Virus record (IMG/VR): IMGVR_UViG_3300033074_002135 | Location: 6,445 to 70,444 of that record | Source: a virus | Lineage: Duplodnaviria; Caudoviricetes | Strand: one strand, 5' to 3' | Length of the DNA stretch: 64,000 nt | Part shown: one piece after another, positions 1 to 64,000 of the stretch | How the letters are laid out: every line of letters starts with the position of its first letter | Position numbering within the stretch: the stretch's first letter is position 1 | Made by a program: the position numbers and the translations under genes | Notes under the pieces: generated by a model | The model's database searches: none | What the model was told of the DNA's origin: nothing | The model's input: only the letters and a program-made list of their open reading frames with translations

Positions 1-99
1 TGCGATCAAAATCGTACGCGCGTCGTGTCGCCATAAGCGATCGCGGCACCATAGTCGTTCTGCCCGGCGGCAAGGACCAGCCGGGCAGGAGAGGGAACC

Positions 100-552
100 A
101 TGACGATCAAGACCACCACGAAGGCAGCCCACGTCTCAGAGGTCCCCGCGCACGCGCGCGGCGGCGCCTCCGTCTTCCTCACGGTCGTGCACACCCTGGC
201 GGGGTCGTTCCCCGCGTATGGCGGGCCCGACCGCGCGGCGGCCTCAGCGGCCGCTGCACCCGGAGAGGTCGAGCTCGTGCGGCTCGACTCGGTGTGGACC
301 GAAGAGGTCCACGCCACCATCACCGACTTCGACGGCCGGCGCGCGGACATCCCGAGCGGCGTGCACGCCGTGCTCGGATCCTTCATCGAGGGCGACGAGG
401 TCGTCGCGCTCGTGCTCGAGAGCGGCCTCGACCCGCTCGCAGCGGCGAGCCGCTGCGCCGCGTACACGCCCGGTGCGCTCGCGGTCCGCACCGGCCGCGA
501 AGAGGCGTGGCGAGAGGACAAGGACCTCAGCGACTTCCTCAGCCACGGCTGA
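100..552 (+). CDS. Hypothetical protein (150 aa)
   Basis: GGAGAGG RBS before ATG 100; GC3-biased codons. Confidence 0.8.
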   Translation: MTIKTTTKAAHVSEVPAHARGGASVFLTVVHTLAGSFPAYGGPDRAAASAAAAPGEVELVRLDSVWTEEVHATITDFDGRRADIPSGVHAVLGSFIEGDEVVALVLESGLDPLAAASRCAAYTPGALAVRTGREEAWREDKDLSDFLSHG

Positions 553-635
553 GCCCCGCCCATGCAGACCGAGCTCCGGTTCGGTCTGCAGAGGCGGTGC
601 TCCGCACCACAACCCAACCGAGAGGAGAGTGCTCA

Positions 636-953
636 ATGCTCGCGAAGATCGAAATGCCCGTAGCGCGTGGCGCCTTCGGGCCCGGTGTGATCCGCACCTT
701 CAAGGTGCGCACCCTTCACGATGACGCGGTGACGGTCGTGCGTCCCGACGGCAGCGAGTCCACGTTCGGCCTCGTCCGTGTGATCGAGTTCCGCAAAGAC
801 AACTCACCAGTCACTCAAGGTGACTGGGTCGAGGACACCACCACGGGCGAACGTGGGCTGCTGTGGCGCATCGTCAACGGCGTCGGCAGCGTGCACCGCC
901 CCGACGCGGCCCTCGAGGTGCCGATCGCCAACCTCCGCCGGGTGCTGCCGTGA
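636..953 (+). CDS. Hypothetical protein (105 aa, beta-rich, SH3/KOW-like appearance)
   Basis: AGGAG RBS before ATG 636 within ORF 294..953. Confidence 0.75.
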   Translation: MLAKIEMPVARGAFGPGVIRTFKVRTLHDDAVTVVRPDGSESTFGLVRVIEFRKDNSPVTQGDWVEDTTTGERGLLWRIVNGVGSVHRPDAALEVPIANLRRVLP

Positions 954-961
954 CTCGACGC

Positions 962-1186
962 ATGACGATCAGCCCGGCCTATGGGCGGGACTACAAGTCG
1001 AAGGCGGAGGTCCTTGAGGACCTCCGCGCCGGCAAGGACTTCATCGTCCACGAGCCGCACGGGAGCGCGTACATCAACCTCGAGGGCCTGCTCCACGCAG
1101 GCGTCGAGGAGGTGAACGTGCGCTACAAGAAGCTGCGCACCGTCTCGGTCTTCCGGGTGCGCGAGATCAAAGGAGACGCCGCATGA
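962..1186 (+). CDS. Phage hypothetical protein (PAYGRDYKSK motif)
   Basis: ATG 962; ATGA overlap with next ORF; motif recalled from small phage proteins. Confidence 0.75.
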   Translation: MTISPAYGRDYKSKAEVLEDLRAGKDFIVHEPHGSAYINLEGLLHAGVEEVNVRYKKLRTVSVFRVREIKGDAA

Positions 1187-1263
1187 CGATCGTGATCCTC
1201 GTCACCGCCTTCATCACTGCCGGCACGTTGGCTGCGTGCCGGCTCGCGGGAGCGAACCGATGA
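1183..1263 (+). CDS. Small hydrophobic peptide (26 aa, MTIVILVTAFITAGTLAACRLAGANR)
   Basis: AGGAG RBS; ATGA overlaps at both ends. Confidence 0.5.
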   Translation: MTIVILVTAFITAGTLAACRLAGANR

Positions 1264-1493
1264 CACAGCACCTCGCACTGCTTCCGGCGTGCGCGTGCGG
1301 CTGCACCGTGACCCTCGTCGTGTACGAGCTGGACGCGGACGGCACCCTCATCGAGCGCGAGCTCGACCGCGGCCTCTCACGGCCGCAGGGCGAGCGGCTC
1401 CTCGCCTTCGTTGCGGCCAACGTCGACCGCATCGACACCCGCTACTTCCCGGTCACCGACGCGTGGGCAGCGCTCACCTCGACTGCGCCGTGA
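1260..1493 (+). CDS. Hypothetical protein (77 aa)
   Basis: ATGA-coupled start at 1260. Confidence 0.65.
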   Translation: MTQHLALLPACACGCTVTLVVYELDADGTLIERELDRGLSRPQGERLLAFVAANVDRIDTRYFPVTDAWAALTSTAP

Positions 1494-1629
1494 GAGGTGC
1501 GGGGGTGGACCTCGCTTTTCTTCGTGCGCAGTGAGAGAAAAACACTCCGTGCACGGAAGACGAGCGAAGCGAGTCTGACGTACCCATGGACTACCTTTCT
1601 TCTATACCTTTTGATCTTCAACTACATAC

Positions 1630-1663
1630 GAGGGTGGAGCTGTGCTCCACCCTCTTTGCGTTT
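1630..1663 (+). terminator. Putative intrinsic terminator
   Basis: 11-bp stem GAGGGTGGAGC/GCTCCACCCTC followed by TTTGCGTTT. Confidence 0.55.
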
Positions 1664-1716
1664 CAGCGCGCGGTGAGCTCACCACACCTCAGCCGCGCGG
1701 GAGAGGTGAACGACAC

Positions 1717-2868
1717 ATGAGCAGCGAATCGATCATCAAAGCAGCACTCTTCACCCCGACCAGTCGAGGCTGGGGTCTGCCCGCCCTGTTCTGGGGGCTC
1801 AGCGGAGTCGGCAAGAGCGACCTCATCGAGAGCGTCGGGAAGAAGTGGCGCATGCACGTGGAGGTGCTCTCGCCCTCCGAGCGCGGCGAGGGTGCCTTCG
1901 GCGTCACCCCGGTGCCTCGGCAGGTCGGTAGCGCGTACGTGATGAGCTACCCGGCACCCGACTGGATCGAGTCCTTCGAGGACTTCGACGAACGCGGCAT
2001 CGTCTTCCTCGATGAGCTCACGACTGCACCGCCGATCATCCAGGCCGCGATGCTCGGCCTCATCCAAGCGAAGCGGATCGGTGGCGCCACGCTGCCGAAG
2101 GGCGTGCGCATCCTCGCCGCAGCCAACCCTCCGGAGTTGGCGGCCGGTGGGTGGGACCTCGCCCCGCCGGCTGCGAACCGCCTCGGTCACCTTCACTGGT
2201 CCCCGCCGACCGAGGAGGAGTGGGCCGACTTCGAGCTCGGGGGAGCTCAGCTCGAGCCGACCGAGGTGCTCGACCCGGCGGCCGAGGAGGCGCGTGTGCT
2301 GAAGGTGTGGGGCCGCGAGCGCGCGAAGGCCGTGGGCCTCTTCACCGCCTTCCACCTGCGCAAGCGCGGGATGCTCCACAAGCAGCCCGAGGCTGGCTCG
2401 CCGCAGGCCACACGTGCTTGGGCGTCGCATCGCTCGTGGAGCAATGCGATCCTCGCGTGGACCTCGAGCGCGGTGCACAGCCTCACCGCAGCCGAGCGCA
2501 TCGCCTTCGTCGAGGGCTTCGTCGGCGAGGGCGCGACTCGGGAGCTGCTCGCGTTCGCGCACACGATGGACCTGCCGGACCCCGTCGACTTGCTCGAAGG
2601 GCGCGTGACCTGGGAGCACGACCCGCGACGACTCGATCGCTCACAGGCAGTGATCAGCTCGTGCGTCGCGCTCGTGACCGGTGCGCCGAAGGACAACGCC
2701 GAGGTGCGCGTCCCGGCGCTGTGGACGCTGCTCGACCGCTGCCCCGCGGACGACGTCACGGCGCTCGCCGTGCGCCCGCTCTCGAAGGCGGGCCTCACGC
2801 GTACGCGCGAGGCGGTCCCGGTCCTCGCCCGCCTCCGCCCCGTCCTCGTCGCAGCGGGGTTGGCGTGA
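1717..2868 (+). CDS. MoxR-like AAA+ ATPase
   Basis: Walker A GLSGVGKS, Walker B IVFLDE, AANP sensor-1, PPAANRLGHL arginine-finger region; GAGAGG RBS before ATG 1717. Confidence 0.9.
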   Translation: MSSESIIKAALFTPTSRGWGLPALFWGLSGVGKSDLIESVGKKWRMHVEVLSPSERGEGAFGVTPVPRQVGSAYVMSYPAPDWIESFEDFDERGIVFLDELTTAPPIIQAAMLGLIQAKRIGGATLPKGVRILAAANPPELAAGGWDLAPPAANRLGHLHWSPPTEEEWADFELGGAQLEPTEVLDPAAEEARVLKVWGRERAKAVGLFTAFHLRKRGMLHKQPEAGSPQATRAWASHRSWSNAILAWTSSAVHSLTAAERIAFVEGFVGEGATRELLAFAHTMDLPDPVDLLEGRVTWEHDPRRLDRSQAVISSCVALVTGAPKDNAEVRVPALWTLLDRCPADDVTALAVRPLSKAGLTRTREAVPVLARLRPVLVAAGLA

Positions 2869-3323
2869 CGCGTAGGAAGAAGATCCGCCCCGCGCGGCAG
2901 GCGCGTACGATCGAAGAGGCGACCGTGTGGCTCGTATGCACTCAGGTCTCGCTCTTCCTCGATCGAGACTCGCTGGTGCCAGAGGTCGACGACGCGCAGC
3001 AGTGGTTCACCGAAGAAGAAGCTGCGGCCGCAGCGCAGCAGCATCACGCGGCAAGCGGCCGCGTGATGCGGGTGATGCGCGCTCGACGCACCAACCTCGG
3101 CGCAGAGAACCTCATGCAGCACCGCGTCCGAGAGAGCCACAAGCTCGAGACGCTGGCGCTCGAGCTCGGCGTGAGCGTCAAGTACGCTCACGGGTTGTGT
3201 TGGGGGCTCACGCTGCCCAGCCTTCCGGTCGCTGGTGTGATCTCCGACCACACCGGTATCCCACTCCACTGGTGGCTCGAGCCTCTCATCACCCCCCACT
3301 TCCCGAACTTCGAGGCCGCATGA
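2865..3323 (+). CDS. Protein with C-terminal XRE-family helix-turn-helix
   Basis: LETLALELGVSVKYAHGLCWGLTLPSLPVAGVISDHTGIPLHWWL resembles Cro/C1 HTH; GTGA and ATGA overlaps with neighbours. Confidence 0.7.
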   Translation: MTRRKKIRPARQARTIEEATVWLVCTQVSLFLDRDSLVPEVDDAQQWFTEEEAAAAAQQHHAASGRVMRVMRARRTNLGAENLMQHRVRESHKLETLALELGVSVKYAHGLCWGLTLPSLPVAGVISDHTGIPLHWWLEPLITPHFPNFEAA

Positions 3324-4642
3324 AGCTCCCGACACACAAGGCCCTCGCGGCGGCGCGTCTCTACGCTGTCGAGAAGGCACCCTACTTCGCGCAAGCGATC
3401 CTCGCGATGCAGCCGCACGAGGTGCCGAACGGCACCTTCAGCCCAACAGGCACCTTCGCGATCACTGCTCGAGGCGTGCTGCTCTACGAGCCCGCAGCAC
3501 TCGAGTGCTGGTCGGCGCAAGAGGCCGGAGCCGTCCTCATCCACGAGGTCTCGCACTGGCTGCGCGACCACGCCGGACGCGCAGCAGCTCTATCGATCAG
3601 CACTCCCGAGGACCGCGACCGCTGGAACCTCGCGTGTGATGCAGAGATCAACGACGACCTCATCGACATGCAGCTCCCGCTGCCTGACGGGGGTGGCATC
3701 CAACCCAAGACGCTCGGCTGTCCCAACGGCCGCACGGCCGAGGAGTATTACGCGCACCTCCGCCAGCAGGGCGGAGCGCCTCAGAAGAAGCCGGGCTTCG
3801 CTGGGCAGGAGTCGTGCGGCTCGGGTGCTGGCGGGAACGCCGACGCCGAAGAGGCGCTCGGGCTCGGCTCTGGTGGTGGCAAGGGCGGCGAGGACGGCGA
3901 GGGCGAGGCTGATGCCGGGGAGGGCTCCGACGCGCCTCCTGGGCACGCCGCCGACGTCGCTGAGGCCGTGCGCCAGGCGACCGCGGTCGCCATCTCGGAC
4001 GCGGCTCAGCGCGGCATCGGCAAGGTCCCGGCAGGGCTCCAGCGCTGGGCTGAGGCGCGCACGAAGCCTCCGCACGTCCCGTGGACGCAGAAGCTCGCAC
4101 GCGTCGGTCGCGCTGTGGTCGCTCACCGCGCGGGCGCGAGCGACTATGCGTACACGCGCGTCGCGCGAAGGCAGGGCGGGCTCGGCTTCGGCGCGGGCGC
4201 TCCGATCGCTCCTGCGCTCATCGCCAAGACCCCGCGCGTCGCCGTCGCGGTCGACACGTCGGGCTCGATGGGCAAGGCGGAGATCGAGCGCGCCGTCATC
4301 GAAGCCGAGGCCGTGATGAAGGCGGTCGGCAGCACGATCGAGTTCTTGTCGTGCGACTGCGCGGTGCACTCGGTCGTGCGGGTGCGTACTGCTCGAGAGC
4401 TCATCGCCGCGCTCAAGGGTGGCGGAGGCACGAGCTTCGTTCCGGTGTTCGACGAGGTCGCGCGCTGGCGCCAGAAGCCCGACGTCCTCGTCTTCATCAC
4501 CGACGGCGGCGGCGACGCGCCCGCGCGCGCTCCGAAGGGCCTCTCGGTCATCTGGGTGCTCGTCGGGAAGCACCGGTGCCGGCCCTACGCTCGCGGCGGC
4601 GGCCAGTGCTCGTGGGGTGAGTTCATCGAGGTCGACGACTGA
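3320..4642 (+). CDS. HEXXH metallopeptidase-like + VWA domain protein (DUF2201 type)
   Basis: LIHEVSH and WNLACDAEIND; Gly/acidic linker; MIDAS DTSGS, GGGGTSF, FITDG. Confidence 0.9.
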   Translation: MKLPTHKALAAARLYAVEKAPYFAQAILAMQPHEVPNGTFSPTGTFAITARGVLLYEPAALECWSAQEAGAVLIHEVSHWLRDHAGRAAALSISTPEDRDRWNLACDAEINDDLIDMQLPLPDGGGIQPKTLGCPNGRTAEEYYAHLRQQGGAPQKKPGFAGQESCGSGAGGNADAEEALGLGSGGGKGGEDGEGEADAGEGSDAPPGHAADVAEAVRQATAVAISDAAQRGIGKVPAGLQRWAEARTKPPHVPWTQKLARVGRAVVAHRAGASDYAYTRVARRQGGLGFGAGAPIAPALIAKTPRVAVAVDTSGSMGKAEIERAVIEAEAVMKAVGSTIEFLSCDCAVHSVVRVRTARELIAALKGGGGTSFVPVFDEVARWRQKPDVLVFITDGGGDAPARAPKGLSVIWVLVGKHRCRPYARGGGQCSWGEFIEVDD

Positions 4643-4950
4643 TGCGCGCGATGCTCAGCGAAGAGGCGGCATTTCTATTCGATCTCGCGGAGGGGACCGT
4701 CTCCATCGCGAGTACCGAGAGGGTGCCGCCTCTCGCTGGGATCAGCCTCACCGAATGGCAGTGGGCAGATCTCGCGTACGAGCAGGGAGGCGACCAGCTC
4801 GTCAGGAGCGCGCTCATCCGCAACAACCGCGGCGACCTGCTCGAGACCTGGGAAGCAGCGATCATCGCAGCGACGCTCGCGTATGAGCGTGACGCAGACC
4901 GCGCTGCCGCCCCGCACCCACTGCGCGGCGAGCCCTGGCTCGGCAAGTAA
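4642..4950 (+). CDS. Hypothetical protein (102 aa)
   Basis: TGATG overlap with upstream gene. Confidence 0.65.
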   Translation: MRAMLSEEAAFLFDLAEGTVSIASTERVPPLAGISLTEWQWADLAYEQGGDQLVRSALIRNNRGDLLETWEAAIIAATLAYERDADRAAAPHPLRGEPWLGK

Positions 4951-4968
4951 GCTCCGGCGGGGTGGACC

Positions 4969-5256
4969 ATGGAACCAACTCAGTCAGAGATCGACTTCAT
5001 CTTCGACACCGTTCTGTTGCGTAACGTCTCGGCGCAGAGCTCGAGTACCGACACGGGGCTCGCACTCTCAGAGGAGCTTCCGATCCGTCAAGTGAACCTG
5101 AGCGTCACTGCGATCATTGCTATCGTGATGGTCGACGGGCACGCAGAGCTCCGTCGCCATCTCATCGCCTGCAAGCGACACGACCTCTTACCCGCGCTCG
5201 ATGCTGCGGTGGCCGAAGATGCCATTATGCGCGGAAGGCTAGTGAACGATGACTGA
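4969..5256 (+). CDS. Hypothetical protein (95 aa)
   Basis: ORF in operon context. Confidence 0.65.
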   Translation: MEPTQSEIDFIFDTVLLRNVSAQSSSTDTGLALSEELPIRQVNLSVTAIIAIVMVDGHAELRRHLIACKRHDLLPALDAAVAEDAIMRGRLVNDD

Positions 5257-5623
5257 CGCTGAACGATCATTCCTGATCGACGTGTACCTCGGGATCTACG
5301 AGCACCACCAGATCGAGTACCGAGCGCTCTCGGCGAAGACCTCGCGTGCCGATGCACCCCGCGACCAGCGCGCGCTCGACCGGATGGCGGAGCTTCGTGC
5401 GCTCATCGACGCGCAGCCACTCGCAGGAGTCCCGTTCTACGCGTCGAAGATCGCGGTGTGGCTCAATCCCTCTCCGACGCAGTCGCGCCTCCTGACGATG
5501 CGCTCGATCGTCATCCCGCAGGCGCAGGGCTGGATCCGCAAGTGGGATCGCGACGACGTTGCCGATGCGCTCCCCGAGCTGTACGACGCCGCCGTGGTCC
5601 TCAGCAGTCTGGGGGCGCCATGA
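5249..5623 (+). CDS. Hypothetical protein (124 aa)
   Basis: Overlapping start/stop with neighbours. Confidence 0.7.
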   Translation: MTDAERSFLIDVYLGIYEHHQIEYRALSAKTSRADAPRDQRALDRMAELRALIDAQPLAGVPFYASKIAVWLNPSPTQSRLLTMRSIVIPQAQGWIRKWDRDDVADALPELYDAAVVLSSLGAP

Positions 5624-6087
5624 CCAAGCGCTTCGATCCAAACTGGACCGAGGCGGGCTCGGTCCTCGCAGGCGCTCACGGCGCGCACATGCGCCCGCCA
5701 CCTGCCGGACTACTCGAGCCGACGCCTGAAGAGCTCGAGGCGTTCTGGGTGGCTTGGCACCACAACACTCAGGCTGCGAAGGCAGCGCTACGCGGCTTCG
5801 AGCAGAAGATCAAGTGGCTGGACGGGGCGGGGCAGCTCAAAGGCAACTGGGTGCAAGAGCGCGCCGTCGAGGTTGTGGCCGCTGAGATCGCGCTCATCAA
5901 CAACCCGCACCTCATCCGCCGAGTGCCATTCCCGCCGATCGCCCTGCTGCGCCACAGGATCTCGCGCGGGTTCGCCGGGTTCTGTGGCTGGATCGAGGAC
6001 ATGGGACGTCCGGACCTCATCACGGCAGAGATGCTCGCAGCGGCCGAAGTGGACCGCGCGCTCAACGAAGGGAAGAATGCATCATGA
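5620..6087 (+). CDS. Hypothetical protein (155 aa)
   Basis: ATGA-coupled start at 5620. Confidence 0.7.
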   Translation: MTKRFDPNWTEAGSVLAGAHGAHMRPPPAGLLEPTPEELEAFWVAWHHNTQAAKAALRGFEQKIKWLDGAGQLKGNWVQERAVEVVAAEIALINNPHLIRRVPFPPIALLRHRISRGFAGFCGWIEDMGRPDLITAEMLAAAEVDRALNEGKNAS

Positions 6088-6275
6088 AGAAAGTCGACAC
6101 CGGCCGCCTCAGCTCGGCACAACCGCGCCTCCAGAACATTCCGATCCGCACCGAAGAAGGACGACGCATCCGCGAAGCCTTCGAGCCCTCGACGCCGCTG
6201 CTCGTCGATGCCGACTACCCGACGATGGAGCTGCGCTTGCTCTCCGAGCTCGCTCGCCAGAAGGCTCCGAAGTGA
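6084..6275 (+). CDS. Stand-alone mini protein homologous to the DNA polymerase I palm segment (motif 2 to motif A)
   Basis: TGRLSSAQPRLQNIPIRTEEGRRIREAF...DADYPTMELR parallels Pol I [28 protein letters not shown]...SADYSQIELR; ATGA/GTGA coupling at both ends. Confidence 0.85.
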   Translation: MKKVDTGRLSSAQPRLQNIPIRTEEGRRIREAFEPSTPLLVDADYPTMELRLLSELARQKAPK

Positions 6276-7000
6276 TCCCCCGCAAGTTCATCCTCAGCCC
6301 GCACACCTTCGCTGCGGCGGAGCAGTGTGCGGCCGCACGCGTCTACCGCGGCGAGAAGCAGCCGCCCTCACACGCGATGTGGCACGGCATCGCGGTGCAC
6401 CGCTTCCTCGAATACACGTTCAAGTTCGGGCGTGAGTATGCGGTCAACTACATCCGATCCAAGTTCAAGAACCGCGCGAAGTTCTGCGAGGCTCTCGATC
6501 TGTCCGGCATCCCGGCGGGTGACCCAGAGCCCCAGTTCGTCCTCGACCCTCGTGAGGAGTACGCGATCCTCGTCGACGCTGGCGCGGTGCGCGCTGAGGC
6601 GTCACCGAAGCAGCACGTGATCGTGAAGGGCGACCTGCTCGTCGCCGGTGAGGCGTGGGCGATCGACTTCAAGACCGGCGAGCACCCGGTCGACTTGGAC
6701 ACCTCGCCACAGGCGATGCTCGAGGCGCTGGCGGTGTGGCTGCACTGGGCGCGGCCCGCCAAGGTGCGCACCTCGATCTACCGCATCCGCAAGGAGCCGC
6801 AGCCGCCGACCCACAAGGACTGGACCGCGGCCGAGCTCGAGGTCGCGCTGAAGCGCGTGCGCCGCGTGCACCTCCAAGTGCTCGAGACTCGCGCCGAGTT
6901 CTACAAGGAAGGCGTGCAGCCCGAGTTCACGCCGGGCGATCACTGCTACCGCTGCGACACGCGGCTCACGTGCCCGGAGGCTCCCGGTGCGCGCGAGTGA
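6272..7000 (+). CDS. PD-(D/E)XK RecB/Cas4-like exonuclease
   Basis: N-terminal SP..EQC and HGIAVHRFLE; GDLL..AIDFKTG; C-terminal CYRC..TCP (putative Fe-S ligands); GTG start 6272. Confidence 0.85.
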   Translation: MIPRKFILSPHTFAAAEQCAAARVYRGEKQPPSHAMWHGIAVHRFLEYTFKFGREYAVNYIRSKFKNRAKFCEALDLSGIPAGDPEPQFVLDPREEYAILVDAGAVRAEASPKQHVIVKGDLLVAGEAWAIDFKTGEHPVDLDTSPQAMLEALAVWLHWARPAKVRTSIYRIRKEPQPPTHKDWTAAELEVALKRVRRVHLQVLETRAEFYKEGVQPEFTPGDHCYRCDTRLTCPEAPGARE

Positions 7001-7205
7001 GGCGCTCGCAGAGATCGACACTGACGAGCTCTCGCGTGAAGAGCTCGAGCGGCTGGTGAAGCTCCGACGCGCAGTCGCGCTGCTCGAGGAAGCTGAAGAC
7101 GCAGACGCAGACTCCGGTGCTGGGCGCGCTGCTCACGGAGCGCTGCGTTGGATCGTGTACTACGTGAAAGAGGCTCCCGATCGAAGAGCCTGGAGGCGCC
7201 GATGA
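6987..7205 (+). CDS. Hypothetical protein (72 aa)
   Basis: GGAGG RBS before GTG; ATGA overlap downstream. Confidence 0.6.
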   Translation: MRASEALAEIDTDELSREELERLVKLRRAVALLEEAEDADADSGAGRAAHGALRWIVYYVKEAPDRRAWRRR

Positions 7206-7390
7206 CTCTCGATGAGATCTTGGGCTGCAATGCGGGCACCGAGGTGTGGTGGGAAGACCCGGACGGTGGGCTCTGCTCTCGACACGTCACGATCGCGCGC
7301 GTCGACTACGGGCCCGCCGAAGATACGGTTACGATCACCGAAGCTGACGGCTCTGTGCTCGAGGCACACCCCGAGGAGTTCTCATGGTGA
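7202..7390 (+). CDS. Hypothetical protein (62 aa)
   Basis: GGAGG RBS; ATG 7202. Confidence 0.65.
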   Translation: MTLDEILGCNAGTEVWWEDPDGGLCSRHVTIARVDYGPAEDTVTITEADGSVLEAHPEEFSW

Positions 7391-7899
7391 GGCGGCTGCT
7401 GGTGGCGGGGTGGATCTGGCTCTGTCTTTCGGGGTGCCGCCCGTTGGTGCCCGACGAGGCTGGCCCACTGAGCGCCGACGAGCTCGAGGCGGTCGAGCTC
7501 GCCTACGACGTCTGGGAGAGCAGCGGGCGCAGCATCCCGGAGGGCTGCGCGCACGTCTGGGAGTTCCGCACCAACCGGGACGGCGGCGAGGTCTTCGAGC
7601 GCTGGTGCGGAGCTCCAGCCGCGCTCGAGGGTGGCGTCTGCCCCGTCGAGGGCGAGCGCTGCGGGCTCGGCTGCTACAAGCTCGGCCGGCGGCCGCGCAG
7701 CACCGCCAGACGCCCGGAGCGCGCGCTCCCGGTCATCATGCAGGCGCCGTGGCTCAGCCCCGCCGAGGTGCGCATGGTGATGGTCCACGAGACCTTCCAC
7801 TACCTACTCGAGTGCAGCGGCAACTACCTCGGCGATCCGCTGCATGGTGATCGTGCAGTCTGGGATTCGATGATGGAGGAGGCGCTCAATGGCGATTGA
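7384..7899 (+). CDS. Putative lipoprotein with HEXXH zincin motif
   Basis: Signal peptide ending in LSGC lipobox; VHETFH; several Cys. Confidence 0.75.
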   Translation: MVRRLLVAGWIWLCLSGCRPLVPDEAGPLSADELEAVELAYDVWESSGRSIPEGCAHVWEFRTNRDGGEVFERWCGAPAALEGGVCPVEGERCGLGCYKLGRRPRSTARRPERALPVIMQAPWLSPAEVRMVMVHETFHYLLECSGNYLGDPLHGDRAVWDSMMEEALNGD

Positions 7900-8125
7900 T
7901 CTAGAAGGGTTCGATGTAACCCTCGCGCGCAAAGTCGGGCATCTGTGCCACAACCGGCGGTGCACCGTGGCCGAGCTTGCAGCGGAGATGGACGCGCACC
8001 CGCGCCGCGCAAAGAGCTGGCTCGCGCGTCTTGTGCGGTTGGGCTTCTTGGAGAACGACCGGGGCTCCTACTACCCCACCAGCGAGGGGTGGGAAACTCT
8101 GGACTTGCTGCTGGAGAGTACATGA
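7889..8125 (+). CDS. Winged-HTH DNA-binding protein
   Basis: CTVAELAAEMDAHPRRAKSWLARLVRLGFLENDRGSYYPT pattern. Confidence 0.75.
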   Translation: MAIDLEGFDVTLARKVGHLCHNRRCTVAELAAEMDAHPRRAKSWLARLVRLGFLENDRGSYYPTSEGWETLDLLLEST

Positions 8126-8319
8126 AGAAACGCGCATTCACGGTCACCGTGATCGCCTGCACTCAGTGCCCTTCGTTCGTCGACAAGGACGATCAGGAGC
8201 CCGCGACAGGCTGGTTCAACACCCACAGGTGCAAAGAGGGCGGCTCCCCCGACTGGAAGTACCCAGGGAGTTCGATCCCCGACGACTGCCCGAGGCTCCC
8301 GAAGGCTGGTGTGCGATGA
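8122..8319 (+). CDS. Small Cys-containing hypothetical protein (65 aa)
   Basis: CTQCP...HRC...DCPRL; ATGA-coupled. Confidence 0.65.
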   Translation: MKKRAFTVTVIACTQCPSFVDKDDQEPATGWFNTHRCKEGGSPDWKYPGSSIPDDCPRLPKAGVR

Positions 8320-8428
8320 TGGGCACGTCTGGCAGCAAGAAGCTGGATCGACTTCTGCGCCCACTCGTGACAGTCTTTCTGATCTACCCGCACGAACTGA
8401 AGATGTGGGTGAAGAGGAAGCGGCGGTC

Positions 8429-8839
8429 ATGGGGTATCTGAAGAAGCGTCTGATCGACGAAGTGCACCCAGGGTTCAGCGAGCGAAGCGACCGCGGGCGG
8501 CGCAGCCGCGAGAAGGGAACGACCTTCGAGCGGAAGGTCGCCCAGGCGCTTCGCCGTATCTGGCCCGAGGCGAAGCGCCTGTTCGGCCAGGCTCGTGAGG
8601 GCAACGAGGTCCCTGACATCGGGGGCACTCAGTTCTGGATCGAGTGCGCGAAGGGATCGACGCGCGCGATCCACGACAAGCTCAGGCAGGGGCTCAAGGA
8701 CTCGGCGTCGAGCCCGAGTCAGGAGTACCGAGGAGCTCCGGTGGTCGTCGTCAGCCATCACGGCGGCGTCGGCGAGACGATGGTGACGATGCGCCTCGAG
8801 GACTTCCTCGAGCTCTTCGAGGGTGGCGATGACGACTGA
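8429..8839 (+). CDS. Holliday junction resolvase, archaeal Hjc-like PD-(D/E)XK
   Basis: SREKGTTFERKVAQ, VPDI, WIECAK, TMRLEDFLEL. Confidence 0.8.
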   Translation: MGYLKKRLIDEVHPGFSERSDRGRRSREKGTTFERKVAQALRRIWPEAKRLFGQAREGNEVPDIGGTQFWIECAKGSTRAIHDKLRQGLKDSASSPSQEYRGAPVVVVSHHGGVGETMVTMRLEDFLELFEGGDDD

Positions 8840-9008
8840 CGCGATCCTCGGGGCTCTGGTTTGCCTCGCGGCGATGCTGCTGCCCGTCGTGATCTTCGTT
8901 TGGATCGCAGTCGCTGCAGCCCGCGCCGACGCAGGGCGCGAGCTCACCGACGAGGAATGGCGCGAGTGGCTCCGCCGTGTGCTGAGCGCGGACGATACCC
9001 AGCCGTAG
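8829..9008 (+). CDS. Small membrane protein
   Basis: Long hydrophobic stretch followed by a charged tail. Confidence 0.55.
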   Translation: MTTDAILGALVCLAAMLLPVVIFVWIAVAAARADAGRELTDEEWREWLRRVLSADDTQP

Positions 9009-9038
9009 AAGATCGCCGGAAGCGCGGAAGCCTAGGGC

Positions 9039-9230
9039 ATGGATCCGATCGCAGCGCTGAAGGCGCTACTCCAAGCTCTCGAGGCCGACGATGGCGAGGC
9101 CGTGCGCGCGCACGCCGAGGCCCTCGCCGAGTGGGAGCGCGCGGGCGGCTGGCGGCCCGGCCTCACGCCGTCCGACTATCGCAAGCTCTTCACCGAGCTC
9201 GCGCGCATCGCAGAGGAGTACATGCCGTGA
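9039..9230 (+). CDS. Hypothetical protein (63 aa)
   Basis: ORF with GTGA overlap downstream. Confidence 0.7.
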   Translation: MDPIAALKALLQALEADDGEAVRAHAEALAEWERAGGWRPGLTPSDYRKLFTELARIAEEYMP

Positions 9231-9445
9231 AGATCGAGACCAGCGGGCACTGCCTGCGCTGCGATGCCACGACGCAGTGGCGATCTGCAGACGGCTGGGC
9301 ATTCCACACGATGACGCAGCATTGGCGCTGCTCGGCCTGCGGCTGCGTGACGCAGCCGCACCTGTACCTTCCGGCGGACGCGCTCAAGCGGTTGCACGCG
9401 TTCGAGGAAGCGCGCCGCTCGGTGGTGCTCGAGGTCGAGCTGTAG
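9227..9445 (+). CDS. Zinc-ribbon protein (72 aa)
   Basis: CLRC and CSAC pairs; GAGGAG RBS, GTG start. Confidence 0.65.
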   Translation: MKIETSGHCLRCDATTQWRSADGWAFHTMTQHWRCSACGCVTQPHLYLPADALKRLHAFEEARRSVVLEVEL

Positions 9446-9451
9446 GAGGCC

Positions 9452-10375
9452 GTGTTGCACGTCGTCCCTCAGATCAACCTAGACCTCGAGTGGGCGCGCC
9501 GGCCGTATGGCATCGCGCGTGCTGCGCTCCTGCGCACGTTCAAGAAGCTCGTCGTCGACCGCGCGCTTTACTCATCTTCGAGCCGACGCGTCGGGCTCTA
9601 CGGCTCTGTCAGCACCTCGCCTTCTCGACCGGGTGTGCCGCCCCAGGCCGATCGTCTCTGGCTCTCGATCACCGAGTTTCCCATTCGCGATACGATGGAG
9701 CTCCCGTCGACTCGAAACCTCTCCCTTGAGGTGACCGTCGAGTCTGTTCCGCGCCCTGCGCTCGACCTGCGCTTCTACTCTTTCGAGAAGACCAGTCGTT
9801 CGATCATCCTCGGGGTGCTCGGCGTTGACGTTGCCCTGCGCGCGGAGGGACTCATCCCACCGCTACCCGAGTGGGCGCTCGCGTTGCTGCACCGCGTGCT
9901 GCCAGATCTGCGCACCACCTCGTTCATGCGCGCGCACGAGAGCGGCGTCAGCGCGACGCTCGGCTCGGTTATCGAGGACGGCGAGCGGCTCGTACTCAAG
10001 CTCGATCCTCGCGTTGGCTGGCGTCTGTACGCACCCACGAACGAGTGGAGCGACTCGTTTCCCCGATGGCGGCGCTTCGACGTGTCGCTCCTCGCGCCGC
10101 TCTTCGACGTGTACGAGTACCACGTGGCAGATCTCCCGTACCGCTTCGCGCTACACCTCCCCGACGGCCTGCCGACTGAGCTCTACACAGCCCACGAGTA
10201 CGTCACGGTCTTCACCGACAAGCTCTTCGGGTTGCTGCAGTACGTGCAGCGCACGCGCGTGCTCAGAAGCCGCACCGCCGGGCACTCACTCGAGATCGCC
10301 GACTCGGAAAGCATCGAAGCCGCCATCGAGCGCGTCTTCTCCCAACGAATCAGGGCCGCATATGAAGATCAGTGA
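9452..10375 (+). CDS. Hypothetical protein (307 aa)
   Basis: AGGAGG RBS; overlaps ligase start. Confidence 0.75.
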   Translation: MLHVVPQINLDLEWARRPYGIARAALLRTFKKLVVDRALYSSSSRRVGLYGSVSTSPSRPGVPPQADRLWLSITEFPIRDTMELPSTRNLSLEVTVESVPRPALDLRFYSFEKTSRSIILGVLGVDVALRAEGLIPPLPEWALALLHRVLPDLRTTSFMRAHESGVSATLGSVIEDGERLVLKLDPRVGWRLYAPTNEWSDSFPRWRRFDVSLLAPLFDVYEYHVADLPYRFALHLPDGLPTELYTAHEYVTVFTDKLFGLLQYVQRTRVLRSRTAGHSLEIADSESIEAAIERVFSQRIRAAYEDQ

Positions 10376-12344
10376 GCTCGAGAAGGTGATCCGTACGCAT
10401 CAGCGCGCGTACGACCTCGGGGAACCTACGATCACCGACGAAGCGTTCGACATCCTCGTCGAACGCCTGCGGGCACGCGCTCCCGACTCGCCGGTGCTCG
10501 CAGAGGTCGGGTCGGGGCCGAAGACCGGCAACGTCGTCGTGCACGAGCCCCGGATGCTCTCGCTCGGCAAGGTCTACGACCTGCCCGCGTTGGCGAAGTG
10601 GTGGAAGAGCACCAACGTCGCCAAGCTGCAGCGCGAGTCGGAAGGCGCCACGCTCCTTCACGTCCAGCCGAAGTACGACGGCGTCGCCGTCTCACTCGTC
10701 TACGAGAACGGCAGGCTCACCGACGCAGCGACTCGCGGAGACGGGGAGAAGGGCGACTCGATCATCGCGCTCGCGCGACGCCTTGGTGAGCTCCCCTCTG
10801 GGATTCCTTTGAAGATCAAGTCCAACCAGCGCGTGCTGGTGCGCGGTGAGATCGCGATCCCGCGGTCGGTGTTCATGGCATCGTGGACCGACACCTACGC
10901 GACGCCTCGAAACATGGCAGCAGGGATCGTGTCGTCCGACCCGATGCGCTACAACGGCGTGCTGAAGCACGTGCGCTTCATCGCGTACGACACGATCTTC
11001 CTCGACGAGCCCGATACCACGTACACGCGGAAGTACGAGAAGCTGAGCGCGTGGGGCTTCACGATCCCCGAGTCCCGCGAGGTGACCACGTTCGACGAGC
11101 TCCACGCAGCCGTGACGATGGACTGGAGCTCGCTGGTCGACTACGAGCTCGACGGCGTAGTCGCGAAGATCGAAGACCCTTCGCTGCGTCAGAAGCTCGG
11201 CGCGACCGACCACCATCCTCGGTGGGCGACCGCGTGGAAGTACCAAGGGCAGACGGGGCAGACGACGCTCATCGGCGTCGCGTGGAACGTCTCACGCACG
11301 GGTGCCGTGACCCCGGTTGCCGTGATGGAGCCGATCGAGCTCAGCGGTGTCGTCGTCACGCGCGCCACCCTCCACAACGCAGCGACCTTCGTCGACCTCG
11401 GGCCGCGAGTCAGGTCTGTTCTCCAAGTGACGAGGCGCGGAGGGGTCATCCCCCATGTCGAGAGCGTTGCGCACCCGGTCGACAAGCAGCCGGCCTTCGA
11501 GCTCCCACGCAACTGCCCCGCGTGCGGTGCTGCTCTTGGGTGGAAGGGCGTCAATCTGGTCTGCTCCAACGCCAGCGCGCAAGCTCCCGTGGGAATCACG
11601 ATCTGCTCCGGCATCCTGCGTGAGCAGATCCACTACTGGTGCAAGATGACCGGGATGCTCGGCATCGGACCCGAAGCCGTCGACAAGCTCGTCGACTCGT
11701 GCGGCGTCAAGGAGATCGCAGACCTCTACACGCTGAAGGTTCGCACGCTCCGCGACGCAGGCTTCGGCCCGAAGCAGACAGCGCTCATCCTCGAGGAGAT
11801 CGAGAAGACCCTTGTGCTCGACGCACCCACCTTCTTGACTGCCCTCGGGATCGCAAGCATCGGCCGCGTTGCGGCGCGCGAGCTCGCCGATGCGTTCGAT
11901 TGGGAAACGTTCAAGTTCAAGACCGGCGCGCTCGAGGTGTCACGCCGCACGCAGAGCGCTCGCTCCGCCCTCATGCTTCACCACGGGCGCATCGAGAAGA
12001 TCCTCGCGCACGTGCGCATCGAGGACCCCGAAGGCTCGTCGATGTCCAGCGCACCCGCCGGCAGCCCGTTCGCTGGGCAGATCGTGGTGTTCACCGGGGC
12101 GCTGAGCTCGATGGAGCGACCGGCTGCGTGGGATCTGGTCAGGCGCTTCGGCGGGCAGTACGCGGACTCGCTCACGCGCAAGACGACGATGCTCGTGGTC
12201 GGCGACGACGCGAGCCCGCAACAGCTCGGGAAGCGGACGAAGGCGGCCGACTACAACTCACGCGGTCTCGCGAAGATCGCGCTGCTGACCGAGAGCGACT
12301 TCTTGGCGCTCGTGAAGCAGGCAGACGCTCTCACCTCCAGCTAG
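10362..12344 (+). CDS. ligA: NAD-dependent DNA ligase
   Basis: AY...PTITDEAFD (domain Ia), MLSL, PKYDG adenylation motif, TRGDG, VRGE, RNMAAG, DGVVAK, SRTG..TPV, ATLHN, CPAC zinc finger, BRCT VFTG. Confidence 0.97.
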   Translation: MKISELEKVIRTHQRAYDLGEPTITDEAFDILVERLRARAPDSPVLAEVGSGPKTGNVVVHEPRMLSLGKVYDLPALAKWWKSTNVAKLQRESEGATLLHVQPKYDGVAVSLVYENGRLTDAATRGDGEKGDSIIALARRLGELPSGIPLKIKSNQRVLVRGEIAIPRSVFMASWTDTYATPRNMAAGIVSSDPMRYNGVLKHVRFIAYDTIFLDEPDTTYTRKYEKLSAWGFTIPESREVTTFDELHAAVTMDWSSLVDYELDGVVAKIEDPSLRQKLGATDHHPRWATAWKYQGQTGQTTLIGVAWNVSRTGAVTPVAVMEPIELSGVVVTRATLHNAATFVDLGPRVRSVLQVTRRGGVIPHVESVAHPVDKQPAFELPRNCPACGAALGWKGVNLVCSNASAQAPVGITICSGILREQIHYWCKMTGMLGIGPEAVDKLVDSCGVKEIADLYTLKVRTLRDAGFGPKQTALILEEIEKTLVLDAPTFLTALGIASIGRVAARELADAFDWETFKFKTGALEVSRRTQSARSALMLHHGRIEKILAHVRIEDPEGSSMSSAPAGSPFAGQIVVFTGALSSMERPAAWDLVRRFGGQYADSLTRKTTMLVVGDDASPQQLGKRTKAADYNSRGLAKIALLTESDFLALVKQADALTSS

Positions 12345-12353
12345 AACAGGTCG

Positions 12354-12899
12354 ATGCGACTCACAGCACTCACCCTCCTTGCGGCGCTCGCCGCGTTCTC
12401 CCCCGTCACCTCACAACCGAGGCCGACCCCGGCGCGCGTGCACGCAGCGGCGTGCGTCGGCGAGCTCGGCTGGACCGCTCCCGACGACGCGTGCGCCAGC
12501 ATGGTCGAGGTCCACGTCGCCCGCGCGGGCGCGGTACGCCCCGAGACGGTCGCCCTACGCTTCTCAGCGGCGCTCAGGCGGCCTCCGCGCCATCGCCGCT
12601 GGGTACCCCAGCTCATGACCGCTACGCGGCGCCAGGCGCCGGCTGCGTGGCCGGAACGCCTCCCCTGGGCGTCGTGGCGGATGGACGCGCTCGAGCGGTA
12701 CGAGGCCGTGGCGGCGGCAGTACTTGCGGGCGAGCGCGCTCCTGCGTGCCCCGGCTGCGTCGACTACGGCGGGCTGATGGACGAGCCCGCCCCGCATCTC
12801 GAAGAGGTGCGCCGCTTCGTGGTGCGCTCGTGCGAGGGCCTTCGAGGATGTCGACCTGCTGCGCAGGTCTTCTACAGGAGACGATCAGATGGCTCGTGA
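12354..12899 (+). CDS. Secreted SleB/Hydrolase_2-like cell wall hydrolase
   Basis: Signal peptide; ACVGELG (catalytic Glu position), ..RFS, AVAAAVLAGE..P..G..Y, terminal QVFYR follow the SleB pattern. Confidence 0.6.
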   Translation: MRLTALTLLAALAAFSPVTSQPRPTPARVHAAACVGELGWTAPDDACASMVEVHVARAGAVRPETVALRFSAALRRPPRHRRWVPQLMTATRRQAPAAWPERLPWASWRMDALERYEAVAAAVLAGERAPACPGCVDYGGLMDEPAPHLEEVRRFVVRSCEGLRGCRPAAQVFYRRRSDGS

Positions 12900-13284
12900 A
12901 ATCTCAGACATGGAAGTCGACCACCCCTACTACTGCAACCTCGGCAACTACCACACCGGGGCTCTGACGACCTTCATGGACTGGCCGAGCTTCGTCGCCG
13001 AGTGGGGCGATGCCGATCTGGACTACAACCTCGTCTTCCGCTGGGATCTGAAACCGCCGGGGGACGCGGAAGCCTACGACGAGGATGACCGGCCGCGCGG
13101 CCGCGTGCTCGAGGTGTTCATCATGCTCCAGCGGAAGGGCAGCTTCATCCCCATCGAGGTGCTCAACGTCCAAGACGAGGAGATCGAGGCGATTCGCGCA
13201 TGGCTGCAGCCGCGATGGGAGTACCTGCGGAAGCTCTGGGCGCCGCTGAGCGGCGTGGAGATCACGAAAGGCGAGGACGACTGA
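12889..13284 (+). CDS. Phage hypothetical protein (HPYYC..NY / WGDADLDYNLVFRWD)
   Basis: AGGAG RBS; motif-rich, GC3-biased ORF. Confidence 0.8.
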   Translation: MAREISDMEVDHPYYCNLGNYHTGALTTFMDWPSFVAEWGDADLDYNLVFRWDLKPPGDAEAYDEDDRPRGRVLEVFIMLQRKGSFIPIEVLNVQDEEIEAIRAWLQPRWEYLRKLWAPLSGVEITKGEDD

Positions 13285-13790
13285 TGACCGACGACGAGAA
13301 GAAAGCTCAGTACGAGGCGTGGCGCGCGCAGTGGATGGAGCGCGCCAAGACCGTCAGCTCGATGGAAGACCTCACGAACTTCCTCGGTGAGCTGATCGAC
13401 TTCAAGCACGACTACAATACGATCGTCGAGGCCGTCGTCGCGGGGATGTACGCGACGCTGAAGGCGCTCGACCGGTCGAAGGCTGGCGGCCTGAGCGGCT
13501 TCCAAGCGTCGGTCATCGGGCTGAAGCTGCTGGCCGAGATCAACGGATGGCGTGGTCCCTTCCGTGTGCTGGTCTACAACAACATGCTGTTCCCGCAGTA
13601 CGCGGATCGATTCGAGCGCACGATCGACCCCTCGACGTGGTCGTGGCTGCGCGACGAGGCCAAGCGCCTGCTCACCGAGACGCGCGACGAGCCGGTCGGG
13701 CCGAGCCCGCGGGTGGTGGCCCACTGGAAGTCGATCGTCGAGGGCTTTCAGATCCCCTTCGGCTACACCCTCGCGAAGAAGGACACCTGA
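13284..13790 (+). CDS. Hypothetical protein (168 aa)
   Basis: TGATG coupling, GAGGA RBS. Confidence 0.8.
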   Translation: MTDDEKKAQYEAWRAQWMERAKTVSSMEDLTNFLGELIDFKHDYNTIVEAVVAGMYATLKALDRSKAGGLSGFQASVIGLKLLAEINGWRGPFRVLVYNNMLFPQYADRFERTIDPSTWSWLRDEAKRLLTETRDEPVGPSPRVVAHWKSIVEGFQIPFGYTLAKKDT

Positions 13791-14131
13791 TGAGTCGCCT
13801 TCCGTCAGGACTCGTCATCCGCACCGAGAAGCTCGAGGCGACCGACGAGCAGCCGACGCGCATTCGTGCGCTTGTGTCCAACAGCACGACCGAGGCGGGT
13901 GCAGTCGTGCCTTACGATCACAGCCTCTCGTTGTACGCGAACCACGAGCGCGCGTTCCGCGCGCTCTGCGCAAAGCTAGCGACCGTCGTAGGTAGCAAGT
14001 GGGTCGGGTCGCCCTTCGAGCACGGCTATCTCTTCCTGCGCGTGTTCAACGCGCCACCAGGCAACCAGCACCCGATGGCCCACGATCTGATCACCATTAC
14101 TAAGGAGGAGCCCGATGCTGCAGGTCGCTGA
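13790..14131 (+). CDS. Phage hypothetical protein (113 aa)
   Basis: TGATG coupling; PTRIRA..VPYDHSLS..NH motif. Confidence 0.7.
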   Translation: MSRLPSGLVIRTEKLEATDEQPTRIRALVSNSTTEAGAVVPYDHSLSLYANHERAFRALCAKLATVVGSKWVGSPFEHGYLFLRVFNAPPGNQHPMAHDLITITKEEPDAAGR

Positions 14132-14447
14132 CGCCGTGAAGGAAGCGATGCACCTCGTCACCCAGGAGTTCGGCGCGACCCTCGCGCAAGAGATCGAGGC
14201 TGCATCGAAGCAGCCCGCGGGCATCGAGCTCAAGCTCAACCTGCTGATCGATCGGGACAGCAAGCTCGCGGTCTCAGTCTTCCTGAACGGCAAGCTCGTG
14301 CGTTCGCGCGCGCTTCCTTACCACGCGTGGTGGGTGATGTCGCTGGTCTTCGGCTCGCTCGAGTTGCGCAGCATGGCGCTTCGCGGAGTACCTCTCCGCG
14401 TCGAGTTGCCGCCGAGACGCCCACACCCGAAGTACCCACAGCGTTGA
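14115..14447 (+). CDS. Hypothetical protein (110 aa)
   Basis: AAGGAGG RBS. Confidence 0.75.
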   Translation: MLQVADAVKEAMHLVTQEFGATLAQEIEAASKQPAGIELKLNLLIDRDSKLAVSVFLNGKLVRSRALPYHAWWVMSLVFGSLELRSMALRGVPLRVELPPRRPHPKYPQR

Positions 14448-14471
14448 CAGCGCTCGGCAGATCTGTAGGAT
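14444..14471 (+). promoter_or_regulatory. Sigma70-type promoter candidate
   Basis: TTGACA-16 nt-TAGGAT upstream of ORF 14484. Confidence 0.55.
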
Positions 14472-14483
14472 AGAGAAACTCCC

Positions 14484-14696
14484 ATGGTTGCAGTGCTCGC
14501 GATCTTCGTGCTCCTGACCATTGTTGCGGCCTTGGTCGGTCTGCTCGATCGCGAACAGGCAATCATCGGCCCGCATCGCTCACACACCCCTCCAGCGATG
14601 CGGGCCGTTCGGGAGAGCTCGCAGCTCGAGCTCACACCGAGGTCGCGTCGACCCTCGACGCTCTCCCACCCCTGGTCCGGTCGATGGCTCCCATGA
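14484..14696 (+). CDS. Small membrane-anchored protein (70 aa)
   Basis: N-terminal TM segment VAVLAIFVLLTIVAALVGLL. Confidence 0.5.
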   Translation: MVAVLAIFVLLTIVAALVGLLDREQAIIGPHRSHTPPAMRAVRESSQLELTPRSRRPSTLSHPWSGRWLP

Positions 14697-14745
14697 CCCC
14701 GAGCGGGTAGCGCCCGCACCCGACAAGGGCACCACACCAAAACTC

Positions 14746-14781
14746 GAAACCCCCGGAGAGGTGCTCCGGGGGTTTCTTCTT
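14746..14781. terminator. Probably bidirectional intrinsic terminator between the convergent arms
   Basis: Perfect 13-bp stem GAAACCCCCGGAG/CTCCGGGGGTTTC, T-rich on the right and A-rich on the left. Confidence 0.8.
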
Positions 14782-14782
14782 G

Positions 14783-15616
14783 TCAGCGGATCGGCTTGCC
14801 GGTGGGGTTGAAGCCCTCGCGCCAGAGGGCCTCGAAGGGCTGAGTCCCCGGATCCCACTTCTCTGCGTGCGTGTGGAAGTGGCCCAGCACGCCCTCGAAC
14901 TTGGCTGCCCGCTCCCACCGATCGGTGTCGCGGTCGAAGAGAGGCAGCCACCAGAAGCCGGCGTGCTCGACGGCGACGGCGCGGATCACTTCGCTGGCGC
15001 GAGCTTCCTCTGCTGCCTCACGCGACGTGAAGCTCTGCCACGGGATGCGCCGAGGAATGTTCATCAGCCCGCAGAGCGTCTCGACGAGCCAGAGCAGGTC
15101 GTGCAAGGCATCGGGGTGCATCGACACGAGGTGCGTGGTCTCGGCGTGGATGGATGCTCGGTAGACATCTCGAGGCTCGCTCCAATCGAGCTCGGTGCGG
15201 TCCAGCAGGTCCGACCCGCGCATGTCTTCCTTCGCAGCAAAGCCTCGAGAGATGTACGAGATCGCGAACGCTTGGAAGTTGGCGATCCCCGCGTGCGCGG
15301 TCCGCGTGTTCACCGGATCGGCGAGCTGGTAGACGCCTCGCCGACCAGGGCGGAGCGCGGAGTCGACCATGAAGTCGTAACTGAGCTCGCGCTGTTGCAG
15401 CGTGTCGACCACGCTCCACTTCGCATCCGGGTCCACCGAGCGCACCGGAACGTTCTCCGAACCGGCCCAATGGATCATGATGGCTCGAGGAGCGAAGTCG
15501 CGCCGGCGCGTGTTCTTGTTGGCGCCGGGGTGGAAGATCAGGCGGCCCTTGTCGTCGCGAACCTGCTGGACGGTGCTGCCCTCGACCTTGAACTCGCGGC
15601 CGCCGAGTACGATCAC
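14783..15616 (-). CDS. Endolysin, N-acetylmuramoyl-L-alanine amidase (Amidase_2 type)
   Basis: IHWAG, SYDFMVD, TAHAG, VLGHFH, KWDPG motifs; GAGGTGG RBS and GTGA overlap at 15616. Confidence 0.85.
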   Translation of the reverse strand: MIVLGGREFKVEGSTVQQVRDDKGRLIFHPGANKNTRRRDFAPRAIMIHWAGSENVPVRSVDPDAKWSVVDTLQQRELSYDFMVDSALRPGRRGVYQLADPVNTRTAHAGIANFQAFAISYISRGFAAKEDMRGSDLLDRTELDWSEPRDVYRASIHAETTHLVSMHPDALHDLLWLVETLCGLMNIPRRIPWQSFTSREAAEEARASEVIRAVAVEHAGFWWLPLFDRDTDRWERAAKFEGVLGHFHTHAEKWDPGTQPFEALWREGFNPTGKPIR

Positions 15617-16071
15617 GACGCCACCTCGGCGTCGGCGTAGCAGTTCGTCGTCTCCCAGACGCGCACCTTCACCACGCGGATGTGATCGAAGCCGGCGTCG
15701 TCGAGAAGCTGCTGCCCTTTTCGCAAGAGCGCCGCGGCGATGTTCTCGGCGGTCGGCTCGGTCTCGAGCACGTACGGCAGGCGCTTCCCGAGTCGCTTCG
15801 CTTCGTCGGCGCACCACTCAAGCAGCGACGCGTCCTGGCATCCAACGAGTGTGGTGTGATCCCAATGCTCGTCGACCCAAGCGCCGATGATCGTCTTCAT
15901 CACGCCGAAGTCGATCACGCGCCCCACCGCATCGAGCTCGTTGGCTTCGCAGGTGATCTCCGCGACGTACCGGTGGCCGTGAAGCGTGCCACACTTGCTC
16001 TCGTGGCGAAGCACGCGGTGCGCGGCATCCCACGCCACCTTGCGCGTTGCGCTGATCTTGATTCCACTCAT
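15613..16071 (-). CDS. queD: 6-carboxy-5,6,7,8-tetrahydropterin synthase (QueD/PTPS)
   Basis: DAAHR, KCGTLHGHRY, VIDFG, WDH, PTAENIA, VWET. Confidence 0.93.
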   Translation of the reverse strand: MSGIKISATRKVAWDAAHRVLRHESKCGTLHGHRYVAEITCEANELDAVGRVIDFGVMKTIIGAWVDEHWDHTTLVGCQDASLLEWCADEAKRLGKRLPYVLETEPTAENIAAALLRKGQQLLDDAGFDHIRVVKVRVWETTNCYADAEVAS

Positions 16072-16466
16072 GCAGGCTCCGTGATCGGTCGGTCGATGTG
16101 GATGTAGAACGAGGTCGAGTAGAACACGTCGGTCCCCTCGACGAAGCGGATGTCGGCTTCCCCGCAGCCGAGCGGCCACTCTGCGGTGTCAGCAGAGATC
16201 GTGAACTTGCCGGGGTTCGCGACCTGATCCGGGTCGGGTGTGACGGTGAGCGCAATCGGATCGCTCCCGCAGAAGAAAGAGATACTCGCGCTGAGCGTCA
16301 GCCCGGCGAGCGAGATGAACCTCCCTCGAGCGCCATAGCGACCCTCGAGCTCGAAGGTGGTTCCCCGCTTGAAGCGGAACGAGACCGCCGCTGCATCGCA
16401 AGCAGAAGAGGCGAGCCGCACGAACGACTCGCCTCCTCCGATGATGCCCAAGAGTACCGAGCTCAC
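16068..16466 (-). CDS. BppU N-terminal-like beta-sandwich virion protein
   Basis: KRGTTFELE...GKFTISADTAEWPLG...DIRF pattern. Confidence 0.6.
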   Translation of the reverse strand: MSSVLLGIIGGGESFVRLASSACDAAAVSFRFKRGTTFELEGRYGARGRFISLAGLTLSASISFFCGSDPIALTVTPDPDQVANPGKFTISADTAEWPLGCGEADIRFVEGTDVFYSTSFYIHIDRPITEPA

Positions 16467-16675
16467 TCGTCCTCCGAGAAGGCGCCCCGCTCCCGGCGTG
16501 CGCGCTCGAACGCTTCACGCATCGCGTCTGCGTTCACGTTCATGTCCTTCGGCGGGTTGTCGATCAGGTTGCGGAGCTCGGCGATGAGCTCTTCGGCGAC
16601 CTCAGCCTTCGATCGATTGGTTGCAGCGGCGACGAGGTCGATGATGCCGCCGACGATCTGGAGACCTTCCTTCAC
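16463..16675 (-). CDS. Hypothetical protein (70 aa)
   Basis: GTGA/ATGA coupling. Confidence 0.7.
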   Translation of the reverse strand: MKEGLQIVGGIIDLVAAATNRSKAEVAEELIAELRNLIDNPPKDMNVNADAMREAFERARRERGAFSEDE

Positions 16676-17112
16676 TCCTCACCTCCCACCAGACGGTCGA
16701 GTACCGGAGGCAGTCTGGGGGCGTCGACCCCCAGCTCGCGTAGAGCCCCCGAGACGCCTCTGTAGAGCTGCGCGAGCTGCCGGGCCCACTGAAGGACGTC
16801 CGCGATGTCCGGGCGGCGCTCAGCGGCGGCTGCTTCGAGGACGGCAGTCAGGTAGCCCCGCCAGGCGGTCACCGCGAGCTTGTGGGAGCTCTTGACGGCC
16901 AAGCAGCGCTCGACGTGCTGTTCGTGCGCCTCGGGGCTCACGCCGGCCGCCCCCATCGTCGCAGAGACGGTGGGGGAGCAGGCGGCCTCACCCATGTCGG
17001 CGGCGAGGTCCAGCGCGGCGCGTGACGTGGTGCCCGCGTAGATGTGGGCGCGGAGGGCTGAGCTCGAGCACGCGGTGAGCGCGAGGAGCGCGACGAGAAC
17101 AAGAGCTCTCAC
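16672..17112 (-). CDS. Lipoprotein in lysis region (outer-membrane spanin-like candidate)
   Basis: MRALVLVALLALTAC lipobox; position between holin-like and endolysin genes. Confidence 0.65.
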   Translation of the reverse strand: MRALVLVALLALTACSSSALRAHIYAGTTSRAALDLAADMGEAACSPTVSATMGAAGVSPEAHEQHVERCLAVKSSHKLAVTAWRGYLTAVLEAAAAERRPDIADVLQWARQLAQLYRGVSGALRELGVDAPRLPPVLDRLVGGEE

Positions 17113-17366
17113 GACGGCCTCGAGGTGCGCTCGGGGTCCACGACGTCGTCCTTGAGCGCCGAGACGCCGGGGTTGCGGCGGCGCTTCTCGGTCAGCATGA
17201 CGTCAACCAAGGCACCGACGCCGAGCGTGGGTAGCGCGACGATGACGATCTCCTTGATGAGCGCTGCGAGCTCCGCGCTCAGGATCTCCTGCTGCGCCAG
17301 AGAGTCGAGCACCGAGAAGGCGACGAGCAAGATGACGCCGACGATGCGTTGGTGGTTCTTCAGCAT
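17109..17366 (-). CDS. Holin-like protein (2 TM)
   Basis: Two hydrophobic segments, basic KRRR C-terminal tail, lysis context. Confidence 0.55.
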   Translation of the reverse strand: MLKNHQRIVGVILLVAFSVLDSLAQQEILSAELAALIKEIVIVALPTLGVGALVDVMLTEKRRRNPGVSALKDDVVDPERTSRPS

Positions 17367-17369
17367 GAC

Positions 17370-17915
17370 TCAACCTCGGTCTGTTCCGGTCCCCATGTTG
17401 GAGACGACGTCCGCCACGATAGCATCGATGTCGCCGGCCGGCGCGCGCTGCGCGAGCGCACGCATGAGACCCTTTTGGATCGCGGCCACGCTGAGCTGTG
17501 TGTGCGTGCTGACGTACGCCTCGAGTACGCCCACGCGGTGCTCGAGGTCCTTCGAGCGCTCGTTGGCGATCGCTTCTCGACGTTCTGCAGCAACGCGGGC
17601 CTGCTCTGCTGCCTCGAGCTTCTGCTGCAGTTCGTTGATCCGAGTCGTGTACTCCTCACGCTCTTTCGCCAGCGCCGCTTCGAGCACGGCCACTCGCGCT
17701 TCGAGCCCGTCGGCTCGCTGCCGCGAAGCGACCGCAAGGGCTTGCCACTGCTCGATGATCTGCACCGTTTGCTGGTGCTGAAGCTGCACCGCGAGCTGTT
17801 CGTTCTTGCGCGTCTCACCCGGCCGGGCGCGCAACCAACGCCAGAGGTGCGGCGCGGCCACAACGCTGAAGCCGCCACCGATCACCGTCAGGATGATCTG
17901 CATCGTGTCCATCAC
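17370..17915 (-). CDS. Single-TM coiled-coil protein (inner spanin-like or lysis accessory)
   Basis: N-terminal TM then a long heptad-rich region. Confidence 0.6.
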   Translation of the reverse strand: MMDTMQIILTVIGGGFSVVAAPHLWRWLRARPGETRKNEQLAVQLQHQQTVQIIEQWQALAVASRQRADGLEARVAVLEAALAKEREEYTTRINELQQKLEAAEQARVAAERREAIANERSKDLEHRVGVLEAYVSTHTQLSVAAIQKGLMRALAQRAPAGDIDAIVADVVSNMGTGTDRG

Positions 17916-18241
17916 CGGCCTCCGCGGATCGCTTGAAGCGCGTCGCGCAGCCTACGGTTCTCCTCTCGATAGCGGTCTCGCTCGGTGCGCAAGAGCTCGA
18001 CCTCTTGCTGCGCGTTCGCCAGCTCGCCTTCGAGGCGTACGTTCTTGGCGACGAGCTCTTTGGCGCTGCCGGTGATCAGATCCATCGCAGCGCCGAAGAC
18101 CTCCGCGAGTGCAGCCTCCTGCTCGGGGCCCTCGGGAAGCTCGGGGATGGCAGCCACTCGAGGGATGACAGAGGACGAAGCTCGCCGCACAGCCGGCGAG
18201 ATCACTCGCGTCACCTGCGTGTCTTCGTCTTCCCGACTCAT
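17912..18241 (-). CDS. Coiled-coil hypothetical protein (109 aa)
   Basis: ATGA/GTGA coupling. Confidence 0.7.
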   Translation of the reverse strand: MSREDEDTQVTRVISPAVRRASSSVIPRVAAIPELPEGPEQEAALAEVFGAAMDLITGSAKELVAKNVRLEGELANAQQEVELLRTERDRYREENRRLRDALQAIRGGR

Positions 18242-18651
18242 GGCGCATACACCGTCCGCTCGAGGATGAACAGCGACGTTGGCACCAGCACGCGACCTGC
18301 GCCAGCCCGCACCATCCAGATGTCGTATTGGTAGTGCCGCGGTTCGAGGTTTTCTGTAGCGCTTGCAGACAGGGTGAAGCGCGCAACGTTCGGGCCGACC
18401 GTCGGCGCGAGCTCTCCTGCGAGTTGCAAGATCGGAAGCCCTCCGCAGTTCGCACGCTCCTTGACCACGAGTGCAAAGGCGTCGCCGGCCTCGAGTACGA
18501 ACGGGATGCCGCCCTCGGTGACGACCGACACCTCGACCGTCGTCGGAACCCGGTGCCTGATCTTGAGCGGCACACGACCATCCAACGGCAGCGCGTTGTA
18601 CGGCCGCGTACCGTCCTCGACGACTCCCGTGAGCTTGACTCGTGCGGTCAT
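18238..18651 (-). CDS. BppU N-terminal-like virion protein
   Basis: ARFTLSASATENLEPRHYQYDIWM pattern. Confidence 0.65.
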   Translation of the reverse strand: MTARVKLTGVVEDGTRPYNALPLDGRVPLKIRHRVPTTVEVSVVTEGGIPFVLEAGDAFALVVKERANCGGLPILQLAGELAPTVGPNVARFTLSASATENLEPRHYQYDIWMVRAGAGRVLVPTSLFILERTVYAP

Positions 18652-18654
18652 GGA

Positions 18655-20286
18655 TCAAGCCCAGAGCAAGGGTGACGCCTTGGTCGCGGGAACCAGCGCG
18701 GTCGGAGCTCCAAGCGCCGTGAGCGAAGCCCCGCCCTTGAAGCTCGCCCAAGTGGTGTCGGGGTTCGCACCACTGACCCGCCACCCATCCGTGAAGGGTG
18801 TGGCGGGATCCACGAGTTGCGCCGCTTCGATGCATGCTTCTGCGTGATCTGCGATCGCAGCCAACGAAAGCGCCGAGGTGACGTACGCAGCTCCGTGGAC
18901 CCTCCCGACGAACGCAGGTCCGACCGCACCTTCACCAGAGGGTCCGACAAGCAGGTTCGATCCTGCGACGTAGGGACCACCGTCTGTGGCTGAGAAATAC
19001 TCCGCCACCTGCGTGCCATTGACGAACAAGGTCAGCCGAAGCTGGTTCCCGACACCGTCATTGAGAACACGCAGGTGCACGACTGCCAGCTTGCGCGTCA
19101 TGACCGGATCTGCATACGCAAGCGTGCGCGGGCCGAAGCCGTTGTCCCGATAGAACGCCCCCCAGCCGGTGCCTGTGCTCCACTGGATCGCCCAGCCGCC
19201 CGCTGGAGATCCTCCATCGGAGCAACCAAAAACCTGAGCCGGCGTCGCAGATACGAAGGCCGAGTTCAACGGCTGCGCGACGACGCACGCGGTGAAGCTC
19301 GTCGCAGCCGCCAGAGGATCTGCACCTCGTGTGTATCCTCTGCGGTTTGCTGCGACGCCTGCGTCTGCGACGAAACCGGTGATGTACTCGATCGTCTGCC
19401 CACCACCGCTCGGGCGCGCGTCGAGCTCCTCCAGCGCGGCCTGCACCTCCGTCGCAGCGAGCCCGGTGCCGGTGTTGTCGAAGGAGACCTCGCTCGCGGG
19501 GTAGTCCAGCAAGCCGCGCACCTCCGTCGGCGTGAGCGCGTCGATGTCGGACCCGCCGCCGGAAAGACGGCCAAGGATCGTGCTGTTCGGAATCTGAAGC
19601 GCGGTTGGTGAGCCCGTGCCGCTCTGCTGCACGAGAAGTGAGTGGGCCGGCGTGTACGCCGAGAGCATCACTGCACCAGCCGCCGCAACCGCAGCAGCGA
19701 CGACCGAGATCTCGCGCCACACCGCAGCACCCGTAGTCGCGTCGAGGCAGGTGTACGCGCGATCGTTGGTCGTGTCGTACCAGCGCGATCCGACACTGTA
19801 GTCCTGCGTGGTGTCGTCGTTGACGGTCGGAGCCGCCGTGGCAGCACGGTTGATCTTGACCGGTGCGTAGTTGCCCGCGCTCACACGCACGAGCTCGGCA
19901 GCGAACGACCCCGAGAAGTCGGAGTCCATCACCGCGCCCGCAGCCTCGACGTTGGCTGCGTCGGTCACGTCTGCGTTCGCCTCGATGCCGTCGAGCTTCG
20001 TGGCTTGGGCGCCGGTCATGAAGCCGGACGAGCCGCCTGCGACGACGGCGGCGTGCAGCGCGCCGCCCGCCTGGTTGCCGTGCGCGTGCGTGTGGTCGCT
20101 GCGAGACGCGGTCGCTGCGGCACCAGCGCTTCCCGCGGCCGCTACGTCAGGCGGTGCTACGACGCCGGCCAGCGCAGTCGCGACGATCTGCGCGGGCGTG
20201 ACCCGCCGAGAGGCTCCGACTTGCGCTACGGCGATCTGTGCGTTGTCGGCGTTGGCTGCGGGTGTGAGGGCTGAGATGCGCGGCAT
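18655..20286 (-). CDS. Tail fibre/receptor-binding protein with C-terminal LamG-like domain
   Basis: MPRISALTPA start, DHTHAH and APTVNDD..YSVGSRWY fibre motifs, LTLFVNGTQVA..FVGRV LamG-like tail. Confidence 0.75.
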   Translation of the reverse strand: MPRISALTPAANADNAQIAVAQVGASRRVTPAQIVATALAGVVAPPDVAAAGSAGAAATASRSDHTHAHGNQAGGALHAAVVAGGSSGFMTGAQATKLDGIEANADVTDAANVEAAGAVMDSDFSGSFAAELVRVSAGNYAPVKINRAATAAPTVNDDTTQDYSVGSRWYDTTNDRAYTCLDATTGAAVWREISVVAAAVAAAGAVMLSAYTPAHSLLVQQSGTGSPTALQIPNSTILGRLSGGGSDIDALTPTEVRGLLDYPASEVSFDNTGTGLAATEVQAALEELDARPSGGGQTIEYITGFVADAGVAANRRGYTRGADPLAAATSFTACVVAQPLNSAFVSATPAQVFGCSDGGSPAGGWAIQWSTGTGWGAFYRDNGFGPRTLAYADPVMTRKLAVVHLRVLNDGVGNQLRLTLFVNGTQVAEYFSATDGGPYVAGSNLLVGPSGEGAVGPAFVGRVHGAAYVTSALSLAAIADHAEACIEAAQLVDPATPFTDGWRVSGANPDTTWASFKGGASLTALGAPTALVPATKASPLLWA

Positions 20287-20289
20287 GAC

Positions 20290-20472
20290 TCACTCCGTCA
20301 AGATCTGCTGGTCGTCCTCCGTCAGCAGGTCGAGATCATCTTCTGTGAGAATGGGTTGATCAGAGGGGATCGGCGGGGTCGCTACGCCGCCAACGAAAAC
20401 CTTGGAATCTGGGTGCAGCCCGGCAAAGCCGAGCGACCGCCGCCGGTCACCTCTCTGCGATGACTTCGACAT
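20290..20472 (-). CDS. Small virion-associated peptide (ILTEDD..LLTED repeats)
   Basis: Acidic LTED repeats of the kind often found just upstream of fibre genes; start uncertain. Confidence 0.45.
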   Translation of the reverse strand: MSKSSQRGDRRRSLGFAGLHPDSKVFVGGVATPPIPSDQPILTEDDLDLLTEDDQQILTE

Positions 20473-20731
20473 CGGTCGGAGACGTCCCGGCGCCGACCGA
20501 CCGAAGCCAGATACGCCGTGCCAGTTGGTTGAAGACGAGGCCCGACGAGGGGCCTTGGTAGAGCAGGCGTGCGTGGACGGTGACCCCGTCAAACGAGACC
20601 TCGACCGCGTCACCGTCTTGGTCTTGGTTGATGACCATGATGCTGCGCGGCTCGAATGGGATCTCGACCTGCGGGGTTGTCGGGAACGCTGTGACGTTGT
20701 AGACGTTCACGCTCTGTCGATGGATCGACAT
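20447..20731 (-). CDS. Hypothetical virion protein (94 aa)
   Basis: GGAGGAG RBS, TAATG overlap. Confidence 0.7.
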   Translation of the reverse strand: MSIHRQSVNVYNVTAFPTTPQVEIPFEPRSIMVINQDQDGDAVEVSFDGVTVHARLLYQGPSSGLVFNQLARRIWLRSVGAGTSPTDVEVIAER

Positions 20732-21546
20732 TAGTTCTCTCCTCCGAGGCCGTTGAACCAGACGTCGGCCACATCGGCGGATACTACGCGAAGAACCCGC
20801 CCGACGCATCGGGTGTTGGTGCCTGGCGTGATGGTGAGGTTGATCGCGTCCGAGACGTACACGGGATCGCCTACCGACGCACCCGTGACCGGAACGTTCT
20901 GCAGCAGCCCGAAGATACGGAAGTACGCGAGCTTCCCGCTCGAGAGGCTGCCGCCTTCGACCGCTGCGATGGGCACCGCGATCGGAAGCCGCACCACGTC
21001 CGCAGCGGTCGCGGCGATGAAGCCGAACTGCGCGAGGCGCTCTTCGCCCGGCAAGCCGGTCTTGATGAGGGCGGTCCCCTCGGCGACGCACGTGTCGCCG
21101 TAGGACATGATTGCCTCATTGATCAAACCGACCACGATGCCAGGGTCGGCCTTCATGTCGATGAGGCGCAGCAGGAGCGCGTTGACACCGTTGGCCTTCG
21201 CCCAGCCGCTCGCACCGTTCTCGTCAGCCTCCCCAGCCGCCGGGATGCGGTCGCGCGTCTTCAAGTGGCGCACCGCCGCGACCACGCGGTCGCGCTGCTC
21301 GCTCGGAAGCCCGAGGTTGACGATCAGCTCGATGAGGTAGGTGCCCTCCTTCCGTGGTGTGAAGGTTGGGTTCACGATCGACGTGGAGCTGAGCGTGTCT
21401 GCGGCGCCCTCTGGTTGGTCGAGGATCGTCCACTGAAACGTGACCTCGCCGCCGATGCTGTCGTTGTTGAGCTGGACGAGCGTATCGATCGGAAGGTCGT
21501 CGTCCGACCCAGCGACCGCGTTGATTGTGATCTGCGCTTGCGGCAT
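20731..21546 (-). CDS. Tail protein with PKD/REJ-like Ig domain
   Basis: TFQWTILDQPEG..LSSTSIVNPTFTP..EGTYLIELIV. Confidence 0.7.
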   Translation of the reverse strand: MPQAQITINAVAGSDDDLPIDTLVQLNNDSIGGEVTFQWTILDQPEGAADTLSSTSIVNPTFTPRKEGTYLIELIVNLGLPSEQRDRVVAAVRHLKTRDRIPAAGEADENGASGWAKANGVNALLLRLIDMKADPGIVVGLINEAIMSYGDTCVAEGTALIKTGLPGEERLAQFGFIAATAADVVRLPIAVPIAAVEGGSLSSGKLAYFRIFGLLQNVPVTGASVGDPVYVSDAINLTITPGTNTRCVGRVLRVVSADVADVWFNGLGGEN

Positions 21547-21547
21547 C

Positions 21548-22975
21548 TCAGAACTCCCAGCCCATGACCTCGAGGGTCAGCGCCGTTGCGGTTGCGAGCT
21601 GCACGTGCACCGTGCAGATGTCGCCGCCCTGTTGCGTCGCCGGCACGGTGACTCGCGTCGAGACCTCCGGCGTCGTCGTTCCGTTGACTGGGACGAGCTC
21701 GAAGGCGTTGGCGAACGAGCTCGTTGCGCCCGGCTCGGTGACCGCGAGCGAGCCTGCGCCGCCGCCGCTCAGCGTCGCGTTGAGCCTGCAGTCGATGATC
21801 TTCGCGTTCGCGGGCACATCGCCCGCGAACGTCAAGCTCGGGATCGCCCCCGACGGCGTGGTCGCCAAGCGGTAGACCGCGACGCGTCGGCCGACCTGTG
21901 ACATCGGATACCAGCCGGTTCCGTTGGATCGCAGCACACCGATGCACACCGCAGATCCCTGCCCGATGCTTCCGCCCGCTACGCCGACGACCGCGATGGC
22001 GGCCGAGTTCACGTTGTCGAGCGACGGTGCAACGTCGGAAACGACCAAGAAGCCGCGGTGCGCCACGCCCGTGTACCGGTTGGAGACGGGGTGCGGGCCG
22101 TGCGCGAGATAGAGGTACTTCACCGCGTTGGCTGCGCCGGGGAACGTGATACCGGTCTGTCGATCGAAGAGGCTGACGTCGACGAAGCCGTCGCTCTTCG
22201 CCACGACGACGCGCCCAGAGCTGTCCCTGACGACCATGTCGAAGCGGATGAGCAGCGAGTTGTCGCCGGGGATCCGCGACTGCGTCGCGAGGTAGGACCG
22301 GGTGAACTCGACCGAGCGCGTGACCGGCGAGAGTTCGCCGATGGCTACCTTCGAGGCAAAGTCGAAGAGCGGACGCGCGTCCTGCACATGGCTGGTGAGC
22401 ACGTTGCCGCCCGCGGCAGGGCGGAAGATCACAGCGAGAGGGATCCAACCAACCATCGTCGCGGGTGCCGCGTTGACCGTGCCGGCGCGCCACTGAAACT
22501 CGAGCCTGCGCTCGTGCAGCTTCGGAACGACGGTCGCGACGAAGTTGCCGCTCACCGGGTCGAGTACGTCGCGAGTCGGTGAGGTCACCACGACCTCAGT
22601 CATGCGGGCTTCGAGCAGGTAGTACGTGTCGGCGCCGGGCGTCGGGGCAGGTTCGAGCACTACCGATCGCTGAATGGCGAGCCGGCTGTTCGAGTCCAGC
22701 GGCCCTGGCGCTGGCAGCAGCGCCGCGTTGTTCTGCAGCAGCACGCCGGGAGAGATCGAAGCGTTGGCGCCCGAGCCCGACACCGTGAGCCCGCCGAGCA
22801 CGTAGCCCTCGGGACCGCTGGTCTCGAGCGGGTTCGTCAGGCTGATCCGCTCGTTGTAGAGGATGTACTGCAGCACTTCGACCAGGCTGCGTCCGGTGAG
22901 CGCCTGGATGTCGTTGATGTCCGTGGAGAGCGGCTTCTCGCGCACGGTGATGAGGTTGTGGTCGGTGCTCGCCAT
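21548..22975 (-). CDS. Tail fibre/baseplate-distal protein (475 aa)
   Basis: Position after baseplate wedge; beta-rich composition. Confidence 0.65.
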   Translation of the reverse strand: MASTDHNLITVREKPLSTDINDIQALTGRSLVEVLQYILYNERISLTNPLETSGPEGYVLGGLTVSGSGANASISPGVLLQNNAALLPAPGPLDSNSRLAIQRSVVLEPAPTPGADTYYLLEARMTEVVVTSPTRDVLDPVSGNFVATVVPKLHERRLEFQWRAGTVNAAPATMVGWIPLAVIFRPAAGGNVLTSHVQDARPLFDFASKVAIGELSPVTRSVEFTRSYLATQSRIPGDNSLLIRFDMVVRDSSGRVVVAKSDGFVDVSLFDRQTGITFPGAANAVKYLYLAHGPHPVSNRYTGVAHRGFLVVSDVAPSLDNVNSAAIAVVGVAGGSIGQGSAVCIGVLRSNGTGWYPMSQVGRRVAVYRLATTPSGAIPSLTFAGDVPANAKIIDCRLNATLSGGGAGSLAVTEPGATSSFANAFELVPVNGTTTPEVSTRVTVPATQQGGDICTVHVQLATATALTLEVMGWEF

Positions 22976-22981
22976 CTGAGA

Positions 22982-24286
22982 TCACTCCCGCGTCGTTTCG
23001 ATGATGCCGGCGACGCCAGCCGCTTTGATCCGTTGAACGTCCGCGTAAACCGCAGCGTACAATGCAGCCCTCTCGATGTCGAAACCATCGTAGGCCGCTG
23101 TCATGATGATCGCGTCGTCTTCGTTGGTGATGTCGTACGCGGGTGTCCCGCGCCGCACGCCCGTGCTGGGGTCGAGGAAGTCGCTCGGCCGCGTGCCGGG
23201 GTCGTCGTACGCGAGACCGACGTCGAGGAGCGTGACGTCTCGTGGCAGCACGACGAGAAACGCACCTCTGAACTCGACGTCGTCGAGCCATCGGTTGCGG
23301 AAGTCCTCGGGGCGGTCCACCGGCCGTGGGTCGTCGTACACGAAGACCGTGTCGTCGTAGAGCGGGGAGAGCGGCGGCGACCCGCCGTCGTACGTAGGTG
23401 TTCCGGGGTTGGGGCTCGGCGCATCCCAGCACTCTTGGTACCGATGCTCGAACGTCTCGATGAACGCGAAGTCGATCGGTACCCGCGCGGTTGAGAGGAT
23501 GCGCGTGACCGTTCGACGGATCGCGGCAGGACTCACAACGTCGGGGAAGGACCTGATGCGCGTCCGATACGAGGTGTCGCCTTCGCCGCGCGCTCTGAAG
23601 ATGCCGCGGTTGTCGCCGAGCCCGTCGAGGTCTGCGGTCTTTCCGTTCTGAGTCGGCCACGCCGTCTGCGTGACGACCAAGTCGTCGAGCACGAACGCGG
23701 GATCAGTGTAGAGCGTGACGATCGTGTCGATCTCACCTTCGAGCGTCTCTCCTCGAGGAGTGATCACTGCGCCTTCGACGTTGTACTCGTAGCCGTCGTC
23801 GAGAGCCTCCACGACTGCCCCGACCGACACGTCCCCCGAGCCAAGCGTCGCGTCGTTGAGCACGCGGAAGCGGCGCCCGTGCCTCGACGTCGCGACGATG
23901 GTGCCAGCTCGAATCGTGACCGTCGTAGCGGTCGGTGCAGCGGGGCCGCGCGTGAACGCGACGGGGACTTGCGCACGCACCGGCCCCTCCGCGAAGACGA
24001 TGAACGATCCACACTCGAGGCGCTCGATGGCGAGCGAGACGCGCTCTCCGATCTTTGCGAGAGCCTGGAGGAGCTCGTACCCGCTGTTCGGGTTCAGGAT
24101 CAGCGGGGTGATGTACTCGGGCGGCAGGATGCGCTCGAACAGCGCGAGGAAGTGGGCTTGATCGTAGCTCACCCCGTTGCACGCCAAGAGCTCTCCGCCG
24201 GTTGCGAAGGACGGCAGCGCACTACCTACAGGCGCGGGGCCTGCGGGCGCGGGGCTGAGCAAGGTGAACGAGAACGAGATGGTCAT
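22982..24286 (-). CDS. Second baseplate wedge (J-like/gp47-like) protein
   Basis: VAFTR..TVTIRAGTIVAT..RFRV..VEA..GYEYN; YRTRI; GGAGGAG RBS before ATG 24286. Confidence 0.75.
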   Translation of the reverse strand: MTISFSFTLLSPAPAGPAPVGSALPSFATGGELLACNGVSYDQAHFLALFERILPPEYITPLILNPNSGYELLQALAKIGERVSLAIERLECGSFIVFAEGPVRAQVPVAFTRGPAAPTATTVTIRAGTIVATSRHGRRFRVLNDATLGSGDVSVGAVVEALDDGYEYNVEGAVITPRGETLEGEIDTIVTLYTDPAFVLDDLVVTQTAWPTQNGKTADLDGLGDNRGIFRARGEGDTSYRTRIRSFPDVVSPAAIRRTVTRILSTARVPIDFAFIETFEHRYQECWDAPSPNPGTPTYDGGSPPLSPLYDDTVFVYDDPRPVDRPEDFRNRWLDDVEFRGAFLVVLPRDVTLLDVGLAYDDPGTRPSDFLDPSTGVRRGTPAYDITNEDDAIIMTAAYDGFDIERAALYAAVYADVQRIKAAGVAGIIETTRE

Positions 24287-24729
24287 GTCGCCTCTCCTCC
24301 TGCGCTGACCGCGAAGACACGAAGGACGGGCGCTTCGGGCCACGCCGGGACTCGCCGAACAGAGAACGTCTGCAGCGTTCCCGCGACTTCGCGCGAGGAC
24401 CCGTTCGCGTATGCGGGAGTAAACGCGGCGCCGTCCCAGATCACTTCCTCGAGCTGCAGCCCTGCGTAGTAGACCCAGATGATCGTTTTGATGGTTGCGC
24501 CGGTCACCGTGAACCGCAGCGGCGTCTCGAGCTCGAGGCTCTGCGGCACGGGACCCAACAACGCGACGACGGGTGCCGGGTCTGGTGGTACCGGCGGGGG
24601 CAGCACCGCCGTCTCCAGGCCGGTTACAGCAGGGTCGTAGATCGCGCCAGCGGTGTAGTCGGTGAAGGCGACCGCCTCCATCGCCCGGATCTCTGGATCG
24701 TACACCAGCCCGCTCGGGTAATCAGGCAT
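24283..24729 (-). CDS. Hypothetical virion protein (148 aa)
   Basis: ATG 24729 overlapping upstream stop; Pro-rich linker then beta domain. Confidence 0.65.
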   Translation of the reverse strand: MPDYPSGLVYDPEIRAMEAVAFTDYTAGAIYDPAVTGLETAVLPPPVPPDPAPVVALLGPVPQSLELETPLRFTVTGATIKTIIWVYYAGLQLEEVIWDGAAFTPAYANGSSREVAGTLQTFSVRRVPAWPEAPVLRVFAVSAGGEAT

Positions 24730-25717
24730 AGAGGATCGGCTCCCCAGCAGGCCACGGCAGCGTGATGTTCCCCAGCACGAAGCGCGGCTCGGGTTGGTCC
24801 GCATCGTACAGAAACGGCCACTCACGGAAGCCGGTCGGCTTCCAACGAACGTAGCGTCCCGTGCCTTTGAATCCACCCGATCCGGGATACTGGATGTTGT
24901 TCCAACCCCAGCAGATGTCGATCTCGTACTCTTTGCCCGATCGCGTAGTTACGAGCCCCTGGCTGCTCGGAGGTACGAGGTTGGTTGACCCCATGCTGGG
25001 TCGGTACATCTCACCTGCGTTGCAAGCCCGGTACACCTCAGAGCCGGTCCCCTTCCCGTACCAGGCTGAGGGCGACCCATTGATCGAAGTCGAGCTGGAA
25101 GTGGGTTGGTTGTTGAGGTTCATCGGTGCCATGACGACACAAGGATCTGGGTCTGCGGGATTCCCGTCCTTCACCGGCTCCAGCGCGAACAAACCGGGAT
25201 AGGACGAACCCGACGGTGACATGAAAAACCAGAACCCGTAGACGCCCGCGTCGGCGGCGTTCTGTGCAATCGCGTTGATCGAGAACACCGATGCCGGGCT
25301 GACCGCGAAGAATGTGGTGTAACCGCCCCCCGTACCGAGGATCTGCTGCTGGTCGGCGGCTGACGGGGGGACCGTCGCAGAGATCGCACCGAACCCAGAT
25401 CCCGTGAACTCTGCGCTCTGCGAGTAGTACACGCGCCATGAGGTGTCGGTCGTACTACGCTGGAGCAGGAAGGACCGCCCACCTGCGCCGGACGGATCAC
25501 GGATCACGAACCACGCATAGTTCGTGGTCAGCATGGCCGCAGAAGTGAGTAGGTCGGACGTCCCGAACGTCCCTGCCGTGCCGGTGCCGCTGTACGTGAC
25601 GACCCAACCTGCTTGCTTGAGCACCTCTTTGAAGGCCCAGATGGCTGAGGCGTAGTTGGTACACCGGCGGTTGATGCCGGCAGATGCGTCAGCGGCCAAG
25701 TGATAGATCAGAGCCAT
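24722..25717 (-). CDS. Tail-tip/virion protein, paralogue A (331 aa)
   Basis: LKQAGWVVTYSG..AWFVIRDPSG..; similar to 25727..26707. Confidence 0.7.
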   Translation of the reverse strand: MALIYHLAADASAGINRRCTNYASAIWAFKEVLKQAGWVVTYSGTGTAGTFGTSDLLTSAAMLTTNYAWFVIRDPSGAGGRSFLLQRSTTDTSWRVYYSQSAEFTGSGFGAISATVPPSAADQQQILGTGGGYTTFFAVSPASVFSINAIAQNAADAGVYGFWFFMSPSGSSYPGLFALEPVKDGNPADPDPCVVMAPMNLNNQPTSSSTSINGSPSAWYGKGTGSEVYRACNAGEMYRPSMGSTNLVPPSSQGLVTTRSGKEYEIDICWGWNNIQYPGSGGFKGTGRYVRWKPTGFREWPFLYDADQPEPRFVLGNITLPWPAGEPILYA

Positions 25718-25726
25718 TGTTCTTCC

Positions 25727-26707
25727 TCACGCAGTACTCGGCGGGGTGCCGTCTTCGTACGGCACCAGCAGCACACCGGCGATGTAGGCGTAACAGTTGG
25801 TCGCGAGATCGAGCGTGTTGCCGTAGTTTCGCGCGACGCCAGGGAAGCGCAGCTTCCGAAGCTTCCCCATGAAACCGGGGCGCTCGTTCGTCATTCCGCG
25901 GTACCGATAGACCACGGGGACCGCAATCGGGTCACTCCCGTCGAACGGATCTGGAGAGCAGCCCCCAGGAAACGTCCCACCTGACCCTCCTTGACGTACG
26001 ACCGCAACGCCGACCTCCGTCCAGAGCTCATCGGCTTCACCGGAGTAGACCCACATCCGGTTGGTGTTGAGGAAGTAGTTGGTTCCTCCCGCAGTGGCCG
26101 TGCCGTAGTCCGTGAAGAAGATGCACGGGTCATCCCCCGAGTTTCGATCATCGCCGTAGAGCCCGTCGCAGTAGAGCCCGTACGAACCAGCACCGGACCC
26201 GCTCGCGGGCGTCGCGAACAGGAAGAAGGTGTACACCCCCTCCGGGGTGGGATCGTCGAATGCGATGCAGTGCATCCGCACCGGCATCGTTGGGTATTCC
26301 GAGTATTGATCGGCGCCAGCCGCTTGCCCTTCTGACGCGTACCCCTTCACGATGCGTTGATCAGAAGCAACCGGCTTGACTGTCGCGCTTCCACCCGAGG
26401 AGAAGCGCCCGGCCTTGCTGTACCAGATGTAGGTGTTCGACGCATTGACCATGCGGATCAGAATCTCGCGCAAGCCGTCTGGGTCTTGCAGCCGCATCCA
26501 CGCGTTCGCGTTGTTGAAGCCGCCCGCGCCCGCGCCGGAGCTCGAGAGCACGTCGAACGGGCCCGCGGTCTGTCCTGCATTCGCCCAGGTGGTTCCGTCG
26601 CTTGATCCCTGCACCGTCCAGCCGGCCGCGAGAAGGGTGGTGCGTAGAAGCCACCATCCTTCGGCCATCGTCGTGACGGCAACGTTGACGTTTGAAACCT
26701 TCGGCAT
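25727..26707 (-). CDS. Tail-tip/virion protein, paralogue B (326 aa)
   Basis: LLAAGWTVQGS..AWMRLQDPDG..; GAGGT RBS. Confidence 0.7.
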   Translation of the reverse strand: MPKVSNVNVAVTTMAEGWWLLRTTLLAAGWTVQGSSDGTTWANAGQTAGPFDVLSSSGAGAGGFNNANAWMRLQDPDGLREILIRMVNASNTYIWYSKAGRFSSGGSATVKPVASDQRIVKGYASEGQAAGADQYSEYPTMPVRMHCIAFDDPTPEGVYTFFLFATPASGSGAGSYGLYCDGLYGDDRNSGDDPCIFFTDYGTATAGGTNYFLNTNRMWVYSGEADELWTEVGVAVVRQGGSGGTFPGGCSPDPFDGSDPIAVPVVYRYRGMTNERPGFMGKLRKLRFPGVARNYGNTLDLATNCYAYIAGVLLVPYEDGTPPSTA

Positions 26708-26716
26708 GGTCCTACC

Positions 26717-27913
26717 TCAGAACGTGTCGGGGTTCGTGCTGCCCTGCAGCGCGACGTCGGGTTGCAGGCTCGAGGCGACGACGAGCCCGAGGGTTGTGCG
26801 AAGCACCTGCAGCGACTCAGCAACGACGTCGCCCGCGGGGCTGAGGATCTCATCGCCGGTGACGAGCAGGCCGGGGACCATGCGCAGCGCCGAGACCAGA
26901 TCTGCGACGACCAGCGAGCTACCGGGTGCGAGGGAGTTGATCGCGTTGACGACGCGGGTGCGCGCCTGAAACGCGGTTGCGTCGACGTTCACTCCCGCGC
27001 GGAAGCGCAGCCCGAGCTGCACCGACTGCAGCACGACCTGACCGATCCGCACATCGACGTAGATGCCGCCAGCCCTCGTATCCTCGAGCGCCTGGAAGAC
27101 CTGCGCCGCCAAGAGCGCGCTCTGCGCGGCGTAGAGAGGCGGCGTGACTTGTCCGACCAGCGCGTCGGTGAACCTGTCGGAGATCACAAGCTGCAGCGTC
27201 TTGGCGGGGCGCCCGAACTCATCCAGCACCTCGAAGGCGGTCGCCGTCTGGACGCCTGGGACGTTCAGCGCCGCGGCTCTGATGGCAGCGAGCGTTCCGC
27301 GGCGCGCGGTCTCGAAGACCAGACGAGCTCGAGCTCGGTACTCGTCGTCGTTCTCACGATCTGCGGCGCCCGCGCTTGCCAGCGGGTTCGTCACCGCGAG
27401 ATCTCCGGGGGCGCCCGCGATGCCTCCCGACACCGCGTTGATCGTATTGGCGCCGACCTGCTGGTCGAAGCCCGCCTGCGCCGAGCGCGCCGCGACGACG
27501 ACGGGACCGGCCGAGCCCGCGGGGAACGTGGCGGCCGCGGTCGTGATGAACTGCCTGCCGTCGACGGTGGTCAGGCGTGTGCCCGCGGGGATGGCAAAGG
27601 CGCCGGGCGCGGGCGTCGTGGTCGTGAACGAGACCGACACCCAGGCAGGAGCTGCGTCCTTTCGGAGCAGGCCGAAGCGGTCGAAGATCAGGCGGTCGAG
27701 ACACTCGTCCTCGGCCGAGTCGAGGAAGAGGCCCTTCGCGACGCGCGCGAGCTGCGCGACGAGCTCGTCGCCGACAGCAGCTCCAGCAGCGACGAGCGCG
27801 TTGGTGTCGCTGCCCTCGCGCTCGACGACCTCGCGCGTGAGCAGGCGGTTGCGTGTGAGGATCTCGTCACGTGCGACGCGGAACAGATCCTCGAACGTGG
27901 GGAAGTCAGCCAT
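26717..27913 (-). CDS. Baseplate J-like wedge protein
   Basis: SAEDECLDRL, IPAGTRLTT, VTNPLASAGAADRENDDEYRAR, RGTLAAI..AALNVPGV. Confidence 0.9.
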   Translation of the reverse strand: MADFPTFEDLFRVARDEILTRNRLLTREVVEREGSDTNALVAAGAAVGDELVAQLARVAKGLFLDSAEDECLDRLIFDRFGLLRKDAAPAWVSVSFTTTTPAPGAFAIPAGTRLTTVDGRQFITTAAATFPAGSAGPVVVAARSAQAGFDQQVGANTINAVSGGIAGAPGDLAVTNPLASAGAADRENDDEYRARARLVFETARRGTLAAIRAAALNVPGVQTATAFEVLDEFGRPAKTLQLVISDRFTDALVGQVTPPLYAAQSALLAAQVFQALEDTRAGGIYVDVRIGQVVLQSVQLGLRFRAGVNVDATAFQARTRVVNAINSLAPGSSLVVADLVSALRMVPGLLVTGDEILSPAGDVVAESLQVLRTTLGLVVASSLQPDVALQGSTNPDTF

Positions 27914-27920
27914 CGTTTCC

Positions 27921-28727
27921 TCACAAGCCGACGATCGGCACTTCGAGGGTTGCATCCACCGGCGCGCTGCCGGCCGCTACGAGCACCGCCTGAACCCGCA
28001 CGGTCAAGACGGCGGCTGCGGTGTTGAAGGTGAGCTGCACGTCCGCAGTAGCGATCTCGGGCTCGTAGCTGAGCTGTCGACGGATCTCAGCGCGGAGCTT
28101 CTGCAGGTCTTGGAGCACCAGCGGCTCTTTCACTTGCAACCCGAGCCCGTAGTTCGGGAGGTGTGCGAAGCCTCCCGGCGTCGTCATAAGCCTGCGCAGC
28201 ACGAGCTTCTTGAGTAGCGCCTCGCCGCTGTGCGTCTCGTAGTCGCCCGCCGTCGTCACACGCAGGACCCCGCCGAGGCGGTCGGCCTCGTCGAACTGCG
28301 GGTTGGCGAGGTCGCGCGCGGCCGCTACGCCGGCCGCTACGGCCGGCGTCACGCCCAGGAAGGGCAGGAAGGCGGGGGAGTCGACCAAGGCCCCGCCCGC
28401 GTCGCGTAGCGCCGTGGCGGTGACCCTGAGCTCCTGCGGGTACGGGGGGAACGCCTCGAGCACGTACAGCTCGACCGTCTGCGGGCCGACCATCACCGCC
28501 CCGAGGACCGTGTACGTCCGCCCCGTCGCGGGGTGCGTGACGGTCCAGCTCGCTGGGTTGGTGGCGTCCCCCAGGCGCGTTGGGTTCCCCGCGCGCGCAG
28601 GACGCGAGAGCTCGACACGAACCGAGCGCGTTGAGTTCGCGTAAGCGGCGACGAGGTACAGCACCTCGACGCTGCCGAGGCCCCACGTTGAGAGCCCCCA
28701 TTGTCCCTGTCCCCAGCCCGGCATCAC
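27921..28727 (-). CDS. Baseplate gp25/gpW-like protein with N-terminal extension
   Basis: C-terminal RRLMTTPGGFAHLPNYGLGL..EIRRQLSYEPEI; N-terminal WG repeats. Confidence 0.8.
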   Translation of the reverse strand: MMPGWGQGQWGLSTWGLGSVEVLYLVAAYANSTRSVRVELSRPARAGNPTRLGDATNPASWTVTHPATGRTYTVLGAVMVGPQTVELYVLEAFPPYPQELRVTATALRDAGGALVDSPAFLPFLGVTPAVAAGVAAARDLANPQFDEADRLGGVLRVTTAGDYETHSGEALLKKLVLRRLMTTPGGFAHLPNYGLGLQVKEPLVLQDLQKLRAEIRRQLSYEPEIATADVQLTFNTAAAVLTVRVQAVLVAAGSAPVDATLEVPIVGL

Positions 28728-29371
28728 TCACCCTTGATCTTGGTCGAGAGGTACGTATTCGCGGCCTGCGAGAGCGCGAGCGCAGCCTCCTGCAACTTGG
28801 TGACGAAGGTAGCACCGTTCGCCCCGGTGAGGGGTGTGGACGGGGGTGACGGCGCGAGGGCTGCAGCAGCGGTGATGAGCGCGTTCGCGAAGTCGTTGAG
28901 GGCCGTGCGCAGATCCTCTCCGCGCACGAAGCTCTGGCTCGCGTTCTGCAGGAGGATCTGAGCGTCAGGCGTGGAGAGCTTGTAGCTCTTCCCCGACTTG
29001 GTTTTGATCACCACGTCTTCGACGATGTCATCGCCAGAGCCCGCCTCCGCGATCGGCGTGTCTGCTGCGTTCCACGCGCGCGCGATGACGAACGCTGCGG
29101 CGTCGGGGTCGCCGGGGATGGCGACGAGGACGGTGTCGTCCTTCTCGAGCGGGTAGTGCGCGCCGAAGTCCTTGCCTGCGTACGGGGTTGCGACGTAGGC
29201 CGTGAGCTCGTCACCGTCGGGCTGGAGCTGTACGTCGGCGAAGATCCCCTCGTCGGGGTCGAAGCCGACGTCGACGACCGTAGCCATCGCGATCCAGACA
29301 CGCGGGTCGATCCCCGGATACGAAGCTGCAGCGCCGAGCCGGCGCACATCGATCGATCTACGGGCGCTCAT
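28724..29371 (-). CDS. Baseplate spike (gpV/gp45-like, OB fold)
   Basis: PYAGKDFGAHYPLEKDDTVLVAIPGDP..AFVIAR. Confidence 0.8.
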   Translation of the reverse strand: MSARRSIDVRRLGAAASYPGIDPRVWIAMATVVDVGFDPDEGIFADVQLQPDGDELTAYVATPYAGKDFGAHYPLEKDDTVLVAIPGDPDAAAFVIARAWNAADTPIAEAGSGDDIVEDVVIKTKSGKSYKLSTPDAQILLQNASQSFVRGEDLRTALNDFANALITAAAALAPSPPSTPLTGANGATFVTKLQEAALALSQAANTYLSTKIKGE

Positions 29372-31170
29372 GAGCCACCTCGGCGAAGGCGCTCGGCGCC
29401 TGCAACGCCGCGCACCTCGAGCGTCGGCGTGGTGATGGGGCGGCCGGGGGCGAGCTGCGGGAAGTTCGGATCGCCGGCGCGGCCGACGTCGTTGCGCGCG
29501 ACCACGTAGTTCTGGAAGTCGAAGCCGATCTGCACGCCGGTGTCGCTCCACGTGTACGTGACCGAGGAGACGCGGAAGAAGCGCTGCATCTCTTGGATCT
29601 GACCGCGGCTGGTAGCGGCGATGACGCGCGCGAGGTTCTCGTCACCGATGCGCTCTTGGATCTGAGCGACGAGCTCCTCGAAGCTCACGCGCTCGTGCTC
29701 GGTGAACGACGAGGCGAGTGGCGACTGCGGCGTCATTGCGCGCACGTCGGTCAAGAACTCGATGCCGTCGCCGGGCTTGAGGCGCAGCAGGTCGGCGTCG
29801 GCGTTCGTGCCTCCGAAGGACGCGAGGTTGCGCGTGGTGCAGCTTCCGCCGAGCTCACCACGCGCGATCTCCTCGTAGATGGCGCGTGCGATGTCGACGA
29901 GGCGTTCGGGGTCACGCACGCCCGCCACAGGGATATTGATCCCATCCTGCTGCGCAGCTTTCGCGCCTGGCGCGACTCGGTGGCGTCGTGTTCCTTCGGG
30001 CGCCGTGCGCGGCGGCCAGAAGCCCTGCAGCACTCGGCCCTGCCCTCGAGCTGCGCTCGAGGTATCGACACCGACCGCACGCACGATCTTCGGACGAGCC
30101 ATGCCGCCCATCTTGCGATCGAAGCTCACGGAGAGGATGTCGCGGCCGTACACGAGGCGGCGAAACCTGAGCGGCGGGTCGATGGGCGCTCCCGAGAGCG
30201 CATCACGCGAGCGCGGGCGGCCGCCCGCGAACGGCGTAGGGTTCAGTGCAGTGCCCGCGTTGGCTTGGTCGAAGATCGACCTGCTCGGGCGGATGAGAAG
30301 CTGTGTCCCCTGGAAGTACGGGATCGCTCCAACCAGATAGCAGAACTTCACGATCGCATCCCAGAAGCTCATGTTCGCGGAGCCGCCGGGGGAGCTGACG
30401 CGGCCGGTGTTGTTTCCTCGAGCACCACGTCGGTTGCGTGGAAGGATGCTCGGGTCGCCGACGACGGGGATGGCGCCGTTCGGCCACTCTGCCGGGTTCA
30501 CGACGACCGAGAAGTCACCGAAGAGCGGGTTGTAGCTGAGGAGCTCTTCGATGAGCGCGTTGATCGGCTTCGTGATATCCAGCGACGAGAGGATGCGCGT
30601 TGCGATCTTCGGGTCGTTGGTGAGCGGTGTGTCGAGCAAGATGCCGCGCATGTCTCGACCGCGGAGCGACACCTCCGATCCCGCGTTCTCATGGCGCACC
30701 GACCACTCGTCGACGAGCCCGACGAGGATCAGTGTCTCTTGGTTGGGCTGCCCCGCTGCGTCGCGCGTGGAGAGGACCGACGACCGCGTGCCGTTGGCGT
30801 TCGGACCGCGCATCCCCCGCGCGAAGTCGTCGCTCGAGACGGCGCCCTGATGAATCTCTACCGCAGCAGAGCGGACCGTGCGTGGGTCGATCGGCATGTC
30901 TCGGAAGTCGAAGACGAAGTCGAACTGCCCCGCCTGCCGGTAGCCGGGAAGCGAGACAGATCCGCTCTTCGGCAGACGCCCGAGCACGAAGCTCACGTTC
31001 TCTGCGCCGCGCCGCAGGATCAGCGGTTGCGGCTGAACGGACCCCGGACCTGAAGGCGGGTCCTCGACCATCTCTTCGACAGATCGCGGAGTGACCTCGG
31101 GCTGGAGGTGCAACGACTCGTCGAACTTCAGCTTGAAGTTGACGACGCACGACGGGTAGAACGTCGGCAT
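29368..31170 (-). CDS. Baseplate hub (gpD/gp27-like)
   Basis: LVGLVDEW..VSLRGRD..GIL; position between LysM protein and spike. Confidence 0.75.
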   Translation of the reverse strand: MPTFYPSCVVNFKLKFDESLHLQPEVTPRSVEEMVEDPPSGPGSVQPQPLILRRGAENVSFVLGRLPKSGSVSLPGYRQAGQFDFVFDFRDMPIDPRTVRSAAVEIHQGAVSSDDFARGMRGPNANGTRSSVLSTRDAAGQPNQETLILVGLVDEWSVRHENAGSEVSLRGRDMRGILLDTPLTNDPKIATRILSSLDITKPINALIEELLSYNPLFGDFSVVVNPAEWPNGAIPVVGDPSILPRNRRGARGNNTGRVSSPGGSANMSFWDAIVKFCYLVGAIPYFQGTQLLIRPSRSIFDQANAGTALNPTPFAGGRPRSRDALSGAPIDPPLRFRRLVYGRDILSVSFDRKMGGMARPKIVRAVGVDTSSAARGQGRVLQGFWPPRTAPEGTRRHRVAPGAKAAQQDGINIPVAGVRDPERLVDIARAIYEEIARGELGGSCTTRNLASFGGTNADADLLRLKPGDGIEFLTDVRAMTPQSPLASSFTEHERVSFEELVAQIQERIGDENLARVIAATSRGQIQEMQRFFRVSSVTYTWSDTGVQIGFDFQNYVVARNDVGRAGDPNFPQLAPGRPITTPTLEVRGVAGAERLRRGGS

Positions 31171-32270
31171 CAGCAAGCCCTCGGAGCGGTGCCTACGGTG
31201 AAGCGCGGGATCAGAAGATGCTGGCCTCGCTGCAGCACCGACGTCGTGAGGTTGTTGAACTCCATGATCCGACGCCACTCGAACGGCGAGCCGTAGTACG
31301 TCTCGGCGATGGCACGCAGATCCTCCCCGTCACGCGCAACGTGCGTGCCCACGAGCTCGTCGCGGAGCTGCCGCAGGAACACCGCGCGCTGCCCGACCGC
31401 TGCGTCCCTCAGAACGCGCGTGCGGCGGAGCAGCTCGCGGACGTAGATCTCGGCACCGAGCTTCTCTTGGAAGAGCAACCCACCGATCGCAGCTCCGACG
31501 TTGAGATACGCTGCAGCCTCGGCCTTGAGGAAGGCCGCCAGCTCGGCGCAGCGGAAGACCAAGTTGCTCACAGTCGCGATCGCTCTACGAACTGCGTCGA
31601 CGGGCGTGAGCGCCGTGCGTGCGAGGTTCGCGGCGGTGTCGAACAGCTCGTTCACGAACCCATCGATGTCCTCGAGGTAGCCCTGCAAGAGCTGCTGGTA
31701 TCCGGGGCTCGTCGGGAACGGAGCCTCGGCTTCAGCCTGCAGGTCCGTGTTGAGCTGCTGGAGCGTTCCGACGGCGTCGCCAAGAGACGCGTCGATCACA
31801 ACCACGACCGGCGCGATGGCGTCTCCGCGCGAGATCCAGTCGAAGGTCATCGTCCACTGCAGGTCGCGCGTCGTCGTCCACGACTTCTCGAACGAGGTCA
31901 GGTGGCCGTGGCGTGTTGTCAGATCCCAAGTCACCTCGAGCAGTCGCCCCGAGCGCACGAGCTCGTCCACGATCTCCGCAGCTTCGCGGACGTTCGTGAT
32001 GTCGCTTCCCGCGAACGTGATGGCTCCCGGCTCCCCGATGAACTTGTCCTTCCACATCCCTTGGATGGTGGTCGGCTCCTCGGCCGCGCCGAGGACCGTA
32101 GCGGTCGCCACGGGGTTGCCGGGGTACCACGTCATCTCGACGCGCTGCTTGGTCTTCAGCGTGTAGGGACGGTACGGGAGTCCGCGGCCGGTGAGCGCGA
32201 GCGCGCGTTGGTTGCCCGTGATCTCTCGGATCGTGAACGAGCTGCCGGTGTCGACTACTTCAGAGGTCAC
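31170..32270 (-). CDS. Tail tube initiator with C-terminal LysM domain
   Basis: HVARDGEDLRAIAETYYGSPFEWRRIMEFNNL..LQRGQHLLIP. Confidence 0.85.
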   Translation of the reverse strand: MTSEVVDTGSSFTIREITGNQRALALTGRGLPYRPYTLKTKQRVEMTWYPGNPVATATVLGAAEEPTTIQGMWKDKFIGEPGAITFAGSDITNVREAAEIVDELVRSGRLLEVTWDLTTRHGHLTSFEKSWTTTRDLQWTMTFDWISRGDAIAPVVVVIDASLGDAVGTLQQLNTDLQAEAEAPFPTSPGYQQLLQGYLEDIDGFVNELFDTAANLARTALTPVDAVRRAIATVSNLVFRCAELAAFLKAEAAAYLNVGAAIGGLLFQEKLGAEIYVRELLRRTRVLRDAAVGQRAVFLRQLRDELVGTHVARDGEDLRAIAETYYGSPFEWRRIMEFNNLTTSVLQRGQHLLIPRFTVGTAPRAC

Positions 32271-32273
32271 AGA

Positions 32274-34088
32274 TCACCTCACGCCGAAGAGCGGCTCGAA
32301 GCCGGACTGAAGACGCTGCTCACCAAGCCGGCCGATGTCCGACGCAAAGGCCGTCGCGATACGGTCGGGGTCGAAGCCCTCCTCGAACTTCTGTTGGATC
32401 TCGAACCGGCTATAGCGGAAGTCCTGCACCGTCCGGCCGCCGCCCCGATGGTGTGGGGTGGTTCGATTGGCCGCGCCGTCTTCTCCGCCGAGCGTACGGG
32501 CGGGGCTGTCTCCCGTGATGCGCGCGAGGAAGTCTGCGAGCCCCTCGCGCATCAGTCGCGTGTTTTCGCGCGTCTCCTCAGAGACAGACCCGCGGACCAG
32601 CTCCCAGCCCTTGCGGATCAGGTCTGCGTCATTGCCGGGCGACATCGCAGCAAGAAACTCAGCGGGGTCGAAGTTGTCGGCGATCCACTGGACAAGCTCG
32701 GCAAGGGACTCGAAGGCTGGGACAAGCCAGTCGGCGGTGACTTCGTACAGCGTCAGGAAACCCTCGCCGATGAACGCTACGACCGGCGCGAGGAAGTCGA
32801 TGATCTTCGAGACGATGGTTCCGATCGCCTCCCCGAGCTTCGAGAAGGCGGGCTTGAGGCGCTGTAGGATCTCCCCGGTGACCGAGGCGACACCCGTGAT
32901 GAAGCGCCACACGTGGCCGACGACGACCACGAAACTGTCGATGACGGGTGCGAGTGCCGAAGCGAGCCCGTTCGCCATCCCGACAAGCCCGTCGAAGATA
33001 GCGATCGCCGGGCCGACGACTCGCTCGGTGTCGGTGAAGATGCCCGCTGCACCGCTGTAGATCGCGTCGATGGCTGCGAAGAGCGGGTTCGAGTCCAACG
33101 AGCTGATCAGCCTGACGGCGTTCTCTCCGATCCAAGACACGGCGCCCGCCATACGCTCGAGCCCAGCACCGACCCAGCTACCCAGCATGTTGCCAAGCTC
33201 GACCACCGTCTTCGCCATGTGCGTGAGCTTGCCGTCGCCGTCTTGGAAGGCGCCGGTGAGCGTCGACACGGCGCTCTTGATCCCCTCGAACATCTGCGTA
33301 CTCGAGAGGCGTGCGACGGTCTTGAGGGTGCTTGCTGCGGCGCCGGAGATGGAATCCCAGGTGTTGCCGGCCGCTTGGATCATATCGTCGTACTGCGCGA
33401 CGACGCGCTCCATGAGCACTGCACGCTTCTCGAGCTTGAGCTTGTTGAACTGCGCGACGGTGATGTGCGCGTACTCGGGCAAGTTGCGCATCGCGTTCAT
33501 GAGCGACTGCGCGTACATCGACCCTTGATCGAGCAAGCCGCGCTGCGCGTCGAGCGCCTGCTCGAGCAGCATCGCGGTCTCCCCGCCGCTGTGGCCGATC
33601 GAGATGCCGACCGCGGTCATCTTCTCGATGAGCGAGTAGGATCGCTCGAAGTCGCCAACGGCTCGGTTCACATGCACGCCGGCCTGTGACATGGCGATCG
33701 TGTAGTCGCCTGCCTCGCCGGGGAGGCGCGCAGCCGACGACTCGATGCGCGCGACCATCGTCGCAGCGTCGGCGAGCGCGCTCTCGAACGACCCAGACGA
33801 CACGCCGATGAAGCGTAGCGTCTGGGCCATCTTGAGTTGGATCTGCTCGAAGGACGAGTTGACGCCGACGAGCGCGTGCGTCCCGAAGGCGGCCATCCCC
33901 GCGCCGATCGCCATATGCAGCGGCGAGAGCATGTGCACGACCTGGGAAGCCGCCATGGTGGCCGCGAGGCCGACCTTGCCGAGCGACCCGGAGACCTTGC
34001 CCATGGTCCCCAAGAACGCGGAGGCGCCCTCGAGCGCGAGCTCGAGGATCGACTTCTGCCTGACTTCCTGGGGGTTCTCGTCGCTCAT
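32274..34088 (-). CDS. Tape measure protein (604 aa)
   Basis: Ala/Gly-rich amphipathic helices; follows the chaperone genes. Confidence 0.8.
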   Translation of the reverse strand: MSDENPQEVRQKSILELALEGASAFLGTMGKVSGSLGKVGLAATMAASQVVHMLSPLHMAIGAGMAAFGTHALVGVNSSFEQIQLKMAQTLRFIGVSSGSFESALADAATMVARIESSAARLPGEAGDYTIAMSQAGVHVNRAVGDFERSYSLIEKMTAVGISIGHSGGETAMLLEQALDAQRGLLDQGSMYAQSLMNAMRNLPEYAHITVAQFNKLKLEKRAVLMERVVAQYDDMIQAAGNTWDSISGAAASTLKTVARLSSTQMFEGIKSAVSTLTGAFQDGDGKLTHMAKTVVELGNMLGSWVGAGLERMAGAVSWIGENAVRLISSLDSNPLFAAIDAIYSGAAGIFTDTERVVGPAIAIFDGLVGMANGLASALAPVIDSFVVVVGHVWRFITGVASVTGEILQRLKPAFSKLGEAIGTIVSKIIDFLAPVVAFIGEGFLTLYEVTADWLVPAFESLAELVQWIADNFDPAEFLAAMSPGNDADLIRKGWELVRGSVSEETRENTRLMREGLADFLARITGDSPARTLGGEDGAANRTTPHHRGGGRTVQDFRYSRFEIQQKFEEGFDPDRIATAFASDIGRLGEQRLQSGFEPLFGVR

Positions 34089-34234
34089 CCGTCCGTCTCC
34101 ATCGAGCTTCGGTGTGCGTCGTTCTCTTCAGCGATCAGCTTTCCAACCGAGCGGCTGAGGAGCATCGCGTCTGTGATTGGCATGGCTAGAACGTCTGCGG
34201 CGCGCTGGTGGCCGTACCGTCCGAGGAAGGCCAC
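34085..34234 (-). CDS. Tail assembly chaperone C-terminal ORF (possibly reached by frameshift)
   Basis: FLGRYGHQ..VLAMPI..; the frame is open to 34420 and overlaps the upstream chaperone; ATGA overlap with TMP. Confidence 0.55.
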   Translation of the reverse strand: MAFLGRYGHQRAADVLAMPITDAMLLSRSVGKLIAEENDAHRSSMETDG

Positions 34235-34302
34235 GAGGTCGAAGATCTGTTCGCGTCGGTTGCCCTCGCGCGCGAGTGCGAGCGCGAGGTCCCCGAACGT
34301 GA

Positions 34303-34677
34303 TCAGACGCGAACTTCGTGGCTCTGGAGAAAAGCGGCGGAGTCCTCGAGCGTCGGCTGGTGGACTCGGTTGTACGCCTGGAGGATGAGAAGGCGCACGG
34401 GAGGCTTCAGCTTCTCCCACAGCGTGTCGACGGAGCCGTCGAAGACCGACACCTTGCGCCCGTCGACCATGCGCAGGGATTCCTTGGTGAGCTCGTAGGC
34501 GAGCGCGGCAGGGTCGCCGTGCGCGCGCTTGGTCACCGTGAGCTCTTCGGACCCCCAGAGCTCGACGATGCCGATGACCTTGATCCCGCTCTCCGCCGCG
34601 AGCTTGGGCGGGATCTTGAAGACGTGCAGCGGGCGTGACTCCCGCTCTTCCTTGCGTGCTGCGAGCTGTTCTTCCAT
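34303..34677 (-). CDS. Tail assembly chaperone
   Basis: Between tube and tape measure genes; 124 aa. Confidence 0.75.
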   Translation of the reverse strand: MEEQLAARKEERESRPLHVFKIPPKLAAESGIKVIGIVELWGSEELTVTKRAHGDPAALAYELTKESLRMVDGRKVSVFDGSVDTLWEKLKPPVRLLILQAYNRVHQPTLEDSAAFLQSHEVRV

Positions 34678-34714
34678 CGGTTGCCCCCGATCTTTCTACG
34701 TTGCTGTGTTTGGT

Positions 34715-35146
34715 TCAGACGATCACGCTCGCGGTGGCTCCCTCGAAGTCGAGGGAGACCGAGCCGTAGTCCGAGCGCGATCCGAAGTTGAGCGGCAGAC
34801 TTCCGAACTCGACGGCCGGGATGAGGATCCGCGGGCGGTCGCCGTTCGGGAAGTTGAGCGTGGCCTTGATGTTGATCTGCGAACCCGGCGTGCGTCGGCG
34901 CGCCTTGTTCACCACCTCGAAGAAGAAGTCGAGAAACTCGCGACTCTCGACGTGCGCCTCCATGCGACCCTGCACGCCGTTGAAGATCGCATCGCGGCGG
35001 TTCGTGGTCTCGCCGAGGTAGCCCTCGGACATGATCTCGTGCTGGAGCGTGATCTCGAACGAGCGAATGGCGAAGAGGGACGCGCGCGGGCGGCCGTCCG
35101 AGATGATCAGCACTTCGACTTCCTGACCCTTGATTCTCTGACCCAT
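34715..35146 (-). CDS. Tail tube protein
   Basis: GGAGGAG RBS; follows sheath; beta-rich 143 aa. Confidence 0.8.
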   Translation of the reverse strand: MGQRIKGQEVEVLIISDGRPRASLFAIRSFEITLQHEIMSEGYLGETTNRRDAIFNGVQGRMEAHVESREFLDFFFEVVNKARRRTPGSQINIKATLNFPNGDRPRILIPAVEFGSLPLNFGSRSDYGSVSLDFEGATASVIV

Positions 35147-35274
35147 GATCTCCTCCAAAGACAGAAGGCCGGTGAACGTGGTGTGTTCACCGGCCCTATT
35201 CTGCTGCCGCAGCGAAGCCGCTGCGTGGGCCTACCCCACGCCGACCTCAAAACTATCGTGTGGCCCTCAGACCG

Positions 35275-37320
35275 TCAAGTCGCGCGGACGATGAGGACGT
35301 TCTCGCCGATCTCCGCCTGGAAGACGATGGTGTCCGCCGTCGCCAACGTGCGCACCTTCCCGGTGATGATCCAGATGCCTTGCGCCTCGAGCGCGGGGCT
35401 GTTCGCGCTGGTGTCGACCGAGAAGTCCGCGATTCGCTGCGCACGCGGGTTGTCCGCGCTGAGCAGCTCTTCGAGGAAGGCGACGACCTCGGCGACCGTG
35501 CCGTCCTTGAAGTCGTTAGTGATCGGCAGCTTGCTGAACTCCACCAGGCGGTTCGCCACCGAGTCCTGAATGAAGTCGGCCATCCGGCGGCGGTTGATGT
35601 TCTTCCTCCCCTCCGTCAGAGCCGTGGTGATCCCCGACTGAATGATCGCCCCGGTTCGCCGGTCGATGCGAAGGCCGGCGATGCCGCTGGCCTTCATCGC
35701 GATGTAGTCGCCCATCCCGAGCCCGACGACGCCCCGCTGGATCCCGAGCACCGACGCGAGCACCTGCGGCACCGGCGCGGCCGCCTGCCCAGGGTTGCGC
35801 TCGGGAGGCAGGTTCGACAGGAGCGAGACCATGTACGCATTGAACGCCTCGTCGAGCAGGCCCTCGCTGGTCGTGTCGCCGTCTGCGGTCGGGAGCAGCA
35901 CGCCGTTGGCCTCGGGGACCTGCGTCACCGCGCCGGGCCACGTGTAGATGATCCGTTCGTCCCGGTTCGCCCCCACACCCGGCGCCGCGTCTGCGCGCGC
36001 AGCCGTAACGGTGAGCGTGGTGACGGGCGGCGAGATCACCCCGATGCGGCCGAGCCCAAGCGCCGAGGCGTTGAGCACGTGCGCGCGCACCTTCGCGTTG
36101 GTTCCCGTGCTGTGGCGGCACGAAGCGACGATGTTGACGTCGCGTGCGGGCAGGTCCTCGGTGATCAGAGCGTCGAACGCAGTCGCGTAGAGCGTGTCGA
36201 GCGTCACGCTGCTTGCGGGGTTGATCCCCTGCGTGGCAGCCGTGAAGTCGGTCGCCGTCACGGGGTGGAGTGCACCCCCCAGCCCCGCCAGCACGTCGGG
36301 CGAGAAGAAGTCGTCGGATGGAACCAGCGCGGGCGCCAGCAAGCCGCCCGCCGCGTGCGTGCCCGTCACCTGTGCGCCCGACGCGTTGGTCATCGGACGC
36401 ACCGGCACCACGTAGCCGCCCGCGGACGCGAACGCGTAGCCACCGGAGGTCACCGCCCCGATCACGCGCTCCGGCGCCGAGTCGGCGTCGGTGCTGAAGT
36501 GCAAGCGCCACGGCACGGGGCTGCTGCCGATCCACGCGAAGTTCGCCCCGTCGAGGCGCTGAACCGTGATCGCGTTGCCCGTGCCAGGCGTGGCCGACAC
36601 CCGATAGGTGCCCGCGTCTTCACCGTTGGCGGCAGCCTCCGCGTTGTTCAGGACGAGGATGTCTCCCACGCGGGCGCCGAGCGTACCGTCTCCGCGATCG
36701 ATCGTGCTCCAGTCGAAGCCCACGTCGGCATCGAAGACCTGCGTGGCGGCCGAGGCGCCGACGTTGGTTGCGCCGCCGACGCCCGTCGCAATCGGTGCGC
36801 GCGCGGTGAACTCGAGCCGCTTCCCGATCTTGATTCGCGCTGCGCCGACGCGGAACTCCCGCCCCGCTTCGACGCGCCCACCGGAGACGGGCACGACCGG
36901 CGTGGGATCGGTCGGTGCGGTGCAGAGCGGTAGGCTGCGGAAGAAGCGCGCGCCTTGCGGCGAGCACAGGTTCACCGGCACGACCACGAGGCGGGCGAAG
37001 CTCTTGCCACTGAGCTTGGCGTACCCGTTGCCCTCGCCGCGACCGAAGTCGCCGAGAGTGGGGTCGAAACCGCCGACCTTGTCGATCAGATCCCGCGACG
37101 AGAAGATCTCCTGCGGCACGTGGCGCGTGGAGATCACACCCGCGTTGTCGAACGTGGTCGCGTGCGTCATGTCGGCGAACTCGCCGACGAACGCCGCGAC
37201 GCCGGTTCCGACTCCCGCGATGGAGCCGGGCGGCGGAGCGTCCACGATGACGACACCCTCGATCTGCCTGAGCGTTTCTACTCCGGGATAGAACCCGTAA
37301 CGACGAATGAATCCGGCCAT
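35275..37320 (-). CDS. Tail sheath protein (681 aa)
   Basis: PGVETL..IEGVVIVD..GVGTGVAAFVGE N-terminus; NINRRRMADFI..FSKLP C-terminus. Confidence 0.92.
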   Translation of the reverse strand: MAGFIRRYGFYPGVETLRQIEGVVIVDAPPPGSIAGVGTGVAAFVGEFADMTHATTFDNAGVISTRHVPQEIFSSRDLIDKVGGFDPTLGDFGRGEGNGYAKLSGKSFARLVVVPVNLCSPQGARFFRSLPLCTAPTDPTPVVPVSGGRVEAGREFRVGAARIKIGKRLEFTARAPIATGVGGATNVGASAATQVFDADVGFDWSTIDRGDGTLGARVGDILVLNNAEAAANGEDAGTYRVSATPGTGNAITVQRLDGANFAWIGSSPVPWRLHFSTDADSAPERVIGAVTSGGYAFASAGGYVVPVRPMTNASGAQVTGTHAAGGLLAPALVPSDDFFSPDVLAGLGGALHPVTATDFTAATQGINPASSVTLDTLYATAFDALITEDLPARDVNIVASCRHSTGTNAKVRAHVLNASALGLGRIGVISPPVTTLTVTAARADAAPGVGANRDERIIYTWPGAVTQVPEANGVLLPTADGDTTSEGLLDEAFNAYMVSLLSNLPPERNPGQAAAPVPQVLASVLGIQRGVVGLGMGDYIAMKASGIAGLRIDRRTGAIIQSGITTALTEGRKNINRRRMADFIQDSVANRLVEFSKLPITNDFKDGTVAEVVAFLEELLSADNPRAQRIADFSVDTSANSPALEAQGIWIITGKVRTLATADTIVFQAEIGENVLIVRAT

Positions 37321-37366
37321 GACTGCCTCCGCTGTCTCTGGTGAGACGGTACCTGATGCGTGCCCC

Positions 37367-38044
37367 TCAGTCCACGTCGGCCGTGGACGACACCTCGACG
37401 AGATCGAGCCGCGGCTTCAGCGTCGGAATCTCCCCGGCGCGGCGAACCACCGTCGTAGTGGCGCTCACGGTCATCGACCCCTTCCAGATCCGCCGCTGCA
37501 CATCCGGCGGGCTGTCCTCGTATGAGCTCGAGATCCGCTCGAACGTCGCGCGCGCGTTGTGGTAGAAGGGCAGCTCGATCCGCACCCCGCTCATGAAGTC
37601 GACCGGCTCGAGCGCGTCCTCGAGCATCGCCATCAGGACGGCGCGCTCATGCTGGTCGTTCGTCCAGAAGTCGATCGCGGCGTCAAGGCGGTACTCGGCG
37701 GTGAGCCTGAGCGCGCGGCGCGTGCCGTCATCCAAGTAGAACGTCTTAGGCGCGAGCGCGGTCGAATCGTAGGTGCCGGGACCGAGCGCATACACGGCGG
37801 CTCCGGGGAACTCGACGCGCTGCTCGAGGTCTGCGAACGTCTCGACCACGCGCTTGAAGCCGAACGCCTTACCAGTCGCGGCGATCTCCAACTGCGTCAG
37901 GTACTCCGCAAGACCGCGCGTGAGCGCTGAGCGCACGTCCGACTCCCGCGACCAAGACCACACCTGCCGGTCGTCCGGCCGTGTCACCGGGCGCGCAAGC
38001 CCCGAACGCAGCGCGATCCGGGTCATCATCGGTTCGGTGGTCAT
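37367..38044 (-). CDS. Tail terminator/completion protein
   Basis: Position between neck genes and sheath; FPGAAVY..IDFWT. Confidence 0.65.
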   Translation of the reverse strand: MTTEPMMTRIALRSGLARPVTRPDDRQVWSWSRESDVRSALTRGLAEYLTQLEIAATGKAFGFKRVVETFADLEQRVEFPGAAVYALGPGTYDSTALAPKTFYLDDGTRRALRLTAEYRLDAAIDFWTNDQHERAVLMAMLEDALEPVDFMSGVRIELPFYHNARATFERISSSYEDSPPDVQRRIWKGSMTVSATTTVVRRAGEIPTLKPRLDLVEVSSTADVD

Positions 38045-38523
38045 CGAGCCCTCCTGTGCGCCTTCTGCATCGCCGCGTTGACGTGCTTCGCGAGGATGGA
38101 ACGCGCACGGCGCTGGAAAGTCGGCTGCGTGATCACACGACGAGGCTTGATTCCACGCCGAGCGATGGCTCGAGCGATCGGCCACGCGGCAGACGCAGGA
38201 AGCCCTTTGCGAAGCACCCACGGAAGGATGGCTTCACGCGGAGGCATACGCGCTCCAGCGCGACGGCCGCCCTCGACGAAGGGAGCGTGCTTGGTCGTGT
38301 TGTAGAGCGTGACCGAGTTCGCGCCCTTCGGGACGGCCCGCAGCCCAGCGTGAAAGCGGCCGAGGTCATAGATCTTCTTCCTGAGCGCGAGCCGGCGAGC
38401 TTCGGCTTGGATCTCTGCCGCAGCCTTCGTGACCGCCGAACTCAGCACCGACGCGAACTGCGTCCCCAGCCGTCGCTCGTACTTCCCGAGCTTGCGCATG
38501 TCGGTCTTGAGATTGATCGCCAT
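38041..38523 (-). CDS. HK97 gp10-like neck/tail completion protein
   Basis: HAPFVEGGRRAGARMPP..ILPWV..KG..IARRGIKPR. Confidence 0.8.
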   Translation of the reverse strand: MAINLKTDMRKLGKYERRLGTQFASVLSSAVTKAAAEIQAEARRLALRKKIYDLGRFHAGLRAVPKGANSVTLYNTTKHAPFVEGGRRAGARMPPREAILPWVLRKGLPASAAWPIARAIARRGIKPRRVITQPTFQRRARSILAKHVNAAMQKAHRRAR

Positions 38524-38527
38524 GGAC

Positions 38528-39076
38528 TCACCCAGGGTCTCCGTACTCGTTGCGATCGCTATACGCGCGCACGACCGTGACTGACCACTCGACCGAGTCG
38601 GGCTTGAACGCAGGTACGCCGCTCACGGCGAAGCGGCGGCGTGGAGCTCCCTGCCGGGTCTGTTGAATCTCGTAGTAGAACTGCTCGTTGTCCGCGAGCT
38701 GCCCGCCTGAGAGCAGGTCCTCGGTGTAACGCGCAGAGATCTCAGAGATCTGAAGCGTGCCCTCTTCCACCTGACCGATATGCATCATGCGCGCTGCGAG
38801 CGCGCTCAGATCTGCCACCTTCGGGACGGGCAGCAGCAGCTCGGTCTTGGTGACCTCTTCGACGCCTTCGCCGCGCCGAGCTCCCGACCAACGCGTCCAC
38901 ACGAGCCGCACCGTGTACCCGCGCAAGCCGAGGCACGCGTGGATGTCACGTGCCTGGTCGACGAGCGGGATGAGGCTCGAGAAGAAGGGGTTTCCTCCAG
39001 GGATCGTGAAGGAGTCGGCGCGGCAAGTGCAGCCGCTCGTCGCTCCGCACGAGCTGCAGCAGCGCTTGCCGGTCAT
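38528..39076 (-). CDS. Head-closure/stopper-like protein with Cys-rich N-terminus
   Basis: Neck-gene position; CCSSC..CTC N-terminus. Confidence 0.6.
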   Translation of the reverse strand: MTGKRCCSSCGATSGCTCRADSFTIPGGNPFFSSLIPLVDQARDIHACLGLRGYTVRLVWTRWSGARRGEGVEEVTKTELLLPVPKVADLSALAARMMHIGQVEEGTLQISEISARYTEDLLSGGQLADNEQFYYEIQQTRQGAPRRRFAVSGVPAFKPDSVEWSVTVVRAYSDRNEYGDPG

Positions 39077-39510
39077 CACCGCACCGTGACGTTGCGCACG
39101 CCTGTCCGCGCGTTGAACCGATCGCTGTACGCGTACAGCGGAACACCGAGTACGTCCGCGAGGCGCTTCGCCCACCGAACGTACTCACGCTCGAGCAGGT
39201 CCGGGTGCGTCTGCCCCGCCTCTGCCCCGCGCATCTTCACGTTCCCGACCGACTCGACCCCGAGCTGGCAGGCGGCGGCTTCGAGCTTCGCCTCGAGATC
39301 GTCGAGCGTACATAGCAGCTTCCGTACGCGCTCGAGCGCGTACGGGTTGGTGAGCATCGTCTGAATCGCCGACTCGAGCAGGAACATCGTCTGAGCCGGT
39401 CGCGGCATGCCGAACGACAGAGACGCAGCGGCGTGATCGCCACCGAACGACGTGCCCATGTACCCCAGGTGGTACCGGACTCGCTCCTTCTCCGCATCCG
39501 TCAACGGCAT
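39076..39510 (-). CDS. Head-tail connector protein
   Basis: MPLTDAEKERVRYHLGY; position after capsid. Confidence 0.7.
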   Translation of the reverse strand: MPLTDAEKERVRYHLGYMGTSFGGDHAAASLSFGMPRPAQTMFLLESAIQTMLTNPYALERVRKLLCTLDDLEAKLEAAACQLGVESVGNVKMRGAEAGQTHPDLLEREYVRWAKRLADVLGVPLYAYSDRFNARTGVRNVTVR

Positions 39511-39529
39511 GTCGCGACCTCCTCAGCCC

Positions 39530-39967
39530 TCAGTCTGCCACCTGCTGCAGCTTCACGCCGGCCTTCTGGAGCCGCGCGATGCCGTCGAGCCCCCCGTACC
39601 GCGACGCGTGGACCCGCTGCCCCTTGCGGAGCCTGATGGTCTGCGGGCCCCACGAGACGCGGCGATCCTCCAGAACCTCGAAGAGAGGGTCCGGAGGCGG
39701 CGGCGGCGCAACGGGGAGCGGGGGCTCCTCGTGGGGGGCATCACTCGAAGCCCCGCGCCCTCCGTTGCTCTTCTCGCTCTGCGGCGGCGAGGCGCCTTCC
39801 TCGGGCGGGGCGGCAGCCTGCGGAGCCGCGCCCTCGAGCGCCGCCTCGGCGTCGAGCTCGCTGTCGAACAGCCCCTCGAGCGGCTCGAGCCCGGCCTGCG
39901 CCGCCTCACCTGCGGGTGCTGCCACCTTGAGGCTTGCGAGCGGATCTTTGGTCGATTTCGTCTTCAT
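39530..39967 (-). CDS. Hypothetical protein, Pro/acidic linker plus small C-terminal domain
   Basis: GGAGG RBS before ATG 39967. Confidence 0.7.
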   Translation of the reverse strand: MKTKSTKDPLASLKVAAPAGEAAQAGLEPLEGLFDSELDAEAALEGAAPQAAAPPEEGASPPQSEKSNGGRGASSDAPHEEPPLPVAPPPPPDPLFEVLEDRRVSWGPQTIRLRKGQRVHASRYGGLDGIARLQKAGVKLQQVAD

Positions 39968-40041
39968 GTCTCGGTCCTCCAAGCGAAAGGCGGTGCAGGA
40001 AAGAATCCGGCACCGCCCCATCTAGAGTGCGCGCTGCGAGA

Positions 40042-41445
40042 TCACTCGCAGTGCTCGATCACCATCGCGCGCTTGTAGCGCGAGTTGTCGCCCGTCGCCG
40101 CGTCGGTGCGCACCGGCCAGTCGCCGATGAACTTCCACGAGGTCGCGACCTGATCCTGAAGACGGTTCAGCGGGCCACGGATGATCATCTGGATTCGATC
40201 GCTCGAAACCTCGATCCCGTTGTTGACGATGCGCGGGTCGGCGACCGCGCCGGTGATGCCGGCCTCGGTGATGAGCGCGTCGAGGTTCTGGTGGTACTCC
40301 ATCACGCCGCCCTGCGCCGTGAAGAGCATCCGGTGAACCGGGCCGCCCGAGGTGACGCCGCCGATGTAGAGCTCGCCGGGGAACGGGTCGCGGTCGTCGT
40401 AGGTCGCCGTGAGGCCGCCCACGACCGTGCTCGGAACCGGGCACTCCGAGTTGCGGAGGAACACGGTGGAGAGCATCTCGCCGATCGCGAACTGCTTGTA
40501 GACGTAGTAATCCGGCAGCGCCGTGAGGAGCCGCTGAAACTCGTCGTCGTTGAAGATCTTGGCCTGCGAGACCGGATCGAGGTGGCAGTGGAAGCGCTGG
40601 TCCGGATGCTCCGGAACGTTCTGCTCCCAGAAGTGGGCGATCGCCGTGCGGATGTCCGCGAGCGTCGGGGTGTCGGTGCCGACCGTGAGGTCGTCGACCT
40701 TGTTGCCGCCGCCGACCCGCACGAGGAAGGTACGGTCGACCGCGAGCACGTACGCGCGGTCGAGGACGTTGGTCGTCGCCGCGCCGAGCGTGAGGACGCC
40801 GGGACCGTACTCGTCACCGGGGGTGTCCGGCGTGAAGCCGATCACGGTGTTGGGCGTCGCGACGGCGTTGTCCAACACCGTGATCGCGAGCGGGTTGGAC
40901 GACGAGACGAGGTCGAACCGGACGTTGCTTCCGCCCGAGAGGTTCGCGTTGCGAGCGCGGGTGAAGCCGTTGAGGCGCTTCACGCGCAGCGAGGTGGTGG
41001 CGACCGCCGCGCCGTCCGCCACCGTGTGACCCGAGAGGGCCGAACGGTAGAGGACGTTGCGGACGATGCGGTTGAGCGTCTGCGACGCCTGCATCCCGAG
41101 CTGGTGCGCGTTGCGCATGAAGAGGTCGATGATCGCGGTGATCGACGTCGGCATGTGCGTGTCGATCGTGCCGCTGTACTGGCGGATCTTCGCCTCCCAC
41201 TGCTCGATCGGGTACGACGTCGGCGTCGGGTCGACGCCGGGTGCCGTCGGGCGCGCGTCGACCGGGATGAGGCCGGGCGCGCTGAAGATCATCGTGTCGC
41301 CGACGTTCTGCGGCCACTCCACCGGAGTCGCCTCCGCGCGGAAGAGCTGTCGGGGGAACAGGGCGTCGTGGAACGCGCGCTCGAGCATGCTCTGCTGCAC
41401 GACCGCTCGAACCTGCGGAGTCTGGAGAATGGTGGAGAAGTCCAT
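40042..41445 (-). CDS. Major capsid protein (HK97 fold, N4-gp56-like)
   Basis: QNVGDTMIF, KIRQYSGTID, LGMQASQTLNRIVRN, PLNRLQD..SWKFIG; follows scaffold. Confidence 0.9.
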   Translation of the reverse strand: MDFSTILQTPQVRAVVQQSMLERAFHDALFPRQLFRAEATPVEWPQNVGDTMIFSAPGLIPVDARPTAPGVDPTPTSYPIEQWEAKIRQYSGTIDTHMPTSITAIIDLFMRNAHQLGMQASQTLNRIVRNVLYRSALSGHTVADGAAVATTSLRVKRLNGFTRARNANLSGGSNVRFDLVSSSNPLAITVLDNAVATPNTVIGFTPDTPGDEYGPGVLTLGAATTNVLDRAYVLAVDRTFLVRVGGGNKVDDLTVGTDTPTLADIRTAIAHFWEQNVPEHPDQRFHCHLDPVSQAKIFNDDEFQRLLTALPDYYVYKQFAIGEMLSTVFLRNSECPVPSTVVGGLTATYDDRDPFPGELYIGGVTSGGPVHRMLFTAQGGVMEYHQNLDALITEAGITGAVADPRIVNNGIEVSSDRIQMIIRGPLNRLQDQVATSWKFIGDWPVRTDAATGDNSRYKRAMVIEHCE

Positions 41446-41494
41446 GATCTTTCCTCTTCGAGCGTAGTGCTCAGTCGGGTCTGTTTGTATCACT

Positions 41495-41518
41495 GGGGCT
41501 TGGCAAACGCCAAGCCCC
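41495..41518. other. Perfect 10-bp hairpin between scaffold and capsid genes
   Basis: GGGGCTTGGC-AAAC-GCCAAGCCCC. Confidence 0.6.
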
Positions 41519-41534
41519 TACTGCAGCCACCGGA

Positions 41535-42374
41535 TCAGACCCCCAGCGCGGGGTTCTTGATCTTCAGATCCTTGAGGAGCTTGTCGTACTCTTCGCGGCT
41601 CATCTTCCGAGCGTCGACGAGCTTCGGCGCGGGCGCCGGGTCGTCGCCAGCAGCCGGCTTCGGTGGAGCGCCGTCCCCGTCCGGCTTGGTGCCGGGAGGG
41701 GTCGGGTCCGAGTGGGCCGGGGCTTGCTGGGCGTTGAAGAGATACGGGTGCGTCTTGGCGAGACCCTTGAAGAAGGCGGTTTCGTCGTAGCTCTTGAGCT
41801 CGTCCGGAGACTTCTTCCGCACGTCGCGGCGCAGGAGCTCGACCGCGTAGTCGATGTCGCTGATCCCACACCGCGCTGCCGCAGTACGGAGCTCCATCTC
41901 GACCTCGAGAGCCTCGGCTCGCTGCTCGGCCGCCTTGCGCTTCGCCTCTTCGCGAGCCCGCGCGCGGTTCACGCGACGGAGCTCTTCCAAGTCGGCCCCA
42001 CGGGTCGGCTCGGTGCTGGGAGGGTCGGCGGGCGGGGCCTCGCGTCGTTGGATCTTCTTCACGGGTTTCTTCTTCGCCGCCGCCGTCATCATGTCCTCCA
42101 CGCTCTCGAATCCGAGCTCTTTGGCCTTCGCTTCCATCTCCGCGCGTGCAGCCTTGCGGCCGCGCTCGCGTTCGTCGCGCTTGATGCGCGCCATCGCCGA
42201 CTGCGGAATCGTGAGCACCGCGCCCTGGGGCGGCGGCTCTCCCGACGGGTCAGCCGGAGGCGGCGCGGGAGGCGCCGCGGGAGGCGTCGGTTCGGGGGTG
42301 GGGGTTGCCTGCTGGGGCGGCGGGCTGGGGGGTTGATCCGGGGGCTGCTGCTGTGGGTTGTTGTCGATCTGCAT
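41535..42374 (-). CDS. Capsid scaffolding protein
   Basis: Pro-rich N-terminus, coiled coil, LAKTHPYLF, DARKMSREEYDKL C-terminus; directly upstream of MCP. Confidence 0.85.
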   Translation of the reverse strand: MQIDNNPQQQPPDQPPSPPPQQATPTPEPTPPAAPPAPPPADPSGEPPPQGAVLTIPQSAMARIKRDERERGRKAARAEMEAKAKELGFESVEDMMTAAAKKKPVKKIQRREAPPADPPSTEPTRGADLEELRRVNRARAREEAKRKAAEQRAEALEVEMELRTAAARCGISDIDYAVELLRRDVRKKSPDELKSYDETAFFKGLAKTHPYLFNAQQAPAHSDPTPPGTKPDGDGAPPKPAAGDDPAPAPKLVDARKMSREEYDKLLKDLKIKNPALGV

Positions 42375-42539
42375 CTTGCGTCCCTCTGGGCCTTGCTTGC
42401 GTCTGATCTACCGACTATTCACCGCCGTCGTTTTCGCGTGGCGACGAAGCTGTCGGCTCGTCAGGAGCCTGATGCGTTTGATCGGGTCAGATGAGCTCCC
42501 GGCGAAGCCCGAGATTGGCCCTCTGACCCGATGAGGATC

Positions 42540-43022
42540 TCACTTGAGGCCGGTTGCGGCCAGCTCGGTCGTCACGGCGACCTTCGGGCGCGGCGTGTAC
42601 TCGAGCACGAAGCCCGTAACCGTGTTGGGGAAGGTGATCGTCTTGCCGTCGTCGCTGATGGTCGCGACGCCGACCGCGGCTCCCGCGCCGCCGGGCGGAA
42701 CGATCGGCGTCGCGCCCGTGTCGCCGAGCTGGTAGACGCCGAGGCTGGTCGCCGTGCCCGACGCCGTCACACGAAGCGCGAGACACGAGCCGATCGCCGG
42801 AAGGTTCTCGCCGTCCTCGAGAGCGTCGATTCCCGCGATGGTCGCGGCCGCCTTGACCGCGGCGCTGGTGATGTCGACCGCCGCCGCGGCCCCGAGGCCG
42901 GTGACGGTGACCTTGATCGGAGCGAAGAGCTTGCCGAGCCCGAGCAGACGCAGCGCGTCCGCGAGGGTGTTGGGGTCGGCCTTCTCGAGAACCTGCTGAA
43001 CGGTCTGGGGCTTGGTGGTCAT
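42540..43022 (-). CDS. Putative head decoration protein (160 aa)
   Basis: Ala/Gly/Thr-rich beta protein in head module. Confidence 0.5.
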   Translation of the reverse strand: MTTKPQTVQQVLEKADPNTLADALRLLGLGKLFAPIKVTVTGLGAAAAVDITSAAVKAAATIAGIDALEDGENLPAIGSCLALRVTASGTATSLGVYQLGDTGATPIVPPGGAGAAVGVATISDDGKTITFPNTVTGFVLEYTPRPKVAVTTELAATGLK

Positions 43023-43032
43023 GATCTTCCTC

Positions 43033-43401
43033 TCAGGATTCGCCCAAGAAAACTTGGACTCTGGTGCTTGTCGATGGGGTGCGTGTCAGATCAATCGCCG
43101 ACACCTCGGTCCCGCGATTGACCAGAACGAAGAGCGAGTCTACCGGAACTGCCTGGGTGGCACCATCGGCGCTCGTGAGCCGGACGCGGACCTTCCCACC
43201 GGTCACCTTGATCACGACGACGCCCGCGGCGGTGAGCCCGCCGAAGTCGACGTCCACCGGCGCATCGGCGCCGAGCGTGTACGTCGCGAGCTTGTATTCG
43301 CTCAGCGCCAAGAGCTCACCGATGACCTCACCAACGTCGGCACCGTCGCCTTCGAGCGGCGTGACGGAGAGAGCACCAGTGAGCCCGAAGCGCATCGTCA
43401 T
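43033..43401 (-). CDS. Hypothetical virion protein (122 aa)
   Basis: beta-rich ORF in head module. Confidence 0.65.
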   Translation of the reverse strand: MTMRFGLTGALSVTPLEGDGADVGEVIGELLALSEYKLATYTLGADAPVDVDFGGLTAAGVVVIKVTGGKVRVRLTSADGATQAVPVDSLFVLVNRGTEVSAIDLTRTPSTSTRVQVFLGES

Positions 43402-43402
43402 G

Positions 43403-43603
43403 TCAGCGACCGCCGCTCGCGCGCGTCTTGATCGTCATCTTCGAGGCGCACGGGACCATCGGGAAGGAGACGGTCGCGAGCTTCTCGGAGAGCGCGCCCT
43501 CCGACGCCTCGTCGCGGTACGTCCCGGTGAGGGAGTCGACCGCGGCCTGCGGGTTCTGGAACGCGCGGTCGGCGCCGACCTTGTCCATCTGGGGCTTGCT
43601 CAT
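43403..43603 (-). CDS. Hypothetical protein (66 aa)
   Basis: AGGAG RBS. Confidence 0.65.
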   Translation of the reverse strand: MSKPQMDKVGADRAFQNPQAAVDSLTGTYRDEASEGALSEKLATVSFPMVPCASKMTIKTRASGGR

Positions 43604-43708
43604 TGTGATCTCCTGGGAGCGGGTGTAGCGCTGTCTCTCCAGCAGTCACGCCTGGCCCGGCGTTCGGGATCATAGGCCCAAGCTCACCCGAGGGTGCGGC
43701 TAGGAGTC

Positions 43709-43876
43709 CTATCGCTTGCGGAACGAGAGCGAAGTGCCGCAGTGACACTTCAGCGTCGCGCTCTTGACGGCCGGCGGATTGGCCGTGTAGCGGCCGTGCT
43801 TCTGATCGTAGACCTGCGTCACGCACGGGACCGCCGTGCCGACCTTCGAGGCGAGTTCGTTGATGGGGGGATTCAT
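43709..43876 (-). CDS. Hypothetical protein (55 aa, MNPPINELASK...KCHCGTSLSFRKR); not in ORF track
   Basis: AGAGGAG RBS before ATG 43876; TAG at 43709. Confidence 0.65.
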   Translation of the reverse strand: MNPPINELASKVGTAVPCVTQVYDQKHGRYTANPPAVKSATLKCHCGTSLSFRKR

Positions 43877-43891
43877 GAAGGGCTCCTCTTC

Positions 43892-44107
43892 TCAGCGCCC
43901 GCGACGAACGGACGCGAACGGGCTGGGGCCGATCGGACGCTTCGACCCGGCGACGTGCTTCGACGCCTCGGGGTCGACGTAGCCGTTGGGCTGCGCCGCG
44001 GGGTCGGTGTTGTCGCCGACGAAGCCCGCCGGAACCGTCCCCTTGGTCTCGGCGATCGACCGCAGCGTGCGCGGCTGGCTGGGCGGCTTGGGGCCTCGGT
44101 ACGACAT
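43892..44107 (-). CDS. Pro-rich hypothetical protein (71 aa)
   Basis: GGAGG RBS; TGATG coupling. Confidence 0.6.
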   Translation of the reverse strand: MSYRGPKPPSQPRTLRSIAETKGTVPAGFVGDNTDPAAQPNGYVDPEASKHVAGSKRPIGPSPFASVRRGR

Positions 44108-44289
44108 CACTTCCTCCGGATCTTCAGTGGCACATAGCCAGCGCGAGGGTTCTCGACGAAGGCGTCGGGAGCGGGCGCTTCGGCGAAGCCGAGATCGCCT
44201 TTGCTCCGAGAGAACGAGAACGACGGCGCCGGATCTACCACGCGGGTGAGATCCGGCCGCTCGAACGTCTCTGGTGCTTCCTTCGCCAT
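44107..44289 (-). CDS. Hypothetical protein (60 aa)
   Basis: ATG 44289; stop overlaps next start. Confidence 0.55.
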   Translation of the reverse strand: MAKEAPETFERPDLTRVVDPAPSFSFSRSKGDLGFAEAPAPDAFVENPRAGYVPLKIRRK

Positions 44290-44326
44290 CCAACTCGATA
44301 CTACAGCGCAGCACGCGCTGCGGCAA

Positions 44327-44878
44327 TCACTCCAGCGCCGCACCGTCGTCGAGATCGTCCTCGAACTCGTCGACGGGCTCCTCTTCCTCTTCCTCTTCGA
44401 GATCTTCGTCCGCTTCCTCGGAGTCCTCGTCTTCGACCGCCAGCTTCCCGGAGTCGACGAGCCCGCCGATGTGGAAGAGCAGCGAAACGACGGCCTCGGG
44501 CTCGTCGAAGAGCTCGAGGCTCGACACGACCTCGAGCATCGGCTCGTACTCCTCGAGCTCGAGGTCGCCGAGCGACTCCGCCATGGCGGAGAGCAGTTCG
44601 GGGCTCAGCATCTCGCCGAGGTTCTCGAGAAGGATCTCTTGCTCCTCCTCGCTGAGCTCTTCCTCGATGTTCATCACCGCGTCGCTGAGCTCGGTGAGAA
44701 CCTCGTCGAGCGCTTCCGCGTTCTCCTCCATGTACGGAAGGAGCTCGTCGAGGCGGCCGACCTCGACGTCGTCGAGGTGCTCGTCCGCGGTCTCGATACC
44801 ATCGTCGATCGCATCGAGCTCTTCTTCGCCAGGCTTCGGGCCGGCGAAGGCCGCCATCTTGTTCGGGTCGATTGCCAT
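44327..44878 (-). CDS. Hyperacidic protein (183 aa)
   Basis: Hand count about 68 D/E versus 4 K/R; AGAGGAG RBS. Confidence 0.85.
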   Translation of the reverse strand: MAIDPNKMAAFAGPKPGEEELDAIDDGIETADEHLDDVEVGRLDELLPYMEENAEALDEVLTELSDAVMNIEEELSEEEQEILLENLGEMLSPELLSAMAESLGDLELEEYEPMLEVVSSLELFDEPEAVVSLLFHIGGLVDSGKLAVEDEDSEEADEDLEEEEEEEPVDEFEDDLDDGAALE

Positions 44879-44922
44879 GTGTGCTGCTCCTCTCGAGGTG
44901 TGCCGATCCTACCGGCGGGGTC

Positions 44923-45861
44923 TCAGCGTTGCAAGTACACGCGCCGGCCGCTCTTGTATCGCCAGGCGGGGATTCCCCAGTCAGGCATCCACGGAGTCAG
45001 CACTGCGCGATCATTGGGGCGGTTCGGCGGATGAAACCACGACTGCCCGATCAGTCGAGCGATGCTCTTCTTCGCCAGCCCCGAGCCGCTCGGGAGCGAC
45101 TTCGGCATCCTGAACGCCTTGCCGGGCTCGGCGACCTGCCCGTGCATCGCGAACGAGTCGGCTGCCACGCGATCGTCGAAGGGCTCGCCGCTCGCGTCAT
45201 CGATCAGCTCGGTCCACCGCATCATCATGCCGGGATGGCTCGCGCCCAGCGCCTTGACGCCCTCGACTTGCGCCGCGTTGTACGCGTAGCTCGCCTCGGT
45301 TCGGATCACACGCTCCACGCGCCACCAGTTCTCCGAAACGGCTGCAGTGATCGCATCCAGCGCGTCGGACATGCGCGCGTCCTCACGCAAGGTGACGTCC
45401 AGCAGGCTGCGTCGTACGGCCTTGTCGACCTCCTGCTGAATGGCCGCGAGGGCCTGTCCGCGTGCCGGCGCGAGCGCGGCGCGTGGGGCGAAGGCGGCGG
45501 CTCTGAACGCGCTCTCATCCTCGAGCGCGCCGCCGGTCCCGGTGAGCCTGCCTGCGAAGCGCGTGAGGCCCCGCAGCGACTCCTCGACGGCGACGCGGCT
45601 GGCGGTGTCGAGCTCACGCTCGAGGCGGTCTGCAGCGCGCGCGACAGCAGCCGACGCTGCAGCCCGCAGGCGCTTCATCTGCGAGGGGTCGACCGCACGA
45701 GCTGCGCTGCCTCGGTACGTCTTGCGCAGCACACGCTCGAGATTGCCGACCTCTTCGTCGAGGATGGTCTGCGCCGAGCTGATCGCAGACCTGTCGAGGA
45801 GTCGGTCAGCCCGCGTGCGGGCTGCTTTGATCTCCCCGAGGGCGCGGTCGCGTTTTGCCAT
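44923..45861 (-). CDS. Head morphogenesis protein (Mu gpF/SPP1 gp7-like)
   Basis: ERVIRTEASYAYN, RWTE..DDRV..S..MHGQ, PPNRPNDRAV (Cys-free variant). Confidence 0.85.
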   Translation of the reverse strand: MAKRDRALGEIKAARTRADRLLDRSAISSAQTILDEEVGNLERVLRKTYRGSAARAVDPSQMKRLRAAASAAVARAADRLERELDTASRVAVEESLRGLTRFAGRLTGTGGALEDESAFRAAAFAPRAALAPARGQALAAIQQEVDKAVRRSLLDVTLREDARMSDALDAITAAVSENWWRVERVIRTEASYAYNAAQVEGVKALGASHPGMMMRWTELIDDASGEPFDDRVAADSFAMHGQVAEPGKAFRMPKSLPSGSGLAKKSIARLIGQSWFHPPNRPNDRAVLTPWMPDWGIPAWRYKSGRRVYLQR

Positions 45862-46180
45862 CCCCCGTCAATAGCACACCCACACCCCAGGCCCACAGCC
45901 GCGTCTTCAGCCCGCACCACGTGCCGAGCACCCACCAACGCCAGATGACGAACCAGGCGATCGACAAGAGCTCTCGGGTCTCGACCGCGTGCATCACGAT
46001 GTTGTCGGGCGGCCTACCGCCCATCACGTCGAAGTGACCGTCGCGCGCTTTCACGATCGTCACGCGGCCGTTCTCGTTGCGGACATAGAACGCGAGGCCG
46101 TGGCCGGGCGCGTGGAAGTCGTCCGCGGTCTCGACGCTCAGTCGGCGAACCAGCCGCGCAGCCAGTCGTGCTTTGATCAT
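45806..46180 (-). CDS. Hypothetical protein (124 aa)
   Basis: ATGA overlap with HNH gene. Confidence 0.55.
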   Translation of the reverse strand: MIKARLAARLVRRLSVETADDFHAPGHGLAFYVRNENGRVTIVKARDGHFDVMGGRPPDNIVMHAVETRELLSIAWFVIWRWWVLGTWCGLKTRLWAWGVGVLLTGDGKTRPRPRGDQSSPHAG

Positions 46181-46917
46181 GTGATGTACCGCTTCCGCCC
46201 ACTCGGCAGGAGGATGAACTTCCCGCCCTTCTTGCCGCGCTGCACCGTGCCGGCCTTCTTGGGCTTGGCCTTCGGCTCGGGCTCTGCCTTCTGCGCCGCG
46301 CCCTTCTTCGCCGGCTTCTTCGGCTCTTTGTCTCGGTACCGGGCAGTGGCTTCGGTGGGCGTCTCGGCGTGGATCTCACGGATGCGCTTCGCGCGGCGGG
46401 CTTCGTTCTCTGCAAGGATCGCCTTGGCCGCCTTCCGCTGAGCCGGCGACCCGGTCTTCGCCAGCTCGTGGAGCCGCGTCTCTTCGCGCTTCTCGATCTC
46501 CAGCTCGTCCCGACGGGTGACGAGCTGGTATTCCATGTAAGCCTCTTTCCCGTGCTTCTTGCGGTACGCGGCAGCGTCGGCCTTGCGCTCCTCGAGCATC
46601 TTCTTGCCCTCGGCACGGTCGATCGGGGTCTCGACCAGCTTGGCGATGCGCTTCTTGATCGCAGCAATGTCGTGCCCGCGCGGCGCGAGGAAGTCCTTGA
46701 GAAACTTGTCGAGGGGCTTGTCCTGCTTCACTGAGTTGCAGCGGTTGCACATCGTCAGCAGGTTGGAGTCGAGGTTCTGTCCGCCGCCCGCGCTCGGTTC
46801 AATGTGATCAACGGTGAGGCCGTATCCGTGTGGTCCACCCCGCGCCCCGCAGCAGGCACAGCGATTGCCGTCACGCCGGTACAGAGCCAGACGCCGGTCT
46901 GGCTTGATCCAGTTCAT
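46177..46917 (-). CDS. HNH endonuclease fused to a basic region and the C-terminal GKKGG..SGRKRY motif
   Basis: RDGNRCACC..LTVDHIEP..GG.N..NLLTMCNRCNSVK; Lys-rich tail. Confidence 0.9.
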   Translation of the reverse strand: MNWIKPDRRLALYRRDGNRCACCGARGGPHGYGLTVDHIEPSAGGGQNLDSNLLTMCNRCNSVKQDKPLDKFLKDFLAPRGHDIAAIKKRIAKLVETPIDRAEGKKMLEERKADAAAYRKKHGKEAYMEYQLVTRRDELEIEKREETRLHELAKTGSPAQRKAAKAILAENEARRAKRIREIHAETPTEATARYRDKEPKKPAKKGAAQKAEPEPKAKPKKAGTVQRGKKGGKFILLPSGRKRYIT

Positions 46918-46947
46918 CCCCTGACCGGCCTTACGAGCAACCACTGA

Positions 46948-47322
46948 TCACCTCAGAACGTAGCGGCGAAACCAGTTAGAGACCGCGGTCATCCCGGCGT
47001 CGATCGTCAACGTCTCGCCGGTGAGCGCGTCGGCGACGCCGTCGAGCCACACGCCGTCGAGGCCCTCGAGCGCCTTGCGCGCTTCCTCCTTGAGCGTCCG
47101 GGGCCAAGGCACCCCTGCTGCGACCGCGGCCTCGAGCTCATCGGCGTGCGCGAGGAAGAACTCGAACGCGGCGAATGCGCGCCGCGACGCGGGGTCGTCC
47201 TCGAGCATGCGCACGCTCTGCTGTGGCACGTAGGCGAGTGTCGGCTCGCTATCGAGCTCACCGTCCTCGTCCTCTTCGACAGGCTCGGGGGGAGGGGCTG
47301 CCCACTTGGTGAGATCAGCCAC
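46948..47322 (-). CDS. Hypothetical protein (124 aa, acidic N-terminus)
   Basis: GTG start overlapping upstream stop. Confidence 0.7.
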   Translation of the reverse strand: MADLTKWAAPPPEPVEEDEDGELDSEPTLAYVPQQSVRMLEDDPASRRAFAAFEFFLAHADELEAAVAAGVPWPRTLKEEARKALEGLDGVWLDGVADALTGETLTIDAGMTAVSNWFRRYVLR

Positions 47323-47725
47323 GGCCGCCCTTCCCGATGTAGCGCTTCTTCCCCGAGGCCGTCACGACGTACTTGCCACCCTTCTTGCCCTGCTGCACGT
47401 GCAGCGCCGGCTTCGACTCGGGCGGCGGGCGATCGCTCGCCGCAGCAGGCTTGGCGGCAGCTCGTGGCGCGCTCCCCCGGTACAGATCGGGATACGCGCT
47501 CCGCGCATGCTGCCCGCGCTGCGAGTCGTGGTGCGCCTTGTCCTGGCGCGAGCGCGCGGCCGCGTGAGCGTCCACATGCGCCTGCGCAGCCACGACGTGG
47601 TCCTCGCGCCGCCCCGAGCGCGCGGCCGTCTGCGACGCCGTCTCGGCGCGCTGCCGCAGAACCGCGTAATCGCTCCCGCCTTGTGCGCGTTGCACGCTCG
47701 CGGCCGTTCTCCTCTTCGCAGCCAT
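47315..47725 (-). CDS. Basic low-complexity protein with C-terminal GKKGG..SGKKRY motif
   Basis: GAGG RBS; ends VQQGKKGGKYVVTASGKKRYIGKGGRG. Confidence 0.8.
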   Translation of the reverse strand: MAAKRRTAASVQRAQGGSDYAVLRQRAETASQTAARSGRREDHVVAAQAHVDAHAAARSRQDKAHHDSQRGQHARSAYPDLYRGSAPRAAAKPAAASDRPPPESKPALHVQQGKKGGKYVVTASGKKRYIGKGGRG

Positions 47726-47733
47726 CGCTCACC

Positions 47734-48126
47734 TCACGACGTGATGATCTTGTCCGTGCCGGGACCCCGATTGATCTCGACGATGCAGTGCGAAGGCGCC
47801 TTCGCGAGCTGCTTCTCCATCTCTCGCGCGCAGCTCTTGCACGCGTAGACGACCGAGCAGCGGTAGTAGGGCGTCGGCGACCCGTCGCTCGACTTGATCT
47901 GCACGACCGACTTCATGAAGTCCTCGGGCGAGAGCTGCGAGAGCTGCGCGACCGCCGGGTTCTTCAGCGCCTCCTTCAACTCCATCATCACGATCGCGCG
48001 CAGCAGCGGGCGCCTGCTGCACCCCGCGCACGTCGCGCCGATCGGAAAGGCGTGCTGTTGGTGGACCTCTTCCGCGGTCTGTCGGCCGCCAAAGAGCTTC
48101 TTCCGATGGATCGTTTTGCCGCTCAT
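47734..48126 (-). CDS. Zn-binding hypothetical protein (130 aa)
   Basis: CAGC and CKSC pairs. Confidence 0.8.
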   Translation of the reverse strand: MSGKTIHRKKLFGGRQTAEEVHQQHAFPIGATCAGCSRRPLLRAIVMMELKEALKNPAVAQLSQLSPEDFMKSVVQIKSSDGSPTPYYRCSVVYACKSCAREMEKQLAKAPSHCIVEINRGPGTDKIITS

Positions 48127-48419
48127 TCGCTCTGCTCCTTCGGCTTCGCCCCCGCGAGAGCCTCTCTGTGCGCCACAACCCTCTTGTGGTGCTGATCCAC
48201 TTGCTCGACGTCGCCCACCTTCTTCGCAGCTCTACGCGCTCTCAGATGCGCATTCAGAGCTCGAGTCCGCGCAGCCTCAACGTCACCCTGCAACCGCGCA
48301 GCGGACCGTGCCGCAGCCTCGTGCTTGGTAGCACGCTCCGAGAGCTTCTTCGAGAGCGTGCGCGCCGCGTCGACCGGCGTCGGTGTCGTTGAGGCTGCGC
48401 GCTTGATCGGGCGCTTCAC
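48123..48419 (-). CDS. Basic helical protein (98 aa)
   Basis: GTGA/ATGA coupling; Arg/Lys/Ala-rich. Confidence 0.7.
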   Translation of the reverse strand: MKRPIKRAASTTPTPVDAARTLSKKLSERATKHEAAARSAARLQGDVEAARTRALNAHLRARRAAKKVGDVEQVDQHHKRVVAHREALAGAKPKEQSE

Positions 48420-49120
48420 CGCGCCTTCTTCCCGAGATAGCGCTTCTTTCCCGACGGAGTCATCACGTAGCGGGCACCGCTGGCCGAGGTCTGGACCTGC
48501 GCCTTCGGCCGGGCTGCTGCGGGGCTGGCGCCCGCTCCCTGGCCCGCTGCTGCGGGTACGCGATGGCGCTTCGGCGTCGCGATCCCCTTCTGACTGTGGC
48601 TGATCCCCTCGGGACTCGCGGGGCGCCGAGGCACAACGTGATGTGGGGCCGTCGAGGCCGGACTGCTCGCGCCCGGATGCCGCTTCGGCGTCGCGATCCC
48701 CTTCTGGCTGCGGCTGACGCCCGCAGGCGCCCCTCCCGCCGGCACGGTGTGGTGCGGCCGAGTTCCGCTTTTGTTGGTCGGTGCGCCGTACGACCCGTCC
48801 GGTCGCTGCACGGCCTTCATCATGTCGGCGGTATCGTTCCGCATCGTGTGCTGCCGCCGAAGGTTGCCAGCCGCCGCAGACCGGTCGGCGGGGCGCGTAC
48901 CCACGCTCGCTGCCTTGGTGCGCACCGTAGCGGCAGAACGCTCGGGCGCACGAACCTCCCTACCGTCCTGGCCGTGCGCGTTCGACATCTGCTTCGTGCG
49001 GCGATGCTCGTGCCCACGATCGGAAGGCCGCACAGCGCTGTTGCCCGGCGTTGGCTTGGTTAGCGGAGTCCGCTTCGGCTTCACGTAGGTGGAATCGGGG
49101 TAAGAAGGGCGTCTCGGCAT
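48416..49120 (-). CDS. Basic disordered protein with internal repeat and C-terminal SGKKRY motif
   Basis: GAGG RBS; two SQKGIATPKRH repeats; ends SGARYVMTPSGKKRYLGKKAR. Confidence 0.8.
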   Translation of the reverse strand: MPRRPSYPDSTYVKPKRTPLTKPTPGNSAVRPSDRGHEHRRTKQMSNAHGQDGREVRAPERSAATVRTKAASVGTRPADRSAAAGNLRRQHTMRNDTADMMKAVQRPDGSYGAPTNKSGTRPHHTVPAGGAPAGVSRSQKGIATPKRHPGASSPASTAPHHVVPRRPASPEGISHSQKGIATPKRHRVPAAAGQGAGASPAAARPKAQVQTSASGARYVMTPSGKKRYLGKKAR

Positions 49121-49128
49121 GATCTACC

Positions 49129-50817
49129 TCACTTGATGTATCGCTTACGTCCGCTCGGGAGAAGGATGTACTTGCCACCCTTCTTGCCCTGCACAATCCG
49201 ACCCTTCGAGCGAGAGCCGGGTCCGCGAGCTCGGTCCTCGGCGGGCTGATGGGCGGACCCGGCAGAACCCGGCGCCGGACCAGACGGTGCGACGCGGGTC
49301 GTAACCAGGCCATGACGCCGCGCCTTGCGCGTCTCGATGTATTCCTCACGCATCGACTTCAGGCGATCGGCAGTCCCGTGATCGTTGTTCTGCCGCGCGT
49401 GAGCTTCTGCGTCTGACAGCGCCTTGAGCGCGCGGCTGCGCTTCGCGTAGCTCGCGTCAGGCGTGAGACCGCGGTGCAGCATCTCCGCTCGACCGACGAC
49501 GAGGTCTTGCGCCTTCCTCTTAGCGCGCGACTCCTCGCCCTTGACGCGCCGCTCGTGCTCGGCAAGCCGCGCCGCAAGCGGCATCTCTCGCGTGGCCGCC
49601 ACGGCGTCGGAGCGCTTGGGCTCTGCGGAGCGCGTGGGCTCTGCAGAGCGCTCGGGTGCGGGCGTGCCGCGTACCGCGGAGACGAAGCCCTCGTGAGACG
49701 CGCGCTGCTCCGGGGTCGGGGCCGACGCCGCTGCCTGCTCGTGGAGCCTCACGGCGTGCGCCTCGGCTCGATCTGCCGCCGCGACCGAGGCGGGGTCGCC
49801 TCTGCGTGCTGCGATGCCGCGGAGGACCGCAGCTCGGCGCGCCTGCTGGTCTGCACGCAGCGCTTGGTCCGCATACGTCTCCGCCGGCTTGCTTGCCGGT
49901 GGACCCTGCACCTCGACCCGCTGCTCGGAGCTCGCGCCACGCAGCACGACCTGATGCGCGCTCGTAGCCGGTGGTGGTACCTCAGGCGTACGCCCCCCGT
50001 TCGTAGCAGTCGACCGGTGCTCGCTGCGTGCTTCCTCGTGTCTGCGCACCGCGCGATCACGTTGATCTCCCGTCAGCCGCTCACGTGCAATGTGCGCAGC
50101 AACCTCGTGGGCGGCTTGCGCTTCCGCATGATCGTCGGCATCCCCGGTCTCATCTGCGATCGCCGACATGCGCCGCGCAATGTGGTGCGCGCGTACGTAC
50201 TCGGGATCGTCTGGAGCCCTTTGGTCGGCCGGCGTAGCGCCCATCGGGGGAGGCGTTGCAGGAGCACGCGTCGGAGCCGCGCGGCGCCCGCGACTCTGCG
50301 AGCCGGCTTCCGCCTGCGGAACGCCTGCTCGGCTCGACGCGTCCTGCAAGCGCGCTGCCATGGCGCTCGGGAGGCTTCGCAGGCCGCCGGTCTCCTCGAG
50401 CTTGGCGACGTGCGCGCGGTGCTCTGCGCCTGCACTGCGTGCGGCTCCTCGGTGCCGCTCAGCTTCCGCGGAATCGCCGGCGGCTTCGTGCGCCTCGGCG
50501 GCACGCCGGTAGCGAACCGCCAGCTCAGCCGCCGCGAGCGCGGCTTCAGCTCGGGTGGTGTGCGGCGCTCCGGGGCGTGCCGCCTCTTGGCGGATCTCGC
50601 TGAGCTCTTCAGCAGCGGCCGCTGCAGCCCGCATCGCGATGGTTGCTCGCGATCGCGCGTCAGCCTGCGCCGCCCCACCGCTGCTGCCCACCGGCGCAGC
50701 GCGCCGGCCCTGCCGCTCCTCACGGAGACGCCCTTCGTGGATTGCACGCAGCTCTTTGCGCGCGGCGCGCTCCGCTGCGAGGCGCTCTGCCTTCTCTCGG
50801 TCACGTCGTGTCGCCAT
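49129..50817 (-). CDS. Ala/Arg-rich protein (562 aa) with C-terminal GKKGG..SGRKRY motif
   Basis: GGAG RBS; ends KGRIVQGKKGGKYILLPSGRKRYIK. Confidence 0.8.
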   Translation of the reverse strand: MATRRDREKAERLAAERAARKELRAIHEGRLREERQGRRAAPVGSSGGAAQADARSRATIAMRAAAAAAEELSEIRQEAARPGAPHTTRAEAALAAAELAVRYRRAAEAHEAAGDSAEAERHRGAARSAGAEHRAHVAKLEETGGLRSLPSAMAARLQDASSRAGVPQAEAGSQSRGRRAAPTRAPATPPPMGATPADQRAPDDPEYVRAHHIARRMSAIADETGDADDHAEAQAAHEVAAHIARERLTGDQRDRAVRRHEEARSEHRSTATNGGRTPEVPPPATSAHQVVLRGASSEQRVEVQGPPASKPAETYADQALRADQQARRAAVLRGIAARRGDPASVAAADRAEAHAVRLHEQAAASAPTPEQRASHEGFVSAVRGTPAPERSAEPTRSAEPKRSDAVAATREMPLAARLAEHERRVKGEESRAKRKAQDLVVGRAEMLHRGLTPDASYAKRSRALKALSDAEAHARQNNDHGTADRLKSMREEYIETRKARRHGLVTTRVAPSGPAPGSAGSAHQPAEDRARGPGSRSKGRIVQGKKGGKYILLPSGRKRYIK

Positions 50818-50820
50818 CGG

Positions 50821-51246
50821 TCAGTCTCCGTGCTGGTGGATGATGCCACGCCAACCACGGAGCCGGAAGTCGCTGCCGCGGTCGTCGACGAAGAGGTCGA
50901 CCGAGGGCTTGCCCTGGTGCTCCCAGATCAACGCGAAGACACCGGGGAGCTCTGTGTTGACGAAGTCGATCATCTGGCGGTAGCGCGCCTCGTTGAGCTC
51001 GCGGCTCGCCTCCCACCGCTTGCGATCGAGCTTCTTGATGCCCGCGATGACGAAGGGGTCCATCTCCGGGTTCGCGAACAGCCAGCGGTTCGCTCGCGCG
51101 CTGTAGAGCACGAGGACGTGGCCTGCGGCCTTCAAACGAAGAAGCCCTCCGCGGGCTCCGGGAAGGAACCGAAGAGGGGTCTTGAGGTCGTCGTAAGCGT
51201 GGTCGTCGCGAACGATCGTGCCATCGAAGTCAACTGCGATCTTCAT
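50821..51246 (-). CDS. HAD-superfamily phosphatase (capless)
   Basis: IAVDFDGTI, LYSAR, GKP..LFVDDR. Confidence 0.9.
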   Translation of the reverse strand: MKIAVDFDGTIVRDDHAYDDLKTPLRFLPGARGGLLRLKAAGHVLVLYSARANRWLFANPEMDPFVIAGIKKLDRKRWEASRELNEARYRQMIDFVNTELPGVFALIWEHQGKPSVDLFVDDRGSDFRLRGWRGIIHQHGD

Positions 51247-51803
51247 CCGAGATACCGCTTCTTTCCGCTCGGCGTGACGATGTAGTAGCCACCCTTCTTG
51301 CCGCGCTTCACTCCACCAGCACGCTGCCGATCTGAGAGCTCAGGCTGCGGAGCTCCACCAGGCTTCGGAGCTCCGCCAGGCTTCGGTGCGCGCTTCGGGG
51401 TACCGCCGGGCTGAGGCCGCGGCTTTCGCCGCGGTGTCGGCTGCGGCTTGGGCTTCCCTGGCTTCGGCTTCGGCGGCGCTTCGTCGTCATCGAGCGTGAA
51501 GCGTGGGTGCCGCTCGAGGATGTCGGGGCCCGATGCGCGTCGCACGTGCTCCCGCGCACTCGCCAGCGACGCACGCGCGGACTCGCTGAGCCCGGCATCT
51601 GGGTGCGCGCCGAGGAAGTTCGCGGCAGGCGACTGCGCCTTCCCCGCCCCACCTGTCGAAGCGCGCGGCTGTCGCGCCTGCGTCGTGCGCGTGCTCTCTG
51701 CGGCGAAGGCGAGTAGCTGCCGAACGCGTGGGTTGCTGGATCGCTGCGCCGCAGCGTCCACGCGGTCGGCCACCAACTGCCGAAGTCGATCTCTAAGACT
51801 CAT
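51243..51803 (-). CDS. Basic Pro/Lys-rich protein with C-terminal GKKGG..SGKKRY motif
   Basis: GGAGG RBS before ATG 51803; PKPGGA repeats; ends GVKRGKKGGYYIVTPSGKKRYLG. Confidence 0.8.
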   Translation of the reverse strand: MSLRDRLRQLVADRVDAAAQRSSNPRVRQLLAFAAESTRTTQARQPRASTGGAGKAQSPAANFLGAHPDAGLSESARASLASAREHVRRASGPDILERHPRFTLDDDEAPPKPKPGKPKPQPTPRRKPRPQPGGTPKRAPKPGGAPKPGGAPQPELSDRQRAGGVKRGKKGGYYIVTPSGKKRYLG

Positions 51804-52243
51804 CGGCGCCTCCTCCGGTTCCTCAAGCGCAGGCGATCCTTGCGCTTCGCCTCTTCGCTCTTCGCCCACTCGAGGACGCGGTGCTCGTCCCGGCAGCGGT
51901 AGAGCCGCGCGACGCTGCCCTCCTCGATCGCAGCGTCGAGCCACCCCTTCTCGACGAGGAGTTTGATCTCCTCCCAGCGAATGCCCCATCGCTTGATCCA
52001 GAACGCGGCCGACCGCCAGCCATCCAGCGGCGGTAGGCCGCCCTCACGAACGACGCGGTACGTGATGCCGTCCTCGGGGTCCTCGAACGGCGTACCGGCG
52101 CGGAAGGGCGCGTCGGGGCTGCCCGGCTGCACGCGGAAGTCGGTGATCGGCTCACCGCTCCGGTTGCGTGGGACGTCCTTATGGGCTCCGGGCCAGTCGC
52201 GTGCGAGCACGGTCTGGCCTCGGATGCGCATGCGTGTCGGCAT
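51800..52243 (-). CDS. Hypothetical protein (147 aa)
   Basis: TGATG start coupling, ATGA end overlap. Confidence 0.7.
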   Translation of the reverse strand: MPTRMRIRGQTVLARDWPGAHKDVPRNRSGEPITDFRVQPGSPDAPFRAGTPFEDPEDGITYRVVREGGLPPLDGWRSAAFWIKRWGIRWEEIKLLVEKGWLDAAIEEGSVARLYRCRDEHRVLEWAKSEEAKRKDRLRLRNRRRRR

Positions 52244-52506
52244 CAGTCGTCCTTCTGAACCACGTTGTCCTCGACGTGCCTGGTGATCAGAGATTGCTGC
52301 GCGGTGGCAACGGCGCCGATCAGTGACACGTCCATCACGGTGTTGTGGTCGAACGTGAAGCCGCCGTCGGCACGCACCGCGACAACGAGATAGCCGGTGA
52401 TGGGGCGGGCATCCTCGAGCACCCGCTCGACCGCGGCGCTCAGGTGCTCTCGGAGCTTCTCGTCGCGCTTGACGGCGAGCGGCTTGAGTTGCGTGACGTC
52501 GCTCAC
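52243..52506 (-). CDS. Hypothetical protein (87 aa)
   Basis: GTGA overlap with portal stop. Confidence 0.75.
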   Translation of the reverse strand: MSDVTQLKPLAVKRDEKLREHLSAAVERVLEDARPITGYLVVAVRADGGFTFDHNTVMDVSLIGAVATAQQSLITRHVEDNVVQKDD

Positions 52507-54905
52507 GGTTCGTCTTCCTCATCGAGCCCCGAGTAGTCGGACTCGCGCGGTTCGGGGTCCTCGTCCTCCGCGTCCAGCGCCCCGCTCTCGTCCTCGGACG
52601 GGCGCTCCGGCACCTCGGGAGGGGTCGGGAGCTCTCCGGCCGCGTCCGGGGCGCTGGGCGGCTCTGGGAGGGCGTCGCCGGGCGGCTCGGCGGCGGGCGC
52701 CTCCCCCTCGACCCCGACGGCCGGGACGAAGCTCGGGTCGCCGAGGACGGCCTCGGCCTCTGCCGCAGAGAGGCCGAAGGCGGTCTGGAGGATCGCCTTG
52801 CCGGACTCACGCGAGAGGAGGCGCTGAGCGACCTTCTCGACGATGCCCGCGAGGGCGGTGACCTGCGCACCGTTGAGCGCGGTCTTCTGGATCTCTTCGG
52901 TCTCGCCGCCCTCGACACCGGCGCTCCCGAGCATCCGGGCGATCGCGCCATCGTCGAAGACCGGGAAGGCGACGCGGATCATCTCGGTGGCGGCGGCAGT
53001 GGGGAGCTCGCCGTTGAACACCTTGCTGACCAGAGCCAGCAACTCCTTGAGCTCCGACGGTTCGAGGCGTGCGGGTGCTTCCTCGGGAGCGCTCGCTTCC
53101 TCGAGGCCCTGGACCAGCGGGTCCACGAGCTCGCTGGCGAGCGCCTCGAGCTCTTCGTCCGAGGGCTGATCCTCGAAGTCGTCGAGCGGCACGTCGTAGC
53201 CGTCGAGCATGTCGACGCCCTCGAGCTCTGCGGCAAGCGCCGGGTCGACCTCGTCGATCTCCTCGTCTTCCATCGGCGCACCGGTGTCGTAGCCGCCCAT
53301 CGCCGAGTCGAGTTCTTCCTGCTGCGCCGCCTGGAGCTTCTCCACGAGCTCGGCGACGTCCTCGATCTTGAAATACTCGGCGATGAAGCGCACCGCATGC
53401 TCGAGGTCGACGATGCCGAAGTTCATCGCCTGCCCCGCCGCGCTCACCGCCGCGTTGATATCGTCGAGGCCGGGCTCGTACCAGTCAGGCCAGTCGAGCT
53501 CGAGGAGTTCGCCCGCGCCGAGCTTGCGCTTCTCACCGGTCTTCTTGTTCGGCGGCAGCTTCACCACGCGTCGCATGATCCGAGCGACGCCGTTCTCCTC
53601 CACGGCCTGCGGACGGTCGAGCATGCGCGCCGCCTTCAGCACCATCTGCAACAGGCGCTTCACGCCGCGCTCGCCGTACTGCTCACGCAACAGACCCGCT
53701 TGCTCGAGCATGTTGGCGTAGTTCTGATCGACTTCCTTCTCGGTGCGGGCGGGGCCGCCGAAGTTGTCCTCGAGCACGCAGCGGCACAGACGCAGTGCCC
53801 GCGACTCGAGTAGCTCGGCCTGCTCCATCGCCGCCTTCGGGCCCGTGCCGTTGATCTCGAGGTAGCTGACCTGCCCGCCGACGCTCGTTTGGATCGCGTT
53901 GTCGGAGCCCTTGCGCAGCCCCGAAGGGACCTCGTCGTCGGTCGCGATGTGCAGCGTCGGATCGCAGTTGGAGAGGATCCCTCGGTTGGACTGAGAGATC
54001 AGACTGTCGATGGTCTCGATGAGGTCGAAGGCGCCGTGGCAGTCAGGATCGCCGTCGATGTCGTCCTGCACCTCGTTGTTCTGGATCCAGACGACGGGCA
54101 CGAAGCCGAAGTTGTGCTCCGACGTGAGCGCTTGGAAGTCCTGCCAGCGCGGCTCGCCCTGCTCGTGCTCCGCCGGCACGCGCGGCCACACGACGTCCTT
54201 CGTCTTGTCGATGACACGCCGGTACCAGAACCACATCTCGCGGCGCTCGCCGCTGTTCGGGTCGATGATCGTGTCCTTGTACTGGTAGCGCTTCTCGAAG
54301 CGCCGAAGGATGAGCTCTTCGCGATCCTCGAAGACCGGGATGCACCAGCGCGGGTCGTGGACCTGCACGCGGGGCTCGCCGTCCTTGAAGACGAAGCCGA
54401 TCGCGACCGAGCCCATCGCTCCGCCGTACGTCCGCGCGAGCGTCATCTTCGACCACAGGCGCGTCGCCTCGCAGAACCCCGTGATCCAATCGTCCGTGTC
54501 AGGGTCGTCGCTCACGATCGTGTTGGGGTGCTTCTTGTCGCCGAAGAGCAGGCCGTTGAAGCGGCTGACGACCGCCTTCGCCAAGTAGAAGGGCGCGTCG
54601 GGCTTGCGGAAGCGCAGCGGGAGCTGCGAGCCGCTGGCCTCGTAGAAGCCCGGCGGCGTGAAGCCGCTCGTGACGATCGTCTCAGCCTCGAGGTGATCGA
54701 CCACCGGCGAGCCGTCCCACGCAGTCTTGCGACTCTCGTAGTTCGTGCAGCGGAAGAAGGTCCACAGACGGTTCAGCTCGAGCTGCCTCGCCGACAGAGG
54801 GCCGTACGGGACGCCGCTCTCTGCCTTGTCGTTGCTGCCCTGCCCTCCGCCGCCCCGCAGGAGTCGACCGATCTCACCCACACCGTTGACCGTGCCGCTG
54901 CTCAT
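52503..54905 (-). CDS. Portal protein (SPP1/A118-like) with long acidic C-terminal extension
   Basis: Directly after terL; HNFGFVPVVWIQN, LIETIDSLISQ..CDPTLHI. Confidence 0.9.
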   Translation of the reverse strand: MSSGTVNGVGEIGRLLRGGGGQGSNDKAESGVPYGPLSARQLELNRLWTFFRCTNYESRKTAWDGSPVVDHLEAETIVTSGFTPPGFYEASGSQLPLRFRKPDAPFYLAKAVVSRFNGLLFGDKKHPNTIVSDDPDTDDWITGFCEATRLWSKMTLARTYGGAMGSVAIGFVFKDGEPRVQVHDPRWCIPVFEDREELILRRFEKRYQYKDTIIDPNSGERREMWFWYRRVIDKTKDVVWPRVPAEHEQGEPRWQDFQALTSEHNFGFVPVVWIQNNEVQDDIDGDPDCHGAFDLIETIDSLISQSNRGILSNCDPTLHIATDDEVPSGLRKGSDNAIQTSVGGQVSYLEINGTGPKAAMEQAELLESRALRLCRCVLEDNFGGPARTEKEVDQNYANMLEQAGLLREQYGERGVKRLLQMVLKAARMLDRPQAVEENGVARIMRRVVKLPPNKKTGEKRKLGAGELLELDWPDWYEPGLDDINAAVSAAGQAMNFGIVDLEHAVRFIAEYFKIEDVAELVEKLQAAQQEELDSAMGGYDTGAPMEDEEIDEVDPALAAELEGVDMLDGYDVPLDDFEDQPSDEELEALASELVDPLVQGLEEASAPEEAPARLEPSELKELLALVSKVFNGELPTAAATEMIRVAFPVFDDGAIARMLGSAGVEGGETEEIQKTALNGAQVTALAGIVEKVAQRLLSRESGKAILQTAFGLSAAEAEAVLGDPSFVPAVGVEGEAPAAEPPGDALPEPPSAPDAAGELPTPPEVPERPSEDESGALDAEDEDPEPRESDYSGLDEEDEP

Positions 54906-54913
54906 AGATCGCC

Positions 54914-56437
54914 TCACCTCGACATCGTATCGATTCGGTACGTTCTAGCACGCTTCTTCGGCGGCTGTCGTGCGCCCTCGCGAGCGAACCACATCGACAT
55001 CAAGTGGTCGGCCGTGTGCTGCTGCGGGTCGTAGTAGAGCATCCCGGTCACCAGTGCATCGAGCTCGCGGCTCGCGGGCTTGCCGTTCTTCGACGGGATG
55101 ATCCACTTGCCGTTCGCCATCTCAGTCGCCAAGGACTCGATGCCGAACTCGACGTTCGACTTGTTGCGCCCCGTCGTGAACGGCCGCACCGGGACCGCCG
55201 ACAGGTCCTTCGTGAAGTCGACGATGTACTGCTGTGCTGCGTTGTTCTCGACGATGATGATCGAGCCGTAGCGCCGGTGGGTGTCGATGATGCGGTCGAC
55301 GATCTCGCGCGCTGCCCAGCGGCCGCTCTCCACCCAGAGGATCTCGCGGTCCTCGTTGGGGTGCACGAGGATGGTCGTCAGTACGGTGCGGTCTGAGCCG
55401 CGCTTCTGGCGCACGCCGAGGTCGACGCCTGTGAGGACCGCGAAGCCCGGCGGGATCGCGTTGAGCGCGAACGCGGGGTCGTAGCCGTCGCCCCGCCGCA
55501 GCGCGATGTCGATCCACTCGCGTTTGAAGCGGCTCGAGCTCTCGTCCCGTGGGATGCACAACAGCAGTCGTGCGAACTCGTGCGCCAGCAGGCGCGAGCG
55601 CGCCTCCTCGATACGATCGAGCGGCCAACGCTCCGGCCACGTGCTCTCGCCGTTGACGATCACCGGAAACTTGCGCCACTTGTACTCGCCGGTCTGGGCG
55701 AGGTCGTGCATCAGATCCTCGGGGTGGAAGGCGTTGCCGAGGATGCGCACGCGGGCTGAGCGCGTGAGACGGCTCATCGGAACACCGTAGTACCAGTCCT
55801 TGACCTTCTGCCGCTTCTGCGGCGTCGATGTGTTCTCGAGCGTCAGCAAGTCGTCGCCGATGAAGCGGTCGGTACGCGAGCCGGTGAGCGACGCGGTGCC
55901 GACCGACACCGATTGCATCGTGGGGTCCTTCGGCGTGCCTCGCCGGCCTGGGATGTCGACCGCAATCGCCGACTCGGACCAGATGGCGCCCGGCTTGATC
56001 TCGGGGAAGACATCGCGGTACGGGCCCGGCTTCTCGATGTGCCGGCGCACGGCTCCAACGATGCGGTTCGCGTAGCGCATCGACGCAGCGCCGACGACGG
56101 TGCGGAGGCGCGGGTTGTTGCCGATCTCCCACAGCGTGTGGCCGATAGCGAGCTGCTGCGTCTTCCCGCTCTCGATGTGCCCCCAGACGATCAGCTTGTC
56201 GTTCTCGACGGCGAGGTGCTGGAAGGTCTCGTGCAGCGGCGCCTGCGTGATCGGCCCGCCGGTCTCTTCGTCGCGCAGCACCAGCTCGCAGAGCTCGTTC
56301 GGATCCTTGCGCGCGAGCGTCACGCGGTGCCAGTAGAGCTCGGTGCGCAGCTCTTCCGCGCGCTCGGGGTTGCCCTTCACCCACTCGGCGAGGTCAGGCA
56401 GCGACATCGAGCGCAGGTCATCGAGGTGCATCGCCAT
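54914..56437 (-). CDS. terL: Terminase large subunit
   Basis: Walker A-like HIESGKT, Walker B FIGDDL, nuclease GVDLG and HTADHLMSMW. Confidence 0.92.
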   Translation of the reverse strand: MAMHLDDLRSMSLPDLAEWVKGNPERAEELRTELYWHRVTLARKDPNELCELVLRDEETGGPITQAPLHETFQHLAVENDKLIVWGHIESGKTQQLAIGHTLWEIGNNPRLRTVVGAASMRYANRIVGAVRRHIEKPGPYRDVFPEIKPGAIWSESAIAVDIPGRRGTPKDPTMQSVSVGTASLTGSRTDRFIGDDLLTLENTSTPQKRQKVKDWYYGVPMSRLTRSARVRILGNAFHPEDLMHDLAQTGEYKWRKFPVIVNGESTWPERWPLDRIEEARSRLLAHEFARLLLCIPRDESSSRFKREWIDIALRRGDGYDPAFALNAIPPGFAVLTGVDLGVRQKRGSDRTVLTTILVHPNEDREILWVESGRWAAREIVDRIIDTHRRYGSIIIVENNAAQQYIVDFTKDLSAVPVRPFTTGRNKSNVEFGIESLATEMANGKWIIPSKNGKPASRELDALVTGMLYYDPQQHTADHLMSMWFAREGARQPPKKRARTYRIDTMSR

Positions 56438-57198
56438 CAGCGCGCCTTCTTCCGAGAGATCGGAACGACCTCTGCTTCCTCTTCCTCGAACGCATCGTCG
56501 GGGAGGTCGACGACGAAGGTGCCGTCCGCTCCCTGGACGAGCGAGCTCGCCGTCACCTTGTGCTGCTGAAGCGCGCGGCGGAGCGAACGGTCGATCGACT
56601 GAAGCTCGACAGCGATCTCCTCGGGAGTCGCACTGTCGGTGCCGGTGATGCCGAGGATCTGGGTTGGTTCGCCGACGCGCAGTCGCTCGAGCTCGAAGGC
56701 AGCTTTGATCGCCTCGTTCCCCTGCCGCACGATGTACGCGGCGTCGCCGAGCATCTTCGCCATCTCGCGAGGCTTCAGGTCACCGCCGTCGACCAGCGAC
56801 TCCTGCAGCTTCTTCGTCAGAGGCAGCATCGAGCGCATCAGCCCTTGGATGAGAGCTCCCGCTGCGATGCTGTTCGCGCGTGCGATGGTCGATGCCTGGG
56901 CCTCTTCTCCGGCCGCTCTGGCCGCATCGTCTCTCGCCTTCTTCCGATCTCGGAGCTGTTGATCGCGCTCCTGCTCCTGCAGCTTGGCGCGCTCGATGCG
57001 GGCGAGCTCCATCTCTTGCCGGATGACTTCTCGGATCGCTGGAGCCCATGAGTAGCCCCATCCCTGCCTCCACGCGCGGCGGGCGGTTCTCGGGTCGCAT
57101 CCGGCGACTCTGCCTGCGTTGGTCGCGTTCCCCGGCGCTTCCCGGAAGCCTGCGAGCAGCAGGTCGTAGAGCTCTTTCGTGTACTTCCTTCGGGCCAC
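56437..57198 (-). CDS. terS: Terminase small subunit (N-terminal HTH)
   Basis: GNATNAGRVAGCDPRTARRAW HTH; TGATG-coupled to terL. Confidence 0.75.
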   Translation of the reverse strand: MARRKYTKELYDLLLAGFREAPGNATNAGRVAGCDPRTARRAWRQGWGYSWAPAIREVIRQEMELARIERAKLQEQERDQQLRDRKKARDDAARAAGEEAQASTIARANSIAAGALIQGLMRSMLPLTKKLQESLVDGGDLKPREMAKMLGDAAYIVRQGNEAIKAAFELERLRVGEPTQILGITGTDSATPEEIAVELQSIDRSLRRALQQHKVTASSLVQGADGTFVVDLPDDAFEEEEAEVVPISRKKAR

Positions 57199-57238
57199 TG
57201 AGCTACACCTTCGCTTCGAGCTACGGTTTACGCACGCC

Positions 57239-57466
57239 TCAGTCGAGGTCGATGACGACTTCGACCGTCTCTTCTCGGATCGAGCTACGCTTCGTGCGTT
57301 CGACCTCGAGCCGATACTCGAGCACAGCCTCCGCCATCAGACCTCGAATCAGGTCTGCCGCCGAGAGCCTACGAGCGGCTGCAACCTTTGCGAAGTCTGC
57401 CCAGAGGCGGTCGTTGTACCGGATAGGCCGTGGAGTCGACCGGCCCTTCTCGTAGCGATCCTGCAT
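57239..57466 (-). CDS. Ribbon-helix-helix (CopG/Arc-like) regulator
   Basis: PRPIRYNDRLWADFAKVAAARRLSAADLIRGLMAE strand-helix-helix pattern. Confidence 0.75.
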   Translation of the reverse strand: MQDRYEKGRSTPRPIRYNDRLWADFAKVAAARRLSAADLIRGLMAEAVLEYRLEVERTKRSSIREETVEVVIDLD

Positions 57467-57477
57467 GACGGTTGAAG

Positions 57478-57506
57478 AAGCTACACTGTAGCTCCGTCGG
57501 TCGCAA
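57478..57506 (-). promoter_or_regulatory. Sigma70-type promoter overlapped by palindromic operator
   Basis: Minus strand TTGCGA-17 nt-TAGCTT; palindrome AGCTACA-C-TGTAGCT at 57479-57493. Confidence 0.7.
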
Positions 57507-57507
57507 G

Positions 57508-57546
57508 GAATACGAAGAAGCCCCGGCCGGGTGGACGGGGCTTCTT
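57508..57546 (-). terminator. Intrinsic terminator ending the upstream small-gene operon
   Basis: 11-bp stem AAGAAGCCCCG/CGGGGCTTCTT with U-rich 3' side on the minus strand. Confidence 0.7.
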
Positions 57547-57572
57547 GCGTCTGTTCTTCGGGTCTGTTGCGA

Positions 57573-57746
57573 TCAGTCGTCTTCTTCGGCGTCGCTCTTG
57601 AGGCCCTCGAGGTCCATCTCGAGCATCGAGACGATGTTCTCGAGGAAGTCGCGCGAGACGTGCATCGGAACCTTCGAGTCCATCAGCGGGTGCGTGCGGA
57701 TGCGCTCGTTCACGAGATCTTCGGCGGCCTTCTCTGCGTTCTCCAT
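57573..57746 (-). CDS. Small acidic protein (57 aa)
   Basis: AAGGAG RBS before ATG 57746. Confidence 0.7.
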   Translation of the reverse strand: MENAEKAAEDLVNERIRTHPLMDSKVPMHVSRDFLENIVSMLEMDLEGLKSDAEEDD

Positions 57747-58075
57747 CAGCTCTCCTTGGTTTCGGGGCTCAGCCCGGTCCGTGATAGTCGTCCAGCACCG
57801 GCGGTTCGCCAGAGCGCAGCCCGTCGGTCTCCGGCACGCGAGCGCGCGGTGCGAAGGGTGGGCGAGGCATGAGATCGGTCCACACGCGGCACAGCGGACA
57901 CGCGAAGGGTGACGAATACGTCGGCCTGCTCCACGAGGAGCACGGCTCGCGCAGTTCTCCCGCGTCGGGTAGTCGAGCGCGGACGTCCGCACCCGCCGCC
58001 GCCGTTACCGCGGCCGGTGCAGATCTCTTCCTGCGCCCAGCCCTTCTGCGGACGACCTTCTTTGACCACCTTCAT
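57746..58075 (-). CDS. Small Zn-ribbon-type phage protein, possibly disrupted
   Basis: MKVVKEGRPQKGW..CTGRGNGGGGCG..AVLLVE; second CPLC pair lies in a different frame. Confidence 0.5.
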   Translation of the reverse strand: MKVVKEGRPQKGWAQEEICTGRGNGGGGCGRPRSTTRRGRTARAVLLVEQADVFVTLRVSAVPRVDRSHASPTLRTARSRAGDRRAALWRTAGAGRLSRTGLSPETKES

Positions 58076-58476
58076 CGGGAGAACTCCCGACTGACCTCTT
58101 CCACCTCGCGAAGCTGTGCGACGAGGCTGGCGACGTAGTCCTGCAGGCACGGCGAGCACTCGAGTAGCTCGTCGATCACTTCGCGGTCGGGCGCGACGCG
58201 CTTTGCCGGTACGTAGATCGCATAACTGAGCCGCTGGGTGGCGATCTCTCGCTGCCGCTTCTCGTACGCGTCCTCCGCTCGCCGTCGAGCGGCCTGTACC
58301 TCTTCGTAGTGGCCGTTGTCGGAGTAGCTATCGAGCTTGCTCGTGAGGTCGCAGCGCTCTTCTTCTTCCATCGGCGTCTCGTCGGGCTTCCTGTAGAGCT
58401 CGACTTCGCGCTGGGCCATCGACAAGAGATCGAGAGCCGTGTACTCGAGGGCGACGCTCTTCCGCTTCCTTCCCAT
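58072..58476 (-). CDS. Hypothetical protein (134 aa)
   Basis: ATG 58476; ATGA overlap downstream. Confidence 0.7.
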   Translation of the reverse strand: MGRKRKSVALEYTALDLLSMAQREVELYRKPDETPMEEEERCDLTSKLDSYSDNGHYEEVQAARRRAEDAYEKRQREIATQRLSYAIYVPAKRVAPDREVIDELLECSPCLQDYVASLVAQLREVEEVSREFSR

Positions 58477-58478
58477 CT

Positions 58479-59009
58479 TCAACCACCCTTCCCCTGCCCA
58501 CACGGGCAGCGCAGACCGCCGAACGCCGGATGCACCATCGCAGCGGGCTGCGAAGCCGGCGTGCGCCTGTGCTCGTCGAGCCGCTCCCTCAGCAAGCGGT
58601 TCTCGTCCTTGAGCCGCGCGTTCTCCTCGGCGAGCTGCTTCGCCTCCCAAGTGAGGGAGGCGACGTGCGCACACGCTTCGGAACTGAGGGCCGCGAGCTC
58701 GTCGACGATCGACGCCTTCGTCGGAACGACCGTCGGCTTGAGCACGGTGAGCTGGTGCTTCACGGCGGCCTCGCGCGCCTCGCGGCGACGAAGGCGCTCC
58801 GCCGTGAAGATATCCACGCCCTCTGCGTCGGGCTTGGCGAGCGCTTCGTCGATCGCCTGCGTGAGCTTGGCGAGCTCGGCAGCACGCGTGGGGCGCCACG
58901 TGGCCGCTGCGTCGAAATGCGGGTTCAGGACCAGGGAGAGGGTGCGCTCGAGCTCGTCTTCCTTCTCGAGCGCTCCCCGGATGTTGAATGCCCGCTTCTT
59001 ACTCGTCAT
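58479..59009 (-). CDS. Coiled-coil hypothetical protein (176 aa)
   Basis: ATGA-coupled start at 59009. Confidence 0.7.
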   Translation of the reverse strand: MTSKKRAFNIRGALEKEDELERTLSLVLNPHFDAAATWRPTRAAELAKLTQAIDEALAKPDAEGVDIFTAERLRRREAREAAVKHQLTVLKPTVVPTKASIVDELAALSSEACAHVASLTWEAKQLAEENARLKDENRLLRERLDEHRRTPASQPAAMVHPAFGGLRCPCGQGKGG

Positions 59010-59197
59010 CGATCCGCCCTCTCTTCCATCTTTCCGACCTTCAGTTCGAGATACGCGAGCGCCGCGATCAGCGCGGCGTACTCGGCCAAGGAGGCTCCCG
59101 AGTACACGACCACGAGCCACCACATGAAGGCGAGAAAGCCTCCGTGGATCAGCCAGCCCATGATGAACACGAGGAGGCTGCGATGGTGTCGCTTCAC
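59006..59197 (-). CDS. Small membrane protein (2 TM)
   Basis: GTGA-coupled; hydrophobic. Confidence 0.6.
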   Translation of the reverse strand: MKRHHRSLLVFIMGWLIHGGFLAFMWWLVVVYSGASLAEYAALIAALAYLELKVGKMEERADR

Positions 59198-59379
59198 TGC
59201 TTCTTCTCCTTGGCGCGGGTCTTTGCTCGCTGCTCGAAGATGTTGACCGCTTTGATCCCACGAGCGATCACCGCATCCTGCTTCGCCTGCGCTTCGGGCA
59301 TGCTGCAGCGGATGCACTTGTCGCCGGGCAGGAAGCCGGGGTGCTTCGGGCACGACGGCAGAGGTGAGAGTCGCTTCAT
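59194..59379 (-). CDS. Small Cys/His protein (61 aa)
   Basis: CPKH..CIRC; ATGA coupling. Confidence 0.65.
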   Translation of the reverse strand: MKRLSPLPSCPKHPGFLPGDKCIRCSMPEAQAKQDAVIARGIKAVNIFEQRAKTRAKEKKQ

Positions 59380-59726
59380 CGGAGGCGTCCTTTGCGGGCG
59401 AGCGCGGCCGCTGCTCGGCGGTCACGCCGGTTGGGCTTCATCGGCGCCGGCCCGAAGCCGAGCTTCTGGGTCTTGGCGATCTGCTGGAGGATCTGGTCGA
59501 GAAGCTCGCCCTGCGCCGCTGGCGCCTTCTCCAGCGCCGTCCGGAGGGCTTCCCGGCGCTCAGCGTGCGCGGCGGCGAGCGTCGCCGCGTACTGCGCGCG
59601 CAGCCGCTCCTCGACGAGCTCGGGGTCGTTGGTGCGGGCGAGCTCTTTGCGCTCGAGCTCTTCGAGCGCGGTGAGCGCCACGCCGACCTCGACCGGAAGG
59701 CCCTCCGGAAGCTGGACCTCAGTCAC
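59376..59726 (-). CDS. Hypothetical protein with NRRDRR motif
   Basis: GTGA-coupled, AGGAG RBS. Confidence 0.65.
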   Translation of the reverse strand: MTEVQLPEGLPVEVGVALTALEELERKELARTNDPELVEERLRAQYAATLAAAHAERREALRTALEKAPAAQGELLDQILQQIAKTQKLGFGPAPMKPNRRDRRAAAALARKGRLR

Positions 59727-60118
59727 GAGAGCTCTCCTACGATCGCCGGCAGCGCGCCGAGCGTGGTGAGGACGTGCTTCTCGACCGCGTCGAGTTGCGC
59801 GTCCGCTTCGATGACCTCGAGCCGCGCTTCGTAGCTCTCGGGCTGCGCGCGCAGGAGCCGCGCTGCCGTGAGGACTTCGACACGAGCTTCGGCTAGCTGC
59901 TTCAGGCCGCGCTCGATCTCCAGAGAGCGCACCGCTGCGTGTTTGTGGTTGAAGACCTGAGTGCTCGAGCGCGTGACGACCGCGCTGCTCTGCGTGAGTC
60001 GCACGGACACCTGCCAGACGGGCGGCGGCGGCGGGTAGGAGATCTGCACGACCACGCCGCGGTGGACGGCATCTTCGACCACCACCCACACGACATCAGC
60101 GAGCTGTACCTCGTTCAT
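59723..60118 (-). CDS. Hypothetical protein (131 aa)
   Basis: GGAGG RBS; ATGA coupling. Confidence 0.65.
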   Translation of the reverse strand: MNEVQLADVVWVVVEDAVHRGVVVQISYPPPPPVWQVSVRLTQSSAVVTRSSTQVFNHKHAAVRSLEIERGLKQLAEARVEVLTAARLLRAQPESYEARLEVIEADAQLDAVEKHVLTTLGALPAIVGELS

Positions 60119-60402
60119 TGCTTCACCTCCGACACACGGTACTGCTGCCCGTCGTAACCGATCCCGCACGGCTCAACGAGGCCGAGCAGCCACAGCGCTC
60201 TCAACGTCCGCTCGGTGCCTTGGACAAGCGGTCTGCGCTGCGCGCCTTCGAGCCTGTAGAACGGGGTCTTTGCAGCCTCCGGACGCGCCTCATATCGCTT
60301 GATCGCAAGCGACCCAGCGGCGGTTGCCGGGTTCTCCCGCAAGAGCTCGAGCACCTCTTGCTGAGCCTTCGTGAGCTTCCGGTCCTTCAGCGTAAGCCGC
60401 AT
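60115..60402 (-). CDS. Hypothetical protein (95 aa, possible wHTH)
   Basis: LTKAQQEVLELL start; TGATG coupling. Confidence 0.6.
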   Translation of the reverse strand: MRLTLKDRKLTKAQQEVLELLRENPATAAGSLAIKRYEARPEAAKTPFYRLEGAQRRPLVQGTERTLRALWLLGLVEPCGIGYDGQQYRVSEVKQ

Positions 60403-60641
60403 CAGGCGCCTCCTCCCAGCTCCGCCAAGGTCACCGTGCGTCGCACGGCGCACCCGGCGTCCTGGCGCTCGAGGACCGCCTGGCGGTGCCCCAGCGCCTC
60501 GAAGACGTCCACGACGGCCCACTCGTGGCCGGCGTAGAACACGCGGCGCAGAGCGGCGCCTGCTCGGCGCGCGGCGTCGCCCTGCGTGCGGCCGTTGTCG
60601 CGGCTCGCGGCGTAGAGCTTCGCGAAGAGCTCGAGGCTCAC
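60402..60641 (-). CDS. Hypothetical protein (79 aa)
   Basis: GTGA coupling. Confidence 0.65.
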   Translation of the reverse strand: MSLELFAKLYAASRDNGRTQGDAARRAGAALRRVFYAGHEWAVVDVFEALGHRQAVLERQDAGCAVRRTVTLAELGGGA

Positions 60642-60850
60642 GCCACTTCCTCAGCGAGCTCGACCGCGAGGTCGACGAGGTCTCGAGCGTCGATCACGCG
60701 CGCCGCGACGTTCGCCCACTTGCGGCGCTCCTCGGAAGGAAGGTGCGTCCACTCCGTCTCGTCCTCGACGGCGATGACGCCCTCGCGCGCAGCAGCGACC
60801 CAGATCGCTCGCGCCATGATGTCGATCAGATTCTTCTCGGACAGATGCAT
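60638..60850 (-). CDS. Hypothetical protein (70 aa)
   Basis: GAGG RBS; ARAIW..W..L..EER..W..A motif. Confidence 0.65.
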   Translation of the reverse strand: MHLSEKNLIDIMARAIWVAAAREGVIAVEDETEWTHLPSEERRKWANVAARVIDARDLVDLAVELAEEVA

Positions 60851-60861
60851 ACTCGATCTCC

Positions 60862-61077
60862 TCACCACGGTTGCGGGCGCACGGTGCGCAGCAGCTCGAT
60901 CGTGCCCGTGGTCTTGTTGTAGCGCGCCTTGCAGTACGCCTTGGGGACGTTGCCGATCATGCGCGCGATGCTCTCGACGACCGCAGGCTCGTCCAGCTCA
61001 ACGACGATGGAGCGCGCCTCGTTGTAGATCAGCACGCGCCCCGCGGGCTCGAGGCTCAGTTGCACTTTCACGATCAC
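60862..61077 (-). CDS. Phage hypothetical protein (IVKVQ..LIYNEARS)
   Basis: GAGGAG RBS, GTGA coupling. Confidence 0.7.
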   Translation of the reverse strand: MIVKVQLSLEPAGRVLIYNEARSIVVELDEPAVVESIARMIGNVPKAYCKARYNKTTGTIELLRTVRPQPW

Positions 61078-61376
61078 CGGTCTCGCTCCTCGGCCTGAAT
61101 CCACAACGCCGCATCGAGCAACGCTTGACTGTCCGGGCACACCGTTTGCGGCCGCGTGATGTACGCGTGCGCAACCACGCTCCCTGCAATGATCGCACAG
61201 AGCAGGATGACTACGAGTGCCGTCATGCGGTAGTGCACGCGCCTCGTCACCTCGCTCGGAGCGGGCTCGGGGTCCAAGGCGTCGACCCGACTCTCGAGCG
61301 AGTCGACCGCAAGCTCGAGAGCTCGCAAGCGCCCTTCGATTCGATCTGAACCGCGGTACGGGTCGGTCGCGGTCAT
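61074..61376 (-). CDS. Coiled-coil plus TM protein (100 aa)
   Basis: ATGA coupling; one hydrophobic segment. Confidence 0.65.
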   Translation of the reverse strand: MTATDPYRGSDRIEGRLRALELAVDSLESRVDALDPEPAPSEVTRRVHYRMTALVVILLCAIIAGSVVAHAYITRPQTVCPDSQALLDAALWIQAEERDR

Positions 61377-61618
61377 CGCGATCTCCCGACTCGGATGGTG
61401 ACCTCGAGCGCGCCGTCTTCCTCTTCACGCCGGCGTTGGAGCTCGTCGGTGAGGTAAGCGACGAGCTCGTCGTCGAGCTCGTGCGCGCGCACGAAGTTGA
61501 GCAGCAGCTCGTGGACCTCGATGGTGTTGGCCTCGAACCGGCTGCGCAGACGCGCGATGCGCTTTTCGAGCGCCACCCGAGGGATCTCGGGCAGTTCGAG
61601 CTGCGGGCCGCCCGCCAT
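61373..61618 (-). CDS. Hypothetical protein (81 aa)
   Basis: TGATG coupling to queE. Confidence 0.65.
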   Translation of the reverse strand: MAGGPQLELPEIPRVALEKRIARLRSRFEANTIEVHELLLNFVRAHELDDELVAYLTDELQRRREEEDGALEVTIRVGRSR

Positions 61619-62376
61619 CACGGCACCCCCAGGATCTTGTGCGTCTGCAGCGAGAGCCGCCACGCCGGGTTGCGCATGACCCACGCAGCGGCTTGCGACT
61701 GCGTCTGAGCGTGGATCAGGCTGCGCCCGATATCGCTCGGGAAGACCGACGCCTTCGGCTGCACGAAGAGCCTGACGTCGCCGAAGTGGTTGCCCGAGTC
61801 CATGTCCGCGCGGTCGGCGTAGAGCTTGCGGAAGTGGTGCCAGTAGATGTCGGGGTCGTAGTCGGGGAAGACGACCTTGAGCTCGGTGAGGTACTGAAGC
61901 TGCAGCTTCTCCGGTCGCACCTTCGGGGAGCACGTGATCTGCAGCTCGCGCCGCCTGAGCGCGCGCAAGAGGATCTCGCTCTCGGGAAGAGGGCGAGTGC
62001 CGTTGGTCTCGATCGAGATCGACTCCGCGGCGGTCCCCTGCTTGAGCGCGAGGTAGAGCTCTTCGCTGAACTGCAGCAGCGGCTCGCCGCCTGTGAGGAC
62101 GATCAAGGGCAGGCGCCTGCCGCCGGTCTGACCGTGAAAGTGGTGATTGACGGTCGACACGAGGTCCTCGAGCGTGAGGTGCTCGCGAGCCTGGAAGTCG
62201 GTGTCGCACCACAACGGGCAGTCCGCCCCGTTGCGCGCGGCGTCATCGGCGCGCGTCTCGGGCGTGTTGCGCCAGAGGTTGCAGCCCGCGAACCGAATGA
62301 ACATCGCTGGTGTGCCGGCGTTCGAGCCCTCGCCCTGGAGGGTGTAGAACACCTCACTGATCGCGTACTTCTTCAC
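61618..62376 (-). CDS. queE: 7-carboxy-7-deazaguanine synthase (radical SAM)
   Basis: EVFYTLQGEG..GTPAMFIRFAGCN, CDT, LTGGEP, IETNG, TCSPK, FVQP, WRLSLQTHK. Confidence 0.95.
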   Translation of the reverse strand: MKKYAISEVFYTLQGEGSNAGTPAMFIRFAGCNLWRNTPETRADDAARNGADCPLWCDTDFQAREHLTLEDLVSTVNHHFHGQTGGRRLPLIVLTGGEPLLQFSEELYLALKQGTAAESISIETNGTRPLPESEILLRALRRRELQITCSPKVRPEKLQLQYLTELKVVFPDYDPDIYWHHFRKLYADRADMDSGNHFGDVRLFVQPKASVFPSDIGRSLIHAQTQSQAAAWVMRNPAWRLSLQTHKILGVP

Positions 62377-62420
62377 GTTGCCCTCTCTTCCTTCCTTGGC
62401 TTCCGCGCCGCGGGTGTTCT

Positions 62421-63134
62421 TCAGGCGAGCTTCTCGGGCGCCATCCGCTCGAGGTAGTCCTTGCAGATCGCGATGAGCGCGTCGCTGTCCGTCGGCGCGC
62501 CCAGCCGCCGCGCGATGCTGATCGCGCTCTGGATGATCCCCATGCCCGAAGAGCGCGTCGTGATCTTCAGCTTCACTTCGGGGCCCTGCTGCTCGACGTC
62601 GACGCCGGTCGCGTCGGGGGTCGCCTGCGCCTCGGGGGGCATCTCGAGCGTCGTGAGGTCGAAGTCGGCGATGTCGAGGAAGCGCTTGAGCTCTTGGTCG
62701 GAGTACGGCAGCACCGCGAGCAGGTCGACGTCCTCGTCGCGCAGGCTCTTGATCAGGTCCGCCATCAGCGTCGTGTCGGGCTCGCCGCGCGTCTCGTTGA
62801 GCACGACGGTGAGCCGCTTGGCGTGCGCATCGGGAATCTCTCCGAGATTGATCACCGTGATGTTGGAGTAGCCCTCCGCGATGGCGGCGCGAAAGCGATG
62901 CTCGCCGTCGACGATCTCGAAGCCCGGAACACCCGGCACCACGCGCACAGTCACCGGGTCGACGAAGCCGAACTCTTTGATCGAGGCGCGCTCACGCTCG
63001 AAGATGAACTCCGACTGCTTGTTGGGGTTCCACGGGTTCGGCCGCAGCTCCGTCACCGAGACAGTCATCGTTTCGATCGCGGTCGCCGGGGCAGTCGTCG
63101 AGGGCTTCGTGGCTTCGGTCTTCTTCTTCGTCAT
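62421..63134 (-). CDS. ParB/Sulfiredoxin N-terminal domain protein
   Basis: LRPNPWNPN, SIKEFGFVDPVTV, IVDGEHR, VLNETRG. Confidence 0.9.
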   Translation of the reverse strand: MTKKKTEATKPSTTAPATAIETMTVSVTELRPNPWNPNKQSEFIFERERASIKEFGFVDPVTVRVVPGVPGFEIVDGEHRFRAAIAEGYSNITVINLGEIPDAHAKRLTVVLNETRGEPDTTLMADLIKSLRDEDVDLLAVLPYSDQELKRFLDIADFDLTTLEMPPEAQATPDATGVDVEQQGPEVKLKITTRSSGMGIIQSAISIARRLGAPTDSDALIAICKDYLERMAPEKLA

Positions 63135-64000
63135 AGCGTGTACTCCTTCACGGGGTGTGGCGTGATCTTCTTGTCGAGCCACTGCTGGTAGTCCGCGAAC
63201 GCCACGGCGGTCGCGAGCATCTGCAGGTCGTTGGTTCGTCGAGTCGCTGACGGCTCGATCTTGAGGCGGTAGCGCGACTGCACGATTGCGCACCAGTCGT
63301 CGAAGCGCTTGGCGCGCTCCTGCGCCGCCGGGGACAGGGCGCGGTTGCGGGTGCTGCCGCGGATGGCTTCGCAGCGCTCGAGCTTGCCCGGAGTGTGGTG
63401 CATGAAGCCGACGCCATACATGCTCGTCGCGATCCACGATGTCGAGTCGCAAGACCACGCGAGCGACGTCTCCATGAGACGCGGGATCGTGCAGCCGAGC
63501 AGATGGATCCGCGGGTAGTTGTTCGGGCCGACGTTGCGACGCACGTGCTCGAGGAGCCTGAAGACGCTCTCGGTCTTCCCCGACTTCGCGGTCCCACCGC
63601 CGAGGATGCGTAGCTCGGGCACGGAGAGCGCGATGTAGCTCTTGCTCTTCGCGAGCTCGATGAGACCGTCGATGCCTTCGGGCGCGTGCCACGTGTAGAT
63701 CACGCGGTCGCCGAGAGGCTTGAACTCCTCGCGAAGCCGGTGCGTCGCGTCCATGCCCAGCAGCTTGTGGGTGTCGCACTCGACCAGCATCCCGCGGTAG
63801 CCGTAGCGATCGAGGATCTCGAGGTAGCTTCGGGTGTAGTCGCGGTATGCCTCGAAGGTGGGCTCGATCTGCCCTTTCTTCGTCCCGAACATGAACGAGT
63901 AGAGACCTGAGTCGATGATCATTGACTCCGGGTCGCGCGAGGCGAGCGTCGCCCCGAGCTTCGGGTTCACCTCGAGGATGCTGTTCAGGCGCCACGGATG
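63131..64000 (-). CDS. TGT-like/DpdA-like base transglycosylase (5' end beyond the window)
   Basis: IIDSG..SF, ECD, YTWH, YIALS, IHLLG, SCDSTSW; frame is open to position 64000; adjacent to ParB-like gene and queE. Confidence 0.75.
   Translation of the reverse strand, partial: HPWRLNSILEVNPKLGATLASRDPESMIIDSGLYSFMFGTKKGQIEPTFEAYRDYTRSYLEILDRYGYRGMLVECDTHKLLGMDATHRLREEFKPLGDRVIYTWHAPEGIDGLIELAKSKSYIALSVPELRILGGGTAKSGKTESVFRLLEHVRRNVGPNNYPRIHLLGCTIPRLMETSLAWSCDSTSWIATSMYGVGFMHHTPGKLERCEAIRGSTRNRALSPAAQERAKRFDDWCAIVQSRYRLKIEPSATRRTNDLQMLATAVAFADYQQWLDKKITPHPVKEYTL

Follow-up and report, generated by a model that had tools for sequence, protein, structure and literature searches.

A 63-codon open reading frame (ORF) in the genome of a tailed phage (positions 6084-6275, plus strand) is a genuine stand-alone piece of the active site of a Pol I-type DNA polymerase. 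It encodes a fragment of the palm of a family A enzyme, and lies between an orphan gene, U, and a gene for a Cas4-like nuclease. Judged from sequence comparisons, this mini-ORF is somewhat more probably than otherwise a selected, functional gene that does not make a polymerase: a reused (exapted) palm fragment that would work together with U. The estimate covers the existence of such a gene, and attaches to no single mechanism. One alternative is a nonfunctional relic, in which approximately 180 bp of host or phage polA, captured or left behind by recombination, stays open and passes ribosomes to the nuclease gene. A relic is a real possibility, at distinctly less than even probability.

The phage is represented by a linear IMG/VR record (IMGVR_UViG_3300033074_002135; 70,444 bp, approximately 80% complete, 67% GC) that encodes a baseplate-J protein, an SPP1-type portal, and a terminase. 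Coordinates refer to the window, the whole 64,000-nucleotide stretch analyzed (positions 6,445 to 70,444 of the record), unless another contig is named.

An intact reading frame for part of the palm

The earlier note on this DNA had described the mini-ORF as an intact gene, and this description is confirmed: it has its own start and stop codons, and its ATG is the first start codon past an in-frame stop at 5883-5885. Both ends overlap adjoining genes. The start overlaps the stop of U (5620-6087, plus strand; 155 residues, mostly helical) as ATGA, and the stop overlaps the start of the nuclease gene (6272-7000, plus strand; 242 residues) as GTGA; direct reading of the sequence verifies both overlaps, which had been reported previously. 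The ATGA overlap of stop and start suggests translational coupling, and the tidiness of the two junctions argues against a relic. A Shine-Dalgarno-like element noted by sequence reading, GAAGGGAAG (6067-6075, plus strand), ends 8 nt 5' of the mini-ORF ATG. Another, GAAGG (6260-6264, plus strand), sits within the mini-ORF 3' end, 7 nt 5' of the nuclease GTG. The role of each element is putative.

Base composition points to the same frame. GC contents at the first, second, and third codon positions of the mini-ORF are 0.67, 0.46, and 0.81, typical of genes in this genome, and at this locus only the mini-ORF frame shows a coding-type GC3. In the overlapping frame by which the nuclease gene could be extended, the third positions are the second positions of the mini-ORF (GC 0.46). 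The longer nuclease start in that other frame (ATG 6077) is judged to be unused, because nuclease homologs begin at the position equivalent to GTG 6272. The mini-ORF itself starts with an AT-rich stretch, encoding MKK, within a genome of 67% GC. The Shine-Dalgarno-like site, the ATGA and GTGA overlaps, the MKK start, and the GC3 signal in frame together favor a selected gene.

Additional sequences cover the locus. An independent Logan contig (X1), although it may derive from the source sample, is identical to positions 5400-7100 with zero differences. In sludge metagenomes, close relatives are represented by partial contigs that span the junction of U with the mini-ORF and the greater part of the mini-ORF itself. 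These differ by substitutions only, with no indels; the ATGA junction is retained in a relative diverged by 5%, a further point against a relic. A fusion of U with the mini-ORF through a -1 frameshift was considered and rejected: the junction contains no slippery heptamer, and no indel occurs in independent contigs. Mini-ORF variants in near-identical relatives (low-depth contigs) number three nonsynonymous (K3R, S11L, and M48L) versus two synonymous; S11L lies within TGRLSS. These variants are too few to show constraint, and the absence of a clear synonymous bias fits a relic. Variants of U in close relatives are mostly synonymous (approximately nine, versus five to six nonsynonymous).

The match to Pol I extends from motif 2 (TGRLSS..LQNIP) through motif A only, a claim of the earlier note that is borne out by both Pfam and Klenow alignments. 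Residues 5-60 align with positions 117-174 of the 381-position model PF00476 (E 8.9e-19; 68 bits, for a cut-off of 34 bits), and alignment with the Klenow fragment gives approximately 60% identity (E 2e-14). The mini-ORF corresponds to residues ~665-722 of E. coli Pol I Klenow, 58 of the approximately 400 residues in the polymerase domain; its best identity to cellular Pol I is up to 72%. Motif 2 in the Klenow alignment (TGRLSSAQPRLQNIP; 6099-6143, plus strand) retains the equivalents of R668, Q677, and N678 (R8, Q17, and N18), with R15 in place of N675. The adjoining sequence, IRTEEGRRIREAF (6144-6182, plus strand), is a predicted helix of the cellular Pol I type and includes the R682 equivalent, R22. 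Motif A (DADYPTMELR; 6207-6236, plus strand) retains the catalytic Asp, as had been stated (D44, equivalent to D705), along with the E710 equivalent, E49, and carries the changes S707P, Q708T, and I709M (P46, T47, and M48).

Column frequencies were taken from 79 distinct Pol I segments. Relative to this panel, the mini-ORF retains 30 Pol I-conserved residues and departs from five. Four changes, N15R, S46P, Q47T, and L62P, fall at columns that are 100% conserved among the 79 segments; the first three (N675R, S707P, and Q708T in Klenow numbering) are seen in 0/79. Such departures favor a relic, as signs that the polymerase constraint is gone. That so many Pol I-invariant residues are retained is equally compatible with recent capture, which counts against a selected gene.

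E. coli Pol I has a thumb, fingers (motif B), motif C, and an exonuclease domain; the mini-ORF has none of these. It ends 12 residues past motif A, without motif B (O-helix R..K...F..Y) or motif C (HDE). The absence of thumb, fingers, and motif C, together with the changes at Pol I-invariant residues, upholds the view that the product cannot polymerize alone. The AF2 model comprises two helices only (pLDDT 62) with no compact fold, another point against a functional gene. Within Pol I, the corresponding segment runs along the primer strand and the minor groove near the 3' end, and the role of R668 is established.

The earlier note had proposed looking for homologs of the same length. None was found among 5.8e9 proteins; the short matches stem from cellular polA broken by frameshifts or by contig ends. 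The 63-residue form is a singleton, which weighs against a selected gene and favors a relic.

Polymerase sequences in the record and in related phages

No degraded polA sequence lies beside the mini-ORF. Its flanks had previously been described as free of such sequence, and Pfam searches, tblastn, and profile-profile comparison all agree. Across the 70-kb record, approximately 80% complete, a PF00476 search at E ≤ 10 found no match besides the mini-ORF, and permissive tblastn with ten PolAs yielded nothing credible, neither complementary pieces nor other PolA sequence. Collinear weak matches of several Pol I queries to positions 62223-62735 (minus strand; fingers region, E 0.02-0.2) were discarded: they span the end of a ParB-like gene and the start of queE, cross a stop codon, and are probably compositional noise. 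Because the record is only approximately 80% complete, these searches do not establish that the genome has no other PolA.

The mini-ORF is not a frameshifted remnant of a neighboring polA, and its descent from a split polymerase is not supported. A split polymerase had been raised as an explanation, and would require completion in trans. Phage PolA genes do often break right after motif 2, several N-terminal halves in IMG/VR end there, and a partner might lie in the missing fifth of the genome. However, no other PolA piece is present in 70 kb at E ≤ 10, and the mini-ORF spans the usual break point instead of ending there. Moreover, N675R, S707P, and Q708T occur in none of the 79 Pol I segments, and the complete PolAs of related phages already include a motif 2 and a motif A. 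Completion in trans thus has a very small probability.

Known split PolAs of phages, whether in two-gene, intron, or intein form, pair an N-terminal half with a C-terminal half, whereas the mini-ORF has no exonuclease, thumb, or partner. The IMG/VR N-terminal halves (L041, L052, L060, L062, L063, L081, L082, and L106) comprise 377-523 residues and stop 7-15 residues after TGRLSSSQPNLQN. Some continue as ..CLDIF.., which resembles the start of an intein; these genes are broken at one common motif. The frame of a split PolA gene ends near motif 2, and the tail of a U homolog in one syntenic relative, described below, ends much like such N-terminal halves, of 377-431 residues.

The lineage probably has a polymerase of its own. 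The mini-ORF is not of that type: in gapped alignments it shares only 33-40% identity with the PolAs of phages whose relationship is indicated by terminase or Cas4 similarity. One relative, G005, has a helicase that is 69% identical to the helicase of this phage, and encodes an 899-residue PolA approximately 4 kb past the helicase and the gene that follows it. The same helicase and following gene are the last genes at the left end of the present record. By the G005 gene order, a different PolA belonging to this phage is expected approximately 4 kb beyond that end, and so a PolA of approximately 900 residues probably lies in the unsequenced part. The missing 20% of the genome is probably the replication core. 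Minus-strand DNA-metabolism genes are found at both ends of the record (1-832 of the genome and 63131-64000 of the window).

The motif in syntenic relatives

Syntenic relatives were found through the conserved neighbor, the Cas4-like nuclease. This PD-(D/E)XK protein matches PF12705 (E 7.5e-7) and phrog_69 (E 3e-11), and has invariant Cys residues at 19, 225, 228, and 234. Searches of cultured phages and of GTDB genomes returned no match to it, and the GTDB result leaves no prophage and no host clue. U, the Cas4-like protein, and the ligase, each used as a single-protein query against IMG/VR, gave no hits. Seven homologs of the Cas4-like protein were identified, at 47-71% identity. Their contigs share a gene order: MoxR-like ATPase, DUF2201/VWA protein, small genes, Cas4-like nuclease, small genes, and NAD-ligase.

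The two closest lineages represented by nucleotide sequence lack a separate mini-ORF. In L017 (71% Cas4 identity) and in L018-L020 (62%; three identical contigs of one phage), a U homolog of 147-148 residues abuts the nuclease gene. Each homolog carries a C-terminal in-frame tail with PolA motif 2 directly 5' of the Cas4-like gene: KTGRLSSTQPNLQNVSRT in L019, and GSLRSPNIQNFPSR in L017. Relatives at 47-52% Cas4 identity have neither U nor the motif. A further 62% relative, on an 86-kb Logan contig that carries P0246 (sample SRR12358676), has a 130-residue U that abuts the nuclease gene, and a separate 73-residue PF00476 gene on the opposite arm, between DUF6744 and a 194-residue/ParB_N pair. 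The presence of that separate gene elsewhere supports a selected fragment. The interval homologous to its site in the present genome (L002:2968-3613) has room for the 194-residue gene only.

The tails are shorter than the mini-ORF, and that of L017 is degenerate; such a set can be read as a decay series, against a selected gene and as a relic would predict. One way in which a relic could arise is recombination at the motif-2 homology that the tail of U already provides. However, no polA occurs at this locus in the syntenic relatives examined, and the PolA of the lineage lies elsewhere.

U itself is an orphan. A phmmer search against 1.84e9 representatives returned the L017 protein as sole relative (E 8e-17), and U has no match in Pfam, PHROGs, or the ESM atlas. 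When the U family with its tail was compared to Pol I by hhalign, the tail alone aligned (probability 98%), and so the idea that U is a diverged PolA thumb was abandoned. The AF2 model of the L019 protein (U plus tail) has a pLDDT of 49.6, too low for a fold search; complex prediction for U and the mini-ORF scored 0.11, which gives no verdict either way.

The motif is the best-conserved part of the U-tail protein, and its synonymous sites are saturated. Between the window and L019, 11/15 motif residues are identical, 10 of these 11 being specified by different codons. Nei-Gojobori estimates for the 15 motif codons are dN 0.21 and pS 1.0. Corresponding values are dN 0.82 and dS 1.42 for the U domain, and dN 0.31 and dS 0.78 for the Cas4-like gene. 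Measured against the 31% identity of U, the motif identity has a binomial P of 9e-4. The presence of the motif at one locus in three diverged phages, better kept than the U domain although synonymous sites are saturated, argues against a relic and in favor of selection on the fragment.

Conservation of this sort might instead reflect past polymerase function, if a full-length, functional polA formerly stood between U and the Cas4-like gene and was recently truncated in each lineage independently. Such truncations would explain the conserved residues, the saturated synonymous sites, and the differing extents retained. They also would require at least three independent losses, each sparing the same approximately 15 residues. 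No relative has polA at this locus, G005 places the PolA of the lineage approximately 4 kb past the helicase on the other arm, and the mini-ORF is only 33-40% identical to PolAs of more distant terminase or Cas4 relatives. Independent truncation is accordingly improbable.

Neutral simulation bears on the long form in this phage. At 0.27-0.4 substitutions per site, 13-17 of the 30 retained residues are expected to survive; actually, all 30 are present. This excess means either selection at the protein level or a young long form (d < 0.1) in this phage. The chance that an ORF of this size stays open over the same range, with substitutions only, is P 0.13-0.22, so the open frame alone is not decisive, and a relic could well remain open.

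Small PolA-like genes in other phages

The best-documented counterpart is gp221 of phage phiCbK, an 81-residue protein annotated in GenBank as "putative Pol I DNA polymerase, palm domain". The corresponding profile, phrog_12116 (81 positions), matches the mini-ORF with E 3.2e-8 (residues 7-57, profile positions 3-57). Orthologs of 78-83 residues are present in BL57, CcrBL10, CcrRogue, Ccr5, and others. Like the mini-ORF, gp221 is a stand-alone protein of fewer than 100 residues that begins at motif 2 (MGERLSKSEPPIQNIPIRTEAGR), contains motif A (IDFAEIEAR), and matches the same PF00476 segment (positions 120-170, E 8e-12). The Asn of PNLQN is missing from both, and both overlap adjoining genes at start and stop. 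In phiCbK, BL57, CcrBL10, CcrRogue, and Ccr5, gp221 always follows a GcrA-like gene, starting at its last base, and overlaps the next gene, which encodes a protein of 139-154 residues with no known function, by 4 nt.

Sequence reading also identifies a motif-C-like GRVHDEF in gp221. This family (L203:2492-2737; L204-L207) thus combines motif 2, motif A, and an HDE motif, and lacks the fingers region entirely. Its dN/dS is 0.28-0.33 at dS 0.5-0.6, which shows that the gp221 family is under purifying selection. phiCbK replicates with a T7-like polymerase, gp123, and the genome paper does not discuss gp221 (PMC3556154).

The likeness has limits. The C-terminal GR[VIM]HDE segment of gp221 is absent from the mini-ORF and from all frames just downstream, and the lack of the HDE motif kept by the phiCbK family counts against the reading of the mini-ORF as a selected gene. 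The neighbors differ as well: a GcrA-like regulator and a 141-residue unknown for phiCbK gp221, versus U and the Cas4-like nuclease here. U has no GcrA or other Pfam match, so the synteny is not that of gp221. The mini-ORF is approximately 41% identical to gp221 and up to 72% identical to cellular Pol I, over a 56-residue segment too short for a reliable tree. Because it is nearer to cellular Pol I than to gp221, common descent with the gp221 family is not established. Nevertheless, the gp221 orthologs share the segment, the start point, and a low dN/dS, which favors a selected gene; a start point that matches that of a selected family argues against a relic. The kind of gene is already present in public annotation (gp221, phrog_12116), although uncharacterized, and literature searches yielded no account of it. 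The mini-ORF is a shorter variant without motif C, in another neighborhood, with fused forms in relatives.

Other phages carry small ORFs with related sequence. L030 has a 57-residue ORF with SGRMSANVSNPNLQNLPIRTEEGRRIRELF. The IRTEEGRRIREAF string recurs in small ORFs of the unrelated viral contigs L027 and L028 (145 kb and 89 kb), and nearly so in L030. In the 164-residue ORF of L027 (2171-2665) and L028, a DIH..TA/R..AK piece precedes TGR..LQNIPIRTEEGRRIREAF; the motifs are out of order, with Pfam positions 183-225 followed by 115-149. The L027 ORF lies approximately 127 kb from the full-length PolA of that phage. The small ORFs of L030 and L027 are dissimilar to their own complete PolAs (42% and 47% identity, respectively). 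That phages with such small ORFs own a complete, dissimilar PolA again favors a selected gene.

G002, a complete 96.9-kb genome related by terminase, has a 160-residue ORF ending in TGRTSSSKPNIAQV. This ORF and a tandem paralog (L016:857-1671) are 39% identical, and only the second copy has the C-terminal TGRTSSSKPNIAQV extension. The N-terminus of the tail-bearing protein, ..IDFAGIEQRLVA, resembles motif A, so here too the motifs are out of order; a full PolA is encoded elsewhere in G002. Comparison of U with the tail-bearing domain revealed no significant similarity, and a relationship between them was dismissed.

The 57-residue ORF of L030 belongs to an array (L030:1538-3708; IMGVR_UViG_3300042542_004360) in which seven or more small ORFs on one strand all end in RG[EDW]HR[RS]EE.., for example ERGEHRREEEP. 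The DNA at this shared tag is of the GAGGAGGAG type and immediately precedes the next start codon, so the tag may be a repeated ribosome-binding or junction element that is translated as protein.

Two motif scans of IMG/VR provide context. A motif B 8-mer found 69 PolA matches, in long or contig-truncated frames, with 0 in small ORFs. This control is rough and imperfect; it suggests that small-ORF scraps are not general to conserved PolA motifs, and to that extent argues against a relic. The phage-type pattern TGRLSSxQPxLQN was matched 62 times, invariably in frames of 285 residues or longer; several of these frames are N-terminal halves of split PolAs that stop soon after the motif. The Q in QPxLQN had been considered a shared derived marker of common origin, and was dropped because QPNLQN is normal in phage PolAs.

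A literature search found no paper with "TGRLSS", and nothing specific on polymerase-fragment mimics or remnants. Polymerase genes of Caudoviricetes often are swapped in situ (Yutin et al. 2024, PMC11348598), and frequent swapping could leave scraps, as a relic requires. However, that study covers whole-gene replacements, with two divergent groups of full-size PolA; its text has no words for remnants or pseudogenes, and uses "fragment" only in "Klenow fragment".

Possible function and meaning

The balance of this evidence tilts, by a modest measure, toward an active-site fragment reused as a micro-protein, rather than a new polymerase or split enzyme. Mini-ORFs with their start exactly at motif 2 recur among phages, and this one would belong to that class. 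Its fragment appears to be functionally tied to U: fused in two relatives, encoded by adjacent ORFs here, and apparently separate and distant in one relative. The peptide would act in trans much as the segment does within Pol I, contacting the primer strand and the minor groove close to a 3' end, or it may instead occupy a partner able to recognize that Pol I surface. It would act with U, and perhaps with the Cas4-like nuclease, in early DNA metabolism, and may bind DNA ends.

A more specific proposal is that phages repeatedly keep a host-type Pol I primer-track micro-protein (..LQNIPIRTEEGRRIREAF.., with or without motif A or C) as a mimic. Such a protein might poison host Pol I at primer ends or compete with it there, or might occupy a host factor or an immune sensor; in this phage it would be a two-part system with U. 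This proposal is speculative, and we consider it unlikely in this full form. The earlier suggestions of a mimic or dominant-negative of host Pol I, or of a decoy for a polymerase-sensing defense system, are speculative as well.

If the mini-ORF is a relic, then it shows that polymerase scraps persist at gene junctions, and cautions against annotating such ORFs as "DNA polymerase". If instead the fragment is selected, then phages recycle a few dozen polymerase active-site residues into a new micro-protein, apparently more than once, whether as a free gene, in fusion with another protein, or in scrambled form. Genes would then arise in an unusual way, and the product might be a new kind of mimic for host takeover or anti-defense. 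phiCbK gp221 offers a counterpart in a cultured phage, whose Caulobacter host is genetically tractable.

Follow-up and report, generated by a model that had tools for sequence, protein, structure and literature searches.

A basic tail shared by five unrelated head-island proteins of an uncultured tailed phage: a candidate DNA tether

Five otherwise unrelated proteins encoded in the late head region of an uncultured tailed phage share a basic tail of about 22 residues. The window, i.e. the whole stretch of DNA analysed (64,000 nucleotides, positions 6,445 to 70,444 of IMG/VR record IMGVR_UViG_3300033074_002135), belongs to a genome of 70,444 bp, and all five tagged genes lie on its minus strand between 46177 and 51803, at the coordinates listed below. 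Across all six reading frames of the complete 70,444-bp genome, an HMM of the five tails detects exactly five copies (E values 1e-14 to 1e-16, far beyond chance). A sixth copy is absent from the genome, the next best match of this search having an E value of 0.67. We tentatively read the tail as a modular DNA tether whose late, probably virion-associated carriers are held on the phage genome, a proposal to which we give slightly less than an even chance.

The tail and its carriers

The tagged proteins are the following:
46177..46944, minus strand: HNH endonuclease, 255 aa; tag core 46180-46245, C-terminal
47315..47725, minus strand: basic His/Ala-rich protein, 136 aa; tag core 47333-47398, then KGGRG
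48416..49120, minus strand: basic low-complexity protein, 234 aa; tag core 48431-48496, then KKAR
49129..50817, minus strand: Ala/Arg/Glu-rich protein, 562 aa, mostly helical and poorly structured; terminal tag core 49132-49197
51243..51803, minus strand: basic Pro/Lys-rich protein, 186 aa; terminal tag core 51246-51311

An earlier sequence-only reading had placed one tag on five C-termini. The HMM bears out the five copies, but the tails of the 136-aa and 234-aa proteins are not strictly terminal. Spurious ORFs were considered and rejected, since all five frames terminate in the tag and orthologues exist. The tail follows the pattern V-Q-x / G-K-K-G-G-K-[YF]-hydrophobic / S-G-[KR]-K-R-Y-hydrophobic, with 4-7 K/R and no D/E in each copy, and is joined to the body by a flexible Pro/Ala/Lys-rich linker. 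The 234-aa protein has a variant first loop, in which TSASGA replaces GKKGG, while the second half is kept.

The bodies are indeed unrelated, as that reading had also held: with the tails removed, none of the 10 body pairs matches better than E 0.34 (BLASTP, 15-protein database). The HNH protein consists of the HNH domain, a helical linker, a K/P/A-rich spacer and the C-terminal tag (54.9 bits against the tag HMM). Its nuclease domain scores above the Pfam cut-offs for both HNH (36.2 bits) and HNH_5 (36.6 bits) and matches HNH/endonuclease VII families in PHROGs, the endonuclease VII-like matches being weak. At most one enzyme domain is recognisable per tagged protein. The 234-aa protein contains an internal repeat, SxSQKGIATPK(R/L)H, and the body of the 562-aa protein has no family, feature or fold match. 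The reading frame of the 186-aa protein is open to 51989 (248 aa), and an internal Met at 51803, the start originally assigned, is most likely the true one; among the relatives examined, this protein has no orthologue. The pI of the tagged proteins ranges from 10.1 to 11.8, and A/P/G/S make up 42-45% of the four non-nuclease bodies.

Different codons are used in 47 of the 131 identical-residue codon pairs among the tails (36%), and nucleotide identity between copies is 44-74%. As proposed from synonymous differences at the outset, this supports selection at the protein level for a modular unit that is carried by unrelated bodies. That the similarity stems from a recent duplication of DNA or from gene conversion was rejected on the basis of the same nucleotide identities (44-74%) and of the tag types, which are gene-specific across genomes.

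AlphaFold2 (AF2), run on 32 aligned tags, models a three-stranded β sheet (core pLDDT about 86) instead of the β-hairpin envisaged earlier. By sequence, no solved chain matches the tail at E ≤ 10, and Foldseek and VIA-align searches with the 36-residue tail model, which is very small, gave nothing significant (best E 0.57, Z 2.7). The predicted strand spacing presumably recalls that of the WW domain, a three-stranded antiparallel meander of about 35 residues with a signature of two Trp and a C-terminal Pro. The tag alignment lacks Trp as well as the terminal Pro. An AP2-like or WW-like origin of the sheet was set aside as unsupported by any profile match.

The tail had been likened to PBCV_basic_adap (PF08789), a domain that has had a name, but no assigned function, since 2006. 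The window's own copies fall below the Pfam gathering cut-off of 20.4 bits: the 136-aa protein scores 13.5 bits (E 0.081), the 562-aa protein 10.1 bits, and the remaining three have no match at E ≤ 1. The five-tail profile by itself, however, retrieves true members. In a search of 1.84 billion proteins it returned 49 at E < 1e-3, of which 48 were scanned against PF08789 (one repeat protein was excluded); 27 of the 48 match at E ≤ 0.1, and six of ten scored singly exceed the cut-off, at 23.6-77.5 bits. The ESM Atlas clusters nearest to the tail carry PF08789, and the pattern G-x-[KR]-G-G-x-[YF]-x(5)-G-[KR]-K-x-Y is present in four of the five copies, the exception being the 234-aa protein. The tail is a divergent member of the PBCV_basic_adap kind, related only through intermediates. 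No PHROG family spans the tail, and a word-indexed protein search with the tag region matched only the query itself. No paper was found describing the domain in tailed phages, but databases already list it for proteins of Uroviricota.

Among the 48 retrieved proteins, BLAST distinguishes 36 groups of bodies, and the tag is found fused to HNH, Topoisom_I, Zeta_toxin and SNase domains. Secreted staphylococcal-type nucleases (SNase, 77-85 bits) from four bacterial loci end in a Cys-stabilised tag. The module also occurs on bacterial lipoproteins and small secreted proteins, on small cyanobacterial proteins and on giant-virus proteins; it is N-terminal in some proteins, and in several there are two or three tandem copies. 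Bacterial carriers show signal peptides or lipoboxes, one group resembling Lpp-type coiled-coil lipoproteins. The family name is a misnomer, the domain being carried by many bacterial genomes.

The island between portal and MuF-like genes

The tagged genes are interspersed with untagged ones and flanked by head genes:
40042-41493, minus strand: major capsid protein (PHROG major head match)
41535-42374, minus strand: scaffolding protein with a Pro-rich N-terminus (Pfam Phage_scaffold 29.9 bits, below cut-off; PHROG scaffold match)
44327..44878, minus strand: hyperacidic protein, 183 aa, pI 4.1, 37% D/E, just downstream of the MuF-like gene
44923..45861, minus strand: stand-alone MuF / SPP1 gp7-like minor capsid protein, 312 aa; downstream border of the island
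45806..46180, minus strand: untagged protein, 124 aa, family F24, conserved in relatives
46948..47322, minus strand: untagged acidic protein, 124 aa, pI 4.2, family F16
47734..48126, minus strand: untagged protein, 130 aa, with two CxxC pairs, family F2, clade-wide at 66-73% identity
48123..48419, minus strand: untagged basic protein, 98 aa, family F15
50821..51246, minus strand: untagged HAD-type phosphatase-like protein, 141 aa, family F4 (phrog_1238, E 2.3e-13)
51800-52240 and 52243-52506, minus strand: two untagged genes directly after the portal gene, 146 aa (F7) and 87 aa (F21)
52503..54917, minus strand: portal protein, 804 aa (Pfam SPP1_portal 37.9 bits); upstream border of the island

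The gap of about 6.6 kb noticed between the portal and gpF-like genes measures 6.64 kb, from the end of the portal gene at 52503 to the start of the gpF-like gene at 45861, and proves to be a real, clade-wide variable island. By sequence the gpF-like assignment is weak (phrog_2662, E 3.5e-4; TIGR01641, E 0.023 on an orthologue), but it is clear by fold. The AF2 model (pLDDT 84.5) matches 78 BFVD entries at E ≤ 1e-3 whose names denote minor capsid, head morphogenesis or MuF-like proteins, among them fusions of MuF with an ADP-ribosyltransferase and with a zeta toxin; a search for a solved structural relative of the model found none. The portal protein has an acidic C-terminal extension of about 250 aa. 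The HAD-type phosphatase-like protein also gives a partial, below-cut-off match to NCBIfam HAD_phos_BT0820 (E 4.6e-8). The hyperacidic protein is conserved in the related loci L002 and G001 and could possibly be an electrostatic partner of the basic tagged proteins. Around the island the late operon is tightly packed, with start/stop overlaps, and the island shows no excess of promoter- or terminator-like sites. GC3 of the tagged genes is 0.73-0.84 (0.73-0.83 in four of the five), as compared with 0.90-0.92 for the main structural genes, which speaks against very high expression; for the untagged genes of the island the range is 0.73-0.91. No prohead protease is recognised in the head module with Pfam or PHROG profiles.

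A DNA pattern for the tag recovered seven clade loci from five IMG/VR records, and the portals of the tag-bearing records are 42-63% identical. The late head-module position beside portal and MuF genes is syntenic in the window and nine related loci. The major capsid protein is 65-80% identical across the clade, while the island (3-8 kb, with two to five tagged proteins each) contains divergent or replaced bodies between the portal and stand-alone MuF-like genes. Conservation of the motif in orthologues, the lack of which would by its own terms have refuted the sequence-only reading, is evident in related uncultured phages: orthologue tails are 77-100% identical, as against 13-40% for the bodies of the 234-aa and 562-aa proteins. 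Orthologues P0003, P0004 and P0007 of the 234-aa protein are 37-39% identical in the body and 88-100% in the tag, and P0011, an orthologue of the 562-aa protein, 40% and 95%, respectively. P0014 and L002:163-255 are orthologues of the 136-aa protein. HNH orthologues at 76-98% identity keep the tag, but those of three relatives are without it. Not every copy in the clade belongs to the island: one is carried by a gene next to a ParB-like gene, upstream of terS, and another by a gene that adjoins the portal gene on the opposite strand.

The tag is also found on a topoisomerase IB and a zeta-toxin kinase in relatives; in L007 it is N-terminal to a Topoisom_I core (59.4 bits). Zeta toxin is among the effector domains that other phages fuse to MuF and that are thought to be injected (PMC5512222, Iyer et al. 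2017). Searching isolated phages by tblastn, the best portal matches reach only 28%, in Ralstonia and Komagataeibacter phages, indicating that there is no cultured relative. Tag-bearing queries found nothing in the same phages, their short length and low-complexity filtering limiting the sensitivity of this search.

Candidate roles of the tail

The fusion partners of the tag are mostly DNA enzymes (HNH, Topoisom_I, SNase), which favours a DNA tether, and the tandem copies suggest avidity for a polymer. The N-terminal, tandem, bacterial and off-island copies, together with the untagged HNH orthologues, argue for a general ligand-binding module, most simply one for DNA, over lineage-specific capsid docking. 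The tail would be a modular unit that tethers its carrier to a polyanion, most probably double-stranded DNA, and we lean slightly towards DNA as the actual ligand. In the phage clade it would have spread over fast-evolving accessory proteins of the late-head-operon island and would keep these carriers on the phage genome; they would be internal head proteins associated with the DNA and would exit together with it at infection. Whether the tagged proteins are present in virions seems to us evenly balanced. The model for such carriers would be A278L and A282L as they appear in PBCV-1 virions. Each comprises a kinase and a PBCV_basic_adap domain, is present in about 400-530 copies per virion and co-purifies with DNA released from the virions; these data concern the whole proteins, and the DNA association is not attributed to the adaptor domain itself (PMC3281028).

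Several points weigh against the tether. The zeta-toxin kinase is not a DNA enzyme, and DNA is not an obvious ligand for the lipoprotein and small secreted bacterial carriers. HNH genes in such a position often specify packaging cofactors rather than virion cargo. Moreover, DNA binding alone leaves entry into a tailed-phage prohead unexplained: DNA-bound proteins are unable to pass the portal channel, so that entry would need co-assembly before packaging. Acidic partners, either the hyperacidic neighbour or the acidic tail of the portal protein, might provide one way in.

A second possibility is that the tail is an address tag through which any carrier is built into the prohead, the docking site being some part of the head (scaffold, portal, MuF-like protein, capsid interior or the acidic neighbour). 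It would then be the trans-acting equivalent of MuF-effector fusions, T4 capsid targeting sequences and encapsulin cargo-loading peptides. The tail is constant on unrelated bodies, the stretch from portal to MuF-like gene is where the tagged genes cluster in all clade members examined, and so basic a tail could attach to the acidic extension of the portal protein or to the hyperacidic neighbour. Besides, the MuF-like protein is stand-alone and the tail is borne by effector types that are MuF-fused elsewhere, such as zeta toxin (PMC5512222). The module is widespread off capsids, however, on secreted bacterial nucleases, lipoproteins, small cyanobacterial proteins and giant-virus proteins; it can be N-terminal or tandem, some clade copies are off-island or on the opposite strand, and the HNH orthologues of three relatives do without it. 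A dedicated capsid-loading address tag is possible but unsupported, and we hold it to be unlikely. Much the same doubt applies to a broader version, in which the 22-residue folded tail is a trans-acting loading and retention signal whose carriers are built in, held on DNA and delivered. Its cargo would be a nuclease, a topoisomerase, a toxin-type kinase and protamine-like proteins; the tail would stand in for the covalent joining of effectors to MuF in other phages, and its ancestry would be common with that of the chlorovirus virion proteins that associate with DNA.

Alternatively, the tail may bind DNA on late proteins that never enter the virion; these would work on replicated phage DNA in the cytoplasm, ahead of packaging or in its course, by condensing it, resolving branches, relaxing it or helping terminase. 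HNH proteins encoded beside terminase and portal genes are established packaging cofactors, as in the case of HK97 gp74, and the weak endonuclease VII-like matches of the HNH protein, the tagged topoisomerase IB of a relative, the lower GC3 of most tagged genes and the presence of ordinary accessory genes in the island, e.g. the untagged HAD-type phosphatase, are in keeping with this idea. Yet the island is flanked by two virion-component genes, its hypervariability is typical of conflict-related cargo, PBCV-1 offers a precedent of virion-packaged carriers, and a zeta-toxin domain would be an odd choice for a packaging helper; we regard a purely cytoplasmic role as improbable. Least probable in our view is a ligand of another sort, be it a peptide bound in a WW-like manner, candidate targets being the Pro-rich segments at the N-terminus of the scaffold or in the linkers of the tagged proteins, or an envelope polyanion such as peptidoglycan or lipopolysaccharide. 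Such an adaptor would recruit its carriers either to the cell envelope or to a protein hub. Two conserved aromatics mark the predicted three-stranded meander, whose strand spacing is reminiscent of a WW domain; the scaffold N-terminus and several pre-tag linkers are rich in Pro, and the bacterial carriers have signal peptides or lipoboxes, one group being Lpp-like. Against this, neither a WW domain nor any other solved chain matches by sequence at E ≤ 10, the WW signature Trp residues and terminal Pro are missing, conservation of the scaffold's Pro-rich N-terminus within the clade is poor, and the fusions to nucleases and a topoisomerase speak for DNA.

The sole functional hint for PBCV_basic_adap comes from two chlorovirus carriers, which are virion proteins associated with DNA. 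The phage clade amounts to a compact natural experiment, with one short domain on two to five swappable bodies in a head operon, through which it can be tested what the domain binds and whether tailed phages load or retain accessory head proteins by a portable tag. If they do, the tag would offer an easy means of directing chosen proteins into phage particles and would link the protein-DNA organisation of tailed-phage heads with that of giant-virus cores. A mere small DNA-binding module would still be a useful functional annotation of a widespread family.

Comparison with known systems

HK97 gp74 is likewise an HNH endonuclease encoded in a packaging/head module. The HNH gene of the window differs in lying between the portal and MuF-like genes, not beside that of the small terminase, and its product carries the basic tail, which the orthologues of three relatives lack. 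The capsid targeting sequence of T4 is an N-terminal peptide of about 10 residues that is removed by the prohead protease. Like the window's tail, it is a short terminal peptide on unrelated proteins (the internal proteins IPI-III and Alt), several of them small and basic; the window's tail, in contrast, is C-terminal in 5/5, is modelled as a folded domain and has no recognised protease to go with it. Encapsulin cargo-loading peptides are short, Gly/hydrophobic and unstructured, and bind a pocket of the shell. They too are short C-terminal tags on unrelated cargo encoded beside an HK97-fold shell gene, whereas the window's tail is a basic β-sheet domain that is also found far from any capsid gene.

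The MuF effector fusions and polyvalent proteins resemble the tagged set in that effector-type domains such as zeta-toxin kinase and nucleases, thought to be DNA-borne, are encoded beside portal and MuF (PMC5512222). The island of the window's clade is hypervariable like such conflict loci; its enzymes, however, are separate polypeptides with a 22-residue tail, and its MuF-like protein stands alone. With PBCV_basic_adap itself, the tail shares a small basic module of the same core pattern appended terminally to unrelated domains. It differs in having GKKGG where PF08789 has GPRGG or GPKGG, and in being carried as a single copy by head-island proteins of tailed phages rather than by giant-virus kinases.

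The five tails in the late operon

The window makes up most of a single virus record of 70,444 bp (67% G+C). Five of its minus-strand products, an HNH protein of 255 aa (46177), p136 (47315), p234 (48416), p562 (49129) and a 186-aa protein (51243), carry the basic tail of ~22 residues where the sequence-only reading had placed it. That reading took the tails for C-termini; all five are present, but two continue with four or five more basic residues. The 234-aa protein has a tail with a variant first loop. Searching a six-frame translation of the whole genome with an HMM of the five tails returns exactly five copies (E 1e-14 to 1e-16), the next match having an E value of 0.67. Acidic residues are absent from the tails, each of which has 4-7 Lys/Arg. 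Their DNA sequences share 44-74% identity and, as had been noticed, differ at synonymous positions (different codons in 47 of 131 same-residue codon pairs).

The bodies had been called unrelated, and indeed BLASTP matches among the ten pairs of tail-less bodies are no better than E 0.34 (15-protein database). All five tagged proteins are basic (pI 10.1-11.8). One is the predicted nuclease, an HNH endonuclease above the Pfam cut-offs; the other four, also in agreement with the first description, are basic, low-complexity proteins within this pI range, rich in Ala, Pro, Gly and Ser. The 234-aa protein contains an internal duplicated motif, P-H-H-x-V-P ... S-x-S-Q-K-G-I-A-T-P-K-R-H (window 48560-48790), which is kept in its orthologues P0003 and P0002.

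The tagged genes belong to a minus-strand late operon with the following order.

Late operon of the window
54914-56437, minus strand: large terminase
52503-54917, minus strand: portal
between the portal and the 312-aa gene, minus strand: twelve small genes
44923-45861, minus strand: 312-aa gene (MuF-like)
after the 312-aa gene and before the scaffold, minus strand: hyperacidic protein, then several small genes
41535-42374, minus strand: scaffold
40042-41493, minus strand: major capsid protein

The gap of ~6.6 kb reported between portal and gpF-like gene measures 6.64 kb when taken between the stop of the portal gene and the start of the 312-aa gene. Neighbouring genes mostly overlap by 4-8 bases or sit a few bases apart, and promoter-like or terminator-like sites show no enrichment; on these grounds the island looks co-expressed with the head genes. 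GC3 is 0.73-0.78 in the tagged low-complexity genes and a 98-aa gene (window 48416-51803) versus 0.82-0.92 in most neighbours, which points to poorer codon adaptation, more rapid turnover or a foreign origin.

The assignment of the 312-aa product as gpF-like is weak by sequence, but its predicted fold matches minor capsid/MuF-like proteins. The AlphaFold2 model (pLDDT 84.5) has 78 matches in a viral structure library at E<=1e-3, named as minor capsid, head morphogenesis or MuF-like proteins and including MuF fusions with ADP-ribosyltransferase and zeta toxin.

Conservation of the tail and turnover of the island

A clade of uncultured phages was defined by the orthologue contigs L001-L003, L006 and L114 together with a DNA-pattern scan of IMG/VR. 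The portal is 42-62% identical to that of the window in all five IMG/VR records tested (63% over the L010 fragment). Capsid proteins of the clade share 65-80% identity. Relatives keep the gene order (terminase, portal, island, MuF-like gene, acidic protein, scaffold, capsid), with an island of ~3 to 8 kb in which the tagged bodies have been exchanged for others, are shorter, or retain only 13-40% identity. Conservation of the motif in orthologues, on which the earlier proposal depended, is borne out: tails are 77-100% identical in p234- and p562-type proteins, and the closest HNH orthologue has a tail that is 91% identical. An exception is the p136 pair (tail 52%, body 50%). Each tag type keeps to its own gene across genomes, which indicates that the copies are old and independently maintained, not recently converted.

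A strict profile of the window tails finds two or three tags in each of the five IMG/VR records; reading the ORFs of one genome, G005, adds two divergent tags to give four, and the range across the clade is two to five. The HNH gene lacks the tail in three relatives. In one relative a tagged p136-like protein adjoins a ParB-like gene upstream of the terminase, and in another a tagged gene on the opposite strand adjoins the portal.

Several further features of this region were observed. The portal C-terminus (window 52503-53250) carries a highly acidic extension of ~250 residues in the window (804 aa) and in L001 (806 aa), which is longer in L006 (952 aa) and much shorter in relatives (portals of 586-643 aa). 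The first ~55 residues of the scaffolding protein (41535-42374) are extremely Pro/Gln-rich, the equivalent part in relatives being Pro/Ala-rich and poorly conserved. At locus L024 (15363-16370, minus), a protein resembling peptide deformylases, with the motifs EGCLSFPG and HEIEHLDG, is encoded directly upstream of the portal, beside the tagged zeta-toxin gene. The clade MuF-like proteins end in W-x-x-P-x-W-x-[YF]-x-x-G-R-R-V-x-L (window 44923-44980, minus; alignment A8), modelled as a beta hairpin, which is similar to the final two tag strands (Y ... S-G-R-K-R-Y-I) with different spacing. The tag HMM does not match this hairpin, and the likeness could reflect chance or a degenerate tag copy. 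K-[LK]-K-A-F-x-G precedes all four tags of one relative (L007 2133-5662), and the hyperacidic protein downstream of the MuF-like gene starts M-A-I-D-P-N-K-M-A-A-F-A-G in three genomes (window 44830-44878); this may be a common cleavage or docking motif.

Relationship to PBCV_basic_adap and other carriers

The suggested likeness to the chlorovirus domain PBCV_basic_adap (PF08789) stands through profile-retrieved members, although the window copies themselves fall below the Pfam cut-off: the Pfam model touches two of the five tagged proteins, with 13.5 and 10.1 bits versus a cut-off of 20.4. A profile of the five tails run against 1.84 billion representative proteins retrieved 49 at E<1e-3. One repeat protein was set aside; the other 48 were scanned, and 27 of them had a PBCV_basic_adap match at E<=0.1. 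Six of ten scored singly exceed the cut-off, one of them, with three tandem copies, reaching 77.5 bits. In the ESM Atlas the tail adjoins PBCV_basic_adap clusters from giant viruses, bacteria and tailed phages. Taken together, the sub-threshold Pfam matches, profile retrieval and Atlas neighbours make a divergent branch of this family the best description of the tail. AlphaFold2 applied to 32 aligned tags predicts three short strands (core pLDDT ~86). None of the solved structures searched contains the motif, and fold searches with the model, which is very small, were uninformative.

The 48 proteins fall into 36 body groups. One relative has the tag at the N-terminus, ahead of the catalytic core of a type IB topoisomerase (59.4 bits), and another has it in front of a zeta-toxin P-loop kinase (80.3 bits). 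Among the other carriers are many basic helical proteins rich in Ala and enriched in His. The 49 also include coiled-coil lipoproteins and secreted proteins in which the module is repeated two or three times in tandem. The tag DNA pattern (~39 bits; in a collection this large, a few matches should arise by chance) matches 89 stretches in a scan of one genome per bacterial species. Most encode small proteins ending in a GPKGG form, often cysteine-braced and with a signal peptide ahead. They include four secreted staphylococcal-type nucleases (77-85 bits) of betaproteobacterial MAGs (L070, L042, L073 and L054), which end in C-x-G-P-K-G-G-x-Y-C ... G-x-K-x-Y; at L044, another bacterial MAG locus, the module accompanies an Excalibur domain. 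Proteins of ~90-125 aa with the module at the end are also found in many genomes of Prochlorococcus and Synechococcus.

Possible role of the tail

As modelled, the tail is a strongly basic, portable module that folds autonomously and is joined to the body by a flexible linker. The proteins to which it is attached (the HNH nuclease, the type IB topoisomerase, secreted nucleases and the DNA-associated virion kinases of chlorovirus PBCV-1) and the occurrence of tandem copies are most simply explained if it binds DNA or another polyanionic polymer. The kinases, A278L and A282L, are annotated as kinase plus PBCV_basic_adap, are present at roughly 400-530 copies per PBCV-1 virion and are among six basic proteins pelleting with DNA released from virions (PMC3281028). 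That the tail binds some other ligand seems quite improbable. The sequence-only reading regarded it as an address tag. The module is widespread, its position varies and some orthologues lack it; these features speak against a lineage-specific signal for docking to a single capsid protein, and we consider a true address tag unlikely.

Given the position and hypervariability of the island, the stand-alone MuF-like gene and the presence of a tagged zeta-toxin domain, the tagged proteins are plausibly internal head proteins moving with the genome; a purely cytoplasmic role in DNA processing has, in our estimate, a small chance of being correct. We lean, tentatively and at slightly less than even odds, towards a DNA tether with probable virion association. 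Since DNA binding alone cannot carry a protein through the portal, tagged proteins present in the particle would have to be assembled into the prohead first, and the acidic neighbour, the acidic extension of the portal and the scaffold are candidate partners for such entry.

MuF proteins are head components, and effector domains fused to them, including zeta-toxin kinases, are presumed to be delivered with the DNA (Iyer et al., PMC5512222). PBCV_basic_adap is a known family, and databases already list it on some proteins of tailed phages; a literature search found no paper on it in phages. New are the divergent subfamily with GKKGG, the way it is concentrated on interchangeable bodies in the portal/MuF island across a whole phage clade, and the topoisomerase, zeta-toxin and staphylococcal-type nuclease fusions, which lead to a first coherent functional hypothesis for the family.

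What the first reader, a model, noticed from the sequence alone, without database searches (positions are those of the whole stretch)
46177..46917. HNH nuclease carrying the shared tag: a packaged effector rather than a homing enzyme?
Seen: an intact HNH/Zn core, a helical linker, a KEPKKPAKKGAAQKAEPEPKAKPKK tail and the tag. Established: HNH proteins near terminases can be packaging cofactors (HK97 gp74) or homing endonucleases. Inference: the tag suggests delivery inside the virion, for example to cut unmodified host or competitor DNA on entry while the 7-deazaguanine-modified phage genome is spared.
Basis: inference. Interest (0 to 1): 0.7.

Follow-up and report, generated by a model that had tools for sequence, protein, structure and literature searches.

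The report
Phage HNH nuclease with cargo tag
An uncultured phage encodes an intact-looking DNA-cutting enzyme ending in the same short basic peptide as four other head-region proteins, so it is probably loaded into the virus head, but whether it attacks host DNA or helps package phage DNA is still open.

Summary
Window 46177-46944 (minus strand) encodes a 255-aa protein. The conserved N-terminus favours the GTG at 46944 over the ATG at 46917. It has four parts:
- an intact McrA/Cas9-type HNH core (C4 zinc site and the D-H, N, N residues invariant in 60 relatives);
- long helices;
- a disordered Lys/Pro/Ala linker;
- a 22-aa basic beta-hairpin tag.

The same tag ends four very basic proteins, and the genome has no other copies. 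All five genes lie between the portal and the MuF-like, scaffold and capsid genes. The copies differ at synonymous sites, so the peptide itself is under selection.

HNH+tag proteins recur in eight 50%-identity clusters. Tagged genes sit at the same head-module position in five related phage lineages.

The tag resembles Pfam PF08789 (PBCV basic adaptor) only below threshold. Published work reports PBCV-1 proteins annotated with that domain as abundant, DNA-associated virion proteins.

Best reading (about 0.5): the tag is a shared head-loading or DNA-core adaptor, so the HNH is head cargo.

The effector idea, with 7-deazaguanine protecting the phage genome, is untested. A packaging role is a serious rival: relatives keep an untagged HNH at this spot and this phage lacks it.

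The scan found a PF08789-like shared tag before, in another virus (e1-5851312).

The parts
46177..46944 (-). Tagged HNH nuclease gene (255 aa from the GTG at 46944; 246 aa from the ATG at 46917)
   Evidence: ORF and composition. Pfam HNH and HNH_5 above cut-off. N-terminal extension conserved in relatives.
46618..46917 (-). HNH beta-beta-alpha-metal core with C4 zinc site (approximate bounds)
   Evidence: Invariant C20, C23, C57, C60, D37, H38, N52, N61. pLDDT 91-98. Nearest structures are Cas9 HNH, ScoMcrA, EcoKMcrA and Gme HNH.
46330..46617 (-). Helical spacer (model helices 101-196); length varies widely among relatives
   Evidence: AF2 secondary structure. Large gaps in P0018, P0019, P0020 and P0008.
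46246..46329 (-). Disordered Lys/Pro/Ala-rich linker
   Evidence: pLDDT 53-64. Sequence and length not conserved.
46180..46245 (-). C-terminal basic beta-hairpin tag VQRGKKGGKFILLPSGRKRYIT
   Evidence: pLDDT 82-89 with two strands. Conserved in all HNH+tag relatives.
47315..47725 (-). Tagged basic protein, 136 aa, pI 11.1
   Evidence: Sub-threshold PF08789 hit.
48416..49120 (-). Tagged basic protein, 234 aa, pI 11.8 (divergent tag SASGARYVMTPSGKKRYLGKKAR)
   Evidence: Orthologues P0012-P0014.
49129..50817 (-). Tagged Ala/Arg/Glu/His-rich protein, 562 aa, pI 10.7
   Evidence: Sub-threshold PF08789 hit. Tag differs from the HNH tag mainly at synonymous sites.
51243..51806 (-). Tagged basic protein. 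The ORF runs to 51989 but the start is probably the ATG at 51806.
46948..47322 (-). Small acidic protein (124 aa, pI 4.2) immediately upstream of the HNH; cassette partner and possible inhibitor or chaperone
   Evidence: Homologues lie on contigs of the same lengths as those of the HNH homologues. It aligns with the gene upstream of the L003 tagged HNH. No acid124-like gene was detected in G001 or L185, which lack the tagged HNH. No fold match.
52506..53327 (-). Acidic C-terminal extension of the SPP1-like portal (274 aa, net charge -59, two ~45-aa helical modules); candidate docking site for the tags
   Evidence: The docking role is inference only.
44327..44878 (-). Hyperacidic protein (183 aa, 68 D/E, pI 4.1), conserved in tagged lineages; alternative candidate partner
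   Evidence: Not annotated in the head module of Streptomyces phage Kromp. The partner role is inference only.
44923..45861 (-). MuF-like minor head protein, which closes the cargo region
   Evidence: Weak PHROG hit. The 32%-identical homologue in L185 hits head-morphogenesis and minor-head-protein PHROGs.

Best explanation
The gene encodes a catalytically intact McrA/Cas9-type HNH nuclease. A helical spacer and a flexible Lys/Pro/Ala linker join it to a roughly 20-residue basic beta-hairpin adaptor. The same adaptor ends four very basic proteins encoded in a lineage-specific insert between the portal and MuF genes.

Shown: the adaptor is a real module under selection, and it is tied to the head module.

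Inferred: it docks all five proteins to one partner inside the assembling procapsid. The most plausible partners are acidic surfaces, namely the portal's long acidic C-terminal extension or the hyperacidic protein. The tagged proteins would then be enclosed and lie with the packaged DNA. In function this resembles the capsid-targeting sequence of the T4 internal proteins or an encapsulin cargo peptide. On this reading the HNH is head cargo.

What the HNH does as cargo is open. It could cut DNA in the newly infected cell, or it could process DNA at the portal during packaging.
For: - There are five tags and no others in the genome, far above chance.
- Synonymous differences between tag copies show selection at the protein level.
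- All tagged genes lie between the SPP1-like portal and the MuF-like, scaffold and capsid genes. The same holds in L003, G001, L185/L189 and L190, whose capsid proteins are 56-81% identical.
- Streptomyces phage Kromp, the closest cultured capsid relative, has a compact portal-MuF-scaffold-capsid block with no such insert.
- HNH+tag is kept in 8 clusters at 31-47% identity, while the linker varies freely.
- The tag is predicted as a confident hairpin after a disordered linker.
- 10 of 21 tagged proteins hit PF08789 (best E 4.3e-4), the only recurrent non-HNH family. The ESM Atlas search on the tag alone ranks PF08789 clusters first and third.
- A looser DNA pattern finds 'GPKGG.Y....G.K.Y' modules (the PF08789-type motif as I recall it) and further C-terminal tags in other viral contigs.
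- PBCV-1 A278L and A282L, which are annotated with that domain, are abundant, DNA-associated virion proteins (PMC3281028).
- T4 targets basic internal proteins, and engineered nucleases, into heads through one shared short peptide (PMC9026906).
Against: - There are no virion proteomics; the phage is known only as a metagenomic contig.
- No PF08789 score seen here reached the gathering cut-off (the scores shown were 16.6-16.8 and 14.3-15.1 bits against 20.4). The ESM scores of 0.78 are leads only.
- The binding partner was not tested; no multimer modelling was available.
- A basic hairpin could simply bind DNA in the cytoplasm.
- An active nuclease stored beside the genome needs a safeguard that has not been shown.
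- G001 and L185 carry tagged basic proteins but no tagged HNH, so the HNH is an optional passenger of the system.
Confidence: 0.5

Rival explanations
1. Packaging nuclease. The HNH works with the terminase and portal during DNA packaging, either in end formation as HK97 gp74 or lactococcal HrdP do, or in clearing branched DNA as T4 endonuclease VII does when bound to the portal. The tag only holds it at the portal. This is compatible with head localisation but not with an effector role.
For: - Relatives keep an untagged HNH of a second type at this exact locus: L003 6647-7039, G001 (L101 8756-9157) and L185 9789-10226.
- The window genome has only the tagged HNH, so it may have taken over that job.
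- The nearest untagged relatives are 110-150-aa phage HNH proteins. Two of ten large neighbouring genes sampled were terminase large subunits.
- There are weak Endonuclease_7 matches.
- Packaging HNH enzymes and endonuclease VII binding to the portal are documented (PMC12967558).
Against: - The gene is about 8 kb and eleven genes downstream of terL, not adjacent to it.
- The portal is SPP1-like and no prohead protease was seen, unlike the HK97-type sets linked with gp74.
- The protein is twice the usual size.
- The tag is shared with four non-enzymatic basic proteins that have no obvious packaging role.
- G001 and L185 do without the tagged HNH.
- The contig is only about 80% complete, so a second HNH could lie off the contig.
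Confidence: 0.27
2. Cytoplasmic DNA-binding tag. The basic hairpin is a general DNA clamp. The five proteins act on DNA in the infected cell late in infection, for example in nucleoid degradation or condensation, and are not carried in virions.
For: - The tag's conserved positions are Lys/Arg and aromatic residues, and the bodies are highly basic.
- The PBCV proteins annotated with the similar domain were isolated as DNA-associated proteins.
Against: - The genes lie strictly inside the head-assembly operon in five lineages.
- A plain DNA binder would not need to sit at the extreme C-terminus after a flexible linker in every case.
- The PBCV proteins are also virion components.
Confidence: 0.13
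3. Free-standing homing endonuclease that happened to insert in the head module.
For: - The distribution is patchy: present in the window lineage and L003, absent in G001 and L185.
- It diverges faster than the structural genes: HNH 36% against capsid 77% identity.
Against: - Pfam found no NUMOD, IENR or AP2-type DNA-binding domain.
- Its C-terminal module is shared with four non-nuclease proteins.
- The HNH+tag architecture is kept across eight 50%-identity clusters.
- It travels with a conserved upstream partner gene.
Confidence: 0.07

Closest known systems
Capsid targeting sequence (CTS) of phage T4 internal proteins IPI-III and Alt (PMC9026906)
   Same: One short shared peptide directs several unrelated, mostly basic proteins into the head. 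CTS fusions loaded nucleases (EcoRI, staphylococcal nuclease) into heads and delivered proteins into cells.
   Different: The T4 CTS is N-terminal, about 10 residues long, and is cut off by the prohead protease. Here the tag is C-terminal, is a predicted folded hairpin unrelated in sequence, and no protease gene was seen. Here the nuclease cargo would be natural, not engineered.
Pfam PF08789, PBCV-specific basic adaptor domain (chlorovirus PBCV-1 A278L and A282L kinases; PMC3281028)
   Same: A small basic module with a GG-aromatic ... G-K-x-Y pattern, attached to unrelated proteins. Its PBCV-1 bearers are abundant, DNA-associated virion proteins.
   Different: No score shown here reached the gathering cut-off (16.6-16.8 bits against 20.4). 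The host virus here is a tailed phage with an HK97-type head module, not a giant virus. The function of the PBCV domain itself has never been shown.
MuF polymorphic toxins and polyvalent proteins of phages (PMC5576092, PMC5512222)
   Same: Nuclease-type effector domains tied to head-internal proteins and predicted to be injected with the DNA. A small partner gene lies next to the enzyme gene.
   Different: The HNH is not fused to MuF. The MuF-like gene is separate, two genes downstream. The link would be a detachable peptide tag. The partner gene lies upstream and has no recognisable immunity fold.
Packaging-associated HNH proteins (HK97 gp74, Geobacillus GVE2 HNH, lactococcal sk1 HrdP; PMC12967558)
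   Same: A phage HNH nuclease encoded within the morphogenesis region, with a beta-beta-alpha-metal core.
   Different: Those proteins are about 90-120 aa, untagged and encoded next to the terminase genes. This one is 255 aa, carries a spacer, linker and tag, and lies between the portal and MuF genes.
Encapsulin cargo-loading peptides
   Same: Unrelated cargo proteins carry a short C-terminal peptide after a flexible linker, and the peptide binds the inside of an HK97-fold shell (from general knowledge).
   Different: The motifs are unrelated. Here the shell would be a DNA-filled phage capsid, and the receptor is unknown.

Membership tests
HNH endonuclease (Pfam PF01844 / PF14279) | Profile score above the gathering cut-off | tested here: met
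   36.2 bits against 21.4 and 36.6 against 27.5. Genome scan 39.6 bits.
HNH endonuclease (Pfam PF01844 / PF14279) | Catalytic D-H, structural Asn, metal-binding Asn/His and the CxxC...CxxC zinc site are present | tested here: met
   D37, H38, N52, N61, C20, C23, C57 and C60 are invariant in 60 sequences. The core is confident in the model.
PBCV basic adaptor domain (PF08789) | Profile score above the gathering cut-off (20.4 bits) | tested here: not met
   16.6-16.8 bits on isolated tags and 14.3-15.1 in the genome scan. 10 of 21 tagged proteins match at E<=1, best 4.3e-4.
PBCV basic adaptor domain (PF08789) | A small basic module appended to otherwise unrelated proteins of one virus | tested here: met
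   Five unrelated bodies in one genome. The ESM Atlas search on the tag ranks PF08789 clusters first and third, score 0.78, a lead only.
HK97 gp74-type packaging HNH | Gene adjacent to the terminase genes | tested here: not met
   terL is at 54914-56437 and the HNH at 46177-46944, with the portal and ten other genes between them.
HK97 gp74-type packaging HNH | Small single-domain protein (about 100-120 aa) found with an HK97-type portal, protease and capsid set | tested here: not met
   The protein is 255 aa with a spacer and tag. The portal matches SPP1_portal, a scaffold is present, and no protease was found.
HK97 gp74-type packaging HNH | Stimulates terminase cleavage and is needed for packaging | not testable with these tools
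   Needs biochemistry or genetics.
Free-standing homing HNH endonuclease | Accessory sequence-reading DNA-binding domains (NUMOD, IENR1, AP2 and similar) | tested here: not met
   No such Pfam hit at E<=1 in any of the tagged HNH proteins scanned.
Free-standing homing HNH endonuclease | Sporadic presence or absence among close relatives | tested here: inconclusive
   Present in the window lineage and L003, absent in G001 and L185, but always with the tag and the upstream partner gene.
T4-type capsid targeting sequence system | N-terminal propeptide removed by a prohead protease | tested here: not met
   The tag is C-terminal. No protease gene was recognised in the head module. Cleavage itself cannot be tested here.
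MuF polymorphic toxin | Toxin domain fused to the C-terminus of a MuF domain | tested here: not met
   The HNH and the MuF-like protein are separate genes with one gene between them.
MuF polymorphic toxin | Adjacent small immunity gene | tested here: inconclusive
   An acidic 124-aa gene co-occurs upstream. It has no family, fold or Atlas match.

The most novel reading that the evidence does not exclude
The phage uses a detachable C-terminal address peptide to load a natural HNH nuclease and a set of protamine-like proteins into its capsid. The address would dock on the portal's duplicated acidic C-terminal modules. The nuclease would be injected with the DNA and cut unmodified host or rival DNA. 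The phage's own genome would be protected by 7-deazaguanine, and the producing cell by the acidic partner protein encoded upstream.
Probability: 0.13. Interest if true: 0.8.

Novelty: new variant of a known kind. Interest (0 to 1): 0.55.

Why it matters
T4 workers had to engineer a way to load a nuclease into a phage head. A natural, modular address tag doing this would be new in three ways:
- It would show how phages mix and match injected cargo without fusing it to MuF or the portal.
- It would give the poorly understood PBCV basic adaptor type of module a testable function across very different viruses.
- It would offer a short tag for loading proteins into capsids.

If the enzyme instead serves packaging, it would show a packaging nuclease held in place by the same tag as the internal proteins.

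Tried and rejected
- The phage collection gave no match for the HNH protein, the 17.5-kb head region or the tag.
The contigs of P0002-P0005, P0017-P0020, P0032 and P0034 could therefore not be read.
- The metagenome scan returned only generic HNH cores, several on very long contigs that may be cellular, and no tagged ones.
- Cluster look-up gave no useful names.
- Foldseek on the HNH model gave only generic HNH hits in PDB and BFVD.
- The acidic upstream protein has no Pfam, PHROG, Atlas or PDB fold match, and it is not a paralogue of the hyperacidic protein. The immunity idea therefore rests on position alone.
- Neighbours of the small untagged HNH relatives were mixed: four helicases, two terminases, the rest unknown or other. 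This is inconclusive.
- The second, untagged HNH type has no informative PDB sequence match.
- I considered folding a read-through fusion of the acidic protein and the HNH. I dropped it because no coordinates or error map are returned to judge an interface.

Full report
**Setting**

The window is most of a 70,444-bp IMG/VR viral contig. Its GC content is 66.8% and CheckV rates it about 80% complete. On the minus strand a tightly packed operon runs in this order:
- a probable small terminase (56437-57198);
- the large terminase (54914-56437, phrog_38, E 2.8e-54);
- an SPP1-type portal (52503-54917, PF05133);
- eleven small genes;
- a MuF-like minor head protein (44923-45861);
- a hyperacidic protein (44327-44878);
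- the scaffold (41535-42374);
- the major capsid protein (40042-41493).

The finding is one of the eleven small genes.

The ORF at 46177-46944 has coding-type composition. The finding's upper bound, 46917, is an internal ATG. The nine residues before it ('ARKAGQG') are conserved in close and distant relatives, so the GTG at 46944 is the likelier start.

The N-terminal 110 residues pass Pfam HNH and HNH_5. The four zinc cysteines, the D-H pair and two asparagines are invariant in a 60-sequence alignment, so the active site looks intact.

By sequence and by fold the core is closest to Cas9/IscB HNH domains, McrA-type restriction enzymes and the Geobacter Gme HNH nickase. These matches say nothing about specificity.

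AlphaFold2 (mean pLDDT 85.5) adds three elements after the core: long helices at 101-196, a low-confidence Lys/Pro/Ala linker, and a confident two-stranded hairpin for the last 22 residues.

**The tag is real and under selection**

The motif SG[KR][KR][KR]Y occurs five times in the six-frame translation of the genome. Each copy lies at the end of a head-module ORF: 46177, 47315, 48416, 49129 and 51243. Simulated genomes give 0.065 on average.

The other four bearers are very basic (pI 10.7-11.8), low-complexity proteins with no family match.

The HNH tag and the tag of the 562-aa protein agree at 17 of 18 core residues, yet eight of those 17 shared core codons differ synonymously. The peptide is conserved, not recently copied DNA.

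**Distribution**

- Five close homologues (76-98% identical) keep the tag, while the linker before it drifts in sequence and length.
- An exhaustive profile-free search found about 8,800 HNH relatives. Most of the best 150 are 110-150-aa single-domain proteins. Seven further cluster representatives have the HNH+tag layout at 31-47% identity (P0017-P0020, P0032, P0034, and P0003 for the window's own group). Their spacers range from almost nothing to about 150 residues.
- A tag-profile search and two degenerate DNA scans found tags only in a group of high-GC uncultured phages whose capsid proteins are 56-81% identical to this one: L003/L004/L005, G001, L185/L189 and L190. In each, the tagged genes lie between a conserved Cys-rich gene and the MuF-like, scaffold and capsid genes.
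- Streptomyces phage Kromp, the closest cultured capsid relative at 32% identity, has a compact portal-MuF-scaffold-capsid block with no insert.

**What the tag resembles**

- Isolated tags give sub-threshold hits to Pfam PF08789, the PBCV-specific basic adaptor domain (16.6-16.8 bits against a cut-off of 20.4).
- Across 21 tagged proteins, PF08789 is the only recurrent non-HNH family (10 members, best E 4.3e-4).
- A language-model search with the tag alone ranks PF08789 clusters first and third, at scores that count only as leads.
- The looser DNA pattern also recovers 'GPKGG.Y....G.K.Y' modules in other viral contigs; I recall this as the typical PF08789 motif.

I therefore treat the tag as working like that module, and perhaps distantly related to it. 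I do not file it as a member.

One paper in the library bears on the module. In PBCV-1, the kinases A278L and A282L are annotated with this domain. They are among the abundant virion proteins (about 400-530 copies) and were recovered with the viral DNA (PMC3281028).

**Best reading**

The points that favour a shared localisation adaptor for proteins enclosed in the head are these:
- one short C-terminal module placed after a flexible linker;
- its presence on five unrelated proteins;
- all five encoded inside the head-assembly operon;
- four of them protamine-like.

Proteins bound to DNA cannot pass the portal channel (established knowledge). Loading would therefore have to occur during procapsid assembly, through a procapsid partner.

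Two acidic candidates stand out:
- The portal carries a 274-aa C-terminal extension with net charge -59 and two copies of a roughly 45-aa helical module. Relatives with two tags have 133-138 aa, net charge -21 to -23, and one module.
- The hyperacidic 183-aa protein is conserved in the tagged lineages tested (L003, G001).

Both ideas are inference.

The closest functional precedent is the T4 capsid-targeting sequence. It loads basic internal proteins, and it was used to load EcoRI and staphylococcal nuclease (PMC9026906). I put this reading at about 0.5.

**What the nuclease does**

This was not resolved.

One new observation fits it. An acidic 124-aa gene lies directly upstream of the tagged HNH in the window lineage and in L003. 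It is absent from G001 and L185, which lack the tagged HNH. The two genes therefore behave as a cassette. However, that protein has no recognisable family or fold.

QueD-like and QueE-like genes are present (the QueE match falls below its curated cut-off), as is a ParB-like gene. Genome modification is therefore plausible. I did not verify DpdA, and nothing tests discrimination by the nuclease.

Against a pure effector role stands a second, untagged HNH type. L003, G001 and L185 all carry it at the same place, just before the MuF-like region. This genome has only the tagged enzyme. An HNH function therefore seems to be retained in this head module, and the tagged enzyme may supply it here. Packaging HNH enzymes, and binding of T4 endonuclease VII to the portal, are documented (PMC12967558).

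The gp74-type membership features are not met: adjacency to the terminase genes, small size, and an HK97-type gene set.

I give the packaging role about 0.27, a purely cytoplasmic DNA-binding role about 0.13, and a homing enzyme about 0.07.

**Novelty**

The parts are known kinds: an HNH nuclease, a head-targeting peptide and a basic adaptor module. The combination appears undescribed: a natural nuclease carrying a detachable C-terminal address that it shares with internal basic proteins of a tailed phage. I rate it a new variant of a known kind.

The scan has already noted a PF08789-like shared tag in another virus (e1-5851312). I reached PF08789 before reading that note. I did not test its claim that the module is fused to portal, protease and MuF proteins elsewhere.

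**Limits**

- No experiment exists and the contig is incomplete.
- The host is unknown.
- No multimer modelling was available.

Noticed in passing
window 52506-53327 (-); L003 1343-3259; L101 11178-13109: The portal's acidic C-terminal extension holds two copies of a ~45-aa helical module (LNGAQV..L.G...KV..G.LP...A.E.I..AFP) in this phage and one copy in relatives. Extension length and charge rise with the number of tagged proteins: 5 tags against 2 and 2. Kromp's 481-aa portal comes with no tags.
   Followed up: partly
L003 6647-7039 (+); L101 8756-9157 (-); L185 9789-10226 (-): A second, untagged HNH type (about 130-145 aa, HH...N...H form) sits just before the MuF-like region in three related lineages. 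It is missing from the window genome.
   Followed up: partly
window 46948-47322 (-): An acidic 124-aa protein (disordered acidic N-terminus plus a predicted five-helix bundle) co-occurs with the tagged HNH. No acid124-like gene was detected where the tagged HNH is absent. No family or fold match.
   Followed up: partly
window 50821-51246 (-): A 141-aa protein begins MKIAVDFDGTIV, a HAD-type DxDGT motif. It is conserved at 46-61% identity in all related head modules and has no Pfam hit. A phosphatase-like gene inside a head operon is unexplained.
   Followed up: no
window 47734-48126 (-): A Cys-containing 130-aa protein is the best conserved gene of the insert (41-73% identity across lineages). 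It always lies just before the tagged genes. Function unknown.
   Followed up: no
window 51243-51989 (-): The first ~61 codons of the first tagged ORF look non-coding. The real start is probably the ATG at 51806.
   Followed up: partly
P0006, P0015, P0016 (L003 clade): Tagged basic proteins of the L003 clade repeat the motif SQTQHGTATTHTPHD[RQ]AM, in some cases twice per protein. Its purpose is unknown; it could be a cleavage or metal-binding site.
   Followed up: no
L182, L183, L187, L191, L192, L194, L195: Low-GC viral contigs carry 'GPKGG.Y....G.K.Y' modules. Some are internal and one (L192) is a tandem pair. The proteins and their neighbours have no PHROG annotation.
   Followed up: partly
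window 15613-16179 (-), 61618-62376 (-), 62421-63995 (-): QueD-like (PF01242, E 2e-27) and QueE-like (TIGR04508, E 5.5e-37, 127.6 bits, below its curated cut-off of 240) genes and a ParB_N domain were found. A DpdA/TGT-like gene was not checked here.
   Followed up: partly
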